Translations under genes and position numbers: made by a program | In this document: positions 1 to 64,000 of the stretch, piece by piece | Numbering within the stretch: the stretch's first letter is position 1 | Layout of the letters: each line of letters opens with the position of its first letter | NCBI GenBank assembly: GCA_038045705.1 | Contig: JBBSXO010000001.1 | Coordinates: 96,001-160,000 of the forward strand | From: Nanobdellota archaeon | Lineage (GTDB): Archaea; Nanobdellota; Nanobdellia; Pacearchaeales; GW2011-AR1 | DNA length: 64,000 nt | Reading direction: 5' to 3' | The notes under the pieces: generated by a model | The model's input: only the letters and a program-made list of their open reading frames with translations | Told to the model about the DNA's origin: nothing | Database searches by the model: none

Positions 1-599
1 CATTTAGCATTTGAAACATAAACTCCGGGTTTTTCTAATCTTTTAGCAATTTGGTCTGATCTTTCATTATTCTCGACAGAATCCATTCCATTCCAAGTTT
101 CAAGAGCATCAACACTTTCTAATAATCTATCTGCGAAAGTATATGGTCTTCCAGCAGTTATCAGAACATTTTCTCCAGAATCTCTAGCTTCCTTGATAAG
201 ATAACTAAAATCTCCATCGAATTTTGAACCTCTTTTGCCAACAGTTCTTTCCGCAAAAAGAACTTGAATATTCCCCTCATAAGTCATTAATCCTTGTCCA
301 TGTATGATAACTAATTTTTTTTCAGAATCAGGCGAGATATATGAGGCAGTTCCATTTCCAAAACAAGTAAACCCTTCAAGTCTTTCCATTTGCTTCAAAT
401 ATTCATTCCATCTATTATCAGTTCCTTCAGAATGTGAGAAAGATCTTAATACAATTCCATCTAATCCTCTCTTTATTGCAGTTTCAGCTATTTCTTTTAT
501 TGATGGTCTGGATCTGCCAAATCTAGCCAATCTTTCAGTTATCAAAGGCTTTTGATTTTCCCCTTTGATAGTAGCGCAAGCACTAAAGTCTATATTCAT
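1..599 (-). CDS. PHP-fold protein with degenerate metal ligands (3' partial, runs off window)
   Basis: Translated manually: MNIDFSACA...EIAETAIKRGLDGIVLRSF...IIHGQGLMTYEGNIQV...LITAGRPY...VDALETWNG...PGVYVSNAK. Follows PHP motif order, but the His/Asp ligands are replaced. TATA-like TTTAAAAA about 25 nt upstream. Confidence 0.6.
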   Translation of the reverse strand, partial: MNIDFSACATIKGENQKPLITERLARFGRSRPSIKEIAETAIKRGLDGIVLRSFSHSEGTDNRWNEYLKQMERLEGFTCFGNGTASYISPDSEKKLVIIHGQGLMTYEGNIQVLFAERTVGKRGSKFDGDFSYLIKEARDSGENVLITAGRPYTFADRLLESVDALETWNGMDSVENNERSDQIAKRLEKPGVYVSNAK

Positions 600-762
600 A
601 TTTTCCCGAAAGTTAATCTATTTTTAAACCTTTACAATTAAGAAATTTGCTGTAGTATCCCATGCAAGAATATTAGGATACTACAATGATAATAAAAATC
701 AATAAGTGTTACTTTTTTAGAAATATCAATAACTCTATATAAACATTAATTCATTATAATTG

Positions 763-825
763 ATGAGAAAATCAACAAGAATAGCTAGAAAGCGTAACGC
801 TAAAAAACGCAGAAAAAACAAGTAA
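763..825 (+). CDS. 20-aa Arg/Lys-rich peptide, possible eL41-like ribosomal protein
   Basis: MRKSTRIARKRNAKKRRKNK; TATATAAA at 736-743, leaderless spacing; not in ORF track. Confidence 0.5.
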   Translation: MRKSTRIARKRNAKKRRKNK

Positions 826-847
826 TATAATATGCCCCTTAAGAAAA

Positions 848-929
848 CGCCGCCGCCCGGAATCGAACCGGGAGATCCCGAAGGAAGGTAGTTCTCAAGA
901 CTACTGGAGTACCATTGTCCCACAGCGGC
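848..929 (-). tRNA. tRNA-Ser(TGA)
   Basis: Acceptor stem GCCGCTG/CGGCGGC; anticodon arm GTAGT-CTTGAGA-ACTAC; long variable arm; T arm CCCGG-TTCGATT-CCGGG; G discriminator; no encoded CCA. Confidence 0.95.
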
Positions 930-1485
930 TTAACAATAAATTCTTCTCGACCTTATTTAAAGATAACTGATAAGACTTGTAAATTTGTCTTTGAGTGTAC
1001 TCTCTTACTGCCTTTTTCTTACCAATAAATTCTGCAATTAATTCAGATAAATCTTCTAGAAATAATTTACTTCCCAAATGAAATCTAATTGATTTATCAG
1101 TAGTATAACCATCAGTTATTAGCATTCCTTGAATAAATAATAATTTTTCTTTATCCGTTCCATTTTTTATCAGGTGCAAAACTCTCAAAACATCTCTTTT
1201 AACTCCTTCGGGAAAGCCTAGACCTCTAATCTCTTCAAATATTTTGCGAGAAATTTTTACGAAATGCCATATTTCTTGTCGATTATATCTATTTCTAGAA
1301 CTTATGTGCCCTTCTATTTCAAATATATCATAAAATAACCTATTAAATAATAAAACTAACTCTTTTTTAGTATTACAAAATTGAATTGGGTAAGTACGGT
1401 AACCATCACCATTATGTCCTTTAGATAAACAGCCATCTCCACTAAGCATCCCAAGAAATAGCGCAAGCTTCTCACCCTTATCCAT
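901..1485 (-). CDS. Free-standing double-motif LAGLIDADG (DOD-type) endonuclease-family protein
   Basis: Two motifs, LALFLGMLSGDG and FIQGMLITDG; no intein splicing motifs; the C-terminus overlaps tRNA-Ser. Confidence 0.85.
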   Translation of the reverse strand: MDKGEKLALFLGMLSGDGCLSKGHNGDGYRTYPIQFCNTKKELVLLFNRLFYDIFEIEGHISSRNRYNRQEIWHFVKISRKIFEEIRGLGFPEGVKRDVLRVLHLIKNGTDKEKLLFIQGMLITDGYTTDKSIRFHLGSKLFLEDLSELIAEFIGKKKAVREYTQRQIYKSYQLSLNKVEKNLLLSRCGTMVLQ

Positions 1486-1540
1486 AAAAGTATTTAGCGT
1501 CGTTATTTATATAATTTTACGACTACTTTGGAGTTTAACT

Positions 1541-2071
1541 CTAGTTTTTATTAATCAATTCCCACAAATATCTATCAATAAAATTTCCCTCTATCAGCTT
1601 GTCTTTTTCCATAGTTCCTATTTTTCTAAAACCAGCTTTTTTCAGTAATTTATTAGAAGAAATATTGTTTGTTAGAGTATCAGCAAATAGCTTTTCTAAT
1701 TTCAATTTATTAAAAGAGAAATCTATTGCTTCTTTCAAAGCTTCCAAGGCATAACCATTTCCCCTATAATCTTTACCCAACCAATAACCAACCTTTGCAT
1801 TTTTGTCAGTTTTATTTATATCAAATATATCAATCACCCCTATTATGTTCCCATTATCTTTTAATTGAATCTTGAACATAATAACTGTTTTCTTCTCTTT
1901 CCATTCTTTTTCTATTTCTCGTAATATTTTATTTACTTTACTTTCAGTAAGTGGATAAGGCCAATAGTAAGTAAAGTAACTAATTTCTCTATCATTTCCT
2001 ATCTTAGCTATTTCAAGAGAATCACCTTCAGATACCTGTTTAAGAATAAGCCTCTTTGTTTCTATCTCCAT
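1541..2071 (-). CDS. GNAT N-acetyltransferase, RimJ/RimL family
   Basis: IETKRLIL, VGYWLGKDYRGNGYA, NISSNKLLKKAGF. Confidence 0.9.
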   Translation of the reverse strand: MEIETKRLILKQVSEGDSLEIAKIGNDREISYFTYYWPYPLTESKVNKILREIEKEWKEKKTVIMFKIQLKDNGNIIGVIDIFDINKTDKNAKVGYWLGKDYRGNGYALEALKEAIDFSFNKLKLEKLFADTLTNNISSNKLLKKAGFRKIGTMEKDKLIEGNFIDRYLWELINKN

Positions 2072-2182
2072 TAATAAGGGGATCTTCTATTGTTTATAAC
2101 TATTATCAGTAAAACTAACTCTCTAGAATGCAAGTCTTACTAACACTTTTGTTATTCGGCTAACTAAATAAAATAAAAAAAT

Positions 2183-2467
2183 TTAGCCAAATAAAGATGC
2201 TAGTCCAGCTGCTGATTCAGAAGGTCTCTCTTCTTTCTTCTCTTCTTTTGCAGGTGCAGATTGTGCAACAGCAGAAGGTGCAGCTACAGCAACATTTGCA
2301 TTCTCAAGTTCAGCGCCAATATCGACACCGTGCAAGCTAGCAATCAATGCCTTTAGCTTTGATTCATCAACCTGACTTCCAGTAGAATGAATAACTTTCT
2401 TTAAGTTTTCTTCATTAACTGGGTGACCTAGTTTATGCAATAATAAAGCTCCGTAGATGTATTCCAT
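2183..2467 (-). CDS. rpl12: 50S ribosomal stalk protein P1 (L12)
   Basis: MEYIYGALLLH N-terminus, Ala-rich hinge, C-terminal GLASLFG. Confidence 0.97.
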   Translation of the reverse strand: MEYIYGALLLHKLGHPVNEENLKKVIHSTGSQVDESKLKALIASLHGVDIGAELENANVAVAAPSAVAQSAPAKEEKKEERPSESAAGLASLFG

Positions 2468-3267
2468 TACATTCCCTCCTTTGTAATTATAAGTTTTTCA
2501 ATAGCTTTCTCTTCTCTTACAGCCTTAGTGATGAAATATCTAATGGTTTTCTGAGTAGGGTATTTGATATTAATTGCAAAACCAAGAGCTTTCCTAATAA
2601 GTTCTTTAACTTGCTCAAGAGTTCCAACTTTATCAATAACTAGATTAGAATATATTTTATCTTCTTTAGAATCATAAGCAATAATTGGTATAAAACCAAC
2701 TTTCATAGGACTTACATTTAATTTCCCTAAGACACTTGCTACATTAACCTTAATTATTTCACCACTCTTAACAACAATGGCTCCTTTAATTATTTCAAGT
2801 TTTCCTTCAGTAACTTTCACTTTCAATCCAACTCCAGATAATTCTGAAATTGCAGGACCCGCAACTAAATCAGTCGGTCCAGGTTCAATTTCAATATCAC
2901 TTGGGGCAATATCCCCAGTTTTAGCTCTTCTGGAGCTTTGGAAGTCCATAAGTATACTAGATAATTCAAAAGGTTCAGTATCTGAGAAAAGAATAACATA
3001 ATCTGCTTCAATGCTTTTCTTTAGATTTTGTATGCTTCCTTTTTCAATAGACTCAATAGCCTTAATTAATGCGCTTTTTTTAGCAACTCTTAATTCTGCT
3101 AATCCTCGCATTTTTTTCTTTATTTCATTGAATTGTTTTCCAGGAAGTCCTTTAGAAGAAGCAATCATGATAGTTCTATTTCTGTTCATCAAATGAGCTA
3201 GATCTTTTACTATCTGTTTTTTTGCTTCAGATACCACAGTTACGTGTTCAGTCTTCATTTGAGCCAT
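2467..3267 (-). CDS. rpl10: 50S ribosomal protein uL10 (P0), short C-terminus
   Basis: AKTGDIAPSDIEIEPGPT...GPAISEL; located between L1 and L12. Confidence 0.95.
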   Translation of the reverse strand: MAQMKTEHVTVVSEAKKQIVKDLAHLMNRNRTIMIASSKGLPGKQFNEIKKKMRGLAELRVAKKSALIKAIESIEKGSIQNLKKSIEADYVILFSDTEPFELSSILMDFQSSRRAKTGDIAPSDIEIEPGPTDLVAGPAISELSGVGLKVKVTEGKLEIIKGAIVVKSGEIIKVNVASVLGKLNVSPMKVGFIPIIAYDSKEDKIYSNLVIDKVGTLEQVKELIRKALGFAINIKYPTQKTIRYFITKAVREEKAIEKLIITKEGM

Positions 3268-3884
3268 TATTTAATCTGAACCTCAACAGGCTTAGTCATC
3301 GTCAGTTTTATCAATGCTTTTTTAACATTATCAATTTTTAAAGGCAAAGCTTGAACAATTCCTTCATAAACTGATTTTGCATTTTCCATAATCTTGACAT
3401 CTTCCATACTTAATTTTCCAACCGCTATTTTGATACTTGCATCTTTGATTCTTATCTTAGCAGACTTAGCAATCTTTTCTAAAGTATTTTTTACTTCATC
3501 TGGGCTATCTTTCATCATAACTCCAAGTTGTGGAGAAGGCATCTTTCCAGTTGGACCCAGAACTTTACCGAATGAACTAGCTACAGATGGCATCAGACTT
3601 CCATGAGCAATGAAAAAATCATATTTTTTAACAAGCTTCTTTAAAGCTTTCTTTTCAGAATATTTAGCAAATTCTGGTTTTGTTATTGTAGGAACAATAT
3701 CGCTTTTTTCGTTCAAGAAAGCACATACTGTTTTATCTTTGAATTTATTTGGTACATCAACTACAAATGATAAATTAGTTTTTCTAAAATCCAGTCCTTT
3801 AAGATTTACAATTAAATCAACAGTCTGATCAAACTTACGTTCTTTCTGATTTCTAAGTTCCTTTAGTGCGTCTTTCAATTCCAT
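3267..3884 (-). CDS. rpl1: 50S ribosomal protein uL1
   Basis: RKFDQTVDLIVNLK, FGKVLGPTGKMP, KLTMTKP. Confidence 0.95.
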   Translation of the reverse strand: MELKDALKELRNQKERKFDQTVDLIVNLKGLDFRKTNLSFVVDVPNKFKDKTVCAFLNEKSDIVPTITKPEFAKYSEKKALKKLVKKYDFFIAHGSLMPSVASSFGKVLGPTGKMPSPQLGVMMKDSPDEVKNTLEKIAKSAKIRIKDASIKIAVGKLSMEDVKIMENAKSVYEGIVQALPLKIDNVKKALIKLTMTKPVEVQIK

Positions 3885-4021
3885 GTTTATTTGTCTTCTA
3901 CAGGATGCTTCAACCCATATAATTCAGGGTCAAAGATGTAGTTTAATGACTTTTAAGGTTAATTTAAACGGTTTATAAACTTGTCGTTTAGTTTGAGTTA
4001 ATTTATACCCATTCACTTATC

Positions 4022-4146
4022 AACCGCGCAAAATCAGAATTATTAATAACTTAATCGCGCAAAATAAGCCTTTTATTAAAAAATAGCTATTTTACACATA
4101 AATTTAACCGCGCAAAACAAAGATTTAAATACTTTTAACCGCGCAA
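4022..4146 (+). repeat. Four direct repeats AAYCGCGCAA, putative operator array
   Basis: Copies start at 4022, 4053, 4106 and 4137; the last two flank TTTAAATA (4124-4131). Confidence 0.85.
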
Positions 4147-4152
4147 TATCCT

Positions 4153-5229
4153 ATGGAATGGGCAAAACCAAGAGGATATAGCAAGTCTAAAGTAGATTGG
4201 GCGGGAGATGCCTTAATTAGCGATAAAAGTTCAGAGAGTGATTTGGATAAAGCTATTGAGATATTAGTTAATTGGAGAGCTATACACAAGTATCCAATGC
4301 ACATTTTTCATAAGAGGCTAAAAAGTGTTTCGGAGAAAATAGATAAAAACGCATTAGTCGTTGAACGTTTGAAAAGATTTCCTTCCATAATAAAAAAACT
4401 CAAGAGAAAGTACGGTGGAAATGAACCTACGATGAATCTATCTCAAATGCAAGATATTGCAGGCTGTAGAGCTGTTTTGTCCAATGTAGAATTGGTAAGA
4501 AAAATTTACATGGATGGATATGTCAAAGGAGATATCAAACATAAGAAAGTAAATGAAAAAGACTATATTACTTATCCCAAAGAAGATGGGTATAGAAGTA
4601 TCCACCTAATATATAAATACAAAAGTGACAAAGGTAAAAAAAAGGATTTTAATGATCTACTTGTTGAAATTCAGATAAGATCAAAATTACAACATTTGTG
4701 GGCAACAGCAATAGAAACAGTTGATTTTTTTACTAGACAAGCAATAAAATCTAATGAAGGTCAAAAGGAATGGAAAGACTTTTTTAAGCTAGTTAGCTCG
4801 GCATTTGCGCTGATAGAAAATTCTCCTTTAGTCCCAAATACTCCATTAAATCTTAAAGAATTATATTCTCAAATTAAGATAAAAGAAGAAGAATTGCAAG
4901 TTATTAAAATAATGAGTGGATGGACAGAAGCAATAGATGTTTTTCAAAAAGAATCTCAAGAAAAACCACATCTACAGTTATTTTTATTGGAATTAGACAT
5001 AATAGGGGAGAAACTTAACATAACTGGTTATACAAATGGAGAAGAAGAAAAAGCTATATCTGATTATTCAAGAGCTGAAAAAAGAAATCAGGGAAAAAAA
5101 GAATATGATGTAGTTTTAGTAGGAGTTAACGCAGCAAATGAACTGAAGGAAGCCTATCCAAATTATTTCGCAGATACAAGAGAGTTTTTAGAGAATTTAA
5201 AGAAAATAATAACTAAAGCTAGTTCTTGA
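4153..5229 (+). CDS. RelA/SpoT synthetase-domain protein (small alarmone synthetase-like)
   Basis: RLKRFPSIIKKL, MQDIAGCRAV, DYITYPKEDGYRSIHL, VEIQIRSKLQHLWA; no HD hydrolase domain. Confidence 0.92.
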   Translation: MEWAKPRGYSKSKVDWAGDALISDKSSESDLDKAIEILVNWRAIHKYPMHIFHKRLKSVSEKIDKNALVVERLKRFPSIIKKLKRKYGGNEPTMNLSQMQDIAGCRAVLSNVELVRKIYMDGYVKGDIKHKKVNEKDYITYPKEDGYRSIHLIYKYKSDKGKKKDFNDLLVEIQIRSKLQHLWATAIETVDFFTRQAIKSNEGQKEWKDFFKLVSSAFALIENSPLVPNTPLNLKELYSQIKIKEEELQVIKIMSGWTEAIDVFQKESQEKPHLQLFLLELDIIGEKLNITGYTNGEEEKAISDYSRAEKRNQGKKEYDVVLVGVNAANELKEAYPNYFADTREFLENLKKIITKASS

Positions 5230-5231
5230 CT

Positions 5232-5681
5232 CTAAGACTTATTCAAAACCTGCAAATATTCTTTAATTCTGCCAACTGCTTGAGGAATAAGAAACTTTTC
5301 TATTTTTTGCTCAAACAAATCATGTAATGTTGCAAACTCAGAAACTCTGTATAGATTATTCTTTTTTTCAACAAGCATAATATCTCTTAATCTTTTTAGT
5401 TGTCTGCGTATATTACTCTCGGCAATTCCTTTAGTTTCTAATGAATTATCTTGTCTCATTTGCGTAACAATATCTCTAACTTCAAAACTTGTTAGCTCTT
5501 TCTTTTCCTTACGGGCTTCTTCAAGAGCAAGTAAAATATCTACTATAATATCTCTGCCATCTCCAGGTTGAAGCAGTCCAATGCTCAAACAAATTTTTCT
5601 TATTATCTCCCTTTTAGAACTATCATAAGGCTTCTCATATTTTCTTAGAGTTATTTCGTTTAATGGGACGTCTCTAGCCAT
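5232..5681 (-). CDS. Winged-helix DNA-binding protein
   Basis: Likely start MARDVPLNEITLRKYEKP; GIAESNIRRQLKRLRDIMLVEKKNNLYRV is a wHTH pattern. Confidence 0.7.
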   Translation of the reverse strand: MARDVPLNEITLRKYEKPYDSSKREIIRKICLSIGLLQPGDGRDIIVDILLALEEARKEKKELTSFEVRDIVTQMRQDNSLETKGIAESNIRRQLKRLRDIMLVEKKNNLYRVSEFATLHDLFEQKIEKFLIPQAVGRIKEYLQVLNKS

Positions 5682-5740
5682 GGTTCTACAAAAACCACAA
5701 TCGTTATAAATGTAATCTTTCAACATCATAAGATTGTAAA

Positions 5741-6094
5741 ATGGAATTAGTTGCATTTTTAGGAGATGATAAAGAAACTTGGGGTCAAGTTACAGGTTTG
5801 ATAAATAGAGGTGAGTGGGAAAAAATAATTCTTGTTAAATCGAAAACATCTGATGAATATATTTCTTCCAAAGATGCCGATATAATCACAGTAGATACTT
5901 CAAAACCTCTTGTAGATTTAAAAGATGATATGATAAAGAAACTAAGACCTAAATTTTCAGGTTTTGATGTTCATGTCTCAATAGCATCTGGAACAGGAAA
6001 AGAACATATGGCTTTAATCAGTGCATTACTTTCAGTACCAGTTGGAGTAAGACTAGTAGTATTTACAAAGAATGGAGTAGAGACAATTAATTAG
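5741..6094 (+). CDS. Small Rossmann-fold protein, CARF-like
   Basis: N-terminal strand LVAFLG, EKIILV, and VHVSIASGTGKEHMALISALL resembling CARF motif II. Confidence 0.5.
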   Translation: MELVAFLGDDKETWGQVTGLINRGEWEKIILVKSKTSDEYISSKDADIITVDTSKPLVDLKDDMIKKLRPKFSGFDVHVSIASGTGKEHMALISALLSVPVGVRLVVFTKNGVETIN

Positions 6095-6097
6095 ATA

Positions 6098-6694
6098 TTA
6101 TCTCCATAACTGTTCAAAACTTCCAGACCAAGGACCAATAGGGTTATCAATATAATTAGTAGTACCATAATCATAGTAATTAAGTCTTATTTCCATTAGC
6201 GAGATTTTTCCCACATCATTAAAATTAGCTCTAAAATGTCCAATATCCCAAATATTATTCTGTTGATGAGGATAATAATGAGCCACCCGCGTTCGCATAG
6301 CTGAAGGATGCAAACTATTAAATTTACTAAAATCGTCTCCTATCTTTAGCCCATTTTCAGTTTCTCCATTCCATCCATTACGCAAACTAATTCTCGACAA
6401 TGTATCTCCCAGCCATACAAAATACATACTATCTCCAGGCCCACCAATAATCTCTAATGTATTCCCATATCCTCCCTGACGATTTCCCCAATATCTAAAA
6501 CCACAATTATTTACTAATGAATGGCTATCTCCCATTCCAAGTTCAAATCCCGCAAAACTTGGATTCTCTCTAGTGTATAACCTTTCATATTCAAGATCAC
6601 ATGAACTTGAACCATTAGGACCACTCTGCTGACAACATGTTAATGCAAGAGCGGGCATAAAAACCATTAAGTTTTTTAATAATTGAGACATCAA
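6098..6694 (-). CDS. Hypothetical exported protein or lipoprotein
   Basis: Hydrophobic N-terminus ending ALTCC; TATA about 25 nt upstream. Confidence 0.6.
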   Translation of the reverse strand: MMSQLLKNLMVFMPALALTCCQQSGPNGSSSCDLEYERLYTRENPSFAGFELGMGDSHSLVNNCGFRYWGNRQGGYGNTLEIIGGPGDSMYFVWLGDTLSRISLRNGWNGETENGLKIGDDFSKFNSLHPSAMRTRVAHYYPHQQNNIWDIGHFRANFNDVGKISLMEIRLNYYDYGTTNYIDNPIGPWSGSFEQLWR

Positions 6695-6745
6695 CTAGAT
6701 AATTATTCATTATTTATATAATTTTACATAATCTTAATATTAAAA

Positions 6746-8158
6746 TTAAAACAAATTAAGAAACCATCTACCCATCATTATTGTTAATAAAGCTAGTATA
6801 AACCAACCCATCCAGCTGTAAATTCTTCTAGCCCAATGAACACTTCTAGTTATTCCTAAAATAGTTATATAAAAGAATCTTCCACCATCAAGGATTGAAA
6901 CTGGCAACATATTCATCAAAGCAACTAATATGTTAATCATTACAACCCACCATAACATATCATAAATGAATTGTGCAAGGTCACCATCCCAGCTAGGAGA
7001 ATAGTAAACATTAGGATTTTTTATTTTAGCAATTCCATTTGCAATTAATCCTCTAAATCCTTCTCCTTGTAAATTATAGAATCCAACTCCAAGATAAGAG
7101 TTTCCATTTTTGTTCCCTAATTCTATTTCATAAGAATGGACTTGTTTTTCAGAATCAATTGTATTGATAATTACTTCTCGACCTGGTTCAATGTTTCCTA
7201 ATACACTAGAAAGATCTTCTTGCGTTCGGATAGCCTTACCATCAATAGAAGTAATCGCTCCAACTAAATTCTCTCTTATTGCAGGAGCATCTTCAAATAA
7301 AACGATCTGTTCATTACTCTCTAAAATCTCCTTAGTCAAAATCTCTTTAGGAGCATAATAATTTTTACCAGAAGCAGTTATTCTATTTAATCCATCTTGG
7401 GCAACAGTAGGGATCAAAGCAACAGATAAGATACTCACATTTCCAACATGAGTTATATCTGAAACATTAACAACACTTTGAGCATATGCATTAAATATCA
7501 CTCCACTAGGATTGAAGCTCAAAGCAAAAAATGCCCATAATAGCAACCCAAATATAACGAACATAACTATGTTTGCAAAAGTTCCAGCAGCTAATATAGA
7601 AAGTTGATGTTTTTTAGGAGCACGAGCCATCTTTTTTTCATCTGGCTCCACAAAAGCCCCAAAGAAAGGACCAAAGAATGCTAATCCAGTAGTCTTAACT
7701 TTGATATTCCAAAGTTTAGCAAATAATCCATGGGCAAATTCATGAGAAATAGTTACAACAGCAATTGCAACTAAGAAGTATGTAAAATATAAAGGCGGAA
7801 ATACAGATTCTAAGTTAAATAATTTAGGAAAATAAGGTATCAAAGGAGCTATTGGAGGTAAGTTCTTCAATTGATCTGGGATAGGCAATGTAACATAGGT
7901 CCAAACAGTTCTTGTAATTAACCACAAAATGCTAAACATTAAAATGTACCCGGAAGCAATTACAACATAACTCAAAGGTCTTAAAATTTTGCCAAATTTA
8001 TTAGCCCCCCATTTCATTAATTCTATCCCAACTTTAGTATGATATAGAAACATCCATCCTTGTCTTTTGAAACTCTGTCTATTTTTTTTGAAAATAAAAA
8101 GAGCAAAAATGCCAAACAGTATTAGAAATATTAAATCATACACTATAAAACTAGCCAT
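6746..8158 (-). CDS. Site-2 protease (M50) with PDZ-like insert
   Basis: HEFAH, AAGTFAN, NMLPVSILDGG; multiple TM segments. Confidence 0.95.
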   Translation of the reverse strand: MASFIVYDLIFLILFGIFALFIFKKNRQSFKRQGWMFLYHTKVGIELMKWGANKFGKILRPLSYVVIASGYILMFSILWLITRTVWTYVTLPIPDQLKNLPPIAPLIPYFPKLFNLESVFPPLYFTYFLVAIAVVTISHEFAHGLFAKLWNIKVKTTGLAFFGPFFGAFVEPDEKKMARAPKKHQLSILAAGTFANIVMFVIFGLLLWAFFALSFNPSGVIFNAYAQSVVNVSDITHVGNVSILSVALIPTVAQDGLNRITASGKNYYAPKEILTKEILESNEQIVLFEDAPAIRENLVGAITSIDGKAIRTQEDLSSVLGNIEPGREVIINTIDSEKQVHSYEIELGNKNGNSYLGVGFYNLQGEGFRGLIANGIAKIKNPNVYYSPSWDGDLAQFIYDMLWWVVMINILVALMNMLPVSILDGGRFFYITILGITRSVHWARRIYSWMGWFILALLTIMMGRWFLNLF

Positions 8159-8168
8159 ACATCAATCC

Positions 8169-8342
8169 TCATTTGGTTTTTTTCATACGTAAAGTTCTGA
8201 AACTGTGTTTGCCACATTTTCTACACTTTATCGTTTTGGAAATAACTTTTAGCGCCTCAGAACGCATTTTCTGATTGCAGTTCTTACAAACAAACATATT
8301 TCTAAAAAGTCTCTGTTGAGCTGCAGGTAATTTTGTGCCCAT
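8169..8342 (-). CDS. rpl40e: 50S ribosomal protein eL40
   Basis: Manual translation MGTKLPAAQQRLFRNMFVCKNC...KCRKCGKHSFRTLRMKKTK; TAATG overlap with aIF5A. Confidence 0.9.
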   Translation of the reverse strand: MGTKLPAAQQRLFRNMFVCKNCNQKMRSEALKVISKTIKCRKCGKHSFRTLRMKKTK

Positions 8343-8734
8343 TAGTTATTTACCCTCATTACAACTCTCTTGCCCTCAACATCCCAATATTCTACTTGTT
8401 GTTCAGCGACTAGTTTATCTTTTAATTCTTCATCATAAGGCAAGTTAAGAGTTTCAAAATTTTCTAAGTCCATTACACTAACCATATCGCCATCAATACT
8501 AAGAACTTGAGCTTTCTTTTTTTCAACACTAGGTACTTCTAAGTTCTCACTCCCAGGAATAACTCCAATTCTTTTCTTTTTATCAAATATTCCAACAACT
8601 TCCATTCTACATTTCATACTTCCATGTTTTCCAGTCTTACTTTGATCGTTACTTCTAACAACGCAAGGAACACCATCCCAAAGGACAGTAGTGCCTGGTT
8701 TAGCAGTTGTTGCGGATATTAATTTTAAAACCAT
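8342..8734 (-). CDS. eif5a: Translation factor aIF-5A
   Basis: SKTGKHGSMK hypusine loop; VMDLENFET. Confidence 0.97.
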   Translation of the reverse strand: MVLKLISATTAKPGTTVLWDGVPCVVRSNDQSKTGKHGSMKCRMEVVGIFDKKKRIGVIPGSENLEVPSVEKKKAQVLSIDGDMVSVMDLENFETLNLPYDEELKDKLVAEQQVEYWDVEGKRVVMRVNN

Positions 8735-8878
8735 ATTCAAGTTTTCACAAGAACGTTTATAAAACCTTCTGTTTTTGAGAACAGAATAAATTAAGATTAT
8801 ATAAATTTCTTAATTTTTCTCTTGTTATAAAATAACAAGAAATGAAAGTTTTTTAAAGCTTGTCTTTAACAAAGGAAC

Positions 8879-9553
8879 ATGAATCAATTACAAAATACTC
8901 AAGTTGTAAATAAAGGAGAATTTATTGAAATCAAATTTACAGGTTTGGTAGATGGAAAGATCTTTGACTCAAACATATCGGAAGATTTAAAAAAAATAAA
9001 TGAAAATGCAATTCCAGAAAAAACAATTGTTATTATCGGCCAAAGAATGGTTGTAATTGGTTTTGATAATTTTCTAGAAGGAAAAGAGTTGGGAAAAGAC
9101 TATGAAGTTAAAATAACTCCAAATGAAGCATTTGGAAAGAGGAAAACTGAATTAGTAAGAATAATACCTCTTAAAATATTTCATGAACAAAAATTAAATC
9201 CAAAACCTGGAACTTCTTTCGTTTTTGATAACCAATTAGCTAGAGTAATAACTATTTCAGGCGCAAGAGTTATCACAGACTTCAATAATCCTTTAGCTGG
9301 AAAAGAAATTATTTACAAATTTAGCATTTCTAGAATAGTCCAAGACTTAAAAGAGAAGGCAGAAACAGTTTGTAAATTAGTTTTTAGATACATTCCTGAA
9401 ATATCTGTCGAAAATGATCAAGTTACAATAAAAGGACCAAAAATACTAGAGAGTTTCATCAAACAATCTCAATCAAAATTCCAAGAGTTTCTGGGAAATG
9501 AAGTCAAATTTCAAGAGATAGAAATTAAAAAAGAAGAAAAGCAAGATGAGTAG
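8879..9553 (+). CDS. FKBP-type peptidyl-prolyl isomerase (SlyD-like, long archaeal type)
   Basis: DGKIFDS, PNEAFGKR, DFNNPLAGK. Confidence 0.92.
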   Translation: MNQLQNTQVVNKGEFIEIKFTGLVDGKIFDSNISEDLKKINENAIPEKTIVIIGQRMVVIGFDNFLEGKELGKDYEVKITPNEAFGKRKTELVRIIPLKIFHEQKLNPKPGTSFVFDNQLARVITISGARVITDFNNPLAGKEIIYKFSISRIVQDLKEKAETVCKLVFRYIPEISVENDQVTIKGPKILESFIKQSQSKFQEFLGNEVKFQEIEIKKEEKQDE

Positions 9554-9592
9554 CATAACAATCCTTATAAATTAACTATAATTTGGTAAAAT

Positions 9593-10690
9593 ATGACGGG
9601 TGATTATGAAGATTCTGAATTAAAAAGTGTATCTTCCATTGATAAAGAGTTAGAACAATTGGTAAAGAAACAAGGCGCTCGTGTAAAAGTAATTGGTTGT
9701 GGAGGAGGAGGTGGAAATTCAGTTTCTAGAATGCGCGAAATAGGAATAAAAGGTTGCGAAGTAATTGCAATAAATACAGATGCTCAAGATTTATTATATA
9801 CAAACGCTGATGTAAAAATCTTGATAGGCAGAGAATTAACAGGAGGTTTAGGAGCTGGAAGTAATCCTAAAATCGGTGAAGAGGCTGCAAAAGAATCAGA
9901 ACAAGAAATTCGTAAGCGTTTAGCAAACTCAGATCTAGTCTTCATAACATGTGGTTTAGGCGGAGGAACAGGTACAGGGTCAGCTCCTGTTGTTGCAGAT
10001 TTAGCTAAAAAAGCAGGAGCACTAGTAATAGGTGTAGTAACTTTACCATTTACAGTAGAAGGTCAGAAAAGAATTGAGAACGCACAGTATGGTCTAGAAA
10101 GATTAGAACAAATAGCAGATACATTAATTGTAGTTCCTAACGATAAGCTGTTAGAATTAGCTCCAGACCTACCTATTCAAACAGCTTTCAAAGTTGCAGA
10201 TGAAATTTTAACCAATGCAGTAAAGGGAATTGCGGAATTAATTACTTCGGCAGGTCTAGTAAATTTAGATTTTGCAGACGTAAAAGCAGTCATGTCAAAC
10301 GGAGGAGTTTCATTGATAGGAATAGGCGAATCAGATAATGCTCAAGACAGAGCAGTAGAAGCAGTTGAACGTGCCATTCATAATCCACTTTTAGATGTAA
10401 ATATAGAATCGGCAAAGGGAGCATTAGTTAACATTATTGGAGGTCCAGACATGTCTCTAGATGAATATAGAAAAGTGATGGAAAGAGTAAGTTCGAAAGT
10501 AGCACCAGATGCAAAAATAATTTCGGGAGCAAAAATATCTCCAGATATGGATAAAACCATCAAGGTATTATTAATAGTTACAGGTGTAAAAAGTCCTCAA
10601 ATAATAGGTTCAAATTCGGGTTACAAAACCAAAGGAGATAACACTTCTTTAGGAACAGAACTAGGCATAAACTTCATAGGAGAAGAATAA
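9593..10690 (+). CDS. ftsZ: Cell division protein FtsZ (FtsZ1 context)
   Basis: GGGTGTG tubulin signature; NLDFADV; ftsZ-secE-spt5-L11 gene order. Confidence 0.98.
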   Translation: MTGDYEDSELKSVSSIDKELEQLVKKQGARVKVIGCGGGGGNSVSRMREIGIKGCEVIAINTDAQDLLYTNADVKILIGRELTGGLGAGSNPKIGEEAAKESEQEIRKRLANSDLVFITCGLGGGTGTGSAPVVADLAKKAGALVIGVVTLPFTVEGQKRIENAQYGLERLEQIADTLIVVPNDKLLELAPDLPIQTAFKVADEILTNAVKGIAELITSAGLVNLDFADVKAVMSNGGVSLIGIGESDNAQDRAVEAVERAIHNPLLDVNIESAKGALVNIIGGPDMSLDEYRKVMERVSSKVAPDAKIISGAKISPDMDKTIKVLLIVTGVKSPQIIGSNSGYKTKGDNTSLGTELGINFIGEE

Positions 10691-10744
10691 ATCTCAAAAA
10701 TTATTCGCCGAATAATTTTTAAACACCATAATCTCAAAGATGTT

Positions 10745-10912
10745 ATGGAAAAATTAAAATCATTTCTTTCTCAGTGTAAAAGAGTTTGGACAGTTTTGAA
10801 AAAACCTTCTAAGCAAGAATTTTTAATGATCTCGAAAATATCGGCATTGGGAATTTTAGCAATTGGTCTAGTTGGATTTCTTATCAGTGCAATAATGAGG
10901 ATTTTTAGTTAG
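10745..10912 (+). CDS. secE: Protein translocase subunit SecE/Sec61-gamma
   Basis: Manual translation MEKLKSFLSQCKRVWTVLKKPSKQEF...GILAIGLVGFLI. Confidence 0.93.
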   Translation: MEKLKSFLSQCKRVWTVLKKPSKQEFLMISKISALGILAIGLVGFLISAIMRIFS

Positions 10913-10960
10913 ATAAGTAGAATATTCTGACAAAATCAGTTATACATCTTTAATACTAGT

Positions 10961-11177
10961 TGAAATCTCCAATCTTTAGATTGGAGTTAAGTTATTATGT
11001 TGGAGATTATCAACTGTACTCCCAAAACACTAGCAAACTCATCAAAGTTTTGTGATGTCGATAGTGTTTCACACAAACCACGCCCTTTAGGGTGTGTTCA
11101 ACACTTCGATCATCCAAAAATCGAGCACCAATTCAAACCACACACTTTAGTGTGTGGTGGTGCATCGATTTTTTGAT
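10961..11177. repeat. Palindromic REP/PATE-like cluster (copy 1 of dispersed element, 11055-11177)
   Basis: Three hairpins with TTTA loops (CTCCAATC/GATTGGAG, CACGCCC/GGGTGTG, ACCACACAC/GTGTGTGGT); homologous to 51756-51850. Confidence 0.8.
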
Positions 11178-11274
11178 TTAACATAAATTTTCAAGATGAG
11201 TAAAGTTTATATATCGAACAAAATCTCAATAGGTACTACTTCTCTTATCCGAGTAAGTAGCTGGAGCTCATAAA

Positions 11275-11754
11275 ATGATTTTCATATTAAAAGTAACTAC
11301 AAACAAAGAAGAAAGAGCAATGGACATGATCCATGAAAGAGCTATTTTGAAGAGTCTTCATGTCTTTGCAATAACAAGACCTCATGGTCTGAAAGGTTAT
11401 CTAATTATAGAAGCTGCTGACAGAGATACGATAGAAGAAGCAGCTTTTAATTTACCTTATGTTAAAGGAATTATTGGAAAAACAGTTACTTATGAAGAAG
11501 TCAAAAATATGATTAAACCAGAAGTTCAAGACTTTAATATTGAGATCGGAGACATAGTAGAAATGATTGCAGATCACTTCAAGAACGAAAAAGGGAAAGT
11601 AATGCGTATAGATAAGAAGAAAGGCGAGATAGTAGTTTCATTACTAGGAGCGGCAGTTCCAATCCCAGTTACAGTAAAAATGGATAACGTAAAGGTTATA
11701 AGGCGTGATTCTGAACAAGGCGAAGCAAAGGAAGAAGAAAATGGCTACAATTAA
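11275..11754 (+). CDS. spt5: Transcription elongation factor Spt5/NusG
   Basis: KGYLIIEA NGN domain; IGDIVEM...KGKV KOW motif; VPIPVTV. Confidence 0.96.
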   Translation: MIFILKVTTNKEERAMDMIHERAILKSLHVFAITRPHGLKGYLIIEAADRDTIEEAAFNLPYVKGIIGKTVTYEEVKNMIKPEVQDFNIEIGDIVEMIADHFKNEKGKVMRIDKKKGEIVVSLLGAAVPIPVTVKMDNVKVIRRDSEQGEAKEEENGYN

Positions 11755-12481
11755 GTTAATAGTTGATGGAGGGGCAATGAAACCTGGCCCAACAATAGCT
11801 CAGCAACTAGGGCCCAAAGGGATTAACATTGGTAAAGTTATTGATGACATAAACAAAGCAACCACTAATTTTAAAGGTGTAAAAGTTCCAGTTGAACTAG
11901 ATGTTAACGAAAAATCAAAAACTTATGAAATAAAAGTATTTTCCCCACCAGTAGCAGAATTACTAAAAAAAGAGTTAGGTCTAGAAAAGGGTTCAGGCGA
12001 AGCAGGAAAAATAAAAATAGCTAATGCTGGAATTGAAAACGTAATTAATATAGCTCAAACAAAGCTTCCAAACATGCTTGCTCGCGATTTAAAGAATGCT
12101 GTTAAGTTAGTTTTAGGTTCATGCGTATCTCTTGGAATTTTGGTTGAGAATAAAAGTCCTGTTGAAGTAATTGCAGAAGTTAATTCCGGAAAATATGATC
12201 AAGAAATTTCTCAAACTAAAACAGATGTAAGTCCAGTTAAGAAAGCTGAACTTGAAGCATATTTTGTTAAGGTAAAAGCACAACAAGAATCTCGTGCGAA
12301 GGCAGAAGCAGAAGCAGCTGCAGCAGCAGAGGCTGCAAAAGCAGCAGTCGCAACAGTGGCTGGAGCATCAACAACAGCTACAACTACAACCGCAGTAGCT
12401 GGAGCACCTGTGACACCCGCAACAGAAACAGCAAAGACTCCTGTAAAATCCGAAGCAAAGAAAGAAGACAAGAAGAAATAA
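11741..12481 (+). CDS. rpl11: 50S ribosomal protein uL11 with long Ala/Thr-rich C-terminal extension
   Basis: GGAMKPGPTIAQQLGPKGIN, PPVAELLKKE, GSCVSLG; start moved to MATIK. Confidence 0.95.
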   Translation: MATIKLIVDGGAMKPGPTIAQQLGPKGINIGKVIDDINKATTNFKGVKVPVELDVNEKSKTYEIKVFSPPVAELLKKELGLEKGSGEAGKIKIANAGIENVINIAQTKLPNMLARDLKNAVKLVLGSCVSLGILVENKSPVEVIAEVNSGKYDQEISQTKTDVSPVKKAELEAYFVKVKAQQESRAKAEAEAAAAAEAAKAAVATVAGASTTATTTTAVAGAPVTPATETAKTPVKSEAKKEDKKK

Positions 12482-12538
12482 TTTTTTATCTTTATTTTGA
12501 AGTCAAATTTATATACACTTATTTACAACATCTCTATA

Positions 12539-12612
12539 GGGGATATGGGGTAGTTTGGTTAGCCTTCGAGGTTTGGGACTTCGCGACCCCGGTTCAAATC
12601 CGGGTATCCCCA
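12539..12612 (+). tRNA. tRNA-Pro(TGG)
   Basis: Acceptor stem GGGGATA/TATCCCC; anticodon arm CGAGG-TTTGGGA-CTTCG; T arm CCCGG-TTCAAAT-CCGGG; TATA at 12508-12515. Confidence 0.95.
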
Positions 12613-12668
12613 TTTACCACATCTGAAAAAACAAATATTCTTTTAAATGGATGTTTATCTATTTGTTA

Positions 12669-13082
12669 ATGCCAAGAAAAAAAAGAGATTTTGAAGATGA
12701 TCCATATTCCTTACAAAGATTTGTAGATCCATATTCAAGAGAGATCAATAAGATAACCTCTTTTGGTAGAATATCTGAAGATGTGGGTAGATTCAGATCA
12801 TTAACAAGATTATTAGAGTCAGGATGTTACCGTGAAATTTATATTGCCGAAAGAGAAAGTCTTCGAGAAGAGAAAGATTTGAGTTCAGGTGCAATTTATT
12901 TAATTTTCAAAGTTGGAGCTAAAATAAAAAAAGAACTTGAAGACTATAGATCAAAATTAGGCCCCGAATTAGCCCCTCGTCTAAAACAAAATCTGGATGA
13001 CATTTCTCAATTAGTAGAAGATTTTAACACACGTAATAATAATTATCTTAATAGCGCGATGATGCAAAAAGATGAGGAATAA
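12669..13082 (+). CDS. Hypothetical protein
   Basis: ORF fills the gap after tRNA-Pro; TTTTAAA about 25 nt upstream of MPRKK. Confidence 0.6.
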   Translation: MPRKKRDFEDDPYSLQRFVDPYSREINKITSFGRISEDVGRFRSLTRLLESGCYREIYIAERESLREEKDLSSGAIYLIFKVGAKIKKELEDYRSKLGPELAPRLKQNLDDISQLVEDFNTRNNNYLNSAMMQKDEE

Positions 13083-13111
13083 TTTAAAAACCCTATACAT
13101 CAATCACATTT

Positions 13112-13330
13112 ATGGTAAGAACAAAAAAAGTAAAAGCTGCCGGTCGCTTTGGAGCAGGTTATGGGACATATTTAAGAAATAGATTAAATGCTGTTGAAAC
13201 ATTACAAAGAAAAAAACAAATATGTCCACATTGTAAAAAGTCAGGAGTAAAAAGACTAGCTGCAGGAATATGGCACTGTGAAAAATGTGGAGTTCAATTC
13301 GCAGGACATGCTTACACACTAAATAAATAA
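13112..13330 (+). CDS. rpl37ae: 50S ribosomal protein eL43 (L37Ae)
   Basis: AGRFGAGYG, CPHC, GIWHCEKC, FAGHAY. Confidence 0.96.
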   Translation: MVRTKKVKAAGRFGAGYGTYLRNRLNAVETLQRKKQICPHCKKSGVKRLAAGIWHCEKCGVQFAGHAYTLNK

Positions 13331-13360
13331 TTTTAAAAACACTCAAATACCAAACTAACT

Positions 13361-13498
13361 ATGGCTCAATACAAATGTTTCAGATGCTCAAAACCTTTAA
13401 CAAGTAAAGTATTAGATAAGGTTTTCAACTGTCCTAATTGCAATTCAAAGATATTCTATAAGCCAAGAACACATGTTGTTAAGATAAAGGCAGTTTAA
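13361..13498 (+). CDS. rpoP: RNA polymerase subunit Rpo12 (P)
   Basis: Manual translation MAQYKCFRC...CPNCNSKIFYKPR; L37Ae-rpoP-pfdB gene order. Confidence 0.92.
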   Translation: MAQYKCFRCSKPLTSKVLDKVFNCPNCNSKIFYKPRTHVVKIKAV

Positions 13499-13499
13499 T

Positions 13500-13835
13500 A
13501 TGGATGAAATCGCAAGGCAGAAAATTCAAGATTTGCAGATTCTAGAACAAAATTTACAATCACTTTTAATGCAAAAACAGAACATATCTTTAGAGTTGAG
13601 TGAAGCATCTAATGCTTTGTCTGAAATAAATAAAACAAAAGATTTAGTATACAAGATGGTTGGTTCAATAATAGTTACTGTAGATAAAACAAAAACGTTA
13701 TTGGAATTAGAAGAAAAAAAGAAACTTCTTGAATTAAGAAATAGTTCCATAGAAAAGCAAGAAAAGTCTATAGAATCAAGGGCTATTGAGTTGCAGTCAG
13801 AAATAAAAAAAATATTGAACCCATCTCAAAAATAA
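13500..13835 (+). CDS. pfdB: Prefoldin beta subunit
   Basis: Coiled coils flanking VYKMVGSIIV; genomic context. Confidence 0.92.
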   Translation: MDEIARQKIQDLQILEQNLQSLLMQKQNISLELSEASNALSEINKTKDLVYKMVGSIIVTVDKTKTLLELEEKKKLLELRNSSIEKQEKSIESRAIELQSEIKKILNPSQK

Positions 13836-13923
13836 ACTAAAAAAGTCCTCGTCGAAGAATTAAATCTTATCAAGTGTTTTAAAATACGATAATATTTATA
13901 TACTGAACTATTTATCAGACATC

Positions 13924-14313
13924 ATGGTGTTTGGTTTCAAAGGAGTTTTCAATAAATCTCAGGCTTCAGATGATTATGTGGAGCTTGATTTAAATCAGTC
14001 AAAGTCTCGTAAAGAAAAAATAAAAATTCGTCAGTTTACCTTAACAAAATATGATGATATTAATGAGATTCTTGCTGCTTTACGTGAGGGGTATACAATC
14101 GCCTTTATTGATATTCGCAAATTAAAGAGTAAAGATATAATAGAGCTTAAGAGAGCGCTGACAAAGATAAAGAAAACTGTTGATGCAATGGAAGGTTCAA
14201 TCGCAGGTTTCGGAGACCAAGCAATAATAGCTTCTCCAGAATTTGCAGAGATTTATAGAGGACCATCAGGCAACTCTGTAAGTAATGCTCCAAAAGAAGA
14301 TTCATTAATGTAA
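13924..14313 (+). CDS. sepF: Archaeal SepF
   Basis: DDYVELD, LREGYTIAFIDI, ELKRALTKIK...GSIAGFG. Confidence 0.88.
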   Translation: MVFGFKGVFNKSQASDDYVELDLNQSKSRKEKIKIRQFTLTKYDDINEILAALREGYTIAFIDIRKLKSKDIIELKRALTKIKKTVDAMEGSIAGFGDQAIIASPEFAEIYRGPSGNSVSNAPKEDSLM

Positions 14314-14345
14314 CTCTAACAAGTCCAGTTTATCAAAAATTATTT

Positions 14346-14720
14346 TTATCTTTGAGATATTGAAAATAAACTTCTAACTGCTACAACAATTGTTGCAGGC
14401 ACAAGTAATACCAACAAAGCCCCTAAAGTTGAAGACACAATATTACCTATCTGCCAATTCAAAAATTCAATATTTCTAACACCTGCAGAGCCCGCAAAAC
14501 TAACTATTACCAAAGAAACAGAAGATGTCATGAATTTATTTATATCATTAGGGGCTACACCTATAAACCCTATAATTAATCCAAATACTAATAATAGCCC
14601 AAGAAGAAAAGGATTCAAATCACCAAATAATGCACTTAACATCCCTCCAATCAAAGCAAGAACAATTCCTATCAAGAATGCCCATGCACTTACAACATTT
14701 TCCTTAGATCTTATAGCCAT
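14346..14720 (-). CDS. Small multi-pass membrane protein
   Basis: About four hydrophobic segments; WAFLIGIVLA...VPATIVVAVR. Confidence 0.75.
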   Translation of the reverse strand: MAIRSKENVVSAWAFLIGIVLALIGGMLSALFGDLNPFLLGLLLVFGLIIGFIGVAPNDINKFMTSSVSLVIVSFAGSAGVRNIEFLNWQIGNIVSSTLGALLVLLVPATIVVAVRSLFSISQR

Positions 14721-14841
14721 CACCAATTACAGTAATTCGCCCAATATAAATTTTTCCTAATCTAAATATAGTAAAAATCTATAAGTTCGTTTAACACCGA
14801 AATATTTAAATAGGCTAATTATTGAAAACTTTAATCACAAA

Positions 14842-16932
14842 ATGAAATTTGTAAAATTAACATCTTTGTTTGCAGTTATTGCATTAGCAGTTTTATCTCT
14901 TGCTTTTGCGAGCGCTTCAACACTATTCTTAGATGATTTCAATTCAGGAGTACCTTCTCAATGGACGCCTGGAACTTGGACACTTTCTTCTGGCTATTTG
15001 GAATCTGGAGCTTCAAGCGCCAACAACTCAATAAATTCGATAGCAACAAGAAGCGCATCAACCTCAAACTTTAACAATATTGTACTATCTTTTGATAGAT
15101 GGTTGTTTGACTCAGGCAACAATAATTTTGAAACAGGTAATAATTTTATAGTTTCAATTTCATATGACGGAGTGACTTTTGTGCAAGTTAGTTCTGTAAC
15201 TGGATCAACAGCTACATCATTTACATCACAATCATTCACATTAAATTCTTCAGCAAATAACAATTCAAATTTTAAAATAAGATTTGAATGCTCAACAGAC
15301 TCAGGAAATGAGTTCTGTAGAATAGACAATGTTAGAATTGATGGAAATCCAATTTCATCTTCAAATATTAATATAGTAATATCTGGTGCTGAGCCATCAG
15401 GCAACCAACCGTATTCTACAAATCAAAACATAACATTAACATTAACAAATACAGGTTCAACACCTTTATCTGTGGCAATGTCTCAAACAGGAACATTATC
15501 TGGTCTGACATTCAATCCATCAAACCCATTAACATTAAACCCTAATATTCCAGTAGATGTAAAAGCAATACTTAGAGGTCTTACTGGGTTGAGATTCGGC
15601 CCAGATAACATAGTTAATATTCGTGCAACATCAAGTTCACAAGTAGCCACAACAAGCTTTAATGTAAAGAAAACATTTTGTTCAGCAGGTCAAACATTAA
15701 ACAGTAACTTAACAATTGATAGTGTTAGCTGGGATAATAACGGCGAAGGAGAAGAAAATGATTGGGAACTTTTAGATGAAATTGAAGTTGAAATGGATAT
15801 TAAAAATAACAATCAAGATGATGAAGTTGATGTAGTTGCAGTACTTGGTTTATTTGACAGTTCTGGAAATGATGTTTCAGACGAATTAACATTCCTTGGA
15901 GATTCAAGGGAAGATGAAGAACAAATTGAAATTAGTATTGATGATGATAGTGAAGAAACAGTAAACTGGGAGTTTAAAGTTCCAGCAGACTTTGATGCAG
16001 GAGAATACAAACTTGCAGTTAAAGTTTATGATGAAGATGCAGGTCAAAATAATGACTGTAAAGACACAGCTAGTGAACTAGATGAAAATTTCTATCAGCC
16101 AATAACAATTGAGCAGACTTCAGATGAAGGTCGTTTTGTAATCGTAGATGAAATTGAATTAGACAATCAGCTTACATGTGGAGAAACAGCAACAGGACAA
16201 TTTACTGTTTTCAACGTTGGTGAAGACGACGAAGAAAGAGTAAGGATAACAATCAGAAACAGAGATCTTAACATAGATTTAGTTAGAGAAATAACTTCTG
16301 ACTTAGATCAGGGAGAAGATGAAACTCTGGACTTTTCAGTGACTATTCCTGCAACAGTACCTAGCGGGACTTACACCTTAGAGTTTCTGACAGAATATGA
16401 TTATGACGATGGAGTTTATGATCAAGAAGGAGACGAATCATTTGACTATTCATTCGAAGTAATTGGATGCACTCAGAACACAGGCAATCCTGGTTCTGGA
16501 GGGTTAACCAATATAAGAATTGATGCTGAGCTTGATTCAGAAGCAAAAGCTGGCGAAGAGCTTGTAGTTGTTGCAACAGTCAGTAATACTGGAACAGAAG
16601 ATGCCACATATAGTATAAGCGCTCGTGGATATTCCTCATGGGCAGAATTAACAGATATTTCACCCGGAACAATATCAGTTGATGCTGGAGAAAGCAAAGA
16701 AGTCATAATAAAAATGATGGTTAATAAAGACACTTCAGGGTTGCAGTCATTTGATATGCAAGTATCAGAAGGTAGCAGATCTCAAATACAAGAAATTGAA
16801 GTTGAACTAGCTTCTTCAGACTCTTTAGGACTTTTAAGTTCAGGAAGCTCACTAATCTGGATAATTGGTGCAGTAAACTTAATACTTATAATTTTGATAA
16901 TTGTAGTTGCAATTAGAGTGTCTCGTAGATAA
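14842..16932 (+). CDS. Putative S-layer/surface glycoprotein with Ig-like repeats and C-terminal anchor
   Basis: Signal peptide; acidic beta-rich repeats (VFNVG.DDE, VSNTG); C-terminal TM plus RVSRR; adjacent to a sortase gene. Confidence 0.75.
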   Translation: MKFVKLTSLFAVIALAVLSLAFASASTLFLDDFNSGVPSQWTPGTWTLSSGYLESGASSANNSINSIATRSASTSNFNNIVLSFDRWLFDSGNNNFETGNNFIVSISYDGVTFVQVSSVTGSTATSFTSQSFTLNSSANNNSNFKIRFECSTDSGNEFCRIDNVRIDGNPISSSNINIVISGAEPSGNQPYSTNQNITLTLTNTGSTPLSVAMSQTGTLSGLTFNPSNPLTLNPNIPVDVKAILRGLTGLRFGPDNIVNIRATSSSQVATTSFNVKKTFCSAGQTLNSNLTIDSVSWDNNGEGEENDWELLDEIEVEMDIKNNNQDDEVDVVAVLGLFDSSGNDVSDELTFLGDSREDEEQIEISIDDDSEETVNWEFKVPADFDAGEYKLAVKVYDEDAGQNNDCKDTASELDENFYQPITIEQTSDEGRFVIVDEIELDNQLTCGETATGQFTVFNVGEDDEERVRITIRNRDLNIDLVREITSDLDQGEDETLDFSVTIPATVPSGTYTLEFLTEYDYDDGVYDQEGDESFDYSFEVIGCTQNTGNPGSGGLTNIRIDAELDSEAKAGEELVVVATVSNTGTEDATYSISARGYSSWAELTDISPGTISVDAGESKEVIIKMMVNKDTSGLQSFDMQVSEGSRSQIQEIEVELASSDSLGLLSSGSSLIWIIGAVNLILIILIIVVAIRVSRR

Positions 16933-16969
16933 GCAAACATATTTTTAAGCAACAATTCTCTAAACAATT

Positions 16970-17560
16970 ATGGAAAGAAAGTTTTTTTCAATAATTCTAA
17001 GATATTTTTTACTTTTAATTTTAGGTCTAGGTAATTTATTTATTTTTTATTTAATCTTTACACCATTGACCGTTTATCCAGTATTCTGGTTAATAGGTTT
17101 TTCAACTGAATCAACTCTTCTTCAAGGAACATACACAAAGGCATGCGATTTAGCACAAAGTAGCTTCCTACAAGAAATAGCGTGTATGAATACAACTATA
17201 TTCTTTCAAGATTATTTTGCAAGTATTATCCCAGCATGTATTGCAGGTTCAGCATATTATCTTTTATTAATATTAAATTTAAGTACGCCCATGGAAATGA
17301 AAAAAAGAATAAAAAGCTTATTATTTTTATTAGGTTTATTTTTATTACTGAATATAACAAGAATATTTACATTCGCAATGATTTTTGCAAATAAAAATTA
17401 TGAATTATTTAATATAGCTCACACAGCATCATGGTATTTTGGAAGCACAATATTAGTCATATTATTATGGTTTAGTAATGTATTATTATTTAAGATTAAA
17501 TCCATACCAATATTAACAGATATTACATCGATAATAAACTCCATGAGGACCAAAAAATGA
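16970..17560 (+). CDS. Archaeosortase/exosortase family protein (pacearchaeosortase type)
   Basis: Multi-TM; IPACIAGSAYYLLLILNL (Cys), NITRI (Arg), FNIAH (His) triad. Confidence 0.85.
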   Translation: MERKFFSIILRYFLLLILGLGNLFIFYLIFTPLTVYPVFWLIGFSTESTLLQGTYTKACDLAQSSFLQEIACMNTTIFFQDYFASIIPACIAGSAYYLLLILNLSTPMEMKKRIKSLLFLLGLFLLLNITRIFTFAMIFANKNYELFNIAHTASWYFGSTILVILLWFSNVLLFKIKSIPILTDITSIINSMRTKK

Positions 17561-18186
17561 ATCTTATCACAAATATAATTGAATTATTGATAGCATTAGT
17601 GTCAGATTTAGGATATCTGGGCATTTTATTAGGCATGACTATCGAAAGCTCCATAATCCCTTTTCCTGCAGAGTTAATCTTGCCTCCAGCAGGAGTCTTA
17701 GTTTCAAGAGGAGATATGTCTTTTATTCTAGTGTTAGCAATGGCAATAGTAGGGAGTATCTTGGGGGCATTAGTTAATTATTTTATAGCATACTATCTTG
17801 GAAGAAAAACTGTAAATAAACTCCTTCTAAAATATGGTAAGATATTTTTCATAAAAAAAGAAGAATTGATAAAATCTGAGAATACATTTAGAAAGCATGG
17901 AGAAATAACAACTTTCTTTGGAAGATTAATCCCTGGAATAAGGTCGTTTGTTTCGCTTCCAGCTGGTTTCTATAAAATGAATTTGATGAGATTTTGTTTT
18001 TTTACAGGTTTAGGAGCAGGTATATGGTCAGCGATTTTAATTTACCTGGGGATGTTTTATGGAGAAAATCAAGATTCAATAGAGAATATGTTAGGATCTC
18101 TTACATGGATCATCATAGCAGTAGTCTTAATTATAATCCTAATTTATATTTACATTCGTAAAAAGTTAAATCTTAAAATTAAATAA
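17557..18186 (+). CDS. DedA family membrane protein
   Basis: ESSIIPFPAELILPPAG, GRLIPGIRSFVSLPAG. Confidence 0.95.
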   Translation: MNLITNIIELLIALVSDLGYLGILLGMTIESSIIPFPAELILPPAGVLVSRGDMSFILVLAMAIVGSILGALVNYFIAYYLGRKTVNKLLLKYGKIFFIKKEELIKSENTFRKHGEITTFFGRLIPGIRSFVSLPAGFYKMNLMRFCFFTGLGAGIWSAILIYLGMFYGENQDSIENMLGSLTWIIIAVVLIIILIYIYIRKKLNLKIK

Positions 18187-18820
18187 AGGCTTTTCTAGCT
18201 TCAACAATTGATTGAGTTTCTAATTTTTCAACAGCCTCAAGAATCTCACAGTTAGCTACTTCAATCCTGTAACAATTTCCCTCAATAGAAACTTTAGTTT
18301 CATTGGATTTCAATATTTCGATAACTTTATTTCCAGGTCTATTTTCACAAGTAGCCCATAGATCTCTGCGACTTCCAGCCTGCCAAAAGTCAAGATTTCC
18401 TGCAACAACAGTCATTTGGTTATCAGATATGAAACTAGACAAGCTTCCAACAGCAAGCGCACCATATCTACACTGTTGCAAACCTTCACTATTTATTGAT
18501 ATATAGACTACGGAGCCAGGAACCATCAAATTAGATTTACCTGTTAAAGAAACATTATTCTCTCTAGGATCTGTTCTAATATAGAAGTTATACTGTGCAA
18601 AAGCACCAGATTGGGTTTTAATATAATAAGTATGGTGAAATAATGGTATATCTCCAATCTTTTTTTTAGAAAAAGTAAGACCCTCATATTCAAAATAATT
18701 CAGACTCTTAAAATATGCACTTGCAATCAAGAATACTATAACTAACACTGCAAGAAAACCAAGAATTCCAAGTAATTCTCTTTCCAATTTTCTTTCTTTC
18801 TTTATAATCTTTTTATCCAT
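18179..18820 (-). CDS. Membrane-anchored hypothetical protein
   Basis: Basic N-terminus plus TM; Cys-containing C-terminal domain. Confidence 0.7.
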   Translation of the reverse strand: MDKKIIKKERKLERELLGILGFLAVLVIVFLIASAYFKSLNYFEYEGLTFSKKKIGDIPLFHHTYYIKTQSGAFAQYNFYIRTDPRENNVSLTGKSNLMVPGSVVYISINSEGLQQCRYGALAVGSLSSFISDNQMTVVAGNLDFWQAGSRRDLWATCENRPGNKVIEILKSNETKVSIEGNCYRIEVANCEILEAVEKLETQSIVEARKAFI

Positions 18821-18849
18821 ATTAATAATTGATATTTAGTCTTTTAAAA

Positions 18850-19404
18850 TTAACTGATTCCTAATATTTTGTATAAAAATGCATCAACTGTCTTCATATT
18901 TCCCTTAATAAAAATACAATTTTGCTCTTCAGTTATGCTTTGAATATAGTCATCCCTTACGACGATTAATGGATCAGGAGACGAACAGTCTTTTTCTGGT
19001 AAATCTCTTTCACACTGTCCATAACATGCCTCTTTAATATTTCCTAAATAAAGGCCAAGGCTATTATGTATTTCTTGCAGGCTACCAATCATTTCAGTAT
19101 CAACATAAATTTGTTTGCCAGATAAATCTGCTAAATTTTTACTTATCTGATAAGATGAGGTGTTAACTTCATCAACATGATGCGTAAAATAATATTTTTG
19201 ATTTCCAGTAGTATAAATCCAGTATTGGCCATTATTACTAAATCCTTGAGTTTCGTCAGGAACATTATTTCCCCCAAAATTAACCATACTCAATGCAAAT
19301 CCAAGAGTACTTAACAAAAGTAAGGAGATTATTACTATTCCTGAAATACGTTTTCTTCTTTGTTCTCTTTGAGTTATTTCTTTCAAACTTCTTATTTGAC
19401 CCAT
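18850..19404 (-). CDS. Membrane-anchored hypothetical protein
   Basis: Basic N-terminus plus TM (LLLSTLGFA); ends FLYKILGI. Confidence 0.7.
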   Translation of the reverse strand: MGQIRSLKEITQREQRRKRISGIVIISLLLLSTLGFALSMVNFGGNNVPDETQGFSNNGQYWIYTTGNQKYYFTHHVDEVNTSSYQISKNLADLSGKQIYVDTEMIGSLQEIHNSLGLYLGNIKEACYGQCERDLPEKDCSSPDPLIVVRDDYIQSITEEQNCIFIKGNMKTVDAFLYKILGIS

Positions 19405-19512
19405 ATCATTCAAAGAAAAAACTCATTTAAAAAACTTGGTTTTCTTAGTTGTCACACTCTAAAGAAATAAAAAAGAAAAAAAATAAAAAAAAGAAAAAAT
19501 CAGTTCACCTAT

Positions 19513-22149
19513 TTAAGCCGTAACAACAGTAGCTGCCGTAGCAGTTGTACCTGTCAATTTATGGTTTACGTTAGTCATTGGTTCTTGAGTTGTCAAGTAT
19601 GTTGCTGCGTTAGCAGTATCACCTTGTTCCCAACCACCAACAAGAGTAGCAACCTTAGAACTAGCCCATGGGTTAGCAAATGTTTGGATTATCCATTCAC
19701 CGCTTCCAGCACCACTAGCTGCAGTCCATGAAGCACCACAACCAGCACCGCTCCCTAGTAATGTTGATGCAGCAGTATTTACACAGCTACCTCCAACAAC
19801 GATTAAGTTCTTAGATGACATCGCAGTATTAGCTGACAATTCATCATCCATTATCTTAACATTTCCTAGAGTAGTTGAACTAGATCCAACAGCTAAGCTA
19901 TCAACATATACCTTTGCAGTTGTCTGAGTTTCAGGGTAGCTTATTTTAACGTGGTATTGGTCAGAATCAGATTGATCTGTTTCAACCAATGTTCCCCACT
20001 GATCCATCTTTTGATAAAGTTTATCATTGGTTTCAGTTTGGAATCCAGTATTTCCATAAGCAGTTCCTTTCATGTCGTTATCGCTGTTCCATGAGAAAGA
20101 TGATTCACTCACACTTACTCCAGTATCACTTACTCCTGCTCCTGACGTTTCAACAATCAAAGTGTTGTAGACATCAGCTTCATCTTTTTCTTCGAATAAG
20201 ATGATTGCAGGACGTGAGATAACAGCTCCGCCTTCCATTACATAAACCTTTGTCTCATTTACATTTCCAGTACTTGTAAAGTTAATTGTTAATTGACCAA
20301 CGGTTGCTGTTGCAGAAGATGCTCCATCAGATGCAGTTGTGTTAATTGCTAGTGAGCTTCCAACTGTAAAGTTGTGCAATCCACCAGCATTAGCAAGTGC
20401 AACGTTTGTATATCCATCTCCATCAGGAATCACAGCATTACTTCCCAACAAACCATTCGTACCATCCCATGAGGTTAAGTTTATGGTTATAGGTTCATAG
20501 AATGCTAAGTTAGCACCCTTTGAAGTCTCTATAGTTGGCCATAATATCATATTTGACCCAGTAGAGTCCGGTTGATTGAATCGGACAAATTGACTGCCAT
20601 CACTACTTGGATTCTTAACATAACTAAATGTATAAGAGTTTCCAGCTATATCTATTGTTCCAGATCCCTCAGATGTAGCCTCGCCCTGGGTACTTTCTTG
20701 AGTAACTAAGTTCTTTACTGTAATATAGTCATCACCAAATCCAGTAGTTCCATTTTGGATGCCTGTAACTTCAAGCAAAACTCCTTCGTCTTGGTTACCC
20801 AAAACAACAGAGCCTGACTGATTCACCCGAGCCATTTCAGCAACTTCTAACTCCCAATCATTTCCATCTCCAAGCCAAACACCAGTTCTACCTGAAGACC
20901 TGTTGTTGAGCCACTCCCAATTTTCGAGAGTTTCTCCTTCCCAGCTTGTAAATGTTATGGAAGCCATATCTGTTCCAGATGGTTTGATAAGGATGTCCTC
21001 ACGTTCATCAGTACTCTCCAAACCGGCAGACAAGCTATCAAAGACTAATCTGAAAGATCCATAAACTGGATCAACAAATTCATCTCCTGTCTTGAAAAAG
21101 TCAGCACTTCCATCGTCAGCAAATACTTGGATAGTAAGCTTTGTTATGTTTCCAGGATAAGTTCCTGCAGTTTCAAAGTCTACTTGAGTTCCATCAATTG
21201 CAGTTTCATCTGTTCCCGTTTTAACTTCGCTTCCATCTTGTAATGTTAAGCGGTTAGCTCCAACAACAATCTCTGCTTGAATTACATTCGTAGCAGTTGA
21301 TTCATCTGCAGTATTTACAGCTACTTCTACCCCCATTATTTTCTTGGAAGCAGCTTCGTTAATCTCTTTCTGATCAGATTGACCAGCAGAGTTTGTAACT
21401 TTTACAGTAGCTGCAGTATCAGACGCAGCAACAAGTTCTATAGTATATGTTTCACCCTCAACTTCAACAGCTTTAGATGGAACAGAGCTCGCGCTCCCTA
21501 CACTAAGCTGTAATGTTTCAGCAGATCTGAATAATATTAACTTAGTATCAGATGTAGCAGACGAAACAGTAAAATCTTGACCAAACAAATTTATACTTTC
21601 ACCTTCAGAATCCGCGTGTGTAAAGTTAACAGCTTCATCAAAAGTTACTGTCGTATTGTATAAATAAGTTGCCGCAGTAGTTCCATACAACATACCGACA
21701 CTAGGATCAAAACTAGATGTAGGTTCCTTTGCAAAAATAACTCTTGGGTTTGATCCAAGAACTATTTTGAATTGCGCTTCAGCTTCCACATTTCCAGAGA
21801 ATTCTGTATCTCCGAGAACAGTTGGAAGATTAGAGTCTGTAACTGAGCTTCTAACGGAACTCAATGAGTTGTTTAGTTGAATAGGTGTCGATGAAGTAAA
21901 TAGCTCATAAGCTTCATTACTTGCAGGAGCACCACTTCCACCACTACCAGCAAGAGCAGTACTCAATGCAGTAGATATATCAGTAACAGCGCCTAGATCT
22001 AAAGAATTACCATATACTATAGCTACATCAGCATTACCACTCGAAACGAATGGAGCAGGGAAGTTAGCAGCAGCAGCAAGTGCAACTGTAGATCCAAGCA
22101 TAGCTGTAGAAGCCATAGCAGAGGCAATTTTTCTAAAATTAAATTTCAT
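19513..22149 (-). CDS. Major S-layer protein
   Basis: MKFNFRKIAS signal, FPAPFV, ADVAIVYG, C-terminal NLIVVGGSCVN; strong SD AGGAGGT at 22162-22168. Confidence 0.88.
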   Translation of the reverse strand: MKFNFRKIASAMASTAMLGSTVALAAAANFPAPFVSSGNADVAIVYGNSLDLGAVTDISTALSTALAGSGGSGAPASNEAYELFTSSTPIQLNNSLSSVRSSVTDSNLPTVLGDTEFSGNVEAEAQFKIVLGSNPRVIFAKEPTSSFDPSVGMLYGTTAATYLYNTTVTFDEAVNFTHADSEGESINLFGQDFTVSSATSDTKLILFRSAETLQLSVGSASSVPSKAVEVEGETYTIELVAASDTAATVKVTNSAGQSDQKEINEAASKKIMGVEVAVNTADESTATNVIQAEIVVGANRLTLQDGSEVKTGTDETAIDGTQVDFETAGTYPGNITKLTIQVFADDGSADFFKTGDEFVDPVYGSFRLVFDSLSAGLESTDEREDILIKPSGTDMASITFTSWEGETLENWEWLNNRSSGRTGVWLGDGNDWELEVAEMARVNQSGSVVLGNQDEGVLLEVTGIQNGTTGFGDDYITVKNLVTQESTQGEATSEGSGTIDIAGNSYTFSYVKNPSSDGSQFVRFNQPDSTGSNMILWPTIETSKGANLAFYEPITINLTSWDGTNGLLGSNAVIPDGDGYTNVALANAGGLHNFTVGSSLAINTTASDGASSATATVGQLTINFTSTGNVNETKVYVMEGGAVISRPAIILFEEKDEADVYNTLIVETSGAGVSDTGVSVSESSFSWNSDNDMKGTAYGNTGFQTETNDKLYQKMDQWGTLVETDQSDSDQYHVKISYPETQTTAKVYVDSLAVGSSSTTLGNVKIMDDELSANTAMSSKNLIVVGGSCVNTAASTLLGSGAGCGASWTAASGAGSGEWIIQTFANPWASSKVATLVGGWEQGDTANAATYLTTQEPMTNVNHKLTGTTATAATVVTA

Positions 22150-22320
22150 TATTTATTATAAACCTCCTTTCAGTTATGTCGCGTAGCAACTCCGCAGAGT
22201 CCCTCATCAAGGAAGCCACCGGTTTAATCCGTAGCCCGCCAAGTGAGCCGTGCAATATACGTTTTGTTTCGTTTTGTATCGGTCTCATCATTTAGATTTA
22301 CGCTCCGAAGAGCGTTAAGT
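22150..22320 (-). promoter_or_regulatory. Long structured 5' leader of S-layer mRNA (candidate cis-regulatory RNA)
   Basis: GC-rich non-coding island; ACGCTC-TTCG-GAGCGT hairpin at 22300-22315; several further stems; TATA-like element near 22338-22345. Confidence 0.65.
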
Positions 22321-22532
22321 ACTCTACTGAAAAGCTCTTTAAAAAGCTTTCTATCTCTGTTCGCTTATTTACATGACTCAATTGTCAACTTTGATATTTA
22401 TATATAAACATTTGCTTATTACTACATAATGATTAAATAATTATATCGTTGTTATTCAAATAAATATATGGTATTTTTAGAATATAGGGCATAGAAAACA
22501 TATAAATAGTTAAATGTATTAAATATAGTATT

Positions 22533-22892
22533 ATGGTCCAAAAACAAAGAATAAAAGAGATAACTATAACTGAAGAGAGAGGAACATTTTCTTCTTTCTT
22601 CAAAAAGTTTTCAAGTGACAAAAACGATTTTGATTTCAAGGGTTTAGATTCATTAAGATCTTTACTTTCAAACGAAAAAGCTAGGATTCTCCATGTTATA
22701 AAATCAAGAAATCCTAAATCAATCTATGATGTTTCTAAGTTGGTAAATAGAGACTTTAAGTCTGTATCTCAAGATATAAAACTCTTAGAAGAGTTTGGTC
22801 TCATAGATTTAATAAAAGAAAGCACCGGAAAAAGAGAAAGATTAAGACCAGTTATCATAATAGACATATTAAAAATAGATATAGTCTTATAA
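22533..22892 (+). CDS. HTH transcriptional regulator (HVO_A0114/COG4190-like)
   Basis: PKSIYDVSKLVNRDFKSVSQDIKLLEEFGLI...RLRP. Confidence 0.85.
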   Translation: MVQKQRIKEITITEERGTFSSFFKKFSSDKNDFDFKGLDSLRSLLSNEKARILHVIKSRNPKSIYDVSKLVNRDFKSVSQDIKLLEEFGLIDLIKESTGKRERLRPVIIIDILKIDIVL

Positions 22893-23399
22893 TTATGAGC
22901 ATAATTTTGCCTGAACAACTATGTTCCCAGGAAACTGAGGTATAAAATAAGAGTTACCTATGTAATTATTGCTACAATTCCCTTGATTTATGGAGAATAT
23001 TTCTTCTCCTTGCCCGCTCGAAGAATTAGAGTTATATTTACCTACAACTTCATATCCTTTGTAAGGGTATTCTGGACCAACTTTCCAAGTAGCATTGAAC
23101 ATGCTTACAATAGCACCTTCAACAGATTCACAAGAATTAGATCCACTTAAGCAAGAGTTATCGAAAGAATGGCATTCCTTTATCAATTCATTAAGTGCAA
23201 GGTTTTTACCGTTTACCCTTATAACACAATCAGTTGTCTGCTCCATAGAACTTTCAATAAACTGGTATAATATCTCGCTATTCTTTTGAACAGGTTCTGG
23301 ATTTCGTAACTTTATTCCTATAAATATAACCAATGCAATAGCTAAAATTACAACAATAAGCACAAAGCCAACTATCTCCTCTTGACCCTTTTTCTTCAT
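22893..23399 (-). CDS. Pilin-like protein, class III signal peptide
   Basis: MKKKG/QEEIVGFVLIVVIL; Cys pairs. Confidence 0.8.
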   Translation of the reverse strand: MKKKGQEEIVGFVLIVVILAIALVIFIGIKLRNPEPVQKNSEILYQFIESSMEQTTDCVIRVNGKNLALNELIKECHSFDNSCLSGSNSCESVEGAIVSMFNATWKVGPEYPYKGYEVVGKYNSNSSSGQGEEIFSINQGNCSNNYIGNSYFIPQFPGNIVVQAKLCS

Positions 23400-23401
23400 A
23401 A

Positions 23402-23920
23402 TTATGATACTCCCTCAAAACCCATCAATATTTTACCAAGTTCACATTTAGTCTGTTTAATCTCATTGTCAAATCTACAAAGAGAAACAAAAGACTCGTA
23501 AGCCTCAAAATCTCCTTTATTTACAAGAGTTATTTCATTACATCGTGGATAACTTTCAGTAGTACACTCGCTTGTTTCATACAATGGATAAACTCTACTA
23601 ATCTTAATTAATGAAACATCAGTCCAAAATCCTTTGTAGGAGTTTCTTTCCTTAAGCAAAAACAATTTATCTAAATCTACACAGGAGCTACAATCATCAG
23701 AACTAATCCAATTAAATTCAGGAGTTCCAGCCATCTTTCTGACTTGTGTTAAAACTGCCTCTTTTCGCAAATCATCTACATCTCCTCTTAAAGAACTAAA
23801 TCTTATAGAAACAAAGAAAACAGAAACTATTCCAAATAGAATAATTATTGCAACTATAATAAAAACCATTTGTTGTATTTTAAACTGACCTTTAGAATAT
23901 TTTACATGAAGCAAGTTCAT
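23402..23920 (-). CDS. Pilin-like protein, class III signal peptide
   Basis: SKG/QFKIQQMVFIIVAIII; SD AGGAGG precedes the ATG at 23920. Confidence 0.78.
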   Translation of the reverse strand: MNLLHVKYSKGQFKIQQMVFIIVAIIILFGIVSVFFVSIRFSSLRGDVDDLRKEAVLTQVRKMAGTPEFNWISSDDCSSCVDLDKLFLLKERNSYKGFWTDVSLIKISRVYPLYETSECTTESYPRCNEITLVNKGDFEAYESFVSLCRFDNEIKQTKCELGKILMGFEGVS

Positions 23921-24839
23921 TATTCCTCCTTTCCAAATCTTTTGCAATAGGGATAACTTGTCTTACAAAATCCCTTGAATTATTTATATTTGCTACAAGG
24001 ATAAAATTTTGTAAATCTGAGACGAGATTATTAGAACAACCACTGCCTTCAACATATATAGCCTTCTTAGAATAAACAACTGCCAGTTCAGAAGCCCTTT
24101 TCATTAATCTTTTGACTTGACACTCATATATTTCATAATCTGAAAGTATTGCACCAAGCATAAGATTGTCCCCATCATAATACATATCTTTTCCAGATTT
24201 ACTTACAACCTTAGACATAGTGTTTACATTAATATCACATCCTATTCTATCAAAACATACTTTAGTTGAATTTGCAGGACAAGATAGGATATTAGTAGAA
24301 ATGTTTATTCCTATATCTTGCTTGCCATCAGCAGACAAATCTAAAATTAACTCTTCAATGTCATTTGTAGGATTAACAAAACAATATTTTTGCCCATAAA
24401 TAGAGATTATATCTCCTATTTTAAAAGGAGCAAATATAGGATTAACCATAACATTTAGTTTATCATTCTTAGTTTCTTCAATCTTTCTAGAAAATATATA
24501 TTTGTTATAAACTGACTTTCTAACGCTTTGTTCACTCCATTCATCTCTTGATTTTGATGCTGTGCTTAATCTTTGTATTCCGAAAGCTCCATCAGTAGAA
24601 CATTCATTGTAAACCTTGGTATCTGTAGCAAATTCAATTACAGAATATTTGTTATCTTCAAGATTTGTTTCAACAGGGTTAAGTAAGTTAGCAAGCTCTC
24701 CTGCAACTAAAGTATCTCTCTTAACATCGCTAGAATTGATTAATTGAGATGTTATATAAATAGCAGAAGCAAGTATCACTGCTCCCGCAATAATAGCGAA
24801 TATCCAACTAAATGTAAAATCTATTCCTTTTTTATTCAT
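23892..24839 (-). CDS. Pilin-like protein, class III signal peptide
   Basis: MNKKG/IDFTFSWIFAIIAGAVIL. Confidence 0.8.
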   Translation of the reverse strand: MNKKGIDFTFSWIFAIIAGAVILASAIYITSQLINSSDVKRDTLVAGELANLLNPVETNLEDNKYSVIEFATDTKVYNECSTDGAFGIQRLSTASKSRDEWSEQSVRKSVYNKYIFSRKIEETKNDKLNVMVNPIFAPFKIGDIISIYGQKYCFVNPTNDIEELILDLSADGKQDIGINISTNILSCPANSTKVCFDRIGCDINVNTMSKVVSKSGKDMYYDGDNLMLGAILSDYEIYECQVKRLMKRASELAVVYSKKAIYVEGSGCSNNLVSDLQNFILVANINNSRDFVRQVIPIAKDLERRNNELASCKIF

Positions 24840-25335
24840 GTTGCACTTTAACAAGAGATTCAAATTCTCCTTTGGACAGCCTTATGTTTACTTTTCTATT
24901 TACAGATTCAAAACAATCAAAAGTTCCAAGAGAAGAAATGTCTATTTTATCTATTTTTTTGAAAGCAAATTCATTAGCTTTTTCAGGGGGATAAATAAAC
25001 ATGTTTGTATTTTCTTGTTGAAATCTTGAAGAGCTTTGTCTTAAAGATTTTAATTGTGAAGTATATCTTCCAGCATCAATATTGTTAGCAATAGATCCAA
25101 AGCAAACAAACTTTACAGAACTAGGAGTTGAAAAACTAACCACTTTATTTGTAGTAGCAGAACTCCAAATATCATTTACTGAATTTTGAAATTCTTCGTA
25201 AAAAAGTCCAATTTCGGCAACGCTTCCAACTTGTAAAAAGATAGTTATTCCGTAAACAGCAACTCCAATAAGTGCAATTATTATGATCACAGAGAAAATC
25301 ATTCCAAATGAGATTTCAATAGATCCCTTTACCAT
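24832..25335 (-). CDS. Pilin-like protein, class III signal peptide
   Basis: MVKG/SIEISFGMIFSVIIII. Confidence 0.8.
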   Translation of the reverse strand: MVKGSIEISFGMIFSVIIIIALIGVAVYGITIFLQVGSVAEIGLFYEEFQNSVNDIWSSATTNKVVSFSTPSSVKFVCFGSIANNIDAGRYTSQLKSLRQSSSRFQQENTNMFIYPPEKANEFAFKKIDKIDISSLGTFDCFESVNRKVNIRLSKGEFESLVKVQHE

Positions 25336-25336
25336 T

Positions 25337-27409
25337 TTATCTTATATTTGTTGCACTAGCTACTAAAGAACAGCTATTAGGTCCAGGCTCATTATCAAAA
25401 GTATCTCTACATTTAATATAATATGCAATATTAGGTTTCCATTCAGCATAATGACTTTTCTTGTTTGAAGTTGAAATATAAAGCAATTCAATCCCTTCAT
25501 CAAAATTAAAGTTACAGCTATTCAAGGAATAAGCACAAGCAGCATCTTCATTAGTAACTATTTTTAAAGCATTATTAGAAGAATCTCTGTAAGCTCTAGT
25601 AATTAAAGGTGCAAATGTATCCACAATAACTGAAAAACTTACTTCAGCCTCAGCAGCATTTCCTCCATAATCAACACATCTAAATTTATAATTATAATTT
25701 CCAGTTGGCAAATTAAGTCTTTGTGAATGTTCAACAGCATCAGTTTCAAACATCAGAACATAACTATCGGGCAATCCAGTAGAGCTAAATGAGCAAATAG
25801 ACACTCCTTCATTTGCCCCATCATCTGTTGTAACTCTCAAATCCACTGGAACTGTATTTGTATTTCCAGTAGCTGTTCCATTAGGAGATACAAAGATTAT
25901 ATTCAACGGTTGCGAACCTATCAATTTATAATTATAACTTGCAACGTTAACATTTCTCTCTTCTTCTGCTTTTGAAGGCTGGTCTTTACATCTTACAAAA
26001 AAGTTGTTTTCCTGTCTATCTACAATTCCATTGAGATTAGTTGAACAGGTATACAATTCACGCGCATTTATTTGAGTGAGAGAAGTAGCACAGCTCATAG
26101 TATTTTCCATAACTGAATATTCTTTACTTTGAGCGCTCCATTTACATGTTGCAGGTTCATTAATGTAAAATTGAACTGGTACAGATTGAACTCCAAATTT
26201 AACATAACTCCCACTAGGAATAGAAGTCTCAACTATTACTGGAGCAGTTGTATCAGGACTAGGGTCAACACATAACTGAACAGCATATTCATCAACATTC
26301 TCATTCCCATTTTTATCTCTGCATCTTACAAAGAAATCATATTTCCCATCTGCTTGTAATTCTGGAAGTTCAGCATTAAGAGAATCTGGCGAAGGCAGAC
26401 TAAATTGTTGGGTATGATTATATAAATACAAATTAGTATTTCCGAAAAGGAATTGCATTTCATCGAATGAGTCTTTATGTTCTAAATCTAACTTACATTG
26501 GCTTGCCTCATTAGTTGTAATTCCAAAAGTAAGTGGTGTAAACGCTTGCAAGCAACCATCTGTAGCACCATTTCTAACTATTTTAGTTCCTAGTGAAGTT
26601 GGTCTTGTTTCATGATTTGTATATCTATGGTTTTCAGTCAATGGTTCTGTCCAAGGAGTTATCGTCGGAGAAGTAGCATCATTAGGGTTTACCCAGACAC
26701 ATTTCTCATCAGTAGTTCCAACGTTTACAAGTTCACAAGCTTGTCCTAAACTCCTGCAACGATATTCAGAGCAAGGTCTAAAGGAATCTTTGTTACACTC
26801 TTCGCAATCATTCCCACCAATTGGAGCTTCATAAGGTAAACATTGGAAATTTACAACTTTAGAAGATTCTTTTTTATACATAATCGCATAAACAACGACG
26901 GCAATTCCAATAGCCCACAATGTTGCTCCTCCAGAAGCTCCTAAAAAGTTTGGATCTGCAAAACCCAAACTATTAAACAAGTTAGTGCTACCTTGAGCCT
27001 CTAAAAACCCAAACCTTCCAATTGCAACACCAATTCCTAAAGCAGCAGATGCAGCCTTTTTTTGATTATCATCGAGCCCAAGAAAGTCTCCTGCAAAATA
27101 AACAACTCCATAAGCAATTCCTCCCCAAATTAGCCCGGATAATAAACTACCCACAAAACCTTCAATACCCAAAGGTGTTCTTCCAAGAATATCAGTGTTT
27201 GGTTCAGGAGGTGGAGGTTCAGGACTAGGACTTGCTTTGAGCCCTGCATTTCCAGATCTTGCAGCTAATAACGCTCCAGGACCTACACCTTGTGCACTAG
27301 TCAATAAACTCTCATGAATCAAAAAAGCAAAACTAAAGACCGCTAAGATTATAATTAAAATATGCGAAATTGCAATACTTTTTAGAACACCACCTCTTCG
27401 ATAAAACAT
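25337..27409 (-). CDS. Secreted Cys-rich protein with Gly-rich hydrophobic segment and Ig-like repeats; paralog of the C-terminal half of 31995-35654
   Basis: Signal ending LTSAQ; GLIWGGIAYG...LGIGVAIG; FQCLPYEAPIGGNDC; repeated TNE.A.C...Y.VRC.D..GN. Confidence 0.8.
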   Translation of the reverse strand: MFYRRGGVLKSIAISHILIIILAVFSFAFLIHESLLTSAQGVGPGALLAARSGNAGLKASPSPEPPPPEPNTDILGRTPLGIEGFVGSLLSGLIWGGIAYGVVYFAGDFLGLDDNQKKAASAALGIGVAIGRFGFLEAQGSTNLFNSLGFADPNFLGASGGATLWAIGIAVVVYAIMYKKESSKVVNFQCLPYEAPIGGNDCEECNKDSFRPCSEYRCRSLGQACELVNVGTTDEKCVWVNPNDATSPTITPWTEPLTENHRYTNHETRPTSLGTKIVRNGATDGCLQAFTPLTFGITTNEASQCKLDLEHKDSFDEMQFLFGNTNLYLYNHTQQFSLPSPDSLNAELPELQADGKYDFFVRCRDKNGNENVDEYAVQLCVDPSPDTTAPVIVETSIPSGSYVKFGVQSVPVQFYINEPATCKWSAQSKEYSVMENTMSCATSLTQINARELYTCSTNLNGIVDRQENNFFVRCKDQPSKAEEERNVNVASYNYKLIGSQPLNIIFVSPNGTATGNTNTVPVDLRVTTDDGANEGVSICSFSSTGLPDSYVLMFETDAVEHSQRLNLPTGNYNYKFRCVDYGGNAAEAEVSFSVIVDTFAPLITRAYRDSSNNALKIVTNEDAACAYSLNSCNFNFDEGIELLYISTSNKKSHYAEWKPNIAYYIKCRDTFDNEPGPNSCSLVASATNIR

Positions 27410-27471
27410 ACTTGCTTAATGAAATAATTCTTTATAAATATTAGTAAAACTAAAAAGCTAAAATATTCTAA

Positions 27472-27963
27472 CTATCTTTCCATAATCTCAACATTATAAC
27501 CGCCCATCGCATTTCTATCAAGGGTAAAATAAAGATAAACACTTGTAGGGCTATCAAACGAAATAGAACTATGGGGAGAAGAGTTACTTAATTGTAAGAT
27601 TCTAGTATCAATTATTCTTTCATCCCCTGTTCCATTATATTTAACATAAATTCCAAATGTTTTTCCTTGACAGTTTTGCTGAGTTGCTCCAAAGACAAAT
27701 TCTTCTCCTACATAAAATGTAGTCCTTCCTTTATTTACAATCTCAGTTCTTGGATCCAAGAAACCATCTCCATTACTATCTTTAAAATCACTCCCAATAA
27801 AAGGCATACAAGTGATGTTATTATTGCCTTGACCTCTAGCAGTCACACGTGCATGATGATCTGCAATAATAAGACCTCCAAGAAGCTGAGCACAACCCGT
27901 AAGAGGCAAAGTAGCCCCTAAGATCATCCCCGCCAAGCCTAGATCTTTAGTCCTAGATTTCAT
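27472..27963 (-). CDS. Hypothetical lipoprotein
   Basis: Lipobox LPLTGC; DSNGDGFLD Ca-binding-like loop; own TATA/BRE. Confidence 0.65.
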   Translation of the reverse strand: MKSRTKDLGLAGMILGATLPLTGCAQLLGGLIIADHHARVTARGQGNNNITCMPFIGSDFKDSNGDGFLDPRTEIVNKGRTTFYVGEEFVFGATQQNCQGKTFGIYVKYNGTGDERIIDTRILQLSNSSPHSSISFDSPTSVYLYFTLDRNAMGGYNVEIMER

Positions 27964-28029
27964 TTTCAGGTACGATTCATAGATTAAACGAATATTTAAA
28001 TCTTTCTGTTACTTAATAGTTACAAAAAT

Positions 28030-29043
28030 TCAAAACAAGCTATCTCTAGAAAAGAAAATTCCAAGTAAAATTATAATTATTTGGAAAATCCATATAGCAT
28101 AAACTGCATTTTTTTCTGTAGACCTAATTCCTATTTTTTTCAAAACTAAAATAGAAAGATGATTCAAACTGTAAATTTTATTATGCTGATTTTCCAGTGT
28201 CCCATCTTTCATAGGTTTACCGAAAGAACTTTTTTTAAGTTTTCCACGAGATTTTAATATGACTTCAATAATATAAGGGATGTAAAAGAAAATAGCAATC
28301 TTCTCAAAATTGCCTACAATTGCAATAGCCGCAATCATAACACCAACAGAATATGTCATAACATCTCCAGGAAAGACTCTGGCAGGAAATTTATTGAATT
28401 TCAAAAATCCAATTAGCGCGAGAACCATACATAAACAAACTATTGAAAGCCATGCGCTTCCATTAATGTAAGAGACAAAAGCCATTCCCGATAGCAAAAT
28501 TATTCCCTGACCAGCTTCAAGACCATTGAACCCAGCAAGCATGTTAAAAGTAGTTGTAGTTGCAACAACCCCTAAAGGTATCAAAAACAAAGGATAAACT
28601 AAACCCCAATCAATGACTCCAAAAATTGGAAAATTCATTGAACTTTCTCCAGCTTTTATTGCAATAAGAGGTATCGCTCCAAAGATAGCCAGTAAAATTC
28701 TCACTCTCCCAGAGAGTCCTCCACGCCTCCACCCGAATAAATCATCTATGAAACCAATAAATCCCATAAAGATAACCATAACTAGAATTACAAATATTTC
28801 TAAAAGAAAACCATTCGAACTTTCAAGCAAAAAGACCCTATATGTAACATAACTAAGAACACTTAACAAAAATGCAAGCAAAACAATCAAACCACCAGAG
28901 CCAGAGACTTTCTCACTATCTATTTTATTCATATCCTTCCACACAAGGCCCACAAATCTTACCTTACGTATCCACCAAGGCATCAAAGCTAAAACTGTAA
29001 TCAAGCTTATTGCCAGAGGCAACAACAAAATATAAGATTTCAT
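28030..29043 (-). CDS. UDP-GlcNAc:dolichol-phosphate GlcNAc-1-P transferase (AglH/GPT, glycosyltransferase family 4)
   Basis: KDMNK, GFIDDL, FNMLAGFNGLE, PARVFPGD. Confidence 0.9.
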   Translation of the reverse strand: MKSYILLLPLAISLITVLALMPWWIRKVRFVGLVWKDMNKIDSEKVSGSGGLIVLLAFLLSVLSYVTYRVFLLESSNGFLLEIFVILVMVIFMGFIGFIDDLFGWRRGGLSGRVRILLAIFGAIPLIAIKAGESSMNFPIFGVIDWGLVYPLFLIPLGVVATTTTFNMLAGFNGLEAGQGIILLSGMAFVSYINGSAWLSIVCLCMVLALIGFLKFNKFPARVFPGDVMTYSVGVMIAAIAIVGNFEKIAIFFYIPYIIEVILKSRGKLKKSSFGKPMKDGTLENQHNKIYSLNHLSILVLKKIGIRSTEKNAVYAIWIFQIIIILLGIFFSRDSLF

Positions 29044-29081
29044 TCAAAGAACAGCTATTTATTATTTATAAGACTTATCAA

Positions 29082-30632
29082 TTATTCTTGTCCGCCTATA
29101 ACTATTTTGTAACCTTTATTGTAACCTTCTTTACCTAACCAATTTAAGCTAGGTCCGCAATCACCTAACATCTTACACAAATCTGCTTTCTCTTTTTGCC
29201 AATTCTCTTCAAGACATTCACAACCAGAAACGCATTTTTCCCCACCATCAAACAATCCTTTTTCAAATTTAACAACACAAACATTATTTCCTAAAGAACA
29301 TATGTTTGATGTTTCAGCATCACTCCAGAAGTTAAATCCTGGTTTATTTTGAGGGAAACAAGTTCCTACTCTATCTTGAGTCTGGTTTTGTAAAGCTTGC
29401 AATAATACATCTTTCCAAACACAGTCTCTAATATCTTCATTTTCACAAGATGACTTGTCAATTTGATTTACGCAATCCTGCCATCTGTTTACTTTACAGG
29501 CTGCTTGTGAAAAATCATTTATAGTATCAGAAATACATTCCTCCGCTCTGAAGTCCTCACATTGTTCTAAAACTTCTTCCCCATTTATGCAAACATGTTT
29601 ATAGAATCTGCTTCCTACAGTATTATCTGTATTTCCAAAGCCTCCTGCATCATTGTAAACACACCAACTTTCTCCATGTCTGTAATTTTTACCATCTTGA
29701 GTATTTTTACAATTTAAATCAGCACAGATATTATCTCCATAAGTTGGACTCTTTCCAGCATCATTTTCGCTTCGGCAAATGCTACCCTGTAAATAATCGC
29801 AATTTCCACATGAAGAACTCAAAGCATTTCCATTTTCAGGATTACATGAGTTATCTACAGTTATTACATTGCTCCAATATAATTGATCTTCTAGCTTAGA
29901 AGAGTCATAAATATTTGCAGGATTCCCACAAGTATCTACAAAATAAACTCCATCTTTTCCAGGAACACAAGTAGTCTTAGTACTTGGTCCGCATATAGTC
30001 CCTAGTTCTTCAGCAGAACATAATTTCCCTGCGTAGAATGTCCCACCAACAATAGAAGCATTACTAGTTTGAGTATTACATTCAGCCCTAGTTCCGAATT
30101 TGCAAGTATCTTCAAACTCGAATTCATACACACATGCACCAACTTCTTGCTGTTGAACTTTTTCTATACAAGCAAGTTCACTTCCAACACTAGTATCATA
30201 ATTTGTCTCTAAACCCAAATAAGAACTTAATCTTTTGCATCTAACAAGAGAAACATAAGCTGCTTGATCTCCAAGAATACAACATCCCAAAGAACACTGA
30301 GGTGGTTCTTCTTCACTCCATACACCACCATTAGCATTACAAACTAGTTGAGGCGTATTATCAAAGCAAGTTCCTTCAGTAGAATCATAGCAAGTTCCAG
30401 CCTTACAATAACTTGTAGATTCACAACTTGTAGGTACTTGTCTACTTCCAGGCTTACATTCAGAAGAAGGAACATTTTGACAAAAAGCTCCTGTATCTGT
30501 TTGCTCGCAACAAACAGTTGCAAGTTGATTTCCAACATTAGGATTATTAGGTGTTCCAGTCTGCTGTGCAATAACAAAACTAGCAAAGGCTAAAAGTATT
30601 ATTCCAAAAAGTAAAATTATCTTTTTATTCAT
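29082..30632 (-). CDS. Secreted Cys-rich protein; paralog of the N-terminal half of 31995-35654
   Basis: Signal MNKKII...VIAQQ; GTCYDS, GCCILG, GKDGVYFVDTCGNPANIYDSSKL, HGESWC, LGDCG. Confidence 0.8.
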   Translation of the reverse strand: MNKKIILLFGIILLAFASFVIAQQTGTPNNPNVGNQLATVCCEQTDTGAFCQNVPSSECKPGSRQVPTSCESTSYCKAGTCYDSTEGTCFDNTPQLVCNANGGVWSEEEPPQCSLGCCILGDQAAYVSLVRCKRLSSYLGLETNYDTSVGSELACIEKVQQQEVGACVYEFEFEDTCKFGTRAECNTQTSNASIVGGTFYAGKLCSAEELGTICGPSTKTTCVPGKDGVYFVDTCGNPANIYDSSKLEDQLYWSNVITVDNSCNPENGNALSSSCGNCDYLQGSICRSENDAGKSPTYGDNICADLNCKNTQDGKNYRHGESWCVYNDAGGFGNTDNTVGSRFYKHVCINGEEVLEQCEDFRAEECISDTINDFSQAACKVNRWQDCVNQIDKSSCENEDIRDCVWKDVLLQALQNQTQDRVGTCFPQNKPGFNFWSDAETSNICSLGNNVCVVKFEKGLFDGGEKCVSGCECLEENWQKEKADLCKMLGDCGPSLNWLGKEGYNKGYKIVIGGQE

Positions 30633-31387
30633 GCTAATCCTTGGGGCCAAACAAGACTCCTAGTTGCAAAATCAAATTTATCTTCGCTGGTGACATCACT
30701 TAGTTGATAAATTGTTGAACCATCATCACGCCTGGTCTTTTCAATTACAAGATTAGGATAATAAGAAATATATAAACTTGTCTCGCTATCTCCAAAAGTT
30801 GATTCATACTGTATGATATTAACTGCAGTATTTATCAAAGTGTACCAGTTAGAATCAATTGCAACAGAAAATTTTTGGAAAGTTTGAGTATCTTCTTTTA
30901 TTAAAGTAAGTGGAGCAACAAAATCCACATATATATTTTCAGGCACAATGCCTACACTAATGTTACTAGTACCACTTCTAACTTCATAACCCTTTCTTTC
31001 ATATTGGTCTTTCAAATCTTCAAAACATTGTTTTGCTCTAGGTTCAATATGTTTTTTTATTTCTTCTTGAACATGCCTCAATAAAAGAGGTTGTTGAACA
31101 GAACAAGGTGTATAAAATTGAGAAGTATAACACAAATATTGCAATTTCATATCATTATACATTGCATAATTATCCGGATTAGTATATCCGCCTTGAACAC
31201 TTAAAACATCTTTAATATTTGTAATTTCAGGTTCTATACAGCTCCTCAAATAAGAGCTAGGATTTACACTTGAAGAAAAAACATTTGCTTGAGGAAAAGC
31301 AAAGATAACAATTATTACAGCAACAACAATAATTGCAAGTATGACAAAAATAGTGACTTGTCCTTTTCTATCATCTCTTTTCATCAA
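30629..31387 (-). CDS. Pilin-like protein, class III signal peptide; paralog of 35645-36409
   Basis: RKG/QVTIFVILAIIVV; YLRSCIE; QGG; YLCY; FATR. Confidence 0.82.
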   Translation of the reverse strand: MMKRDDRKGQVTIFVILAIIVVAVIIVIFAFPQANVFSSSVNPSSYLRSCIEPEITNIKDVLSVQGGYTNPDNYAMYNDMKLQYLCYTSQFYTPCSVQQPLLLRHVQEEIKKHIEPRAKQCFEDLKDQYERKGYEVRSGTSNISVGIVPENIYVDFVAPLTLIKEDTQTFQKFSVAIDSNWYTLINTAVNIIQYESTFGDSETSLYISYYPNLVIEKTRRDDGSTIYQLSDVTSEDKFDFATRSLVWPQGLA

Positions 31388-31496
31388 TCTTTAAGAGATT
31401 TTTTGTTTATAAATATAGTGAAAGACTTTGAAATTTTATGAGTCTTTCACTAATAGAAAGGAATTCTCTTTTCTATAATTGCTTGAAATCCTTTTC

Positions 31497-31994
31497 TTAC
31501 AGTAATTCTTTTGAGTCAACTAGATAATGAACTGGAAATTGCATTTTTACATCTCCTCTTTTAATAACTACATATGCTTCATTTACTCTTGCACCATGAT
31601 TTTGGATAACTTCTGCAGTTTCTCTTATACTTCCTCCAGTAGTAAACACATCATCAACTATAGCAACTAAATCATCTTTTTTAGGTATATATCCTTCTAT
31701 CCATTTTCTTAAGCCATGCTTTTGAGGACTATCTCTGACTATAGCAAGAGGAATATTTTTTACAAGCGAAACAGTTGTTGCAAGAGAAATTCCCCCGTAT
31801 CCTTTTCCAACAACACAAGTGGAATTTTTATTTATTTTTTCAGCAATTGCTTCGCCAATTTTCTTCAAGAGCTTAGGGTCACCATAAGCTTTCTTAACAT
31901 CAAAATAAGCAGTACTCTCTTCTCTCCCTCTTAATCTAACATTTCCTCTAACAACAATATCTGCTTCTCTTAATAATTTGACTAATTCAGTCAT
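31497..31994 (-). CDS. pyrE: Orotate phosphoribosyltransferase-like (type I PRTase)
   Basis: YFDVKKAYGDP, KHGLRKWIEG, VAIVDDVFTTGGS. Confidence 0.85.
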   Translation of the reverse strand: MTELVKLLREADIVVRGNVRLRGREESTAYFDVKKAYGDPKLLKKIGEAIAEKINKNSTCVVGKGYGGISLATTVSLVKNIPLAIVRDSPQKHGLRKWIEGYIPKKDDLVAIVDDVFTTGGSIRETAEVIQNHGARVNEAYVVIKRGDVKMQFPVHYLVDSKELL

Positions 31995-34900
31995 TTAATA
32001 TCCACCACTAACTGTCAAACAAGATCCTACATTTCCAAATGTATCTCTACACTTTATCTTATAAGTTAATCCATTAGAATAAGGCATTGTATGAACTCTA
32101 CTTGCACCACTTAAAGCTGTGCCTGTTTCAAACTCAAATGAGCATGTAGAAGTTGAGTATTCACAAATAGAAGCCTCATTAGTTATCACATTCAAACTAT
32201 TTCCTGAATTGTATACTCTTGTTATCAAAGGTCCAGTATTATCAACTTCAATAATAAATTGAGCACTTCCTTCAACAATATTTCCAGCTCTATCTGTGCA
32301 CCTTAATCTTATGTCATAACTTCCAGCAAACAAAGTATCCCAAGTTTGTCTGTGGTTACTCAAACTTGTTGTAAAGAAATCAATATAACTATTTCCATCA
32401 AAAGAATATTTACAGGATGCCTCGCCAGACTCTATTCCTCCAGCAGTTACAACTTCCAAAGTAACGGAAACAGGTTCGGTTGCAGATAGTATTGTTCTAT
32501 CATCGGGAGTAACAGAACTTATTGTCAAAGGAGTAGTTGTCCTTCTAACTTCATAAGGAATACTTTGAGTATTTTTGTTTCTTCCTTCTATTAGAGTAAC
32601 TGAAGATTGTTGAATATTTACTCCGAGCCATGGCTTATCAGCACACCTGAAATAATAATTATTAGTATCTTGTGAAATAGGTAGTGTTGCACTGCACAAC
32701 CAACCACGAAGAGTTGATTGACTTATAGCATTATCACAATTAGCTTCATTTTCCATTAATTCATATTCCTGATCAGTTGTGCTGAATTTACAAGTAGCAG
32801 GCTCATCTGTATAAAATTGTAAATTATAAGAACTTGAATTCAAACCAGTAATTCCAGGGCTTTCAGGACTAAATCTTGATATCTTCGGAGGTTGCAAGTC
32901 GTCTTCAGGAGAAACACAAAATCTTATATCATAAGCATTATCATTTGAGTTCCCACTTTTATCATCACATAATACATATAAATTGTAATCTCCTCTTCTA
33001 CTAGGATTGATTCCAGGCACTTCAAGAGAGTCAAGAGTAGGCATAGCAGTGTTTTCATTATGTCTTGAAACATAAGCATTAGCACTACTGTCAAAATAAG
33101 TATCGTCCATTTCTTCATAGTTGCTAGGTCTGGTGGAAGATATTTTACATTGGCTTGGCTCGTTTGTCACAATTCCAAAAGTAACGACAGAATATTCTTG
33201 TAAACATCCATCTCCGCTTGAGCTTTTTATTTCAACACCATTTGTAAATTCTTCATAAGTAAATCCTTGAGCAAGAGAAGTCTGATTAAATGAGATATCT
33301 GGAGCAGTAGCATCATTTGGATTGATATTAACACAAGCTTCATTTTCAGTTTCAGGATTTATGAGTTCACATGTTTTTCCAAGACTAGCACATTTGTAAG
33401 CAGTGCATTCTACCCCTAGAGAATCACATTTAGCACAGTTATCTCCACCAGAAGGAGGTTGCCAAGGCAAACATTTAAATTCAACTTTCTTTTCCCTATA
33501 TTCGCCAACACCAGCAACCGAGAGTACTACTATAGCTACAACAATTATTATTGCCGCAATCCATCCGACAACAGGTGCAACCGCTAGAGTTGGAACAAGT
33601 TCAACTAATCCAATATAAAGAAGTCCAGCTGCAGCACCAATAACAACTGCAGTAGTTAGTTCATCTCCTTCTAACCCTAAAGCCAGCCCTATAATATAAC
33701 CTATTCCTGCACCAACTAATGCTCCATTTGCAGCTCCTGTCCATCCAGTAACATGGAACCATGAAGGAGCAAGAATAGCAGATCCACTAGATAATGTTGC
33801 CAGAGCTCCAGCAGCTCCCAAACCTAGTTGACTAATTTGTCTTGCAAGAGCATTAGGGTCTTCAAAATTAAAATCTGTTCCGAATAAAGCTTCAATTTGT
33901 TCTTCAGTAAAAGTAGAAACTCTTTGTCCAGGTTTTGGAGTAATATACTTTTTCAAACCTTCCACATAATCATCAGAGATTTTAGGGCTTCTATCTCCGC
34001 TTGTCGAATATCCCTTTCCAAGTTCTCCTGCCAAGTTTACATGACTTCCACAATCACCTAAGCTCATACATAGATTATTCATTGTTTCTGCAAATTTTGC
34101 CTCTTTACATTCACAGTTTATTTTGCAAGTCCACCTTCCTTCTATATTCTTTTTTTCATAATATGTGCAAGTCTGCGTTGCAGCTTTACATATAGACTCT
34201 GAATCTGGCTGAGGCTCATCAGCTAATTCAAGTCCGGGAGGATACTTAGGAACACAAACATCAAACTTCCATTTATCAATTTCAACATGTTTCAAATAAC
34301 AATCAGGGCTTTCCTCACATTTAGCAAGTTTATCAGCATTTTCATTATAGCTCGTACACAAACTTCCGGTATTTGTTCTACATTGAGCATTTGTAAAACT
34401 ATCAGTAACATCTTGTTCAACACAAACACCATTTCTATATTCTGCGCAAGGCTCAAGTCTTACTTCTCCTTCAGAACAAAATTTTTTATAATGTCTGCTT
34501 CCCGGAACATCAACTGCCCTTTCTTCATTACTGGCATTCTGACCATCAAGTCCAATCCATGAATCAAAAGCACACCAACTTTCCCCATGTTCTTTTCTCA
34601 CTCCATTGTCAATGCATGCCAAATCTTTACAGACATATTGTCCATAGATAGATGTTTCATCGAGTCCTGACTGTGGAGACCCGCAAGTATTTCCAGCAAG
34701 ATAATCGCAGTTTCCACATCTTTGTTGATTTGCCAAACTATCACTTCCAGAAGATAAAGAACAAATTCGTTCAATAGGCACTATCGAACTCCAATAAGCT
34801 AAATTATTTAGTTTGCTTGAGTCATAAATATTAGCTTTATTACCGCAACTATCTACAAAATAGATTCCATCTTTACCATCAAAACATTGAGTATTTTGAG

Positions 34901-35654
34901 TCATTTCACATTTAGTATTAAGATCAGGATTAGTGCATAATTGGCCAACGTAAAAATCTCCTCCATTAGTCAAACAACTAACTTCAGTTGTAAATTGACA
35001 ATTGTATTTATCAAGTTCAGGCAAAAATTCTAAAACACAAGCCCCTTCTCTTTGAGTTCTAACTCTAGATAGACATTGAATCTCACTTTGAATTTGTGGA
35101 TCCCACTCAGTAGGCGCTCCTGAACTCTGACGCAGATTAGTACATTCTTGACTTGTCGCAAATCTAGCTTGACTTGCTCCACCATTTCCATCTGGTCCAA
35201 TTAAACAACATCCTCTATTGCATTGAACCGGAGTTTGAGCAGACCAAACTCCCCCTTCATCCTCGCAAGAAGCTCTAGGAGTTCCAGCATTACATAGCCC
35301 AAGACTAGAATCATAACAAGTTCCTAATTGGCATGATGAAAATTCAGTTCTTCTTCCAGGAAAACAAGAGCTAGTGCATTGAGAGTCACATGTCTCGGAA
35401 GGGTACTCTTGACAATAAGAACCAGAATTGTCTACCAAACAAGTCTTAACAGAAGTTTGCGCAGAAACAAGACCATATGACAAATAGTTAAGAACTTTTT
35501 CTCTAATTAATAAAATAAATTTAGATTCTTTGCTTTCAACAGGTAAGTATTCAATTAAAGAATTAGTCTCACTCATAATATATGCAAAAGCAATTCCACT
35601 AAGCAAAATCAAAGTAATTTCAAATAATCCAATTACTTTTTTAGTTAAAACCAT
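31995..35654 (-). CDS. Giant secreted Cys-rich protein with central Gly/Ala-rich hydrophobic hairpin and C-terminal Ig-like repeats
   Basis: N-terminal TM/signal ending LVSAQ; Cys-rich domain; GAANGALVGAGIGYIIGLALG...GWIAAIIIVVAIVV; start moved to MVLTKK. Confidence 0.82.
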   Translation of the reverse strand: MVLTKKVIGLFEITLILLSGIAFAYIMSETNSLIEYLPVESKESKFILLIREKVLNYLSYGLVSAQTSVKTCLVDNSGSYCQEYPSETCDSQCTSSCFPGRRTEFSSCQLGTCYDSSLGLCNAGTPRASCEDEGGVWSAQTPVQCNRGCCLIGPDGNGGASQARFATSQECTNLRQSSGAPTEWDPQIQSEIQCLSRVRTQREGACVLEFLPELDKYNCQFTTEVSCLTNGGDFYVGQLCTNPDLNTKCEMTQNTQCFDGKDGIYFVDSCGNKANIYDSSKLNNLAYWSSIVPIERICSLSSGSDSLANQQRCGNCDYLAGNTCGSPQSGLDETSIYGQYVCKDLACIDNGVRKEHGESWCAFDSWIGLDGQNASNEERAVDVPGSRHYKKFCSEGEVRLEPCAEYRNGVCVEQDVTDSFTNAQCRTNTGSLCTSYNENADKLAKCEESPDCYLKHVEIDKWKFDVCVPKYPPGLELADEPQPDSESICKAATQTCTYYEKKNIEGRWTCKINCECKEAKFAETMNNLCMSLGDCGSHVNLAGELGKGYSTSGDRSPKISDDYVEGLKKYITPKPGQRVSTFTEEQIEALFGTDFNFEDPNALARQISQLGLGAAGALATLSSGSAILAPSWFHVTGWTGAANGALVGAGIGYIIGLALGLEGDELTTAVVIGAAAGLLYIGLVELVPTLAVAPVVGWIAAIIIVVAIVVLSVAGVGEYREKKVEFKCLPWQPPSGGDNCAKCDSLGVECTAYKCASLGKTCELINPETENEACVNINPNDATAPDISFNQTSLAQGFTYEEFTNGVEIKSSSGDGCLQEYSVVTFGIVTNEPSQCKISSTRPSNYEEMDDTYFDSSANAYVSRHNENTAMPTLDSLEVPGINPSRRGDYNLYVLCDDKSGNSNDNAYDIRFCVSPEDDLQPPKISRFSPESPGITGLNSSSYNLQFYTDEPATCKFSTTDQEYELMENEANCDNAISQSTLRGWLCSATLPISQDTNNYYFRCADKPWLGVNIQQSSVTLIEGRNKNTQSIPYEVRRTTTPLTISSVTPDDRTILSATEPVSVTLEVVTAGGIESGEASCKYSFDGNSYIDFFTTSLSNHRQTWDTLFAGSYDIRLRCTDRAGNIVEGSAQFIIEVDNTGPLITRVYNSGNSLNVITNEASICEYSTSTCSFEFETGTALSGASRVHTMPYSNGLTYKIKCRDTFGNVGSCLTVSGGY

Positions 35655-36409
35655 CCAGCAGGTAAAGCACACCCCCTTGTAGCCATCGTTAAACTCTCAC
35701 CTGTCTTTTTATTTTTGACAGTATAAATCTTTGTTGTATCTTCCATCATATAGACTCTTATGTCATACTCTGGGTAAAGTATCATAAATCCATCATTGCT
35801 AAAGTAACACCATTTAGCTTCTTGAGCAACTATTTCATTTACAACAAAACCAATACTTTGTATTTTAGTAAAAACAAAAGTATCAAATCTACTAAATTTA
35901 CGAGAATTATCTGATTTAGTTATAGTAATATCTCCCTCCAAAGAGATTTCAACGACTTCAGGTTTGAATTTAGCTTCGACTTTAACTTGCCCAGAGTCAG
36001 AGATTTCATAATTTCTCGCAGTTAATTCTTCTTTTAATGCAGAAAAACATTGTTGAGCATCATCTTGAATATTTTCATTAAATTCTTTTTCAATTTGAGT
36101 TACATAAAGTGGAAATTGATTAATACAAGGTTCAAAATTATTTATATTTTTACACAAATAAGGAATGTTTTTTGTTCTATATAAAACAGTATCTTCAGCA
36201 GAAACAAGACCACCATTAGAAAGCATTTCATCAATAAGCAATTCAGCCCGTTCATTAATGCAAGTTCTCAAATAACCTTCAGGATTATCAAAATCCTGCT
36301 CTCTTAATGAGACACTTCCCCTATTTATTAATATCACAACAAAAACAACTGCTACAATAATTATTGCAATAATTACAAAAACAGTAACTTGTCCTTTTTT
36401 TTCCATCAT
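35645..36409 (-). CDS. Pilin-like protein, class III signal peptide
   Basis: KKG/QVTVFVIIAIIIV; YLRTCIN; NGG; YLC; MATR. Confidence 0.82.
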   Translation of the reverse strand: MMEKKGQVTVFVIIAIIIVAVVFVVILINRGSVSLREQDFDNPEGYLRTCINERAELLIDEMLSNGGLVSAEDTVLYRTKNIPYLCKNINNFEPCINQFPLYVTQIEKEFNENIQDDAQQCFSALKEELTARNYEISDSGQVKVEAKFKPEVVEISLEGDITITKSDNSRKFSRFDTFVFTKIQSIGFVVNEIVAQEAKWCYFSNDGFMILYPEYDIRVYMMEDTTKIYTVKNKKTGESLTMATRGCALPAGWF

Positions 36410-36451
36410 CTCTTCTTTCAGAAAGAGTTTTGTTTATTTTTATACCCTCTG

Positions 36452-37180
36452 TTAATCGTCTTGTTCAACCCTAGGGGCTAGAACAAAAGAAAGCATAACT
36501 TTTCCAGATGGAAAATTAAGCCTCATAGGATGATTGTCTGAAAAGTTAATCTCTGCTCTATTTGCTATTTTTGCTCCTTTAACAAACTTACTCAAATATT
36601 CTAAAGAAAATCTTGCCGAACTAACATCAGAAAATATTTGTGCTTCATCGCTTGAAAATTCAGTTTTGGCAGAATGCAAATTACTAGATTCAATAATAAA
36701 CTTATCAGGAGCAGCTATAAATGTACAAGCATCAGCAACAACTGCGCAATCTTCAATTGCATCAACAAATGCTTGTGCATCTAGTTTTATCACGCTCTTA
36801 AACTCCCATGCAGGCATTTGTTTATCATCACCTTCAACATCAATTAATGCAAGTGAGAATTCTCTCTTTATTTTATCATTAATAATTATCTTTAGGGAAC
36901 TTTCTTCTTTTTCCATTATAAGTGAGCTACCCATTTTACACCTTCTCATTATAGAATTAAGATTCTCCAAATTCACACCAAGAATTTCATCTTTTTCAAC
37001 AACAAACTCAGAAAACAAATCACTAGGTATATTAAAATAAGCCATAGCAACATTAGCTGGATCTAGCGCAGTAAGACTCATTCCTTCTTTAGTTACTTTA
37101 ATTCTGACTTCAGTAACAAGTTCTGAAATGATACTAATAAGATGTGCCAAAATTCGTGGATCTTCTAGTTTTAACTTCAT
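36452..37180 (-). CDS. pcn: DNA polymerase sliding clamp PCNA
   Basis: ALDPANVAM, FSLEYL, FVLAPRVE. Confidence 0.97.
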   Translation of the reverse strand: MKLKLEDPRILAHLISIISELVTEVRIKVTKEGMSLTALDPANVAMAYFNIPSDLFSEFVVEKDEILGVNLENLNSIMRRCKMGSSLIMEKEESSLKIIINDKIKREFSLALIDVEGDDKQMPAWEFKSVIKLDAQAFVDAIEDCAVVADACTFIAAPDKFIIESSNLHSAKTEFSSDEAQIFSDVSSARFSLEYLSKFVKGAKIANRAEINFSDNHPMRLNFPSGKVMLSFVLAPRVEQDD

Positions 37181-37247
37181 ATTATCCAAAAAAATGTTTT
37201 ACTTTTAAGCATTATGGTGTTGATAGAACAAGTAGTTTATTCCATAA

Positions 37248-37754
37248 TTAAATAATATAGGTTCCTTGTCCTGCCCCGCCTTGTGTTCGACCATTTTCAG
37301 TCGCTATTACAATAAATGGATAATTCCCAACAATCGCAGTTGAAGAACTACTTAAAACATAATTTCCTCCAAGCATACTACAACCATCACAAAGTCTAAC
37401 AGGATTAGGGGGAACTGTAGTTCCATTTGTTAAATTCGAAGGAGCATTAATCTGAGAATTCCACCCAGAAGTAGGATTAAACATTAAAACATCTGAAATA
37501 AAGAACTGAACAGTCCCACAACCAACATTATTATTTCTTAGTCCTATATCATAATTCAAAGTTGCACCAGCAGACCCAAGTTGACTAGGTGGTGTAACTG
37601 TAACACTTGGGACATTCTGGACACATCCCGATGGGAGAGAAATTCCAGTAGATCGAGGTTTTACTGGAGGTGCTAAATTTGGCGGATCTATCATCAAAAA
37701 CACAAACATGCCAAGAATAACAGCAACAACAATCCCAATAATCAACCTACTCAT
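37248..37754 (-). CDS. Membrane-anchored Ig-like hypothetical protein
   Basis: N-terminal TM; PSVTVTP...GATLNY...NN..GC. Confidence 0.6.
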   Translation of the reverse strand: MSRLIIGIVVAVILGMFVFLMIDPPNLAPPVKPRSTGISLPSGCVQNVPSVTVTPPSQLGSAGATLNYDIGLRNNNVGCGTVQFFISDVLMFNPTSGWNSQINAPSNLTNGTTVPPNPVRLCDGCSMLGGNYVLSSSSTAIVGNYPFIVIATENGRTQGGAGQGTYII

Positions 37755-37843
37755 GATTAAAATAAATTCAAGAGATATATAAATATTTAGCCTTTATTCA
37801 AAAATAACACAATTCATATAAATCTCGCAAATACCAAAATAGG

Positions 37844-39442
37844 GTGGAAGAGGTATCTGAAAAGGAAAAAAGGATAAGAGCAATAACAAGATTATACTAT
37901 TCAAACCCCAAAGTCCAGGAGGCTTTACTTTCTTTCGCAAAAGACAGAGAAGTTGTTCCCCGGTATTTTGAATCCTTTGGGAAAAGACCAGATACATTAC
38001 AATATAATTCAGACATAATGGGTCTAGTCAATAAAGGGGCTACCTCATTTCATGCTTCAGAAGAGATATGGAATGATCCTCTAGCAATAAACTCTGACAT
38101 GAATCAAAAAGAGTTAACTGAATGTAGAAAATCATGGGATTTACTAATAGATATTGACTCTCCTTTTCTAGATTATTCAAAAATAGCAGCAGTATTGCTT
38201 GCAGATGAATTAGAAAGATATGGAATATCCAGTTATAAAATAAAATTCAGTGGCAGTAAAGGATTCCATTTAATTGTTCCAGGAAACAGTTTTCCAGAGA
38301 CGTTAGATAATATTGAAACAAAAAAGATGTTTCCAGATTGGCCAAGAGCAATTGTCCAATATTTAATGGTAAGAATAAAACAGAATTATAATTCAAAAAT
38401 AAAAGAATTAGGGATAAATTTTGATGCTGTAAAAGAAAGAATGAATTTATCAGAAACAGATTTAGTTTCTGTTCAGTGTCCTAACTGTAACAAGCCAGTA
38501 AATAAAACTAATTTTATAGAGTTTGCTTGTGAGAAGTGTGGTAACCCTTATAGCAGGCCAGACTATAAAATAACAAAGAAAAAAATAAGGTGTATGAATG
38601 AAAGCTGTTCTGGTTTTTTAGAAGTTAGAAAAATAATAGAAGATTATCTTTTCTGCAATAATTGTAAAACAAAGCTTAATTTAAATCAGGATAGTTTCCA
38701 ATTAAATACAAGAAATAAAATACAGGAATCAAGAGAATCAAAAAACAGTTTAATTGTAAATGAATTTAAAGAAGAATTAGCTGGAGAAAAGATAGCTTCT
38801 TTAGACTTAGTTTTAGTAGCCTCAAGGCATTTATTTAGAATGCCTTATTCATTACATGAAAAAACTGCTTTAGCAAGTGTAGTTCTTGACAAATCTGAAA
38901 TTATGCAGTTTACTCCAAAAGACGCAAGCCCTATGAAAGTTACAATAAAACCATTCTACAAAATAAATGATAAAAAAGAAGCAACTGAATTGCTAAAAGA
39001 TGCTTTAAAATGGTCTGAACAGAATGAAATTTCTTCCCAATCTAATAAAAAGAGAATATCTGAAGAATATGTAGCAGACTATACTGGAGTTACGGAAGAA
39101 ATGTTTCCTCAATCAATAAAACAATTGTTAAAAGGGTTACAGGAAGGAAGAAAAAGAGGTCTATTTGTTCTTTTAACTTTTCTTAGATGTTTGAATTATC
39201 CTGATGATTATGTATCTCAAAAGATTAATGATTGGAATAAGAAAAACGACCCTCCTCTAAAAGAGGGCTATGTCAAATCCCAGTTAGACTGGCATTTTAA
39301 ACAAAAAAAGAAAATCCTTCCACCTAATTATAGTAATGACAGTTTTTACAAAGATTTAAAGTTAATAGATAAAAAGCCATTAGAAAAAAACCCGTTAGTT
39401 GAAGTTTCAAGAAAATTAAGAAAATCTATTTCAAATCAATAG
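37844..39442 (+). CDS. DNA primase, DPANN-type PriS-PriL fusion with Zn-ribbon insert
   Basis: WDLLIDID, FSGSKGFH, HLFRMPYSLH; C-terminal GRKRGLFVLLTFL...NDPPL...KNPL. Confidence 0.9.
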   Translation: MEEVSEKEKRIRAITRLYYSNPKVQEALLSFAKDREVVPRYFESFGKRPDTLQYNSDIMGLVNKGATSFHASEEIWNDPLAINSDMNQKELTECRKSWDLLIDIDSPFLDYSKIAAVLLADELERYGISSYKIKFSGSKGFHLIVPGNSFPETLDNIETKKMFPDWPRAIVQYLMVRIKQNYNSKIKELGINFDAVKERMNLSETDLVSVQCPNCNKPVNKTNFIEFACEKCGNPYSRPDYKITKKKIRCMNESCSGFLEVRKIIEDYLFCNNCKTKLNLNQDSFQLNTRNKIQESRESKNSLIVNEFKEELAGEKIASLDLVLVASRHLFRMPYSLHEKTALASVVLDKSEIMQFTPKDASPMKVTIKPFYKINDKKEATELLKDALKWSEQNEISSQSNKKRISEEYVADYTGVTEEMFPQSIKQLLKGLQEGRKRGLFVLLTFLRCLNYPDDYVSQKINDWNKKNDPPLKEGYVKSQLDWHFKQKKKILPPNYSNDSFYKDLKLIDKKPLEKNPLVEVSRKLRKSISNQ

Positions 39443-42400
39443 TAATGAATTGTCTCTCAACTTCCTGACTAGCTTTTCTTATTGCAAGTTGATTTCTTAT
39501 TATCTTAATCACAATAAACATTCCAAAAGCAAGTAGAACAACAATTCCAAACCATGCAATTGTTCTCAAATTATTATCAGATATTGCAAAGCCAGATATT
39601 CCTCCAGTAGTCAATCTAACTGTTTGTTGTTTTTGATTAATATCAAGACCATCAGAAGCTTCCATTATTAATATATAATCCCCTATTGAATTTTTAGGCA
39701 ACTCAAATTCACTTTCAATCTCTTTTCTTTCATCTGCAAGTAAACTTACAGAGCTAAATGGACCTTCAGACGCTATTTCATTATTAGAGTCAATAAATTT
39801 GTAATTGATATTCAATTCTTTATTTTCAAGAGCAAAGTTTTCGATTGAATAACTAACTTTCAGTTTAGTGCCTATTCTTTCAGATTCAAGTATGTTTAAT
39901 TCAAACTCTCCTCCAATAACTTCTATCTGATAGGTGAAACTTGAATTAATTTCTTGGCAGTTTACTCCAAGTGTAACAAAATAGTCTCCTATTTCCGCAT
40001 CTATCGGAATATTAACTGAAAATATATAGTCTACTGTTTCTCCAGGACTTAAAGAGTAAACATCTTGTCCAGAAACCCAATCAGATACTCCAGCATTAGC
40101 CGTAAACAGGCAACTGTTCAAAAACCTTAATCCATTATTTTTTACAGGCAACTCTATAGATTCAGATTCTCCTCTTCTTATTCTTAAAGAATCTATTTCT
40201 TGAGGTTCAGCACTAAATGATTGTCTTAAGCTTACGCTACCACCACCTTCTCCAGAGCTTCCACCACTCCCTCCTGAAGAGCCTCCTCCGCCTCCAGAAG
40301 ATGAAGGAACTTCTATTGTAAAGCTTTTACGAGTTGTATTAGTGTTTCCAGCAGAATCATTTACACTCACCCACAAGAAGTAACTTGACTCAGTGTCTAA
40401 AGTAAACGTAGTTGTAGCACAGTCTACTAATTCGGGGTTTGGGTTTCCTATAACCACATTTCCTGTCGCTGCAAATGTTACATTATAGAAGCACTGAACA
40501 GGGCTAGCATCAGTATAAGTTAAACTTATAGGGATATTAGTTAGACTGGCATAAATTCCATTAGGCTCAATTACTGTAACATTAGGTTTAGTTTTATCGA
40601 TGTAAAATGTTTGGTTCCCAGTAATTGAATTATGTCCTAAAGTATCATTACATTGGACTGCCCATGAATATGATCCTTCATTTGCATTACTCATATTCAA
40701 AGAGAAAGAATTATCCTGTCCTGAAATAACAGTATAGTTAGTTTGATTCAATTGATACAATCCCGTAGAATTTGTCCATAAACTACAAGTCTGCAAATCT
40801 AAATCAGACGGGGTATAAACAAAATCAATTTTTTGAGAAGCTGAAAATCCAAAATAACTATCTATTGGACTTGTAGGGTTTATTGATGGAGCATTAACAC
40901 TTACTGTAAATATATTTGAATCAAATCCAACATTTCCAGTACTATCATTGGCATAGACAAAAATCTCATATAATCCATCACTATTTACATTAAATGTTGT
41001 ATTCTGACAGCCTGGAATTGTGAAATTAGAAAATCCTTCAGTCAATGTGTACCAACAACTTTGTAATGCTGGGTCTACAGCACTGAAATTTAAATTTAAA
41101 CCACTAAGACTTCCAATAACTGAACCTGCAATAGGAGAGAAAATATTAATTGATGGAGCTTGAGTGTTTATTACAAAAGTATTTGTTGAACTTCCAAGGT
41201 TTCCAAATGTATCATTAGCATAAATTTTGACAAAATTAGTTCCTTGATTTCCTACAAAAGAGAAGTTTGTTCCGCAAGTAATTGTGTTATTAACTGCTCC
41301 AGAAGAATTTGTCCACCAACATCTACTAATTCCAACTCCCGAATCAAAAACAGTATAATTTACAAAAACTGTGGTATTTGTAAGTAATGAATTATTAACA
41401 GGTAAAACAATATCTATAGTAGGTCCGACACTATCAACAAAGAAAGATACAGAGCTTGAACTTTCAGATCCAGTGCTATCATTAGCATAAACTCTCCATA
41501 AGTTATTTCCCTGTCCACTTGACAGCTCAGTAACATTTTCTCCACAAACAATCGTCTCATTTATAACTCCAGAATCAATAGAATACCAACAACTATCTAG
41601 ATCAACATCAAATACTGTATAATTAATAGATGTCTGCAAAGAGCTATAATTCGAATTGTTTCTTGGATGAGTTATATTTAATATAGGATGAGAATTAGTA
41701 GTCAAATAGCCTATACTCACATTATACAATTTAGGAGTATAATCAACATCTTCAGTACTAAAATCAAACTTATATTGAAAATATCTATTACTGTTCAAGT
41801 TAAGACTTTGTGAAGAGGTTCCATTTATTCTAGAATAACTTTCACCAGAACAAGAAGCATCATCACAACTTCTTACACTTAAGTTTAATTTAGATATTCC
41901 GCGTAGATATCTGTCTTGAATTTCTTGTGCACTCAAAGACCTGTTATATACTGCAACTTCATCAATTAAACCATCAAAGGGGAATCCATTAGGATTTGTT
42001 CCACTCCAACCAGAGCCCACAACAAAGTCAAGGTTATTTGTAGAAACAGTTCCAGTTCTTGCAGTAGGAGTATGATCAAGAGCTCCATCAACGTAAAGTC
42101 TAACTTGAGAGCCATTATATGTTGCTACAAGATGATACCATTCATTTACATTCATATCAGTATTTGCAGAATAAGTAGTAGCAGTTCCTGAACTAGTGTC
42201 AAGTATAAATGTCAAAACATTAGTTGCACCAGAAGACACAAAAAAAGAGATCAATGAAGGTCCTTTGTCTATTATTGTCGGATCAGACGGGAAACTTTCA
42301 GGTCTTATCCATGCTTCAAGAGTTAACTGACTTCCAAAATTACTCAAATGAGAAGGATTTGAAAAGTTGATAAATTCTCCATTAGATCCAGTTCCAGTCT

Positions 42401-42863
42401 CAAAGTCCAAACTTGTATTAAACTTTCCTTGAGCACCATACTCTGGGCCTTCAAACAAAGTAGCTCTCCCAGTATTATTATATTCAGAGTAATCGGTTAT
42501 ATTTCCACTTAATTCATTCATATGCAAAAGCAAAACATTTCCAGCCATATTAAGAGGACTTACAAAATTTCCAGACTCTAAAATTCCATTATTAGAAAGC
42601 TCACATCCATAACATAGTTCGGTTGTCCATGAAATATTATTCCAAGTCGAGTTTATTCCAACATCAAATATTCTACTAGAAAAATTACCAGATGTCTGAG
42701 AAGCATTTAGTTGAACAAACCCGCTGAAATTGTAAAATGTTCTATAAAATGTTCCATTTGTAATATCTCCAAAATCACTGTCATCAAGCAAAGAAGCATT
42801 TACAAAAGTTATAAATACAAAAAGCAATATACTTACAAATAATATATTCCTCTTTCTTAACAT
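39426..42863 (-). CDS. Large surface protein: LamG/ConA-like domain, Ig-like repeats, C-terminal TM
   Basis: LTLEAWI, WYHLVATYNG, FDGLIDEVAVYNRSLS; repeated YANDS.GN; GGISGFAI before the TM. Confidence 0.88.
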   Translation of the reverse strand: MLRKRNILFVSILLFVFITFVNASLLDDSDFGDITNGTFYRTFYNFSGFVQLNASQTSGNFSSRIFDVGINSTWNNISWTTELCYGCELSNNGILESGNFVSPLNMAGNVLLLHMNELSGNITDYSEYNNTGRATLFEGPEYGAQGKFNTSLDFETGTGSNGEFINFSNPSHLSNFGSQLTLEAWIRPESFPSDPTIIDKGPSLISFFVSSGATNVLTFILDTSSGTATTYSANTDMNVNEWYHLVATYNGSQVRLYVDGALDHTPTARTGTVSTNNLDFVVGSGWSGTNPNGFPFDGLIDEVAVYNRSLSAQEIQDRYLRGISKLNLSVRSCDDASCSGESYSRINGTSSQSLNLNSNRYFQYKFDFSTEDVDYTPKLYNVSIGYLTTNSHPILNITHPRNNSNYSSLQTSINYTVFDVDLDSCWYSIDSGVINETIVCGENVTELSSGQGNNLWRVYANDSTGSESSSSVSFFVDSVGPTIDIVLPVNNSLLTNTTVFVNYTVFDSGVGISRCWWTNSSGAVNNTITCGTNFSFVGNQGTNFVKIYANDTFGNLGSSTNTFVINTQAPSINIFSPIAGSVIGSLSGLNLNFSAVDPALQSCWYTLTEGFSNFTIPGCQNTTFNVNSDGLYEIFVYANDSTGNVGFDSNIFTVSVNAPSINPTSPIDSYFGFSASQKIDFVYTPSDLDLQTCSLWTNSTGLYQLNQTNYTVISGQDNSFSLNMSNANEGSYSWAVQCNDTLGHNSITGNQTFYIDKTKPNVTVIEPNGIYASLTNIPISLTYTDASPVQCFYNVTFAATGNVVIGNPNPELVDCATTTFTLDTESSYFLWVSVNDSAGNTNTTRKSFTIEVPSSSGGGGGSSGGSGGSSGEGGGSVSLRQSFSAEPQEIDSLRIRRGESESIELPVKNNGLRFLNSCLFTANAGVSDWVSGQDVYSLSPGETVDYIFSVNIPIDAEIGDYFVTLGVNCQEINSSFTYQIEVIGGEFELNILESERIGTKLKVSYSIENFALENKELNINYKFIDSNNEIASEGPFSSVSLLADERKEIESEFELPKNSIGDYILIMEASDGLDINQKQQTVRLTTGGISGFAISDNNLRTIAWFGIVVLLAFGMFIVIKIIRNQLAIRKASQEVERQFITIDLK

Positions 42864-42953
42864 GAAAGCCTAAGAACCTCTTTAATTTTAAACATTACCC
42901 TTCTAACAGTTTCTTTTAAGAATCTTTATAAACACTTTCTCCTCCAGTAGTCT

Positions 42954-44822
42954 ATGCAAAAAAAGAGTGTTGTAATTATTTTATTAACTATATTTTTCCT
43001 GTCATTTGCTCTTGCTCAGAACGCGTCAAACAATGCCTCAAGCGGAACATCTTCAGGTTCAACATCAAATTCAGGAAATACAAATATAATTTCTAAAGCA
43101 TACCAATGTTTACAAAGTCAAGTAGATGCTAAGTCTCAAAATTCAATATCTTTACAGGAAGCTATTTTTGGAGTTTTAGCTTTAGGCTCTAATTCTAAAC
43201 TTGTTTCAGTAATTGAAAGCAAAATAGTAACTGGAGACCATTGGCAAGAATCATCAAATCCGTTAAAAGATACTTCTCAGGCAATGTTAGCTTATAATAG
43301 AATAGGAAGAAATACAGATGCAATAAAATCATGGATATTATCAAAGAGACAAGTAGCAACAGATTTAACATGGTATCTTGAAATTGACATAGATAATCAT
43401 GAATCTGCTCAATGCACTTTATCTTATAGTAACGAACAACAAAGAACAATAAATATTAATGAAGATATGACTCTCTCTGGAAGTCCAGGGTCTTGTCTCT
43501 CAATAGCCACAGGAGGTTTCTGGCTCAGAGTAAGTAATACATGCATAGATTACAATTATACAATTTCATGTGACAAAGACTTTACAACATCAACATTATA
43601 TCAAAGAACGGGCTCATCAACTATCTTCGTCTCTCCTGTTGCTCATTCAACATCAGCATTAGGAACAACAACTGAAAAAATAAACTCAAAGTGTTTATCT
43701 TCTTCCTCAGTATCTTGTGATTATGAAGGCACTTTATGGGCTGCTCTAGTTCTAGACAAAACTGGAAATTCAATAAATGAGTATTTGCCTTATTTATCTG
43801 CATTATCTGAATCTAACAAAAGATTTCTTTCTAGTAGTTTCTTACATATTTTAACAGACGGTCAAGATCAATATTCTGAATTAGTTCAGGAACAACAGGA
43901 AGGAAAATTCTGGCAAGCTCCGAACACACCTTACAATAGATATTATGATTCTGCTTTAGCAATTCTATCATTACAAGGAACAAACTCAATAGAAGAATCT
44001 AATTCTAAAACTTATTTTGAAAGCATAACAACTCCGGAAGGTTGTTGGAATAATAACAATATAAGAGATACAGGATTCTTGCTTTATGCTGGATGGCCAA
44101 GAACTATTTCAGGCTCTGGCAGTTCTGGAGGATCAGGTTCAGCACAAACTTGCGAATCAGCAGGCTTTTCTTGTACTTCGGTATTCACATGTAGTGATTT
44201 AGAAGGAGATGTTTTAGAAAACTATCAATGCCCTGGAACAAGAGTTTGTTGTTCTGAATCTCAAACAGTACAATCATGCTCCGAACAATCTGGATTTATT
44301 TGTTCATCAGCCGAATCTTGTTCTGGAACAACAGTCCAGTCTTCAGATGGTTCTTGTTGTCTAGGTTCTTGTTCACCTATCTCTCAATCAGATGCCTGTG
44401 TTTCTTCAGGTGGTGGATGTTATCCATCTTGTAATGAGAACGAAGAGCAAGTTTCAGCAACATGTTCAGATTCAGGAAACGTTTGTTGTAAGACGGTAAG
44501 TTCAGGATCAGATAGTAATATAGGTGTCTGGATAACAATTTTAGTAATCTTAATCATTTTAATTATAGCTGGAATATTAATGAGAAACAAGCTAAAAATG
44601 ATGTTATTTAAGTCAAGAAATAAATCTCCTCCATCACCTACAGGAAGAGGAATCCCCCCTGGAACAAAACCACCATTTCCCCCATTCAGAGGATCAGTTC
44701 CTTATCCAAGGGCACAGCCAAGAATAATTCCTTCAACATCTCCTCCAGTAAGAAGACCCCCAGTGAACAAAGATAAAGAAATGGAAGAAACAATGGCAAA
44801 ACTCAAAGAAATGAGTAAGTAA
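42954..44822 (+). CDS. Single-pass surface protein: alpha/alpha-toroid-like domain, Cys-rich modules, Pro-rich cytoplasmic tail
   Basis: DTSQAMLA, YDSALAILSL, GCW...RDTGFLL; three 6-Cys modules; TM; PPPFP tail. Confidence 0.7.
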   Translation: MQKKSVVIILLTIFFLSFALAQNASNNASSGTSSGSTSNSGNTNIISKAYQCLQSQVDAKSQNSISLQEAIFGVLALGSNSKLVSVIESKIVTGDHWQESSNPLKDTSQAMLAYNRIGRNTDAIKSWILSKRQVATDLTWYLEIDIDNHESAQCTLSYSNEQQRTININEDMTLSGSPGSCLSIATGGFWLRVSNTCIDYNYTISCDKDFTTSTLYQRTGSSTIFVSPVAHSTSALGTTTEKINSKCLSSSSVSCDYEGTLWAALVLDKTGNSINEYLPYLSALSESNKRFLSSSFLHILTDGQDQYSELVQEQQEGKFWQAPNTPYNRYYDSALAILSLQGTNSIEESNSKTYFESITTPEGCWNNNNIRDTGFLLYAGWPRTISGSGSSGGSGSAQTCESAGFSCTSVFTCSDLEGDVLENYQCPGTRVCCSESQTVQSCSEQSGFICSSAESCSGTTVQSSDGSCCLGSCSPISQSDACVSSGGGCYPSCNENEEQVSATCSDSGNVCCKTVSSGSDSNIGVWITILVILIILIIAGILMRNKLKMMLFKSRNKSPPSPTGRGIPPGTKPPFPPFRGSVPYPRAQPRIIPSTSPPVRRPPVNKDKEMEETMAKLKEMSK

Positions 44823-44823
44823 C

Positions 44824-46011
44824 ATGAAAAAATTATTTTTGATTTTTATTATAGCTTTAATTCCTTTTGCTTCATCTATTAGTACAACAATGCTTCAATC
44901 TTATCAACCAGGAGAAACAATGATTATAGAAATTCAAGGAAATATTCTCCAACCAATTGAAAGAAACGATATAGTCTTCAAAAGAGCCCATGTTTCAATA
45001 GCAGTTGATTACGATGTAAAAAGAATTTTAGATAAGTATTATCTTTATGCTCAAGTTCCAACAAATCTAAATAATTATACTTTGTTCATAAATGATATTT
45101 CAACAACAGTTAATGGTCAAAATCAAGCAGTAAACTTTAATCAAACATTTCAAGTTTCAGGCAATTTAACAGATTATTCAGTAAATCCCGGTTTTGTTGT
45201 AACAAATCAAGACTTTTTTTTAGTAGTAAGATCTAATCTAGATCAGCAAACAACAATAAATGTTAATTTTCCTGAAGAAAGAGCAATAGCAATAAATCCT
45301 GGTATCAATAATATTCAGTTTCCTATAATATCAAAATCTTCAGGAGTTTATTTAATAACAATTGGTAAATATACAGTTCCAACTCAAATTCTAAATTCTC
45401 AATTATCAAATGAATCTCAAGAAACTTCAATAAGTGTTTATCCAAAGATATTTAGGGAAACTTTAAAATTAAATACTCAAAAAACTTACAGAATATTATT
45501 AACAAACAATGGTCAAGAAAGAGTAGATAATATATATTTTAATTATAATCAAGAAATATTCTCATTAGATAAGGAAACAATATTCTTGGAGTCTAATGCC
45601 TCAGCAAACATATCAGTAAGCCTAAAAAAACTAAACAATCCAATATTAGAAAAAATATTCGTAGCAATAGGTAGTGAAATAATTGAGAACATTACTTTTG
45701 AGATATCTTTTACTGAAAACGAAAGTCAAGTTACAAATAGTTCAAATCCAGAATACTATTGTTCTGAACTAGGTGGAAAATTTTGTTCAGCCCTAGAAAT
45801 GTGTTCTGGTCAACTAAACCAAGCTTTAGATGGTTCATGTTGTGTAGGTGAATGTAAATTACAAGAAGAATCATCCCGTAATTGGATATTATATGGTCTA
45901 ATAATAATAGTCTTAATTATATTAATAATAATTTATTTCAAATATAAAAAAACAAGTCTGCCAAGGCCTAAAAATTTAGCAATTAACTCAGTTTTAAAAA
46001 AACCTATTTAG
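44824..46011 (+). CDS. Single-pass surface protein with Ig-like and Cys module
   Basis: Signal; YQPGETM; CSELGGKFC...CCVGEC; C-terminal TM followed by basic tail. Confidence 0.7.
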   Translation: MKKLFLIFIIALIPFASSISTTMLQSYQPGETMIIEIQGNILQPIERNDIVFKRAHVSIAVDYDVKRILDKYYLYAQVPTNLNNYTLFINDISTTVNGQNQAVNFNQTFQVSGNLTDYSVNPGFVVTNQDFFLVVRSNLDQQTTINVNFPEERAIAINPGINNIQFPIISKSSGVYLITIGKYTVPTQILNSQLSNESQETSISVYPKIFRETLKLNTQKTYRILLTNNGQERVDNIYFNYNQEIFSLDKETIFLESNASANISVSLKKLNNPILEKIFVAIGSEIIENITFEISFTENESQVTNSSNPEYYCSELGGKFCSALEMCSGQLNQALDGSCCVGECKLQEESSRNWILYGLIIIVLIILIIIYFKYKKTSLPRPKNLAINSVLKKPI

Positions 46012-46528
46012 ATTTTTTCTTCTTATCTTTCTTTGGCTTCTCTTTATTAGATTCTTGATTTGAAACAGGTTGACTAGGTTGTTCAGGAGTGGCAAAGACT
46101 ACTTTAGGATCTCCACCCTTACGTATATATTCAAGCTTACTTATTAGTATTTCCCTTTCACCCATCATTCTTTTTGCCAAAGCATCATAATTATGCAATC
46201 TAGACACAACAAAATTTGCAAATTCGTTTGTTTCAAAAGCATTCATTTTAAACATATCTGGCTCATAAATTTCTACATGAGCAGGTAAGTAAGTCATGAC
46301 GATGTTTAAAAATAAAGGCAGGCTTTCAAAACTTAAGTCAATATCTGCAAAAGCAGTCCACAAATTATCAGTTTTCTCTACTTTTTTAGCCTTATTTATC
46401 TCTTTATGAAGCAAAGACACTCCCTTTTCAGTTCCTAGTTTTTCTATTAAATCAGAAAGAGATTTCTCAAGGTGTTCAACAGGTCTTCCAAGAATTTCAA
46501 TAATGAACTTAGCCTTTAAAGTAGCCAT
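46004..46528 (-). CDS. Conserved hypothetical protein
   Basis: IIEILGRP.EH, YLPAHVEI, Lys-rich tail. Confidence 0.7.
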   Translation of the reverse strand: MATLKAKFIIEILGRPVEHLEKSLSDLIEKLGTEKGVSLLHKEINKAKKVEKTDNLWTAFADIDLSFESLPLFLNIVMTYLPAHVEIYEPDMFKMNAFETNEFANFVVSRLHNYDALAKRMMGEREILISKLEYIRKGGDPKVVFATPEQPSQPVSNQESNKEKPKKDKKKKSK

Positions 46529-46601
46529 ATATAACAAAAAAGAAGAGTCATTTTAAATCTTCCGACACAATTTATTTAAGCACACATATTCTAACTAAGA
46601 T

Positions 46602-47687
46602 ATGGAATCAAAAGCCTTTTTATTCACATCAATTCCAATTTTAGCAGTAATCTTGGTTTTTAGTTATCTTAACATTCAACAAGAATCATCACTAGCTCCA
46701 ACAGAAAAAAGCGATGAACAATGTAAAAAAATAGAGTATAATGGACAAGATAGAATTGATCTGTTGTTTATTTCTTCTGAAGAAGATGCAAGATACTATA
46801 CAGAATATTTGTTTACAGTAGAACCTTACAAAACATATAGGAGTTATTTTAACATAAATGTCTTAGAAGAAGAAGCACAATGCGATTATTACAAAGATAT
46901 AGCTTTATTATGTTATACGGATCAAGTTCTTGACTTGGCAAAACAATGTGAACATGATTATGTTATAATCTTAAAGGAAGATTCTCCTCAAATAAGAAGT
47001 TCAGCATATGGCAAAATAATAAGCCTAAATAAGGGAGATCATGAAAACTCTGTGCTGATACATGAGCTTGGTCATGCATTGGGAAACTTAGCAGAAGAAT
47101 ATAATGGGGCAAAAATACCTCAAGGTTCAAAGAATTGTCAAAAAATTTGTACTGGATTTAAAGGACCAGTAGATGCCTGTACTCAAGAGTGTTCAGATGG
47201 AGAACATTTTAGGTCAATACCAATGGGAGTCATGAGATCATTAATCACTGATAACTATGGTGTCTATAATATAGCTCTTTTAACAGAATTATTTGAAAAA
47301 AATAAACCAAAAGATACAACAATAACTGGAAATCAAATATCTGAAAGAACAATTTGCAATAAAAAAGTTCAGTCGATAGAAGTTTATCAATCTTCTCAAA
47401 GAATTGATGTAAAAACAAATAATATACTTGAAGATGCATGTATTCCAGATAAAGGTTTATCTGGCTCTCTTTGTGTAGGAAATATATGTAACATCAACTT
47501 ATTATTTACAGACTCACAAGGCGTTAACGATGAAACTTTATCAGGAGAAACTTTTACACCAGAGAGACCTTTAAGGTTCTATATAGAACAAAACACTCGA
47601 AGTCCATTAGTAGAAATAACCTTTGACAATCAAGTGATAGAAACAATAAACACAGCAGAAGCAGGGGTTACGGCATGCCAGTTATAA
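46602..47687 (+). CDS. Membrane-anchored zinc metallopeptidase, M64-like
   Basis: HELGHALGNLAEEY; GVMRSL. Confidence 0.8.
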   Translation: MESKAFLFTSIPILAVILVFSYLNIQQESSLAPTEKSDEQCKKIEYNGQDRIDLLFISSEEDARYYTEYLFTVEPYKTYRSYFNINVLEEEAQCDYYKDIALLCYTDQVLDLAKQCEHDYVIILKEDSPQIRSSAYGKIISLNKGDHENSVLIHELGHALGNLAEEYNGAKIPQGSKNCQKICTGFKGPVDACTQECSDGEHFRSIPMGVMRSLITDNYGVYNIALLTELFEKNKPKDTTITGNQISERTICNKKVQSIEVYQSSQRIDVKTNNILEDACIPDKGLSGSLCVGNICNINLLFTDSQGVNDETLSGETFTPERPLRFYIEQNTRSPLVEITFDNQVIETINTAEAGVTACQL

Positions 47688-48106
47688 ATAAAAGAGGGTT
47701 TTCCTCAATCATTCAAGTAACAATACTCTCTGCTCTTAGTGTAGTATCACTTTTTTTAATCTGGGCTTATTTAGCTGATTTATCTAGTGATTTGGAAAAC
47801 AAATTGTCTCCAACGGTAGAATGTATCTCTCAAAAATCAAAAGTACTAAATGCTTGTGTAAATCAAGATGGTAAAATAGAAGTAAATTTAGATATAGGTT
47901 TAGATGAAGAAATAAATTATATTGATTTGAATTTTGAAGGACAATCATTTTCTTGCGGACAATCATGTGGTTCTTGCACACTTCTAGATCAAGAAGGCAA
48001 GAAAAAGATTTATTTACAAGCAAGAGGTCGGGTAGAAGACCAAAGCCAGTTAGCAGTAGCAATTAATAGATGTATTCCAGAAATATTCACTGTAAATTTA
48101 TGTTAA
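47675..48106 (+). CDS. Pilin-like protein
   Basis: KRG/FSSIIQVTILSALSVV; Cys pairs. Confidence 0.7.
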   Translation: MPVINKRGFSSIIQVTILSALSVVSLFLIWAYLADLSSDLENKLSPTVECISQKSKVLNACVNQDGKIEVNLDIGLDEEINYIDLNFEGQSFSCGQSCGSCTLLDQEGKKKIYLQARGRVEDQSQLAVAINRCIPEIFTVNLC

Positions 48107-48817
48107 TTATAATTTCTTAAAAGCAATTAATACAACTAATAAAACACAAAAACCAATAAAAAAATAGATTACATTGATTCTTGTTTTATATGTTTTAGTA
48201 ATTTCAGATTTTAGCTCATTATTCTCATTAAGTGATATTTTACTTTTTTTATCTGGAATATCTTCAGACAATTTTTTAGTCAGATTAACAACATCAATTA
48301 CTTTGTTATCTAAAGATTCATTAGTTTCTTCTTGTTCATCTTCAGAATTTGAATTTTGTTGATTTTGACTATTATTAGTAGTCGTCTGCGTATTTCCAGA
48401 GTCGCAATAATTTTCTTCATTCTTTGTAGAACTAGTAAACTTCCATTCGCCATCACATAAGCCGTAAGTTTTTTCTACTTTATTATCATTAAATGAACCA
48501 ACAGAATCAATAACTTCTTCGTTAAATTTTAAGTAAACTGTTTCATTTAAGTTTCTTAACCATTGTGTTTGTAAGTTTATTATAAAAAACCCTTGAAAGC
48601 TACCGCTTAAATTTAACGGAGCTCCCCTTCCTTCATGATCTAGAATATATCCATCGATTGAAACAGCATCTAAAGAATAAAGTTCAACCCATTCAAAACC
48701 AGAATCATCACCTTCAGGGTTAGCCTCAATTTCATTTAAGCGTAATGCAATGACATTATCAGTAAGCGTAATAATAAACAAGAAGACCATCAGAATCACG
48801 AATAAATATTTCATCAT
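48107..48817 (-). CDS. Lamin-tail-domain surface protein
   Basis: Signal MMKYLF (start uncertain); LNEIEANPEGDDSGFEWVELY; C-terminal TM. Confidence 0.8.
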   Translation of the reverse strand: MMKYLFVILMVFLFIITLTDNVIALRLNEIEANPEGDDSGFEWVELYSLDAVSIDGYILDHEGRGAPLNLSGSFQGFFIINLQTQWLRNLNETVYLKFNEEVIDSVGSFNDNKVEKTYGLCDGEWKFTSSTKNEENYCDSGNTQTTTNNSQNQQNSNSEDEQEETNESLDNKVIDVVNLTKKLSEDIPDKKSKISLNENNELKSEITKTYKTRINVIYFFIGFCVLLVVLIAFKKL

Positions 48818-49481
48818 GATCATCGTTCCAGATGTTTTCCCTACCCCAATATAATTTTTCTCCATCATCTGTCCCCTTTGCAGAATACAATATGATTTCT
48901 TCTTCAAAATCAGCTTTGAATTTATAGCTTTTAGTGCTTTCATCTTTTATAGTCCACAATGTGACATTAGAATCACAAGAGTCTATAATATGAATATACT
49001 CTTCATATTTATTTATTTCTACTTCTAAGCATTCATAAAATTCAGATCTTTTCCATATATTTAATTCATTTTCGCGGGCATATTCTTCAGATTTTTCAAA
49101 TAAATTTTCCTCAGAATCTGAAACAAGATAACTATGAGCCATCCCATATTTTACAAGTTCAAGATTCAAGTAAATGTCTTCATAGTATAATCTTCCAAGA
49201 ATCCTATCATATTTATCCATACCAGCACTTTCAAGTTCAACTTCTGTAAATCCAGAAAGAAATTCCTTGCCTAGTTCAGAATAAGATAATCCTTTTTCAG
49301 GAGTGTTTATATTGAGGAGTCTTATTCTCCTGCCATCTGAAAGTTCAACAGTATCTCCATCTAAAACTCGAACAATCTCAACTTTTTCACGTATTATTCC
49401 ATTGTCAGCAAAGAAAATATAATTTCCTGCAATAAGCAAAGTTATCATCGAAGCAAAAATGAGAGATGCTTTTTTGTTCAT
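48759..49481 (-). CDS. Thermonuclease (SNase-like) with C-terminal LTD-like region
   Basis: VLDGDTV, IRLLNINTPE, DKYDRILG, IWNDDHD. Confidence 0.92.
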   Translation of the reverse strand: MNKKASLIFASMITLLIAGNYIFFADNGIIREKVEIVRVLDGDTVELSDGRRIRLLNINTPEKGLSYSELGKEFLSGFTEVELESAGMDKYDRILGRLYYEDIYLNLELVKYGMAHSYLVSDSEENLFEKSEEYARENELNIWKRSEFYECLEVEINKYEEYIHIIDSCDSNVTLWTIKDESTKSYKFKADFEEEIILYSAKGTDDGEKLYWGRENIWNDDHDEIFIRDSDGLLVYYYAY

Positions 49482-49933
49482 ACATCTCCAATTATGGAAG
49501 AATTTACTTTTTCACCAACATTAATACCTAATTTAGAACTTAAACCTTTATTTATCTCGAGAACATATTTAGTAACACCTATATGATTTATACTAGGGCA
49601 AGGATCAGATTCACATGGGAATGCTTCTTTAATATCCACAATAATTCCAGACTCAGAAATCCATATTATATCAAGAGGAATAAGTGTGTTTTTCATCCAA
49701 AAAGGATAATTTCCTTCTCTTTCAAAAACAAAAAACATACCTTTATTTTCATCAAGTTGTTCTCTAAACATTAAACCTCTACTCATATCCTGAGGGGTGT
49801 CAACAACCTCAACAACAAAACAATTATCCTCAATACAGACTTTGTTAATATTATCTCTGTTTAAAACAAATAATAAAATACTAGAAATCAATACGATAAT
49901 TAATACAAAGACCCAAGTTTTAATATTCTTCAT
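49478..49933 (-). CDS. DUF192 family protein
   Basis: RGLMFR, FWMKNTLIPLDII, YVLEINKG. Confidence 0.93.
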   Translation of the reverse strand: MKNIKTWVFVLIIVLISSILLFVLNRDNINKVCIEDNCFVVEVVDTPQDMSRGLMFREQLDENKGMFFVFEREGNYPFWMKNTLIPLDIIWISESGIIVDIKEAFPCESDPCPSINHIGVTKYVLEINKGLSSKLGINVGEKVNSSIIGDV

Positions 49934-49983
49934 AGCACACAAAATAGACATAAGTTTATATAATTTTAACTCAAATTACAATA

Positions 49984-50217
49984 ATGACAATAATTCTTTA
50001 CGGAACAAGCTCTTGTCCATGGTGTCATAGAACTCGTGAATTTTTAAAAGAAAATAAAATCAAGTTTAATGATATTGATGTAGGAGAAAACCAAAAAGCA
50101 GCAAAAGAAATGATAAAAAAGTCAGGACAACAAGGAGTTCCAGTATTGGATATTAATGGAACAATCATAATAGGCTTTGATGAAAAAGCAATTAAGCTGG
50201 CTTTAAAACTGAAATAA
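49984..50217 (+). CDS. Glutaredoxin/NrdH-like redoxin
   Basis: CPWC, SGQQGVPV, IGFD. Confidence 0.94.
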   Translation: MTIILYGTSSCPWCHRTREFLKENKIKFNDIDVGENQKAAKEMIKKSGQQGVPVLDINGTIIIGFDEKAIKLALKLK

Positions 50218-50262
50218 TTTTAGTACCATTATGTTTAAAAATTAGAAACTTTCACCTTGACC

Positions 50263-50940
50263 ATGGGTTCAGTAGATATTTCTTCAACAACTTTAGAACG
50301 GTTGCCACAAGAGTTTAGGAGATTATATCATATCATACAAACATCCAATGGGAATGTAGAAGAAATTATTGAGGGCGTATGCAATATTTTTCCAGGTGTC
50401 ACTCCTGATGAAATAAAAGGTGAAGGAAGGAGGCAGAGAGTATCAACTCCTCGTCAAATAGCTATGTTTGCTATTAGGGCATGTTCTGCATTATCTTTAG
50501 AAGATATAGGTAGAGTACTAGGAGGCAGAGATCATACTACAGTATTGTACGCATTAACTAAGGTTAAAGAAAGAATGACTGATCAGGGTGTAAATCCTCT
50601 TATTTTTCGAAGAGGATCACCCCTAGAACAACAAAAGGATACAGATCACCTATATCTGTTAGGAGATGTTTTGCAATTTAGATCTTCAGAACAATGTTTA
50701 GAAGTATTTGATATTCTCAGAAATTCTTATGGAAACAATAACGTTAAGTGTGGACCAGGAATGCTCAAAATTCTTAGAAATATGCCCTTACTACACCCTC
50801 AAAGTGCTGTATATTTTCATAATAGTCTAGAGCTTAAAACAGAAGATAGAAGAGATTACGGAAGTTTGTTAGGAACTGATAGATCAATAACTCTGCAGGT
50901 AGCTAAGGATTTAGTAAGAAAAGCAGAACAAACCCTATAA
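50263..50940 (+). CDS. Protein containing bacterial DnaA C-terminal HTH (domain IV)
   Basis: RQIAMF...SLEDIGRVLGGRDHTTVLYA; no AAA+ domain. Confidence 0.85.
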   Translation: MGSVDISSTTLERLPQEFRRLYHIIQTSNGNVEEIIEGVCNIFPGVTPDEIKGEGRRQRVSTPRQIAMFAIRACSALSLEDIGRVLGGRDHTTVLYALTKVKERMTDQGVNPLIFRRGSPLEQQKDTDHLYLLGDVLQFRSSEQCLEVFDILRNSYGNNNVKCGPGMLKILRNMPLLHPQSAVYFHNSLELKTEDRRDYGSLLGTDRSITLQVAKDLVRKAEQTL

Positions 50941-51024
50941 TTTATATAGATAATTGAGGCATTTCCGCACCAAAAATTAAAATAATTAAAGCTTAAGATT
51001 TGTAAAATAATTCTAAAATAAATA

Positions 51025-51411
51025 TTAATCAATTAATCTAGGATTAATTAACTTAATTTCTTTTATTTCATCAAACGCATTATCTGTACTAATAAGTGAT
51101 TCATTATACACAACTGCACAAGCTACATGAATAGAATCAAAAATACCTAATTTATTATACTTATCAATTAGTTCTTGACTTTTTTCAATTATTTTTCTAT
51201 CAACTGAAAGAATTTCAATCTTCAAGTTATTTATTTTTTTTAGTGCTTCATTTGCATCATTTCTAGAATATTCTCTTTCTAGAACTATTCTTGACTCAAT
51301 CACTGTAAAAGTAGAAGTTTTAGCACCTTTCAAATTCAATCGAGAAACTATTTGCTTAAGCCAGTCTTCCTCTTTTATTAAAGCTAATATTATATCTGTA
51401 TCAAGATACAT
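51025..51411 (-). CDS. vapC: PIN-domain VapC toxin
   Basis: YLDTDII, E, FDSIHVA, STDNAFD. Confidence 0.9.
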   Translation of the reverse strand: MYLDTDIILALIKEEDWLKQIVSRLNLKGAKTSTFTVIESRIVLEREYSRNDANEALKKINNLKIEILSVDRKIIEKSQELIDKYNKLGIFDSIHVACAVVYNESLISTDNAFDEIKEIKLINPRLID

Positions 51412-51631
51412 TAGCCTTTTTACCCCTTCTTATACCTGAAACTATTTCTTCATAAGCATAATCTTCAGCTCTTTTGTGAACTCTCCTCATCATCATAACT
51501 ACAAGTCTTGCCCCAAATTTCAATGCTTCATTTCTACTTACAAATTCACCTTCTCTTACAAGAATATCTATTTCTTCAGCAAGTCCACTTGGCAAAGCAA
51601 TAGGAACTATCATTTTTGCTTTCTTTTCCAT
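51401..51631 (-). CDS. Ribbon-helix-helix antitoxin
   Basis: IALPSGLAEEIDILVREGEFVSRNEALK; overlaps vapC. Confidence 0.85.
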   Translation of the reverse strand: MEKKAKMIVPIALPSGLAEEIDILVREGEFVSRNEALKFGARLVVMMMRRVHKRAEDYAYEEIVSGIRRGKKANVS

Positions 51632-51755
51632 TATAACAGGTTATATAAATAGTATATAAACTTTTACATCAATCAAGTATCAAAAATGAATTTATGTATC
51701 ATATAATCAGAATTAACACATGCAAAAACCTTCAACAAAACCTATAATTTATATA

Positions 51756-51850
51756 ATGTCGATAGTTTCTCACATAAACCACGCCCTTTAAGGTGTGTTC
51801 AAAACTTCGATCATCTAAAAATCGAGCACCAATCGCATCGATTTTTTGAT
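51756..51850. repeat. Copy 2 of dispersed palindromic element
   Basis: Aligns end to end with 11055-11177 except for a 28-nt hairpin indel. Confidence 0.85.
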
Positions 51851-51870
51851 CTTATCAATTAAAAAAAGAA

Positions 51871-52827
51871 ATGACAAAAAAAGAAAGTTCAGAGTATGAT
51901 TTTATTATAATTGGTGCTGGTGGAGCAGGTCTAGCGGCTGCAATGTATGGTGCACGTCTAGGACTAAAAACTCTATGTCTGGGAGCTTCTCATGGAACAG
52001 AGCTTCCACTAGGAGGCGTTATAACTACAACAAATATTGTTGAAAACTACCCTGGTTTTATTCGTTTAACCGGGACAGAAATAGCTGATAAAATAAGGGA
52101 ACATGCACAGTCTTATGATCAAGTCACATTAAAAGAAGAAAAAGTAGAAACCGTAGAAAAACAAGAAAATATCTTCAAAATAAAGACATCTGAATCAATT
52201 TATTATGGAAAAACAATTTTATTTGCAACAGGTACAAAGTGGAAAAAGCTTGAAGTTCCAGGTTCTAAAGAATATGAAAATAAGGGTATAGCCTACTGCG
52301 CTTTATGCGACTCACCATTATTTAAAAATAAAATAGTTTGTGTAGTAGGCGGTTCAGACTCTGCGGCAAAAGATGCAATGGTACTAGCCGAACATGCAAA
52401 GAAAGTTTACATAATTTACAGAGGAGAAAAAATAAGACCAGAGCCAATAAATTATGAAAGGATAATGAAGAACAAGAAGATAGAAATAATTAACAACACA
52501 AATATAATTGAAGTAAAAGGGAAGCAATTTGTTGAAAAAGTAGTTTTAGATAAACCATACAAAGGTAGCACTGAGCTTGAATTGCAAGGAGTTTTTGTAG
52601 CAATAGGACATATAATATTATCAGATTTAGCTAAATCTTTAGGAGTGAAAACAAACACAAAGGGAGAGATAGAAATAGATCATAAAACTTCTGAAACAAG
52701 TATGGGCGGAGTATTTGCTGCAGGCGATGTAGCAGACAAACCATTCAAACAATTAATCACGGGAGTAGCCGAAGGTTGCACTGCAGCCTATTCAGCTTAC
52801 GAATATATTTCTAAGAATCTTAAATAA
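51871..52827 (+). CDS. trxB: Thioredoxin reductase
   Basis: GAGGAG, ENYPG, YCALCD, GGSDSA, FAAGD. Confidence 0.95.
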   Translation: MTKKESSEYDFIIIGAGGAGLAAAMYGARLGLKTLCLGASHGTELPLGGVITTTNIVENYPGFIRLTGTEIADKIREHAQSYDQVTLKEEKVETVEKQENIFKIKTSESIYYGKTILFATGTKWKKLEVPGSKEYENKGIAYCALCDSPLFKNKIVCVVGGSDSAAKDAMVLAEHAKKVYIIYRGEKIRPEPINYERIMKNKKIEIINNTNIIEVKGKQFVEKVVLDKPYKGSTELELQGVFVAIGHIILSDLAKSLGVKTNTKGEIEIDHKTSETSMGGVFAAGDVADKPFKQLITGVAEGCTAAYSAYEYISKNLK

Positions 52828-53230
52828 TCTCTCTCATAGAATTTTCTTCAAAGAATTGTCCAAATCTTTTTCCTATAACTTTAGCGTTCTTCAAGTTAAC
52901 CACCCAGTTAGCTCCAGAATCTTCTAGTTGTTTAGGTTCCAAGAATATCCATCCTTCCCTATTAAAACGCACAGCAACAACAGGGATAAAACCCATCACC
53001 TCACAAAACATCATAAAATCACTAATCTGTTGTCTAGTAATATAAATTCTAGGACTTTTACTTGACTTTGCTTCAATTGCATAAGCCTTTCCAGCTTTTC
53101 CAGCTATTAAATCACAGAAAGTATTTTCGTTTACACCAGACCCAGCAACACGCGCTGCTTTCCAAGTTTGTTCAGTAAAAATATCAAGAAGTTCACGTTC
53201 CGCTCTAGACCCCTTAGATTTATTAGACAT
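52820..53230 (-). CDS. hjc: Holliday junction resolvase Hjc
   Basis: KGSRAEREL, RVAGSG, DLIAG, IEAK. Confidence 0.93.
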   Translation of the reverse strand: MSNKSKGSRAERELLDIFTEQTWKAARVAGSGVNENTFCDLIAGKAGKAYAIEAKSSKSPRIYITRQQISDFMMFCEVMGFIPVVAVRFNREGWIFLEPKQLEDSGANWVVNLKNAKVIGKRFGQFFEENSMREII

Positions 53231-53287
53231 TATACTCTAAATAATAACTCATTTTTAAGTTCTAGTATCAATATTTGAAATATATCT

Positions 53288-54379
53288 TTATTCTTCTTTA
53301 CCAAACAAACCAAAGAATTTTTTCCAGAATCCCTTTTCATTCTCAGAACTAGCAACATTTTGCTTTTCATTCACACTAGGATCCACATTAGCAAAAACCC
53401 CTGCTTTAGATTTTACATCAGCATCAAAGGCCTTATCTTTGAAGACAGGCTCAGTAGATTTCTTATCTGGATTTGTTGTGTAAACCTTTTCTTGAAATAT
53501 TGTTATTTTACCTTCTTTAGTTTCTCCGTTTTCATATTCAGCGAAAAGTTTACCAGACATTTCATTGTCTGAATGGCTAAGATCTGTCTTTAGAGATGCA
53601 ACAACAGTTTCTCCATCAGTATCAATATATTTTAATCTTCCACGGTAGTTTTTATCATCTCCACTTTCTAGTATTAATGTTCCTTTTTCTTCATCTGCCC
53701 CATACACATTAAACTCTAGTCTTGATGGTTTAGAATTTGGAGTACTTTGGAATTTCAAGGTAAGATCACTAAGTTCTAAGTAACCTGAATAGGAATATGC
53801 GACTTTATCTTTGAAATCCTTGATTTTTTGATTTGCAACGTTGTGCTGTGAAAGAGCCATTGTAACAGTAGCCTTGAATGTGCTATCTTTTGCAGAAAGT
53901 ACTAAGTCCCCTTTATAGACTCCAAACTTTCCTTCATTGTAATTAGTAGCATCTTGGAGTTTTAGTATTAAAGTTCCTGTAATGGCATCATTTTCAGATC
54001 TTAAATTATAAGTCTTAGTTGATTCTGTCTCTTCAGAAGATTGAATCATTAATTTTACTTTTCCGATTAAGAAGTAACCTCTTGATGTAGATAATGAATC
54101 CGTGTTCGGATCTTGTTTTGTAACTGCTCTTAATTTAGTAAACGCTGCTTTTTCATTGTCAACTACTCCCCACCCATTGCCTTCAGTAATCATTACAACA
54201 GCACCATTTGTAGCTTCTACACTTTCTTCAGCTGTAATTAAATCACTAGCAGATATGTCGGCAGTAATTGATTCAAGATCGCTTGAAGTAAGAATATCAT
54301 CAGACAAAGTATTAGCTGAAACTAAGAACATACTTACAACTAACATTGATCCAAGAAACATTGCTATTATCTTATCCAT
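53288..54379 (-). CDS. Secreted hypothetical protein
   Basis: Signal MDKII...LVSA; beta-rich; amphipathic C-terminus GFWKKFFGLFG. Confidence 0.7.
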   Translation of the reverse strand: MDKIIAMFLGSMLVVSMFLVSANTLSDDILTSSDLESITADISASDLITAEESVEATNGAVVMITEGNGWGVVDNEKAAFTKLRAVTKQDPNTDSLSTSRGYFLIGKVKLMIQSSEETESTKTYNLRSENDAITGTLILKLQDATNYNEGKFGVYKGDLVLSAKDSTFKATVTMALSQHNVANQKIKDFKDKVAYSYSGYLELSDLTLKFQSTPNSKPSRLEFNVYGADEEKGTLILESGDDKNYRGRLKYIDTDGETVVASLKTDLSHSDNEMSGKLFAEYENGETKEGKITIFQEKVYTTNPDKKSTEPVFKDKAFDADVKSKAGVFANVDPSVNEKQNVASSENEKGFWKKFFGLFGKEE

Positions 54380-54530
54380 GCTTATACGGTGTAAATTGAT
54401 CTTTAAAAACACATGTATAACTTCAACTACAGTTGAAGCTGAACAATTTATCTAGTAAAAAATTCTTTTGCCTTTTTGTTTCTATAACAAACATAAACCT
54501 CTTTATAAATACACCATATTTGATAAGTTT

Positions 54531-55394
54531 ATGATAGATTTAGAAAAAATGAAAATTGAAAAATCAATCAAGGAACTTTTAGAATTTGGAATTATAAATA
54601 TTGATAAACCAGCAGGACCTACCAGTTTTACAGTTTCTCAATATATAAAAAAGTCTTTAGGACTAAAAAAAACATCTCACTTAGGAACACTAGATCCACA
54701 AGTATCAGGGGTCTTGCCAGTAGCCTTAAACAGAGCATGCAGATTGAATGAATATCTGATGCACAAAGATAAAACTTATGTAGGGATAATAAGAGTGCAT
54801 AAGGAAATATCTAAAGAAGACTTGCAAAAAGAAGCAACAAAATTTTTAGGTAAAATAAACCAGCTTCCTCCAGTAAGATCAAGTGTAAAACGTGCAGTCA
54901 GAGAAAGAGAAGTAAAAACATTTGATATATTGGAAAAAAAAGATAAAGACTTTTTATTTAGCACTCAAGTTCAGGCAGGAACTTACATAAGAAAATTGTG
55001 CAGTGATCTCGGTGATAAAATAGGTGGAGCTCATATGCTCGAATTAAGAAGAATACAAGCAGGAACATTCTCTGAAGAAAATTCAATAAATATGTATGAA
55101 TTAGAAAAAATAATTCAGGAATACAAAAAAGGAGATGGAGAACCACTAAAAAATGTTATAATTTCAGGAGAAATAATATCAACAATCCTTCCAGTTATAA
55201 AAGTAAGAAAAGATGTTGTAAAAAAATTATACACTGGCTCTCCAATATTTAAATCATTTTTATCTGAACCAGCAGATGATAAAATCAAATCAGGTGATAA
55301 AATAGTAGTTTACTCAGAAAATAAATTCATAGGCTGTTACAGTTATATAAATTCTAAAGATCTAATAGCTAAAGCAGAGTTTGTGCTGAATTAG
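54531..55394 (+). CDS. cbf5: Pseudouridine synthase Cbf5
   Basis: IDKPAGPTS, HLGTLDP, AGTYIRKLC, ELRR. Confidence 0.95.
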   Translation: MIDLEKMKIEKSIKELLEFGIINIDKPAGPTSFTVSQYIKKSLGLKKTSHLGTLDPQVSGVLPVALNRACRLNEYLMHKDKTYVGIIRVHKEISKEDLQKEATKFLGKINQLPPVRSSVKRAVREREVKTFDILEKKDKDFLFSTQVQAGTYIRKLCSDLGDKIGGAHMLELRRIQAGTFSEENSINMYELEKIIQEYKKGDGEPLKNVIISGEIISTILPVIKVRKDVVKKLYTGSPIFKSFLSEPADDKIKSGDKIVVYSENKFIGCYSYINSKDLIAKAEFVLN

Positions 55395-55553
55395 AATAAA
55401 AAACTTATTTTGAATGACTATCTTGATTTAATCTTTATGTTTAGATCATATAAGGCTGGCGGTTAGAAATTTAAGTAAGTGAATTTAGAAGACTAGAGAG
55501 AATCAAGAAATATGTTCCTGAGTAAGACCACAAAGAATGGTAACTTTAGTTGT

Positions 55554-55829
55554 TCAGTTTTTTCCATTAAGAGCATTCTGTAATCTATTCTGTTCATCAG
55601 TTGATATATCTCTATATTCGAATGATGCATTTGTATAACCTCTTTCAGTCAAATACTGTGCAAGCAACTCAATATTTTGTCCTGGATGTAATGTCCTAAA
55701 ATGGGGGTTTGACAAAACTGTACCTCTATCAGATCTTTGTTCTAAACTTGCTCCAAAGAAAGGTAATACTCTATTACCTTCTAAATCAAATCCATTATTT
55801 TCTTTTCTAACAACTACATATTGTCTCAT
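55554..55829 (-). CDS. Small hypothetical protein; paralog of 56525-56809
   Basis: PFFGASLEQR...LHPGQ. Confidence 0.75.
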   Translation of the reverse strand: MRQYVVVRKENNGFDLEGNRVLPFFGASLEQRSDRGTVLSNPHFRTLHPGQNIELLAQYLTERGYTNASFEYRDISTDEQNRLQNALNGKN

Positions 55830-55887
55830 AATATAACTACTATAAAGTAACTATTTAAATCTTTCGATTCTATCTTTTGAGAGTACA

Positions 55888-56475
55888 TTAAGCATTCTTT
55901 TCCCAAGCTTTACGCACAACAGACTTGATTAATAAGAAAACTAATAAAATTAGAATAATAACCCCAATAACTTTTTGCATATTCCCAAAAATATCTAAAT
56001 ATTGTAAAGCAGTATTTCCAAAGAACCAACCAATCGCTACAAAAATTATGAGCCAAATAATAATTATTGGAATCTCATAGATCATAAACTTTCGATAAGG
56101 CATTCCAAGTCTGCTAAGATGTACAATAGCAAACAATCTAAAGAAATAAAAGAATCTCGTAATAAATAAGGCAAAAAACATATTGTTGGAAGCAATTTTA
56201 TTGACATGATGCATAAATCTATGGTATTTTGTATGCATTTTTCCATGAATCTTTTTCTCTCGAAATGCGGTCTTTCCAACAACAAACCACAATAAATCAG
56301 ACAAGAAAGTACCAATAAAACCAAAAACAAACAAAATCCATAAAGACAACATTCCAAGCCCAGAAACAAATCCTAAAATAACAACAACTTCCTCACCAAA
56401 TATAAGAGTAGATAAGAGTGTAGTCAAAACAGGAAAGTCTACCAATAATATGCTAATAAGTGCCTGAATATCCAT
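55888..56475 (-). CDS. DedA family membrane protein
   Basis: GEEVV, GTFLSDLLWFVVGK, TRFFYFFR, MPYRKF. Confidence 0.85.
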   Translation of the reverse strand: MDIQALISILLVDFPVLTTLLSTLIFGEEVVVILGFVSGLGMLSLWILFVFGFIGTFLSDLLWFVVGKTAFREKKIHGKMHTKYHRFMHHVNKIASNNMFFALFITRFFYFFRLFAIVHLSRLGMPYRKFMIYEIPIIIIWLIIFVAIGWFFGNTALQYLDIFGNMQKVIGVIILILLVFLLIKSVVRKAWEKNA

Positions 56476-56524
56476 TATAGAATAAAAATAACTTTATTTA
56501 AAATCTATTCTAAGAGCATTCTAA

Positions 56525-56809
56525 CTATTTTTGAGTCAAACGTCTTGTAATTTCTTGCCTTACTGTAGTCTCTTCTTCAGGAGAAAACCCATTAAATGTC
56601 AAATTTGAGTGCTGGTAATTTCTATCAAACAAAGTATCTATTAATAATTTAGGACTCTGCCCAGAATGTAAATTTCTTGTATATGACTCTTTTAGAGACT
56701 TATTTTCATCTCTTTTCTCTAAACTTACTCCGAAAAATGGTCCTGTCATACTTCCATCTTCCCAGTTAACTCCCCAATCTTCTCTTCTAAATATAGCATA
56801 TTCTACCAT
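56525..56809 (-). CDS. Small hypothetical protein; paralog of 55554-55829
   Basis: PFFGVSLEKR...LHSGQ. Confidence 0.75.
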   Translation of the reverse strand: MVEYAIFRREDWGVNWEDGSMTGPFFGVSLEKRDENKSLKESYTRNLHSGQSPKLLIDTLFDRNYQHSNLTFNGFSPEEETTVRQEITRRLTQK

Positions 56810-56918
56810 GTTATAACTACTACAAAGTAACTATTTAAATCTTTCGATTTATTTAAGTTATCATTCTAAATAGTATTTGGTGGTAAAACTATAAAACACA
56901 TCATTTCATTCTCCAATC

Positions 56919-57521
56919 ATGAGAGGATTCATCTACTATTCAAGAACAGCTCCAACAGCAGGACATCAGATAAAAGAAGATCTAATGAAGTCTGGAAGAC
57001 TAGATATAGCAATTCATTCAGTAATAGCTGCTTTCTTTCTTAGTCATAAAATGAGAACAGATGTAACGCTACATCTAGTTTTTGCAGGACCTCCTGATCC
57101 AGTTAAACATCTTGAATTAAAACCAGTTACAGTAGGTGTGACAGGCGTAGACAAAATATATCTTAGTAAAAAGAATGTTCAAGACACTATCAAGAAAATG
57201 CTTTACAAGTATAAGCAAGGTATGAAAAACGAAGTATTTCCAGGTTATTGGATTGAGAAAAAGAATTTTATGGAATTAGTTAATGAAATCAAAGATAATG
57301 GTCAAGAACTCTATGTACTTGATCCTGATGGAGAAGACATTAGAACAGTAGATATAAGGCCTAATCCTGTTTTTATTCTAGGAGACCATCGCGGATTACC
57401 AGATAAGGAATATAAGAGGCTAAAAAAGTTAGCAACTCCAGTTTCGATCGGAAATAAAGAATATTTTGCATCACATACAATAGCAATTGTTAACAACGAA
57501 TTAGATAGAAGAGGAATTTAG
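56919..57521 (+). CDS. trmY: tRNA pseudouridine-54 N1-methyltransferase (SPOUT)
   Basis: GRLDI, FFLSHKMR, FILGDHRG, IVNNELD. Confidence 0.92.
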   Translation: MRGFIYYSRTAPTAGHQIKEDLMKSGRLDIAIHSVIAAFFLSHKMRTDVTLHLVFAGPPDPVKHLELKPVTVGVTGVDKIYLSKKNVQDTIKKMLYKYKQGMKNEVFPGYWIEKKNFMELVNEIKDNGQELYVLDPDGEDIRTVDIRPNPVFILGDHRGLPDKEYKRLKKLATPVSIGNKEYFASHTIAIVNNELDRRGI

Positions 57522-57574
57522 TATTGCAACTAGCATAGAGTAAAATACTTAAGTAAGATTAAATATTTACTAAA

Positions 57575-57949
57575 GTGAAACTTAATAGAAATTCTTATGG
57601 GTATAGGGGTGGGATAATAGCCTTCTATATTTCAATAGTCAGCTTATCATTAATGTTCTTTGTTAATTTTAACAATATACTGTTCAAAATAGATCAAACT
57701 ATTATTAATCTCTTATCTCCAATAGTGCTAGTTTTGTCATTGACTCAATATGTAGCTCTAATTTTTGGTTTTGGGGTTGGATTAGGCGCGACAAGCCATT
57801 CAGAGTTAATTACTGGAATTATTATTGGTTATTTTCTCTCATTAATTGTCAGCGTATTAACCGGAATGTTAATTGGTGTTATTTATGGTAAAATAAAAAA
57901 TTATTTTAGAAAAGATTCGGTGCCAAATAAGGAAGTTAAGATAAATTAA
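57575..57949 (+). CDS. Hypothetical membrane protein
   Basis: Three hydrophobic segments; GTG start. Confidence 0.6.
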   Translation: MKLNRNSYGYRGGIIAFYISIVSLSLMFFVNFNNILFKIDQTIINLLSPIVLVLSLTQYVALIFGFGVGLGATSHSELITGIIIGYFLSLIVSVLTGMLIGVIYGKIKNYFRKDSVPNKEVKIN

Positions 57950-58011
57950 TCTAATTAATAACTACATCAAAACACAATAATGATTAAAAAGTCTTGTCAA
58001 AAGATTCTAGC

Positions 58012-58791
58012 ATGGTTAAGGGTCTAGCAGTCAGATTAAAGTCTTATGGTGAAACAATTCCAAAGGTCCTAAATCTAATAAAATTATCTGATGAATTGAA
58101 AAAGCATAAAAATATTATAATAAAAATCCATCTTATCCCAGGCCATCCTGAAAATTCAACAAAAATAGAATTTTTAGAACCATTAATCCAATTTTGTGTA
58201 ACTAATAAGAATCCTGGTTCGGATATAATCCTGGCAGAAGGATGTGATGGTGCAGAAACAAGAGATCTATTTGATGAAGGAGGATTTACTAGACTGGCTG
58301 AAAAATACAGCATAGGTCTTATAGACTTAAATGAGTCTTCTTCAGTTGAGGTTCAGAATCCAGAGTTCTTGAGATTTAAATCAATACATTATCCAGACCT
58401 ATTATTAAACAGCTTTATAATCACTGCAACCCCTGCAAGACAACATCCAGATCTTGTTTTTTCTGCATCCTTAGACACAATGTTAGGTGCTTTTCCAGGT
58501 TACAAATATAGAGGATTCTTTTCAAATATGAAGAAAAAATTAAGAGAACATCCAACAAAATATCAGATTCATGATATATTAAAGTGTAAAATGCCAGATC
58601 TAGCAATAATAGATGCTGGTGAAAAAGGTTTTTTGATCACTGGAAAACCTTTAGATATGGATAAACAGGCAACAAAACTATTTGGTCTAGATTGGAATAA
58701 CGTTCCCCATATAAGACTAGTTGATGAAAGTTTCTCACAAGTTCCTAAAGAGGAAGGTGTTGAGAAGTTAATTGGTAAAACAGCACAATAG
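58012..58791 (+). CDS. DUF362-like protein (divergent)
   Basis: IIIKIHL, IILAEG, LIDLN, PDLAIIDA. Confidence 0.7.
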   Translation: MVKGLAVRLKSYGETIPKVLNLIKLSDELKKHKNIIIKIHLIPGHPENSTKIEFLEPLIQFCVTNKNPGSDIILAEGCDGAETRDLFDEGGFTRLAEKYSIGLIDLNESSSVEVQNPEFLRFKSIHYPDLLLNSFIITATPARQHPDLVFSASLDTMLGAFPGYKYRGFFSNMKKKLREHPTKYQIHDILKCKMPDLAIIDAGEKGFLITGKPLDMDKQATKLFGLDWNNVPHIRLVDESFSQVPKEEGVEKLIGKTAQ

Positions 58792-58819
58792 TTATTAACT
58801 AATAAAACCGGATAAAATC

Positions 58820-59095
58820 ATGAAAAAGAGTGTAAGGATAACTATTCAAGGCTCAGTACAACCAGTTTTCTTTAACAGATTCATAAAAGAAAACGCTGAA
58901 AAGTTAGGTATAAAAGGATTTATCAGAAACAAAGGAGACGGAATAATTGAAATGTTTATAGAAGGTAACATGAATGAAGTAAACGCAATGATTCTTACCT
59001 GTAAGACAGGACCTCAACACACAATGATTAGAAGCACTGAAGAAAAAGAAGAAAAATTTCAAGGCTTCAAAGATTTCAAGATAATGGACTTCTAA
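58820..59095 (+). CDS. acyP: Acylphosphatase-family protein (atypical P-loop)
   Basis: GSVQPVFFNR, GFIRNKGDG.IE, CKTGP. Confidence 0.8.
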   Translation: MKKSVRITIQGSVQPVFFNRFIKENAEKLGIKGFIRNKGDGIIEMFIEGNMNEVNAMILTCKTGPQHTMIRSTEEKEEKFQGFKDFKIMDF

Positions 59096-59101
59096 AACTA
59101 A

Positions 59102-59179
59102 TTAGATTTTTTCCTCATCCTCTTCTTCTTCCTCTTCCTCGTCTTCTTCAAAGTCGTCTTCTTCGAATTCTTTCACCAT
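59102..59179 (-). CDS. 25-aa hyperacidic peptide
   Basis: MVKEFEEDDFEEDEEEEEEEDEEKI; minus-strand TTTAAATA at 59201-59208. Confidence 0.55.
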   Translation of the reverse strand: MVKEFEEDDFEEDEEEEEEEDEEKI

Positions 59180-59270
59180 ATTTCAAATTCATATAAATAC
59201 TATTTAAATTTTTCTGAGAAAGATTTCATGGCATCAAAACGCATATAAATCATGATAAACAAGCCTATTT

Positions 59271-60758
59271 ATGGGTCGAGAAGAACTAATCATTCAAGAA
59301 CGTCTAAAAAAACTGCATGCATTAAAAGCAAATGGGATAAATCCTTATCCCAATAAATTTGAGAGAACTCATCTGGCTCAAGAACTAATTGATAAAAATA
59401 AATCTCTTAAAGCAGGTGCTAAATCCTCTCAAAAAGTTAAAGTTTCTGGAAGAATCATGAGTATCCGAGATTTTGGTAAAATTGCTTTTGTAGTTATACA
59501 AGATGATTCTACAAAGATACAGATAAACATACAGAAAGATGAAACGCCTGAAAAAATAAGAGAACTATTCTCTAAATTAATTGATACGGGAGATTTTGTA
59601 GGCGTAGAAGGAACAATAATAAGAACAGATAGAGGAGAATTGTCTGTTTTGGCAAAAAACATTACTCTCTTGACAAAATCAATTTTACCACTTCCTGAAA
59701 AATGGCATGGACTGAAAAGTGATGAAGAACGTTTACGAAAAAGATATCTTGATATCTTAATGGATAAAGAAATAAAAAATATCTTTCTAAGAAAATCTAA
59801 GTTCTGGAACACAGTAAGAAACTGTTTAGTCGAAAGAGGATTTATTGAAGTTGAAACACCAGTATTAGAGACTTCAGCTGGAGGCGCAGCAGCTACACCT
59901 TTCAAGACACATCACAATGCTCTTAATATGGATGTATACCTAAGAATTTCAATGGGAGAGTTGTGGCAAAAAAAATTGATGGTTTCAGGTTTTGAGAAAA
60001 CTTTTGAGATAGGTCGTCAGTTTAGAAATGAAGGAATGGACGCAGAACATTTGCAAGATTATACTCAAATGGAATTCTATTGGGCATATGCAAACTATGA
60101 AGATGGAATGGAATTAGTAGAAAATATGTATAAAAAAGTTGCAAAAGAAGTTTACAACACAACAAAATTTACAATAGAAGGTCACACTTTCGATTTAGAC
60201 AAAAAATGGAAAAGGATAGATTATACAGACACAGTTAAAAAAGAGACTGGAATTGATATTTTCAAAGCAAGCAATAAAGAAATGGAATCAAAATTAAAAG
60301 AATTGAATGGGGTGTTAGAGCAAAACCAGTCAAAACAAAATTTAATAGACTCATTGTGGAAATTTTGTAGAAAGAAAATTAGCGGACCAGCATTTTTGAT
60401 AGGTCACCCAGTAGAAGTTTCTCCATTGGCAAAAAGAGACCCAAAAGATGGAAGAAAAGTAGAACGTTTCCAAGTATTATTAGCTGGAAGTGAAGTTGGT
60501 AATGGTTATTCAGAGCTTAATGATCCTCTAGATCAAGAAGAGAGATTTATTGAACAGCAAAAAATGAAAGATGCAGGAGACAAAGAGGCTCAAGAACATG
60601 ATCATGACTTTGTTGAAGCTTTAAAATACGGAATGCCTCCGACGTGTGGTTTCGGTGTGTCTGAAAGACTTTTTGCATTCTTAGAAGGAAAACCAATTAG
60701 GGAAACGGTTATTTTCCCTCTAATGAAACCAACAAAATCGGATAATAAAAATGACTGA
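59271..60758 (+). CDS. lysS: Lysine--tRNA ligase, class II
   Basis: LPEKWHGL, RKRYLD, GGAAATPF, FRNEG, NGYSELNDP, YGMPP. Confidence 0.97.
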   Translation: MGREELIIQERLKKLHALKANGINPYPNKFERTHLAQELIDKNKSLKAGAKSSQKVKVSGRIMSIRDFGKIAFVVIQDDSTKIQINIQKDETPEKIRELFSKLIDTGDFVGVEGTIIRTDRGELSVLAKNITLLTKSILPLPEKWHGLKSDEERLRKRYLDILMDKEIKNIFLRKSKFWNTVRNCLVERGFIEVETPVLETSAGGAAATPFKTHHNALNMDVYLRISMGELWQKKLMVSGFEKTFEIGRQFRNEGMDAEHLQDYTQMEFYWAYANYEDGMELVENMYKKVAKEVYNTTKFTIEGHTFDLDKKWKRIDYTDTVKKETGIDIFKASNKEMESKLKELNGVLEQNQSKQNLIDSLWKFCRKKISGPAFLIGHPVEVSPLAKRDPKDGRKVERFQVLLAGSEVGNGYSELNDPLDQEERFIEQQKMKDAGDKEAQEHDHDFVEALKYGMPPTCGFGVSERLFAFLEGKPIRETVIFPLMKPTKSDNKND

Positions 60759-60927
60759 AGAAATAGACCTAATAATTAAAAGCAAAATTAAGTCCGCAGT
60801 TCCCGAACTTAGTGTAGCAGGAGAAGTTCCAGATGCTCTAAACAAAAAAGTTCTCAAAATGTTACAAGATGCATCAGAAAGAGCAAAAGCAAATGGCAGA
60901 CGAACTCTTCAAGCCAGAGATTTGTAG
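60751..60927 (+). CDS. Short histone-fold protein (alpha3-truncated type)
   Basis: Manual translation MTEEIDLIIKSKIK...ALNKKVLKMLQDASERAKANGRRTLQARDL. Confidence 0.88.
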   Translation: MTEEIDLIIKSKIKSAVPELSVAGEVPDALNKKVLKMLQDASERAKANGRRTLQARDL

Positions 60928-60931
60928 GAAA

Positions 60932-61282
60932 TTATTTAGTCAATACTTTTTCCTGAATGTATATTCCTATATTGTAGAGATCTCGATGATAAAATTCTAA
61001 TCCTGCTTCACTAGCATTAGACTGTGACCAAGAACTTGAGTATCCAATCATTTTTAACTTTGGTATTATAACCTTTAGTTCTCTTGCCGTTTGTAGTCCA
61101 TTCATACAACCCATATTAAAATCAATAACTGCCAAATCATATTCTTTTTCTTTTGCTTTTTTAATAGCCTCCTCACCACTATCAATTACATCTATTCTAA
61201 CATCTCCTCCAAGCATTTGGTCTAGCTTTTGCTTAATATGACATGGATTTGCATCTTCTATCACTAAAACATCTAATTTCAT
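60932..61282 (-). CDS. Single-domain response regulator receiver (CheY-like)
   Basis: VLVIED, YDLAVIDFNMGCMNGL, IGYSS. Confidence 0.85.
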   Translation of the reverse strand: MKLDVLVIEDANPCHIKQKLDQMLGGDVRIDVIDSGEEAIKKAKEKEYDLAVIDFNMGCMNGLQTARELKVIIPKLKMIGYSSSWSQSNASEAGLEFYHRDLYNIGIYIQEKVLTK

Positions 61283-61395
61283 AAAAAAGCGCAAGTTTGA
61301 TCTTATTTAAATCTATCGAGAGGAAATATTAATCGGATAACACATTAGAATTAACTGTGTGTGCTTCCTCATGACATATGTCTTGTGGACAGACA

Positions 61396-61941
61396 CTAAT
61401 TAGAAGCAATCGTTCTTCTTCTATTATTCGGTTCTTTCTTGTGAGCCATTGGATCTTTTGGAACATGTTTCTGTGCCCTCGCCTGTTGTTCAGCCATTTT
61501 TTCATTAGTAATTGCAGCAGATTTTTCTTTCTCGCTTTCGTCTTTCTTTTGTTCTTCAGTTTTTTCCTCTTTCTTAACTTCAGGAGCAGTCACTTTTCTA
61601 TCTATTTTCATATATCTTCTTGAATGTCTTTCTCTAGCAAACTTAACACGTTCAGGGTCAGTAACAAAAGTCACATGAACGACATCTCCAGTCTTGACAG
61701 CTTTAACAGTAACTCTTGCAGGAGGAGTAGAAGAACCTCTATACCAGACTTCATTATTCAAGTAACTATCAATCTTAACTTTGTCAAGGTCTCTATTGTG
61801 AACTTTCATATGTTTAGCAATAAACTCTTTAATTGCCTTTACAGCCTTAGCAGTTCTTTTATAAGAAGGCACTTTAGTCCATTCCCTTCTAAGTGGAATT
61901 GTATATTCTCTTTCAAGTTTGTTCGTTTGTTTTTCAGCCAT
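61396..61941 (-). CDS. rpl31e: 50S ribosomal protein eL31 with charged C-terminal extension
   Basis: EREYTIPLR, KRTAKAVKAIKEF, LNNEVW.RG..PP. Confidence 0.95.
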   Translation of the reverse strand: MAEKQTNKLEREYTIPLRREWTKVPSYKRTAKAVKAIKEFIAKHMKVHNRDLDKVKIDSYLNNEVWYRGSSTPPARVTVKAVKTGDVVHVTFVTDPERVKFARERHSRRYMKIDRKVTAPEVKKEEKTEEQKKDESEKEKSAAITNEKMAEQQARAQKHVPKDPMAHKKEPNNRRRTIASN

Positions 61942-61942
61942 T

Positions 61943-62317
61943 TTAATTATCTACCTCCAAAGGTTCCGGCATTGATTCCCAAGAGTTATAGGGCTTACCA
62001 TGTTCAATTAAATCATCAGGGTGAGTTTCTAATCTAAGATTTCTTCTCTTAAGCAATAGTTCGACATCCTGTCTTGCTAACTCGGGATTTCCTGAAAAAT
62101 CGTTAATTAATAAAGTTCCATCCATTCCATTAAACTGCACATTAAAAGCATCCATACTTCCAAAACTGTCTAAATTATTATACCTATTATGTTTATAAAG
62201 TTTAGAGTCTCTAATTACTTTCAATGCTTTTATAGAAAGAGTTCTAGGGTTTTCATCTTTCACTTGATAACCAGCCATAGGTACTATTTCAAAAAGTGTA
62301 GAATTTATAGAGATCAT
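61943..62317 (-). CDS. Hypothetical protein inserted between eL39 and eL31
   Basis: ORF exactly fills the interval; start uncertain. Confidence 0.55.
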   Translation of the reverse strand: MISINSTLFEIVPMAGYQVKDENPRTLSIKALKVIRDSKLYKHNRYNNLDSFGSMDAFNVQFNGMDGTLLINDFSGNPELARQDVELLLKRRNLRLETHPDDLIEHGKPYNSWESMPEPLEVDN

Positions 62318-62320
62318 ATT

Positions 62321-62518
62321 TTATCCTAGATGTTTCTTAGTCGCTCTACGCGGCTTAATCTTCAATTTAGTTCTTCTCCAGCTTCTACGAATCTTTGTCA
62401 TCGCAGATGGATGTACTCTTTTACCTTTTCCAAATCTGCGAACAACTGCCCAAACTGGAGCCCACTTAGTTCTTTTAGTGTATGTTCCTAAAACTATTTT
62501 TTTATGATACTCAGTCAT
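62321..62518 (-). CDS. rpl39e: 50S ribosomal protein eL39
   Basis: APVWAV...HP...RRSWRRTKLK; genomic context. Confidence 0.9.
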   Translation of the reverse strand: MTEYHKKIVLGTYTKRTKWAPVWAVVRRFGKGKRVHPSAMTKIRRSWRRTKLKIKPRRATKKHLG

Positions 62519-62519
62519 T

Positions 62520-62927
62520 TTACTTAATTCCCTCAAGGAGACTCTTACCTTTTTCAGTAAGCATTCTTCCTTTAACCTTGCCTTCAGATTTTATAACTAA
62601 TTGGGCAGATTCAGCTTGCTGTAAAATCATTCTTAAAATCTTTCCGCTCGATTTAGCAAATCTTGCAGGTTGCTTTCCTCTATCCTTACGATTTCCATAT
62701 CTTGATCTTAATCTCTGAACACCTACAGTGCCACGTAAATAAATTTGTCTTAAAATGCTTGCAGTTCTATTATGCCAGAAATTTTCATCTTCAATAGGTC
62801 TTTGTTTACCTCTTCCACTTTTGACAAAAGAAACCCATTCAGGAGCCTTAAACTCCTCATACTCTTTCAACGCATCAGCTAACAAATGATTATATTTTCC
62901 AGCTTGAATAGTTTTAACAGCACTCAT
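62520..62927 (-). CDS. rps19e: 30S ribosomal protein eS19
   Basis: PEWVSFVKSG, RTASILRQIY, GVQRLRSRYG, GRMLTEKG. Confidence 0.96.
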   Translation of the reverse strand: MSAVKTIQAGKYNHLLADALKEYEEFKAPEWVSFVKSGRGKQRPIEDENFWHNRTASILRQIYLRGTVGVQRLRSRYGNRKDRGKQPARFAKSSGKILRMILQQAESAQLVIKSEGKVKGRMLTEKGKSLLEGIK

Positions 62928-62992
62928 GAATTCTACTAAAAAAGACGCTTTATAAAACTTCCCAAAAGTAAATGTTTTTGAATTCAAACCAA

Positions 62993-63238
62993 TTAATTTT
63001 TGGTACTTCTTTTCATAAGAATTATAGTAAATCCTATTACTCTGTAATTGTACTTGCCAGGAAGCTCGCTAATAAGAGTTTGAGCAACTTCTTCAATTTT
63101 AGATCTATCAGAAATCGCGCTTTTTAATAGTTGAACTTTAACCACTCTTCTAGTTTTAAAAGCACTAGCTAAATGTTCAATTCCAGTTTTAGTTAAACCA
63201 TTTTTACCAATTTGAAATACAAGTGTTCCAGGTTTCAT
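62993..63238 (-). CDS. YhbY/CRM RNA-binding protein
   Basis: QIGKNGLT, VKVQLLKS, IGFTIIL. Confidence 0.9.
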   Translation of the reverse strand: MKPGTLVFQIGKNGLTKTGIEHLASAFKTRRVVKVQLLKSAISDRSKIEEVAQTLISELPGKYNYRVIGFTIILMKRSTKN

Positions 63239-63807
63239 TTTACAAACTTAACGCCTCCAGCAGGCAAAGCAGAAAGCAATTGCTCCTTATTTAAGTCTTT
63301 AATTTCATTAACTTTAGACTTTATCTCAATTGCTTTGTCAATTTTTCCAGGAATAACAAAAACAATTATTTCGCTATCAGAAACAGATTCTTCAGGAACC
63401 GCTCTAACTACCCCATTTTGCAAAGCAATTGCAAGTTTCAAATCAACTGTAAAATTTTTAACTTGTCCTTTCACAGACCAAGTTCCTTCTTTCATTTCAG
63501 TATCCTTACTAAGTTGAGACAATTTGAAAGAGTGAACAATGGTTGATTTCTTCCCATCTTTCCAGGCTCTAGAAAAACACCCAGTAAAAATAGCACATTC
63601 AAGTAAATCTTGTTTAGAAACAGCATTTACAGGAGCAACAATTACACAAAAAGGGCTACCAGGATGTTTAGTATGCATCACAATAAGTTCTTTTCTCATA
63701 TTCTTTAAGTCATTAAGAAGAGTGTCATTGCTTTCAGCACTCTTTCCTCCAACAACAAGTTTTCCAGACTTAGTAAAAAACCATTTGTATTTTTTATAAT
63801 CTATCAT
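63235..63807 (-). CDS. NFACT RNA-binding domain protein (DUF814)
   Basis: YKWFFT, VGGKSAESN, HTKHPGSPF, FSRAWK. Confidence 0.85.
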   Translation of the reverse strand: MIDYKKYKWFFTKSGKLVVGGKSAESNDTLLNDLKNMRKELIVMHTKHPGSPFCVIVAPVNAVSKQDLLECAIFTGCFSRAWKDGKKSTIVHSFKLSQLSKDTEMKEGTWSVKGQVKNFTVDLKLAIALQNGVVRAVPEESVSDSEIIVFVIPGKIDKAIEIKSKVNEIKDLNKEQLLSALPAGGVKFVK

Positions 63808-63877
63808 ATAACTAAAACATTCTATTTGCTTTTAATCCTTTGGAAAAATTTTAAATACATTATATCTATGAATGTTT

Positions 63878-64000
63878 ATGTCTCCAAAAAATAATTCAGA
63901 CCCTTTAAAAGATTATGATGACTCACAGAGAGCAAATAGAGTTCTAAGAGACTATAGTTTAGATATAATGGCTTTAGGTATTCAAAGAGTAGCCTATAAT
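63878..64000 (+). CDS. Hypothetical protein (5' end only)
   Basis: Open frame MSPKNNSDPLK... to window end; TTTAAATA about 25 nt upstream. Confidence 0.45.
   Translation, partial: MSPKNNSDPLKDYDDSQRANRVLRDYSLDIMALGIQRVAYN

Follow-up and report, generated by a model that had tools for sequence, protein, structure and literature searches.

A conserved, putative cell-envelope gene cluster of pilin-like and disulfide-rich surface proteins in Pacearchaeota- and Woesearchaeota-type DPANN archaea

Pacearchaeota and Woesearchaeota are abundant, uncultivated archaea, and cryo-ET of a cultured relative is described as showing a large attachment organelle (PMC11420986). Which of their genes might encode machinery for cell contact or for the envelope, and could a tight run of pilin-like and Cys-rich genes be part of it? 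We examined one such run within a 64,000-nucleotide stretch of DNA (the window). All genes from 36409 down to 22893 lie on the minus strand, forming 12 co-oriented open reading frames (ORFs) that overlap or are separated by tiny gaps; a sequence-only reading of this DNA had described the locus as co-oriented and tightly overlapping. The region is core chromosome, and no account of the locus or its families was found in the literature searched. Judged by the comparisons below, it is a conserved gene cluster of Pace-/Woesearchaeota-type DPANN archaea with a predicted place in the cell envelope, and its families are candidates for contact or envelope machinery.

The largest gene (31995..35672, minus strand) encodes a 1225-aa surface protein with 66 Cys, hereafter the fused giant. 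Two further minus-strand ORFs are rich in Cys, one of 522 aa (29082..30650; 516 aa from the Met at residue 7; 43 Cys) and one of 690 aa (25337..27409; 21 Cys). The sequence-only reading took these three for disulfide-rich paralogues, which is incorrect: the 522-aa protein matches the N-half of the 1225-aa protein (35% identity, E 4e-81), and the 690-aa protein matches its C-half (34% identity, E 2e-92). The 1225-aa chain joins a Cys-rich half resembling the 522-aa protein to a half resembling the 690-aa one. A second copy has been split in two, and the 522-aa and 690-aa ORFs are its pieces, which we call the split N-half and split C-half.

The fused giant begins with a signal anchor, followed by the Cys-rich N-half domain (residues 69-555; 34008..35468), a central region of four hydrophobic helices (residues 612-722; 33507..33839), and a C-half ectodomain (31998..33485) consisting of a juxtamembrane 7-Cys module (residues 730-789) and four Ig-like repeats (residues 790-926, 927-1042, 1043-1146, and 1147-1225), all on the minus strand. 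The Cys residues of the N-half domain are nearly all invariant among 60 homologues, and the Ig-like repeats are mutually homologous (hhalign probabilities of 83-98%, repeat versus repeat). Signal peptides start N-only and C-only proteins alike. No membrane anchor follows the Sec signal peptide of the split N-half, and the split C-half carries a signal peptide, hydrophobic helices, the 7-Cys module, and Ig-like repeats. At E<=1e-3 the fused giant family comprises 2578 representative clusters; the split N-half has 1585 homologues, every one of them named "hypothetical." No relatives of the giant were found in Pfam, NCBIfam, or the PDB: Big_13 and DUF4625 scored 24.3-26.4 bits on it, under the curated cut-off of 27, PDB profile searches with alignments A2 (the giant), A3, and A4 gave nothing usable, and the ESM Atlas returned only "hypothetical protein" clusters with no models. 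Domain and PDB profile searches detected no PilY1/PilC C-terminal propeller or VWA domain in the 1225-, 522-, or 690-aa proteins. Among distant giants, one aligns across the Ig-like repeats, and the adhesin-type domains TSP3 and Big_13 are present. A 1212-aa giant at locus L107 was dropped as a homologue of alignment A2, its homology being undetectable.

The sequence-only reading had also placed a Gly/Ala-rich hydrophobic hairpin inside the large proteins. Its position was right, both in the fused giant and in the split C-half (residues 83-178; nt 26876-27163), but the region is not a two-helix hairpin. Because transmembrane helix counts by hydropathy scattered from 2 to 6 between individual sequences, a column-wise analysis of 60 homologues was used instead, and it resolved four hydrophobic helices (H1, 612-636; H2, 642-667; H3, 671-693; H4, 701-722). 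H2 has conserved Gly at 650/654/658/662/666, a 3-residue acidic turn separates H2 from H3, and the column mean KD of H4 exceeds 3, the hydrophobicity of a stable transmembrane anchor. Enrichment of GxxxG is mild (median z 0.95).

The parity of Cys counts bears on the topology of these proteins. Counts are odd in N-only proteins (48/50 and 109/118) and in C-only proteins (27/28), and even in fused proteins (53/58 and 109/119); they are even in 94-100% of pilin-like family members, compared with 58% in a lipoprotein control. Two odd halves and an even whole suggest an ectodomain whose Cys are all in disulfides, with one bridge between the halves, so the split N-half and C-half are probably joined by a single disulfide. 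Such an ectodomain would place both halves outside the cell and imply an even number of membrane crossings for the hydrophobic part; the earlier claim that this part is flanked on both sides by extracellular sequence thus appears to be upheld. A Lys/Arg cluster directly after the last helix conflicts with this argument, since under the positive-inside rule it would make the C-half cytoplasmic. Hydropathy and Cys parity are the basis on which we predict the four-helix topology and the contact between halves. As to which membrane holds the helices, both the fused form and the C-half have them after a signal anchor or signal peptide, so Sec would be expected to insert them in the producer's own membrane. 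Distant homologues of the giant carry only one transmembrane segment, at the C terminus and with a Lys-rich stop-transfer; such an ordinary anchor makes self-anchoring the simplest reading.

Directly before each of the two N-domain genes lies a gene for a "GQVT" protein with a class III-type N terminus (a slash marks the predicted cleavage site), as the sequence-only reading had noted. The gene for pilA1 (254 aa; 35645..36409, minus strand; MMEKKG/QVTVFVI...) overlaps the 1225-aa gene by 28 nt, and that for pilA2 (252 aa; 30629..31387, minus strand; ..RKG/QVTIFVI..) overlaps the 522-aa gene by 22 nt; the two proteins share 27% identity (E 2e-25). When the linkage was checked by synteny it proved to be conserved: across 70 loci, a pilA-family gene stands directly upstream of 96 of the 107 N-domain genes with upstream room (52/57 fused genes and 44/50 N-only genes). 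Moreover, the pilA tree splits by partner type with only 2 changes, against a mean of 31 in shuffled data (0/500 shuffles were as low), and partner type changes 3 times on the N-domain tree and 6 times on the C-domain tree. By these sequence relationships, the cluster holds two ancient paralogous modules: module A, pilA plus the fused giant, and module B, pilA, a predicted secreted N-half, a lipoprotein, and a predicted membrane C-half. An AF2 model of pilA1 (pLDDT 89.3) has a helix at residues 5-28, a linker with pLDDT <50, and then an alpha/beta domain. Foldseek returned nothing at E<=1e-3 with this model, and the best Z in a VIA fold search was 5.8, with the pseudopilin pair 2ret_A at Z 4.6, within noise. 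The modeled fold of pilA1 is thus without relatives above noise and does not look like that of a classic pilin, so filament formation is not supported by the fold.

Three unrelated genes that the sequence-only reading had not mentioned interrupt the cluster on the same strand. A phosphoribosyltransferase (PRTase) gene (165 aa; 31497..31994; Pribosyltran E 2.9e-10) is a passenger between the modules and occupies the same position in some relatives only (L007 and L018). A GT4 glycosyltransferase gene (337 aa; 28030..29043; Glycos_transf_4 E 7.4e-31), inserted in this genus, is at the same position in close relatives only. The lipobox lipoprotein gene (163 aa; ..LTGC..; 27472..27963) lies between N-half and C-half; 23 ORFs of its family were found, and many loci place a member here.

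After the 690-aa gene come four more pilin-like genes, as had been reported from the sequence, all on the minus strand: p167 (24832..25335; MVKG/SIEISFGMIF..), p323 (23892..24863, with the Met at 24839 as its likely start; MNKKG/IDFTFSW..), p181 (23402..23947; ..SKG/QFKIQQM..), and p168 (22893..23399; MKKKG/QEEIVGF..). The p167 protein and the N-terminal part of p323 are paralogous, and the p323 family occurs in 51/61 phylum genomes. Across the phylum the block sits after a giant gene, and four distant-family loci keep the order pilA-like, giant protein(s), p167, p323, p181, p168. As detected here, members of the p323 family turn up more widely than those of the giant family, and the block and the giant modules may accordingly act independently of each other. 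Beyond p168, a gene for a 119-aa winged-helix protein of the HVO_A0114 family (22533..22892, plus strand; PF25212 E 1.1e-16) fills a slot that holds an opposite-strand ORF of ~119 aa in many loci. An 878-aa S-layer protein gene follows (19513..22149, minus strand; S_layer_C 26.6 bits, cut-off 23.9); it lies outside the interval of the earlier reading and is part of the conserved neighborhood. In 12/12 checkable loci of the clade the four-gene block immediately precedes the S-layer gene and shares its strand, and in three of these it is unlinked from giant genes. The S-layer protein has a signal peptide and lacks a hydrophobic transmembrane anchor. In the four distant-family loci no S-layer match followed the block, further pilin-like genes standing there instead, although the S-layer profile was built from this clade and may miss distant S-layer proteins.

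All six pilin-like ORFs start with [KR]-[GA]-(Q/S/I) followed by ~20 hydrophobic residues. The class III motif (a short basic leader, a [KR]-[GAS] site, and ~20 hydrophobic residues) is kept in orthologues of all six families, which bears out the six class III signal peptides that had been read from the window. Curated pilin families (Class_IIIsignal, Pilin_N, TadE, etc.) gave no Pfam/NCBIfam match to the window's proteins at E<=0.1 and none at E<=0.01 among 71 pilA and 22 p323 members; Pilin_N and TadE do match the pilins encoded at the C5 and C3 loci of the genome. Neither a T2SSE ATPase nor a Peptidase_A24 is present in the window, and both are encoded elsewhere, as had been supposed: contigs C3, C4, and C5 carry one Peptidase_A24, three T2SSE, and four T2SSF genes, giving the genome three type IV filament ATPase/platform systems and a single prepilin peptidase. 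T2SSE ATPases occur in 300/301 phylum genomes, and no ATPase or platform gene was linked to the locus among the 67/140 large neighboring ORFs scanned. In another clade, a 217- to 240-aa ORF lies next to an AI-2E transporter upstream of the locus; it was rejected as a candidate prepilin peptidase, having no Pfam match and no similarity to the genome's Peptidase_A24.

The cluster's proteins evolve about as slowly as primase. An apparent absence from some same-order genomes in a single-protein search was rejected, a profile having found divergent members in 5/5.

What, then, might the cluster do? We tentatively favor, with a confidence somewhat short of even, an apparatus for contact at the cell surface, anchored in the producing cell's membrane. 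It would comprise two units: modules A and B, each pairing a ~250-aa pilA-family protein with a giant disulfide-rich surface protein, and the block of four further pilin-like genes. The giant protein would be exported by Sec, its four Gly-rich hydrophobic helices would remain in the cell's own membrane, and both ectodomains would fold outside, perhaps aided by the VKOR and DsbA-like oxidoreductases that the genome encodes (two VKOR genes and one DsbA-like gene). The pilin-like proteins, cut by the single prepilin peptidase, could assemble into a scaffold rooted in the membrane or into a short pseudopilus, whether or not one of the three ATPase/platform sets takes part. The scaffold would bind the giant's ectodomain and display it for contact between cells, either at the S-layer or through it. 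Cleavage, assembly, physical contact between pilA and giant, and a function in adhesion are all parts that we infer, and the slow, primase-like evolution counts against the contact reading, being unusual for host-recognition adhesins.

That same housekeeping-like pace, and the core-chromosome setting, fit a role in envelope architecture, which we regard as somewhat unlikely. Here the four pilin-like proteins, and perhaps the giants, would be pillars or anchors that tether and space an anchor-less S-layer over the membrane. SlaB holds SlaA in this manner in Sulfolobales. The constant position of the block before the S-layer gene, which includes three loci without linked giants, the lack of an anchor in the S-layer protein, and the breadth of the p323 family all agree with such a role, but adjacency alone is no proof of binding, the distant-family loci follow the block with pilin-like genes and no S-layer match, and the block's oldest conserved neighbor is the giant adhesin-like gene. 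The cluster could instead belong to a true extended type IV pilus: the four genes would supply core minor pilins that prime the filament, one of the three ATPase/platform systems would build it, and pilA plus giant would serve as a PilY1-like complex for priming or for the tip without entering a host membrane. We find this doubtful. Four apparently co-transcribed pilin-like genes beside a large surface protein recall fimU-pilVWXY1E, the class III motifs are conserved, distant loci add small pilin-like genes after the block, and the genome has the peptidase and filament systems, with T2SSE nearly universal in the phylum. However, a protein that a filament carries off at its tip should not be anchored in the membrane as the giants are predicted to be, the modeled fold of pilA1 does not look pilin-like, and the locus holds no identifiable major pilin and no linked machinery gene.

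The sequence-only reading had gone further and proposed that a pilus delivers a tip complex and that the hydrophobic hairpin of this complex enters the host's membrane, in the manner of a pore or translocator. Two ectodomains do flank the hydrophobic region, the Gly spacing of H2 (i, i+4) is a glycine-zipper pattern, and DPANN cells need host contact, with a cytoplasmic bridge described in the cultured relative (PMC11420986). The best translocator match over the region was AopB (3wxx_B; E 0.28, alignment accuracy 0.52, bias 9.4); this likeness to a T3SS translocator was nonsignificant and composition-driven, and we dropped it. Against insertion also stand the anchor-like hydrophobicity of H4, the preceding Sec signal, the plain C-terminal anchors of distant homologues, the mild GxxxG enrichment, the absence of evident amphipathic shielding helices, and a pilA1 that does not look like a classic pilin. 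We therefore consider the proposal very improbable. In a bolder form of the contact idea, the operon (pilA-like, giant, and four pilin-like genes) would be a Pace-/Woesearchaeota host-attachment apparatus, the counterpart of minor-pilin/PilY1 priming, in which a pseudopilus pushes a disulfide-locked adhesin through the S-layer and the four-helix membrane module, with its glycine zipper, oligomerizes into the portal of a bridge between cells; this we offer as a speculation with a small chance of being right.

The self-anchored contact apparatus that we favor is the best explanation among these, and the analysis has consequences beyond it. It delimits unannotated families that extend across the phylum and have a clear architecture, and the Cys-parity rule provides a simple sequence-only argument for topology and subunit linkage. 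It also predicts K-G/Q cleavage of the pilin-like proteins, one disulfide linking the giant halves, and specific pairs of pilA with N-half.

Several described systems invite comparison. Module 98, which comprises 51 protein families found specifically in Pacearchaeota and Woesearchaeota, most of them without domains and predicted to be membrane or extracellular proteins (Castelle et al. 2021, PMC8204110), has the same lineage range, and several of its families (163-171, 247, and 300 aa, with one transmembrane helix each) resemble ours, a likeness of size and description only, as the parts of that paper drawn on here list the families in bulk without sequences, operon structure, or function. 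With the T3SS translocators AopB/YopB/IpaB the giants share a Gly/Ala-rich hydrophobic helical region in a larger exported protein; here, in contrast, there are four helices, the last strongly hydrophobic, the region follows a Sec signal, and no chaperone or injectisome genes are present. Type IV filaments are described as uncommon in DPANN, and archaeal filament subsystem 4A/4B as carrying a PilY-like adhesin, arCOG03511 (PLoS Genet 2026, PMC13705601). That subsystem, too, links an archaeal pilin set to an adhesin-like protein, but in the source's description its loci adjoin ATPase and platform proteins, which are missing from the locus here (PMC13705601).

The locus can also be set beside two systems that make use of class III signals in different ways, one of them without filaments. 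Proteins with such signals in the Sulfolobus bindosome (Bas system) are surface-anchored binding proteins and do not form filaments. As in the bindosome, class III signals here sit on proteins far larger than typical pilins, and a surface role would need no long filament, whereas in Pfam searches our proteins had no substrate-binding-protein domains and no Bas-like genes were linked. The core minor pilins and PilY1 of bacteria are encoded by fimU-pilVWXY1E in the type IVa pilus, with GspH-I-J-K in the T2SS. There, as here, four pilin-like genes lie beside a gene for a large non-pilin surface protein, the N termini are of class III type, and the genes for the assembly machinery lie at other places in the genome. 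The two differ in that neither sequence nor fold matches (the fold for pilA1 only), and in that the large protein here is predicted to be transmembrane-anchored and Cys-rich rather than a beta-propeller adhesin. In this archaeon, moreover, the large gene is coupled with pilA, which makes a fifth pilin-like gene, and the block adjoins an S-layer gene.

From 36409 down to 22893, every ORF in the window lies on the minus strand, and neighboring ORFs either overlap or leave only very short gaps between them. Read in that direction, ORF calls place pilA1 (254 aa, 35645-36409) ahead of a giant 1225-aa surface protein (31995-35672), followed by a 165-aa phosphoribosyltransferase assigned with Pfam (31497-31994), pilA2 (252 aa, 30629-31387), a 522-aa Cys-rich protein (29082-30650), a 337-aa GT4 glycosyltransferase, also assigned with Pfam (28030-29043), a 163-aa lipobox lipoprotein (27472-27963), a 690-aa C-half protein (25337-27409), and four small pilin-like ORFs of 167, 323, 181, and 168 aa (p167, p323, p181, and p168; 22893-25335). 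Downstream of the cluster is the gene for an 878-aa S-layer protein (S_layer_C, above cut-off), and between it and the last pilin-like gene a winged-helix protein of the HVO_A0114 family is encoded on the plus strand (22533-22892), a possible regulator of the S-layer or pilin-like genes. Many relatives have an ORF of ~119 aa at the winged-helix gene's position. The window is core chromosome, with genes for ribosomal proteins, FtsZ, SepF, Spt5, PCNA, and primase, and the source genome is 844 kb and 91% complete. Two further large surface-type proteins are encoded near the cluster: a 1145-aa Laminin_G_3 protein (39426-42863, minus), kept upstream of primase in relatives, and a 696-aa protein that matches DUF4625, MG2, and NPCBM_assoc weakly (14842-16932, plus). 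The window also encodes a 227-aa protein with a bacterial-type Bac_DnaA_C helix-turn-helix domain (50257-50940, plus; E 4.2e-21) and a 358-aa protein with a bacterial-type RelA_SpoT domain (4153-5229, plus; E 9.5e-20).

All six pilin-like proteins start with a short basic leader and [KR]-[GA], then usually Gln and ~20 hydrophobic residues. Across orthologues of 16 relatives this class-III-type motif is retained at each of its positions, which bears out the six pilin-like genes proposed in the sequence-only reading. The N-terminus is the sole part shared by the five pilin-like families, p167 being a paralogue of the N-terminal part of p323, and none of the six proteins matched a curated pilin family in Pfam or NCBIfam. 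The predicted structure of pilA1 (pLDDT 89.3, pTM 0.76) consists of a hydrophobic helix (residues 5-28), a linker with pLDDT <50, and an alpha/beta domain that contains two long helices. It is unlike classic pilins, in which one long, unbroken helix lies on a sheet. Searches with this model returned nothing at E<=1e-3 from the PDB (Foldseek), a best Z of 5.8 in an exhaustive VIA search, a value at the level of noise (Z 4.6 for a pseudopilin pair), and matches to a viral library only at TM 0.21 or lower. Thus pilA1, the one protein modelled, has a pilin-like signal but a predicted fold that appears to be new. A third pilA paralogue is encoded on contig C9 of the source genome (locus L094, 4946-6796): this 616-aa protein starts MRKG|QVTVFVI, is homologous to the pilA family over its first 215 residues (hhalign 98.5%, E 3.9e-15), and carries a 400-aa extension. 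Its gene is unlinked to any giant gene and adjoins ribosomal protein genes and the gene for a 784-aa Cys-rich surface protein.

The large proteins had been taken for three paralogues. Both smaller ORFs do align to the 1225-aa protein, the 522-aa ORF to residues 69-555 (35% identity, E 4e-81) and the 690-aa ORF to residues 633-1214 (34% identity, E 2e-92), but the 1225-aa protein is a two-part fusion and not simply their paralogue, so the locus holds one fused and one split copy. The C-part comprises a hydrophobic region, a membrane-adjacent 7-Cys module, and four Ig-like repeats that are homologous to one another (hhalign 83-98%) and to which Big_13 and DUF4625 matched just below threshold. 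Searches of Pfam, NCBIfam, and the PDB sequence set gave no match for the Cys-rich half. The giant family is large: at E<=1e-3 it comprises 2578 representative clusters, and at E<=1e-30 still 1454, most of them 1200-1350 aa long. Homologues of the 522-aa form number 1585, every one named hypothetical and from a Pacearchaeota or Nanoarchaeota record.

For the synteny survey, 70 loci were drawn from public MAGs whose titles name Pacearchaeota, Woesearchaeota, or Nanoarchaeota, plus one whose title names Parvarchaeum, and their ORFs were labelled by iterated profiles. Among genes with at least 800 bp of upstream sequence, a pilA-family gene lay directly upstream of 52/57 fused genes and 44/50 genes for proteins like the 522-aa ORF (N-only), so the suspected linkage of pilin to Cys-rich genes is conserved. 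Downstream of the 29 genes for proteins like the 690-aa ORF (C-only) that had room, we found p167/p323 in 11 cases, a pilA gene in 4, and no labelled gene in 14. When 94 pilA proteins were labelled by the type of gene that follows, their tree required only 2 label changes (shuffled mean, 31; as low as 2 in 0/500 shuffles), and the N-domain and C-domain trees required 3 and 6, respectively. These few changes suggest two long-standing modules: module A, consisting of pilA-A and a fused giant, and module B, consisting of pilA-B, an N-only protein, often a lipoprotein, and a C-only protein. Because each genome contributes both types, the pattern reflects more than whole-genome shared ancestry. Two or three tandem fused giants replace the fused-plus-split set in some relatives (L010, L090, and L084), which accounts for the few changes on the domain trees.

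Module B is conserved to the degree of a replication protein, and module A diverges faster. Identities within the genus and to other genera were 76-79% and 56-65% for the 522-aa protein and 74-84% and 44-53% for pilA2, compared to 64-72% and 41-44% for the 1225-aa protein and 71-78% and 34-43% for pilA1; the corresponding values were 92-95% and 67-73% for PCNA and 69-78% and 53-59% for primase. Neither module diverges rapidly as host-range determinants typically do, which fits proteins that play a structural role or bind a conserved ligand.

Each of five genomes with the four-gene block p167-p323-p181-p168 away from the C-only gene had one p323 homologue elsewhere (5/5), and at the three such places fetched the block was intact and followed by the S-layer gene. 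In five further genomes, p323 and the S-layer gene were 1.7-3 kb apart on the same strand (5/5). Block-to-S-layer adjacency held in 12/12 checkable loci of this clade, including the window, L008, L016, and L031; in L075 the S-layer gene was instead upstream of module A. Across the phylum, the p323 profile found a single gene in 51/61 sampled genomes, including families with few matches to the giant-protein profile; the latter matched 198/301 genomes at E<=1e-5, many weakly, in a sample that includes one genome flagged unpublished. Four distant-family loci shared the order giant protein(s), p167, p323, p181, p168, and further class-III-like ORFs, and in two of the four a pilA-like gene (417-418 aa) came first; the stretches fetched contained no S-layer match. 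Profile comparison showed the distant pilA-like protein to be a homologue of the pilA family (95%, E 2.4e-8), and one distant giant aligned to the Ig-like repeats (90%, E 1.9e-6); another showed no detectable alignment. From gene order and homology, we conclude that the oldest unit is a pilA-like gene, a giant, and the four pilin-like genes, with duplication, splitting, and S-layer adjacency as features of the window's clade.

N-only and C-only proteins carry signal peptides ending V-S-A or V-I-A before Gln; in the fused form a related signal anchor takes their place. Analyzed column by column over 60 homologues, hydropathy resolved the hydrophobic region into four helices: H1 (residues 612-636), H2 (642-667, with a conserved Gly every fourth residue), a three-residue acidic turn (668-670), H3 (671-693), and H4 (701-722, column mean KD >3), followed by a Lys/Arg-rich stretch. 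Cys counts were odd in N-only proteins (48/50 locus ORFs, 109/118 database homologues) and C-only proteins (27/28 locus ORFs) and even in fused ones (53/58 locus ORFs, 109/119 database homologues), shifting in steps of two (e.g., 41/43/45, 21/23, and 62/64/66/68). Even counts also occurred in 94-100% of members of the pilin-like families, compared to 58% in a lipoprotein control. The source genome has two VKOR genes and one DsbA-like gene (Thioredoxin_4), located at C3:2763-3125, C7:32595-33071, and C8:12893-13381, suggesting that this very small archaeal genome encodes a system for forming disulfides outside the cytoplasm. We infer that all Cys are probably paired, with one pair linking the two halves, which would place both halves outside the cell with an even number of membrane crossings; the Lys/Arg cluster after H4, however, argues against this arrangement under the positive-inside rule.

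Conserved pilin-like genes are coupled to giant disulfide-rich surface proteins far beyond chance, and to that extent the sequence-only reading is borne out; its other half, a pilus-delivered tip complex whose hydrophobic hairpin inserts into a host membrane, is not supported. The hydrophobic region is better read as the protein's own membrane anchor, which the earlier reading had itself named as grounds for refutation: H4 is as hydrophobic as a permanent anchor, the region sits after a Sec signal, no shielding amphipathic helices are evident, GxxxG enrichment is mild only (median z 0.95), and an AopB match was not significant. In distant giants of 1688 and 1850 aa, with ~80 Cys and a signal peptide, the only transmembrane segment lies close to the C-terminus and precedes a Lys-rich stop-transfer. 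We consider host-membrane insertion unlikely.

A true pilus would draw on machinery encoded elsewhere, as had been predicted, and the source genome does have one Peptidase_A24 and three T2SSE ATPases, all on other contigs. Each of the three T2SSE loci (C3, C4, and C5; L091-L093) has its own pilin-like genes, and those on C5 and C3 have two T2SSF platform genes each. The 67 large ORFs scanned next to the cluster (of 140 listed) included no ATPase or platform protein, the cluster's neighbors being housekeeping genes. The C3 locus also holds a KaiC-like ATPase and a 1013-aa VWA-domain class-III protein. T2SSE was present in 300/301 sampled phylum genomes, two of them flagged unpublished. A true pilus is one of two main rivals, and we regard it as improbable; the other, a role in S-layer architecture, is a possibility that we rate higher, and the cluster is tied to the S-layer gene as closely as to any pilus. 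The most likely function, which we put forward tentatively, is a self-anchored surface contact or envelope complex.

Our literature search found no paper on this locus. In a 2026 census (PMC13705601), type IV filaments are called uncommon in DPANN, with which the three T2SSE loci and the 300/301 count sit oddly, and PilY-like adhesins are described in other archaeal filament subsystems. Johnson et al. 2024 (PMC11420986) report a cone-shaped attachment organelle in a cultured phylum member, and the words "pilin" and "type IV" are absent from the available portion of that text. Castelle et al. 2021 (PMC8204110) describe 51 Pacearchaeota- and Woesearchaeota-specific families, most without an assigned function. 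A 1947-aa ORF on contig C3 of the source genome (34161-40004), which has a basic leader and whose N-terminus is hydrophobic, equals the median length of their GH23 murein-transglycosylase-like fam00969 (module 98), a likeness of length only, and several of their families agree with those of the cluster in size, a likeness that extends to size alone.

Follow-up and report, generated by a model that had tools for sequence, protein, structure and literature searches.

Surface glycoproteins of two disulfide-linked chains, and A/B toxins, are made by proteolytic cleavage. The archaeal fusexin Fsx1 (PDB 7p4l) combines a Cys-containing ectodomain with C-terminal membrane helices. Groundwater is rich in DPANN archaea of the Pacearchaeota type; they are uncultured and thought to be attached to hosts, and to our knowledge almost nothing is known about their surface. 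In the split genes of Nanoarchaeota and other DPANN archaea, as in gene fission generally, two pieces encode what is a single gene elsewhere, and both are kept (PMC11237513). Adhesin-like or S-layer-like proteins of archaeal type IV filament loci are big, secreted or membrane-bound, carry several Ig folds and many conserved cysteines, and are encoded beside class III-type small proteins and near an S-layer-like gene (Makarova et al. 2016, PMC4858521; PLoS Genet 2026, PMC13705601). In the passages compared from these two papers, no family of the kind reported here is mentioned.

We analyzed a 64,000-nucleotide stretch of DNA (the window) and compared a locus in it with these systems. Judged from the sequences, the locus belongs to a tiny groundwater archaeon of the Pacearchaeota type (DPANN) and encodes a giant, disulfide-rich membrane surface protein in two paralogous forms. 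All coordinates below are those of the window, and all features lie on its minus strand. The fused protein (paralogue A) is encoded at 31995-35672, an ORF of 1225 aa starting with GTG at 35672; the database gene call (P0004) has 1219 aa from the ATG at 35654, the start used in the earlier note. The other paralogue consists of the N-half (29082-30650, an ORF of 522 aa with a TTG start), for which the database call (P0124, 516 aa) begins at the ATG at 30632, again the earlier note's start, and the C-half (25337-27409, 690 aa). The genome (844 kb, 10 contigs, 91% complete) contains only these three members of the family.

The earlier note had described the N-half (29082-30632) as collinear with the N-terminal part of the fused protein and the C-half (25337-27409) as matching its C-terminal part. 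BLASTP bore out both statements: the N-half aligned with fused residues 69-555 (35% identity, E 3e-81) and the C-half with residues 633-1214 (34% identity, E 2e-92), with all three ORFs on the minus strand. The motifs quoted there, namely GKDG(V/I)YFVD..ANIYDSSKL, HGESWC, LGDCG, F(Q/K)CLP(Y/W) and FGI(T/V)TNE, were all present in these alignments, and the N-half stops before the hydrophobic region as had been stated, about 60 residues ahead of the block at fused residues 615-727. Each of the two ORFs thus follows a different part of a whole homologue, in collinear order and without overlap, as is expected of a gene fission pair. Upstream of the fused gene lies a gene for a pilin-like protein (copy 1, 254 aa, 35645-36409), whose 3' end overlaps the start of the fused gene, and upstream of the N-half gene lies copy 2 (252 aa, 30629-31387), which overlaps the N-half start in the same manner. 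These upstream proteins are also paralogous (27% identity, E 2e-25), a point that the earlier note had overlooked. Thus, the duplicated unit is a two-gene module.

From its N-terminus onward, the whole protein comprises a membrane helix, the extracellular N-domain (490 aa, rich in Cys), a linker, about four membrane helices that make up a Gly/Ala-rich block, a small Cys module and about four Ig-like domains. In the fused protein, the N-domain occupies residues 69-555 (34008-35468), contains 43 Cys and aligns with the N-half; hydropathy, model and composition place the hydrophobic block at residues 615-727 (33492-33830); and the C-domain (31998-33491), which aligns with the C-half, begins with the Cys module (728-790) and continues with about four Ig/FN3-like beta-sandwich domains. 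The AF2 model of the fused protein had a mean pLDDT of 83.7, with about 90 for the N-domain, and a pTM of 0.54, at which the relative placement of the two ectodomains is not fixed by the model alone. The N-half modeled by itself had a pLDDT of 88.1 and a pTM of 0.69. As tandem beta-sandwiches, the C-domain matched Ig/FN3 arrays in Foldseek with E down to 8e-13 and in VIA with Z of 9-10 (for instance 9kvu_A, Z 9.5, rmsd 2.6, 92 aligned) over model residues of about 760-1199. This is a shared fold only and does not imply a function. For the N-half, Foldseek gave no match at E<=0.001 in either PDB or BFVD, and the best VIA score (Z 4.3) fell on a 35-residue miniprotein, so no known fold was matched. 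No protein of the module had a Pfam or NCBIfam family above the cut-off, and the PDB profile search returned only AopB, a weak match (E 0.12) over the hydrophobic block.

The earlier note had likened the split to the receptor-binding and membrane-inserting subunits of cleaved fusogens or A/B toxins. As a membrane-fusion or toxin-like machine of two subunits, the N-half would bind a receptor and the C-half would insert its hydrophobic segment into the target membrane. In formal terms, an ectodomain that consists of two chains, probably joined by a disulfide, and that carries a hydrophobic segment resembles cleaved viral glycoproteins and A/B toxins, and DPANN archaea are thought to contact host membranes. 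However, searches of PDB and BFVD revealed no resemblance to fusogens or toxins, whether in fold or in sequence. Fsx1 aligned with the N-half at noise level (VIA Z 2.7, rmsd 4.5, 56 residues) and was not among the matches listed for the whole-protein model; its domain order and gene context also differ from those of the giant proteins. A search of Pfam and NCBIfam detected no enzymatic, catalytic or toxin domain. Weak binary-toxin rows in the structure search with the N-half had E>0.5. The hydrophobic block (A 19%, G 17%) was modeled with low confidence as four helices between the two ectodomains and does not look like a fusion peptide. Cys-rich ectodomains lie on both sides of it, its end (KK/EYREKK) is stop-transfer-like, and the block looks like a resident membrane anchor. 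Moreover, the family gene adjoins PCNA in nearly every genome of the window's taxonomic family and belongs to the core chromosome rather than to a mobile element. We therefore regard a fusion or toxin machine as highly improbable. The analogy with cleaved glycoproteins and toxins would hold in one respect only, that is, two chains of which one is membrane-anchored, a single predicted ectodomain and a probably shared disulfide. Here, the chains come from two genes without cleavage, and no homology, fusion peptide, heptad-repeat or class II fold, or enzymatic chain was found; we do not claim membership in either group.

In a 96-row alignment (A1), mean identity was lowest in the hydrophobic block (29%) and the linker (31%). 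It reached 49% in the N-domain and 43% in the C-domain outside the Cys module, whereas that module, with 55%, was conserved best of all. The hydrophobic segment is thus the most divergent part, as had been noticed. The suggestion that it sets host specificity found no support: the divergence looks like weak constraint, and no link to host specificity appeared.

To the C-half, the earlier note had ascribed a signal peptide of its own just before the hydrophobic region. A hydrophobic N-terminus (residues 5-39) followed by the block (81-184) is indeed present. However, this segment matches the N-terminal helix of the whole protein: the consensus of whole proteins, KK.IalFEI.LLi..sfAFsY, corresponds to iAlsqIflLi..ifAFaf of the C-halves. 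The N-halves differ, with a short signal peptide ending in VSA-Q. Because the C-half begins with the counterpart of the whole protein's N-terminal helix, the sequence comparison indicates that the split excised the N-domain and that the chain was not simply cut in two. By this comparison, paralogue B was taken apart in this lineage: an ordinary signal peptide now exports its N-domain as a protein of its own, while the C-half has retained the N-terminal helix, now followed by a short loop, the membrane block, the Cys module and the Ig-like array of the C-domain. The cut coincides with a real module boundary, in agreement with the functional boundary proposed before. The case illustrates cleanly an uncommon path of gene fission: a membrane protein gives up one of its extracellular loop domains, which is then secreted from a gene of its own, and the membrane helices on either side of the loop stay together. 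Unlike the split genes described for Nanoarchaeota and DPANN, the whole and split forms are here paralogues in one genome, and the pieces are extracellular, each needing its own export signal. Furthermore, an internal loop domain was excised, the N-terminal helix stands on the "C" piece, and the state has flipped several times.

The family was found in genomes labeled Pacearchaeota or Nanoarchaeota. It was matched in 119 of the 121 sampled genomes of the window's taxonomic family and in 35 of 41 relatives, and the database records of it among those examined bear a hypothetical or spurious name. According to our reading of the search rows, a whole copy, an N-half and a C-half occur together in 11 of the 16 other genomes of the genus. 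When 14 loci were inspected, both halves were present at eight, the N-half only at two, an unsplit paralogue B in the same slot at three (G032, G081 and G048) and another arrangement at one. The unsplit paralogue B showed 41-47% identity to the N-half and 43-44% to the C-half, versus 32-36% to paralogue A. Thus, the pieces are intact across taxa and a whole orthologue occupies the same slot elsewhere, as in gene fission. N-half-sized homologues numbered 1585, and the best 120 were all about 420-565 aa long; among the best 150 C-half representatives, 131 stood alone with their own Met and a hydrophobic N-terminus, 12 were partial and 7 were fused. These widespread intact halves agree with the earlier view that the split is old and maintained, and the survey of fused and split states across genomes shows that it is not unique to this genome. 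The assumption of one ancient split is nevertheless too simple, since the state changes at least 6-8 times (undirected) on the C-domain tree.

Gene breakage or faulty assembly as the origin of the split copy has a probability close to nil, and conservation refutes it. Nothing but the bare presence of two ORFs speaks for it, whereas the same split with intact ORFs recurs across many genera, both halves come with a start and an export signal of their own, conservation extends to all 43 + 21 cysteines, and the window DNA is present in eight runs of two studies.

In the window, two genes lie between the halves: one for a GT4 (MraY/WecA-type) glycosyltransferase (28030-29043; PF00953, E 7e-31) and one for a lipoprotein-like protein of 163 aa (27472-27963) with the N-terminal motif ..LTGC... 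The halves are adjacent in G024 and G062, and in the latter a gap of 30 nt containing two stops separates them. Thus, the genes between the halves in the window were inserted later. The glycosyltransferase gene was found between the halves in G012, G009 and G014 and was absent there in G024, G062, G124, G105 and G138, and at L015, L016, L021, L032, L035 and L036 the halves enclose genes that begin with a comparable signal and Cys.

Co-folding was performed with the N-half and the C-half without their membrane parts. The ipSAE, which is the model's own confidence, was 0.69 (0.69, 0.69 and 0.68 in the runs), and the best of three controls gave 0.00. The mark used was reached by 58 of 80 solved complexes and by 2 of 110 mismatched pairs; these counts are only a rough guide, because we used alignments of our own in place of calibrated ones. 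At least 68% of the contacts agreed between the runs, and the pLDDT of the partner was at least 72. In the predicted interface, N-half residues 318-520, including HGESWC and LGDCG (29091-29699), face C-half residues 185-223 (FQC190LPYE... of the Cys module; 26741-26857), and C190 touches C451, C492 and C498 of the N-half. The interface coincides with the most conserved stretch. The halves thus associate in the model, as the earlier proposal required, and this modeling supports the binding of the two halves to each other.

The fused protein contains 64 Cys after the start Met, the N-half 43 and the C-half 21. The count was odd in 104 of 115 N-halves and 123 of 132 C-halves. Of 125 whole proteins, 117 had an even count, and in 111 the N-part and the C-part were both odd. 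An odd number in each half and an even number in the whole suggest, at the level of sequence, an inter-chain disulfide between the halves, and the parity would also fit a single Cys in each half that is free or binds a metal. C47, the N-half Cys that four sequences lack singly, is not among the residues beside C190 in the co-fold, so that a disulfide partner on the N-half can be named only as a candidate. As for the description of the split copy as genetically pre-cleaved, the parity points to a disulfide-linked pair, but the likeness to fusogens and A/B toxins was not found.

Instead of re-associating, the halves might work independently after the split, with the N-half as a free secreted protein and the C-half as a self-sufficient membrane-anchored Ig-array adhesin. 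In G018, the N-half adjoins the four pilin-like genes and the only C-half-like frame (516 aa) lies about 210 kb away. The Cys-free loops of C-halves at the former site of the N-domain vary greatly, with 47-772 residues (median 298) before the Cys module, and several lineages have acquired additional genes between the halves. These observations suit such a subfunctionalization; we nevertheless consider it rather unlikely, because the co-fold passes while every control stays at 0.00, conservation in both proteins is highest at the predicted interface, the odd/odd/even Cys parity is kept in split and whole forms, and both halves co-occur in most genomes examined. According to the re-association that we prefer, the C-terminal third of the exported N-half would dock onto the membrane-proximal Cys module of the C-half and would probably be locked there by one inter-chain disulfide, so that the same ectodomain would be rebuilt as a two-chain complex. 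The whole and split paralogues offer a natural experiment, in which the modeled interface comprises about 40 C-half residues and the last third of the N-half, and they also indicate a candidate inter-chain disulfide.

Pilin-like copy 1 begins with KKG-QVTVFVII, after which comes a hydrophobic helix, and copy 2 begins with RKG-QVTIFVIL. The stretch right behind the C-half (22893-25335) contains four further small genes whose products have pilin-like N-termini (167, 323, 181 and 168 aa). A strict class III-type signal, with a short basic N-terminus, [KR][GA] at the cleavage site and a hydrophobic helix of some 20 residues, was present in 48 of 64 neighbor proteins from six families, and most of the remaining 16 have G, S or A and then Q without K or R. 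None of the six small neighbors matched a Pfam or NCBIfam pilin model, even at E<=5. In the other genomes, the copy 2 gene precedes either the N-half or the unsplit paralogue B. The block of four pilin-like genes follows the C-half or the unsplit paralogue B at L015, L016, L021, L033, L034, L035 and L036, and it follows the N-half at L019. Type IV machinery is present in the genome (PF01478, 1 match; PF00437, 3; PF00482, 4 in two loci; all above the cut-off). The prepilin peptidase, ATPase and platform genes are on contigs C3, C4 and C5 and the window is on C1, so the pilin-like genes of this locus are not clustered with ATPase or platform genes.

From this context, the giant proteins themselves could be modular pilin-like subunits whose conserved N-terminal helix, with Glu/Gln at about the fifth position, docks into the base or tip of a type IV filament that the neighboring pilin-like proteins would form. 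The helix motif with E or Q, often after [KR]G or [KR]A, occurs in whole proteins and C-halves; each giant gene is preceded and overlapped by a pilin-like gene, four more end the locus, and the machinery exists in the genome. In addition, large adhesin-like proteins with Ig folds are often encoded in the type IV filament loci of archaea (PMC4858521; PMC13705601). However, the window's fused protein lacks G or A before the helix (..TKKV-IGLFEI), many C-halves have a VSA-Q site after it as in ordinary signal peptides, and a four-helix membrane block in mid-chain is hard to square with extraction into a filament. The absence of a pilin family match, and of a neighboring ATPase or platform gene, also argues against it. 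We hold such subunits to be quite unlikely. In comparison with the adhesins in those papers, there is no common sequence family, the window locus has no ATPase, platform or peptidase genes, and the window protein possesses an internal four-helix block and a 490-aa Cys-rich domain without a fold match.

We therefore lean, with modest confidence, toward two paralogues of a membrane surface protein, one of them split into halves that re-dock, probably through one disulfide, and that form an adhesion or envelope structure together with the pilin-like proteins. In this structure, the giant proteins and the six pilin-like proteins of the operon would act at the cell surface, plausibly in host contact; the role in adhesion or in the envelope is one that we infer throughout. 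A surface role is favored by the Ig/FN3-like array of the C-domain, the class III-type signals of the neighbors, the type IV machinery of the genome and the nearby S-layer-like gene, whereas the siting of that machinery on other contigs speaks against the reading. A bolder idea, to which we give very little credence, is that the split paralogue is a "pre-cleaved", disulfide-linked version of a DPANN-specific host-contact machine. The paralogues and pilin-like proteins would then attach to the host membrane and perhaps open or bridge it, and flipping between whole and two-chain states would tune the release or exchange of the N-domain. The family is uncharacterized, with a large Cys-rich domain without a known fold, and it is nearly universal in the window's taxonomic family, where its operon, shared with genes of pilin-like and S-layer-like type, is conserved. 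The locus ends downstream with the gene for an S-layer-like protein of 878 aa (19513-22149; PF05124 S_layer_C, E 5.6e-6, above the cut-off), which is syntenic in G009.

The whole protein is encoded on the minus strand by a 1225-aa open reading frame (31995-35672); the database gene call P0004 starts at the ATG at 35654 and gives 1219 aa. The split copy consists of an N-half of 522 aa (29082-30650; gene call P0124, 516 aa from the ATG at 30632) and a C-half of 690 aa (25337-27409). The minus strand carries both of these and all other operon genes considered here, that is, both giant copies and their pilin-like neighbours. As the earlier note had described, the two halves are collinear with separate parts of the whole protein, residues 69-555 for the N-half (35% identity, E 3e-81) and 633-1214 for the C-half (34% identity, E 2e-92), and the quoted motifs are present in these alignments. 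The note did not remark on the genes upstream of the two copies. These genes, at 35645-36409 (254 aa, pilin-like 1) and 30629-31387 (252 aa, pilin-like 2), are paralogues of each other (27% identity, E 2e-25), and each runs into the start of its giant gene. Since the upstream genes and the giant genes are both paralogous pairs, the duplicated unit was a two-gene module. The giant family has only these three members in the genome of the window, an assembly of 844 kb in 10 contigs that is 91% complete. DNA of the window was found in eight DNA sequencing runs from two studies, from groundwater where the source was named, and no RNA run with this DNA was among the listed sequencing runs.

The earlier note had left it to a survey whether the split is unique to this genome. 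With the whole protein as query, 35 of 41 relatives gave a match at E<=1e-5, and at E<=1e-30 it matched in 119 of the 121 genomes sampled from the window's family, nearly always with one genome per genus. The C-half detected 28 genomes in a 151-genome sample of the phylum (E<=1e-8), and the matches outside the family were nearly all in frames of whole-protein size. By our reading of the matches listed in the relatives search, 11 of the 16 other genomes of the genus have a whole orthologue (61-72% identity) together with frames for the N-half (about 530 aa) and the C-half (about 700 aa). No family match was detected in two genus genomes, which are 75% and 82% complete. The N-half has 1585 matching proteins at E<=1e-10 (287-914 aa), of which the best 120 are about 420-565 aa long with 54-81% identity. 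Stand-alone N-halves are far better conserved than whole paralogue A (58% vs 32% identity at the 120th best match). For the C-half, a script classed the best 150 of 2305 representatives (E<=0.001) into 131 stand-alone proteins, defined by their own Met and a hydrophobic N-terminus, 12 partial and 7 fused. Thus, the split is widespread.

Gene order was determined by BLAST of ORFs in 14 fetched loci. The conserved order is PCNA, pilin-like 1, giant A (the whole protein in the window), pilin-like 2, giant B (split or whole), four small pilin-like genes and an S-layer-like gene. Both halves were found in eight loci, the N-half only in two (one of them at a contig end), an unsplit paralogue B in three, and one locus was of another kind. 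The unsplit paralogue B occupies the same slot in G032, a genome of another family, and in G081 and G048 of the window's family. These proteins are 41-47% identical to the N-half and 43-44% to the C-half, as against 32-36% to paralogue A; therefore, both halves derive from paralogue B. In the G032 locus, both giants are whole (4107-7871 and 8769-12464), both resemble the halves of the window more closely than they do its paralogue A, and a pilin-like gene precedes only the second. In G018, the four small pilin-like genes directly follow the N-half, and the sole C-half-like frame (516 aa, 13884-15287 on contig C1, matching residues 744-1216) is about 210 kb away.

In the window, two genes lie between the halves: a GT4 (MraY/WecA-type) glycosyltransferase (28030-29043, minus strand; PF00953, E 7e-31) and a lipoprotein-like gene whose signal peptide ends in G-C (27472-27963, minus strand). 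The halves are adjacent in G024 and G062, and in G062 the DNA shows them in one frame with a 30-nt gap containing two stop codons. Thus, the between-halves genes of the window came in after the split. The glycosyltransferase is seen at this place in the window's genus only. A lipoprotein-like gene in the same position was found in several genera in all (L015 12343-12960, L016 11158-11751, L021 5223-5978, L032 9978-10601, L035 9310-10302 and L036 9154-9711); these sequences are 27-29% alike within the window's genus, with no detectable likeness beyond it. The product of this gene could be a third component of the complex. A phosphoribosyltransferase gene (31497-31994, minus strand) is inserted between giant A and pilin-like 2, and this insertion is present in G012 and absent from G009.

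The layout of the whole protein was derived from hydropathy and an AlphaFold2 model of residues 27-1225 built on 96 homologues (mean pLDDT 83.7, pTM 0.54; about 90 pLDDT in the ectodomains). An N-terminal membrane helix (residues 11-35) is followed by an N-domain of 490 aa that has 43 cysteines. About 60 residues of linker connect this domain to a Gly/Ala-rich hydrophobic block (615-727), after which come a small Cys module (728-790) and about four Ig/FN3-like beta sandwiches. The block was modelled at low confidence as four helices; an even number would place both Cys-rich parts outside the cell.

The construction of the split can be read from the termini of the proteins. Whole proteins (126) have the N-terminal consensus KK.IalFEI.LLi..sfAFsY, and C-halves (132) have iAlsqIflLi..ifAFaf with ..VSA after it; the two are one and the same helix. 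In contrast, 115 N-halves begin with a short ordinary signal peptide ending in VSA|Q, immediately ahead of the first Cys motif. A simple stop-codon fission is ruled out, because the N-terminal helix sits in the C-half. From the shared helix and the N-half signal peptide, the whole protein is best read as helix 1, an extracellular loop (the N-domain), the membrane block and the C-domain. By this reading, the split put the loop domain into a secreted gene of its own, with every membrane helix staying in one chain. It most likely arose through tandem duplication followed by reciprocal loss. In the C-halves, a Cys-free loop replaces the N-domain, with 47-772 residues ahead of the Cys module (median 298, window 184). 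Four stand-alone C-halves of 1077-1282 aa (P0338, P0367, P0270 and P0314) have a Cys-free Ser/Ala/Thr-rich region of 560-770 residues between helix 1 and the membrane block, for which no Pfam family was found. Very different inserts seem to be tolerated at the loop site.

The earlier note had regarded the split as old. In a FastTree phylogeny of 253 C-domains, paralogue A is a clade of 116 whole proteins, and paralogue B comprises 129 C-halves with 8 whole proteins scattered among them, so that the whole or split state requires at least 8 changes. A quick IQ-TREE tree of 55 rows, hand-picked so that all 8 whole clade-B proteins and their neighbours were among them, also needs 8 changes, at least 6 of which are forced by well-supported branches. 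Thus, one ancient split is too simple an account. In G048, the whole paralogues A and B (2706-6689 and 7681-11838 of locus L034) are nearly identical over the first ~30 residues and ~35-40% identical over the remainder, which suggests that the N-terminal helix may have undergone gene conversion between the two.

Residues 185-690 of the C-half and 34-522 of the N-half were co-folded, each with a custom alignment and with the membrane parts excluded. The scores were 0.69, 0.69 and 0.68, as against 0.00 for the best of three controls; contacts agreed by at least 68% between runs, and partner pLDDT was at least 72. Among solved complexes 58 of 80 reach this mark, and among mismatched pairs 2 of 110; these counts are only rough here because custom alignments were used. 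Since no similar complex has been solved, the pass is not a memory of a known structure. The halves thus associate in the model, as the earlier note had anticipated. The predicted interface comprises residues 185-223 of the C-half, with the F-Q-C190-L-P-Y Cys module just past the last membrane helix, and residues 318-367 and 438-520 of the N-half, including HGESWC and LGDCG. The interface stretches are the most conserved (55-59% mean identity in the Cys module vs 25-29% in the membrane block).

Cysteine parity gives evidence independent of the co-fold model. The number of cysteines is odd in 104 of 115 N-halves (mode 43) and in 123 of 132 C-halves (mode 21, the first 35 residues skipped), whereas it is even in 117 of 125 whole proteins (mode 64 = 43 + 21), and in 111 of these 125 the N-part and C-part are both odd. 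The simplest reading is that one disulfide would join the N- and C-domains and would be inter-chain in the split form. In the co-fold, C190 contacts C451, C492 and C498 of the N-half, which are candidate partners. The only N-half cysteine lost singly is C47 (4 sequences), which differs from these three. The model and the parity together support a predicted association of the halves.

The C-domain matches Ig/FN3 arrays with Foldseek E-values down to 8e-13 and with VIA Z-scores of 9-10 (for example 9kvu_A, Z 9.5, rmsd 2.6, 92 aligned); searches with the whole model were dominated by such arrays. For the N-half modelled alone (pLDDT 88.1, pTM 0.69), Foldseek gave no match in the PDB or in BFVD at E<=0.001. 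VIA gave none among 48,161 chains at Z>=5; the top match was a 35-residue miniprotein (Z 4.3), and FnI/vWC-type small disulfide modules scored about Z 3. Provisionally, the N-domain, searched as one 522-residue model, would be a fold without a known counterpart.

In Pfam and NCBIfam scans that covered every protein of the locus, and were also run at E<=5, neither the giant nor the pilin-like proteins were assigned to a family; the sole signal was sub-threshold Ig-like matches (DUF4625, Big_13) in the C-domain. The six small pilin-like families had no match among the curated pilin models of these databases. A profile of 96 whole proteins had a single match among PDB sequences, AopB (E 0.12), which was rejected as compositional noise over the hydrophobic block. 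The ESM Atlas gave only unnamed clusters for the 254-aa protein and no usable named match for the N-half. Homologues are entered in databases as hypothetical or under names such as 'glycine zipper family', 'Yip1 family' or 'DMT family transporter', which evidently stem from the hydrophobic block. Searches of the literature, including term searches in the main text of individual papers, gave no description of the family. As kinds, gene fission and surface proteins with Ig arrays next to pilin genes are already known. New are the family itself, its Cys-rich domain without a fold match, the coexistence of whole and two-chain paralogues, and a split that took out a loop domain.

These results show a disulfide-rich protein that is extracellular and membrane-anchored and carries an Ig-like array; it is nearly universal in the window's archaeal family, and its locus also encodes six pilin-like proteins and an S-layer-like protein. 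In all six small families, a basic N-terminus precedes G or A, in most cases with Q next, and a hydrophobic helix of ~20 residues; the strict pattern [KR][GA] is present in 48 of 64 small neighbour proteins. Elsewhere in the genome, on contigs other than that of the window, are genes for a prepilin peptidase and three secretion ATPases, together with two platform loci. The conserved N-terminal helix of the giant protein may be a pilin-type docking helix or a plain anchor or signal. There is about an even chance that the protein acts in surface adhesion, or in an envelope complex, with the pilin-like proteins. Such a complex would resemble the large adhesin-like proteins encoded beside pilin genes in other archaea, as described in passages of PMC4858521 and PMC13705601.

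The earlier note had compared the split copy with cleaved fusogens or A/B toxins. The comparison holds only insofar as there are two chains, one anchored and probably disulfide-linked to the other; fold, sequence and context gave no support for fusion or toxin activity, and the hydrophobic block appears to be a resident anchor of several helices. The block is, as the note had proposed, the least conserved part, but no tie of its divergence to host range was found. Two further large surface proteins are encoded nearby: one of 1145 aa (39426-42863, minus strand) with Laminin_G_3 (E 3e-29), Ig-like repeats and a C-terminal membrane helix, and a Cys-rich one of 622 aa (42954-44822, plus strand) with a C-terminal helix and a Pro-rich tail. 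The region is a neighbourhood of genes for cell-surface proteins.
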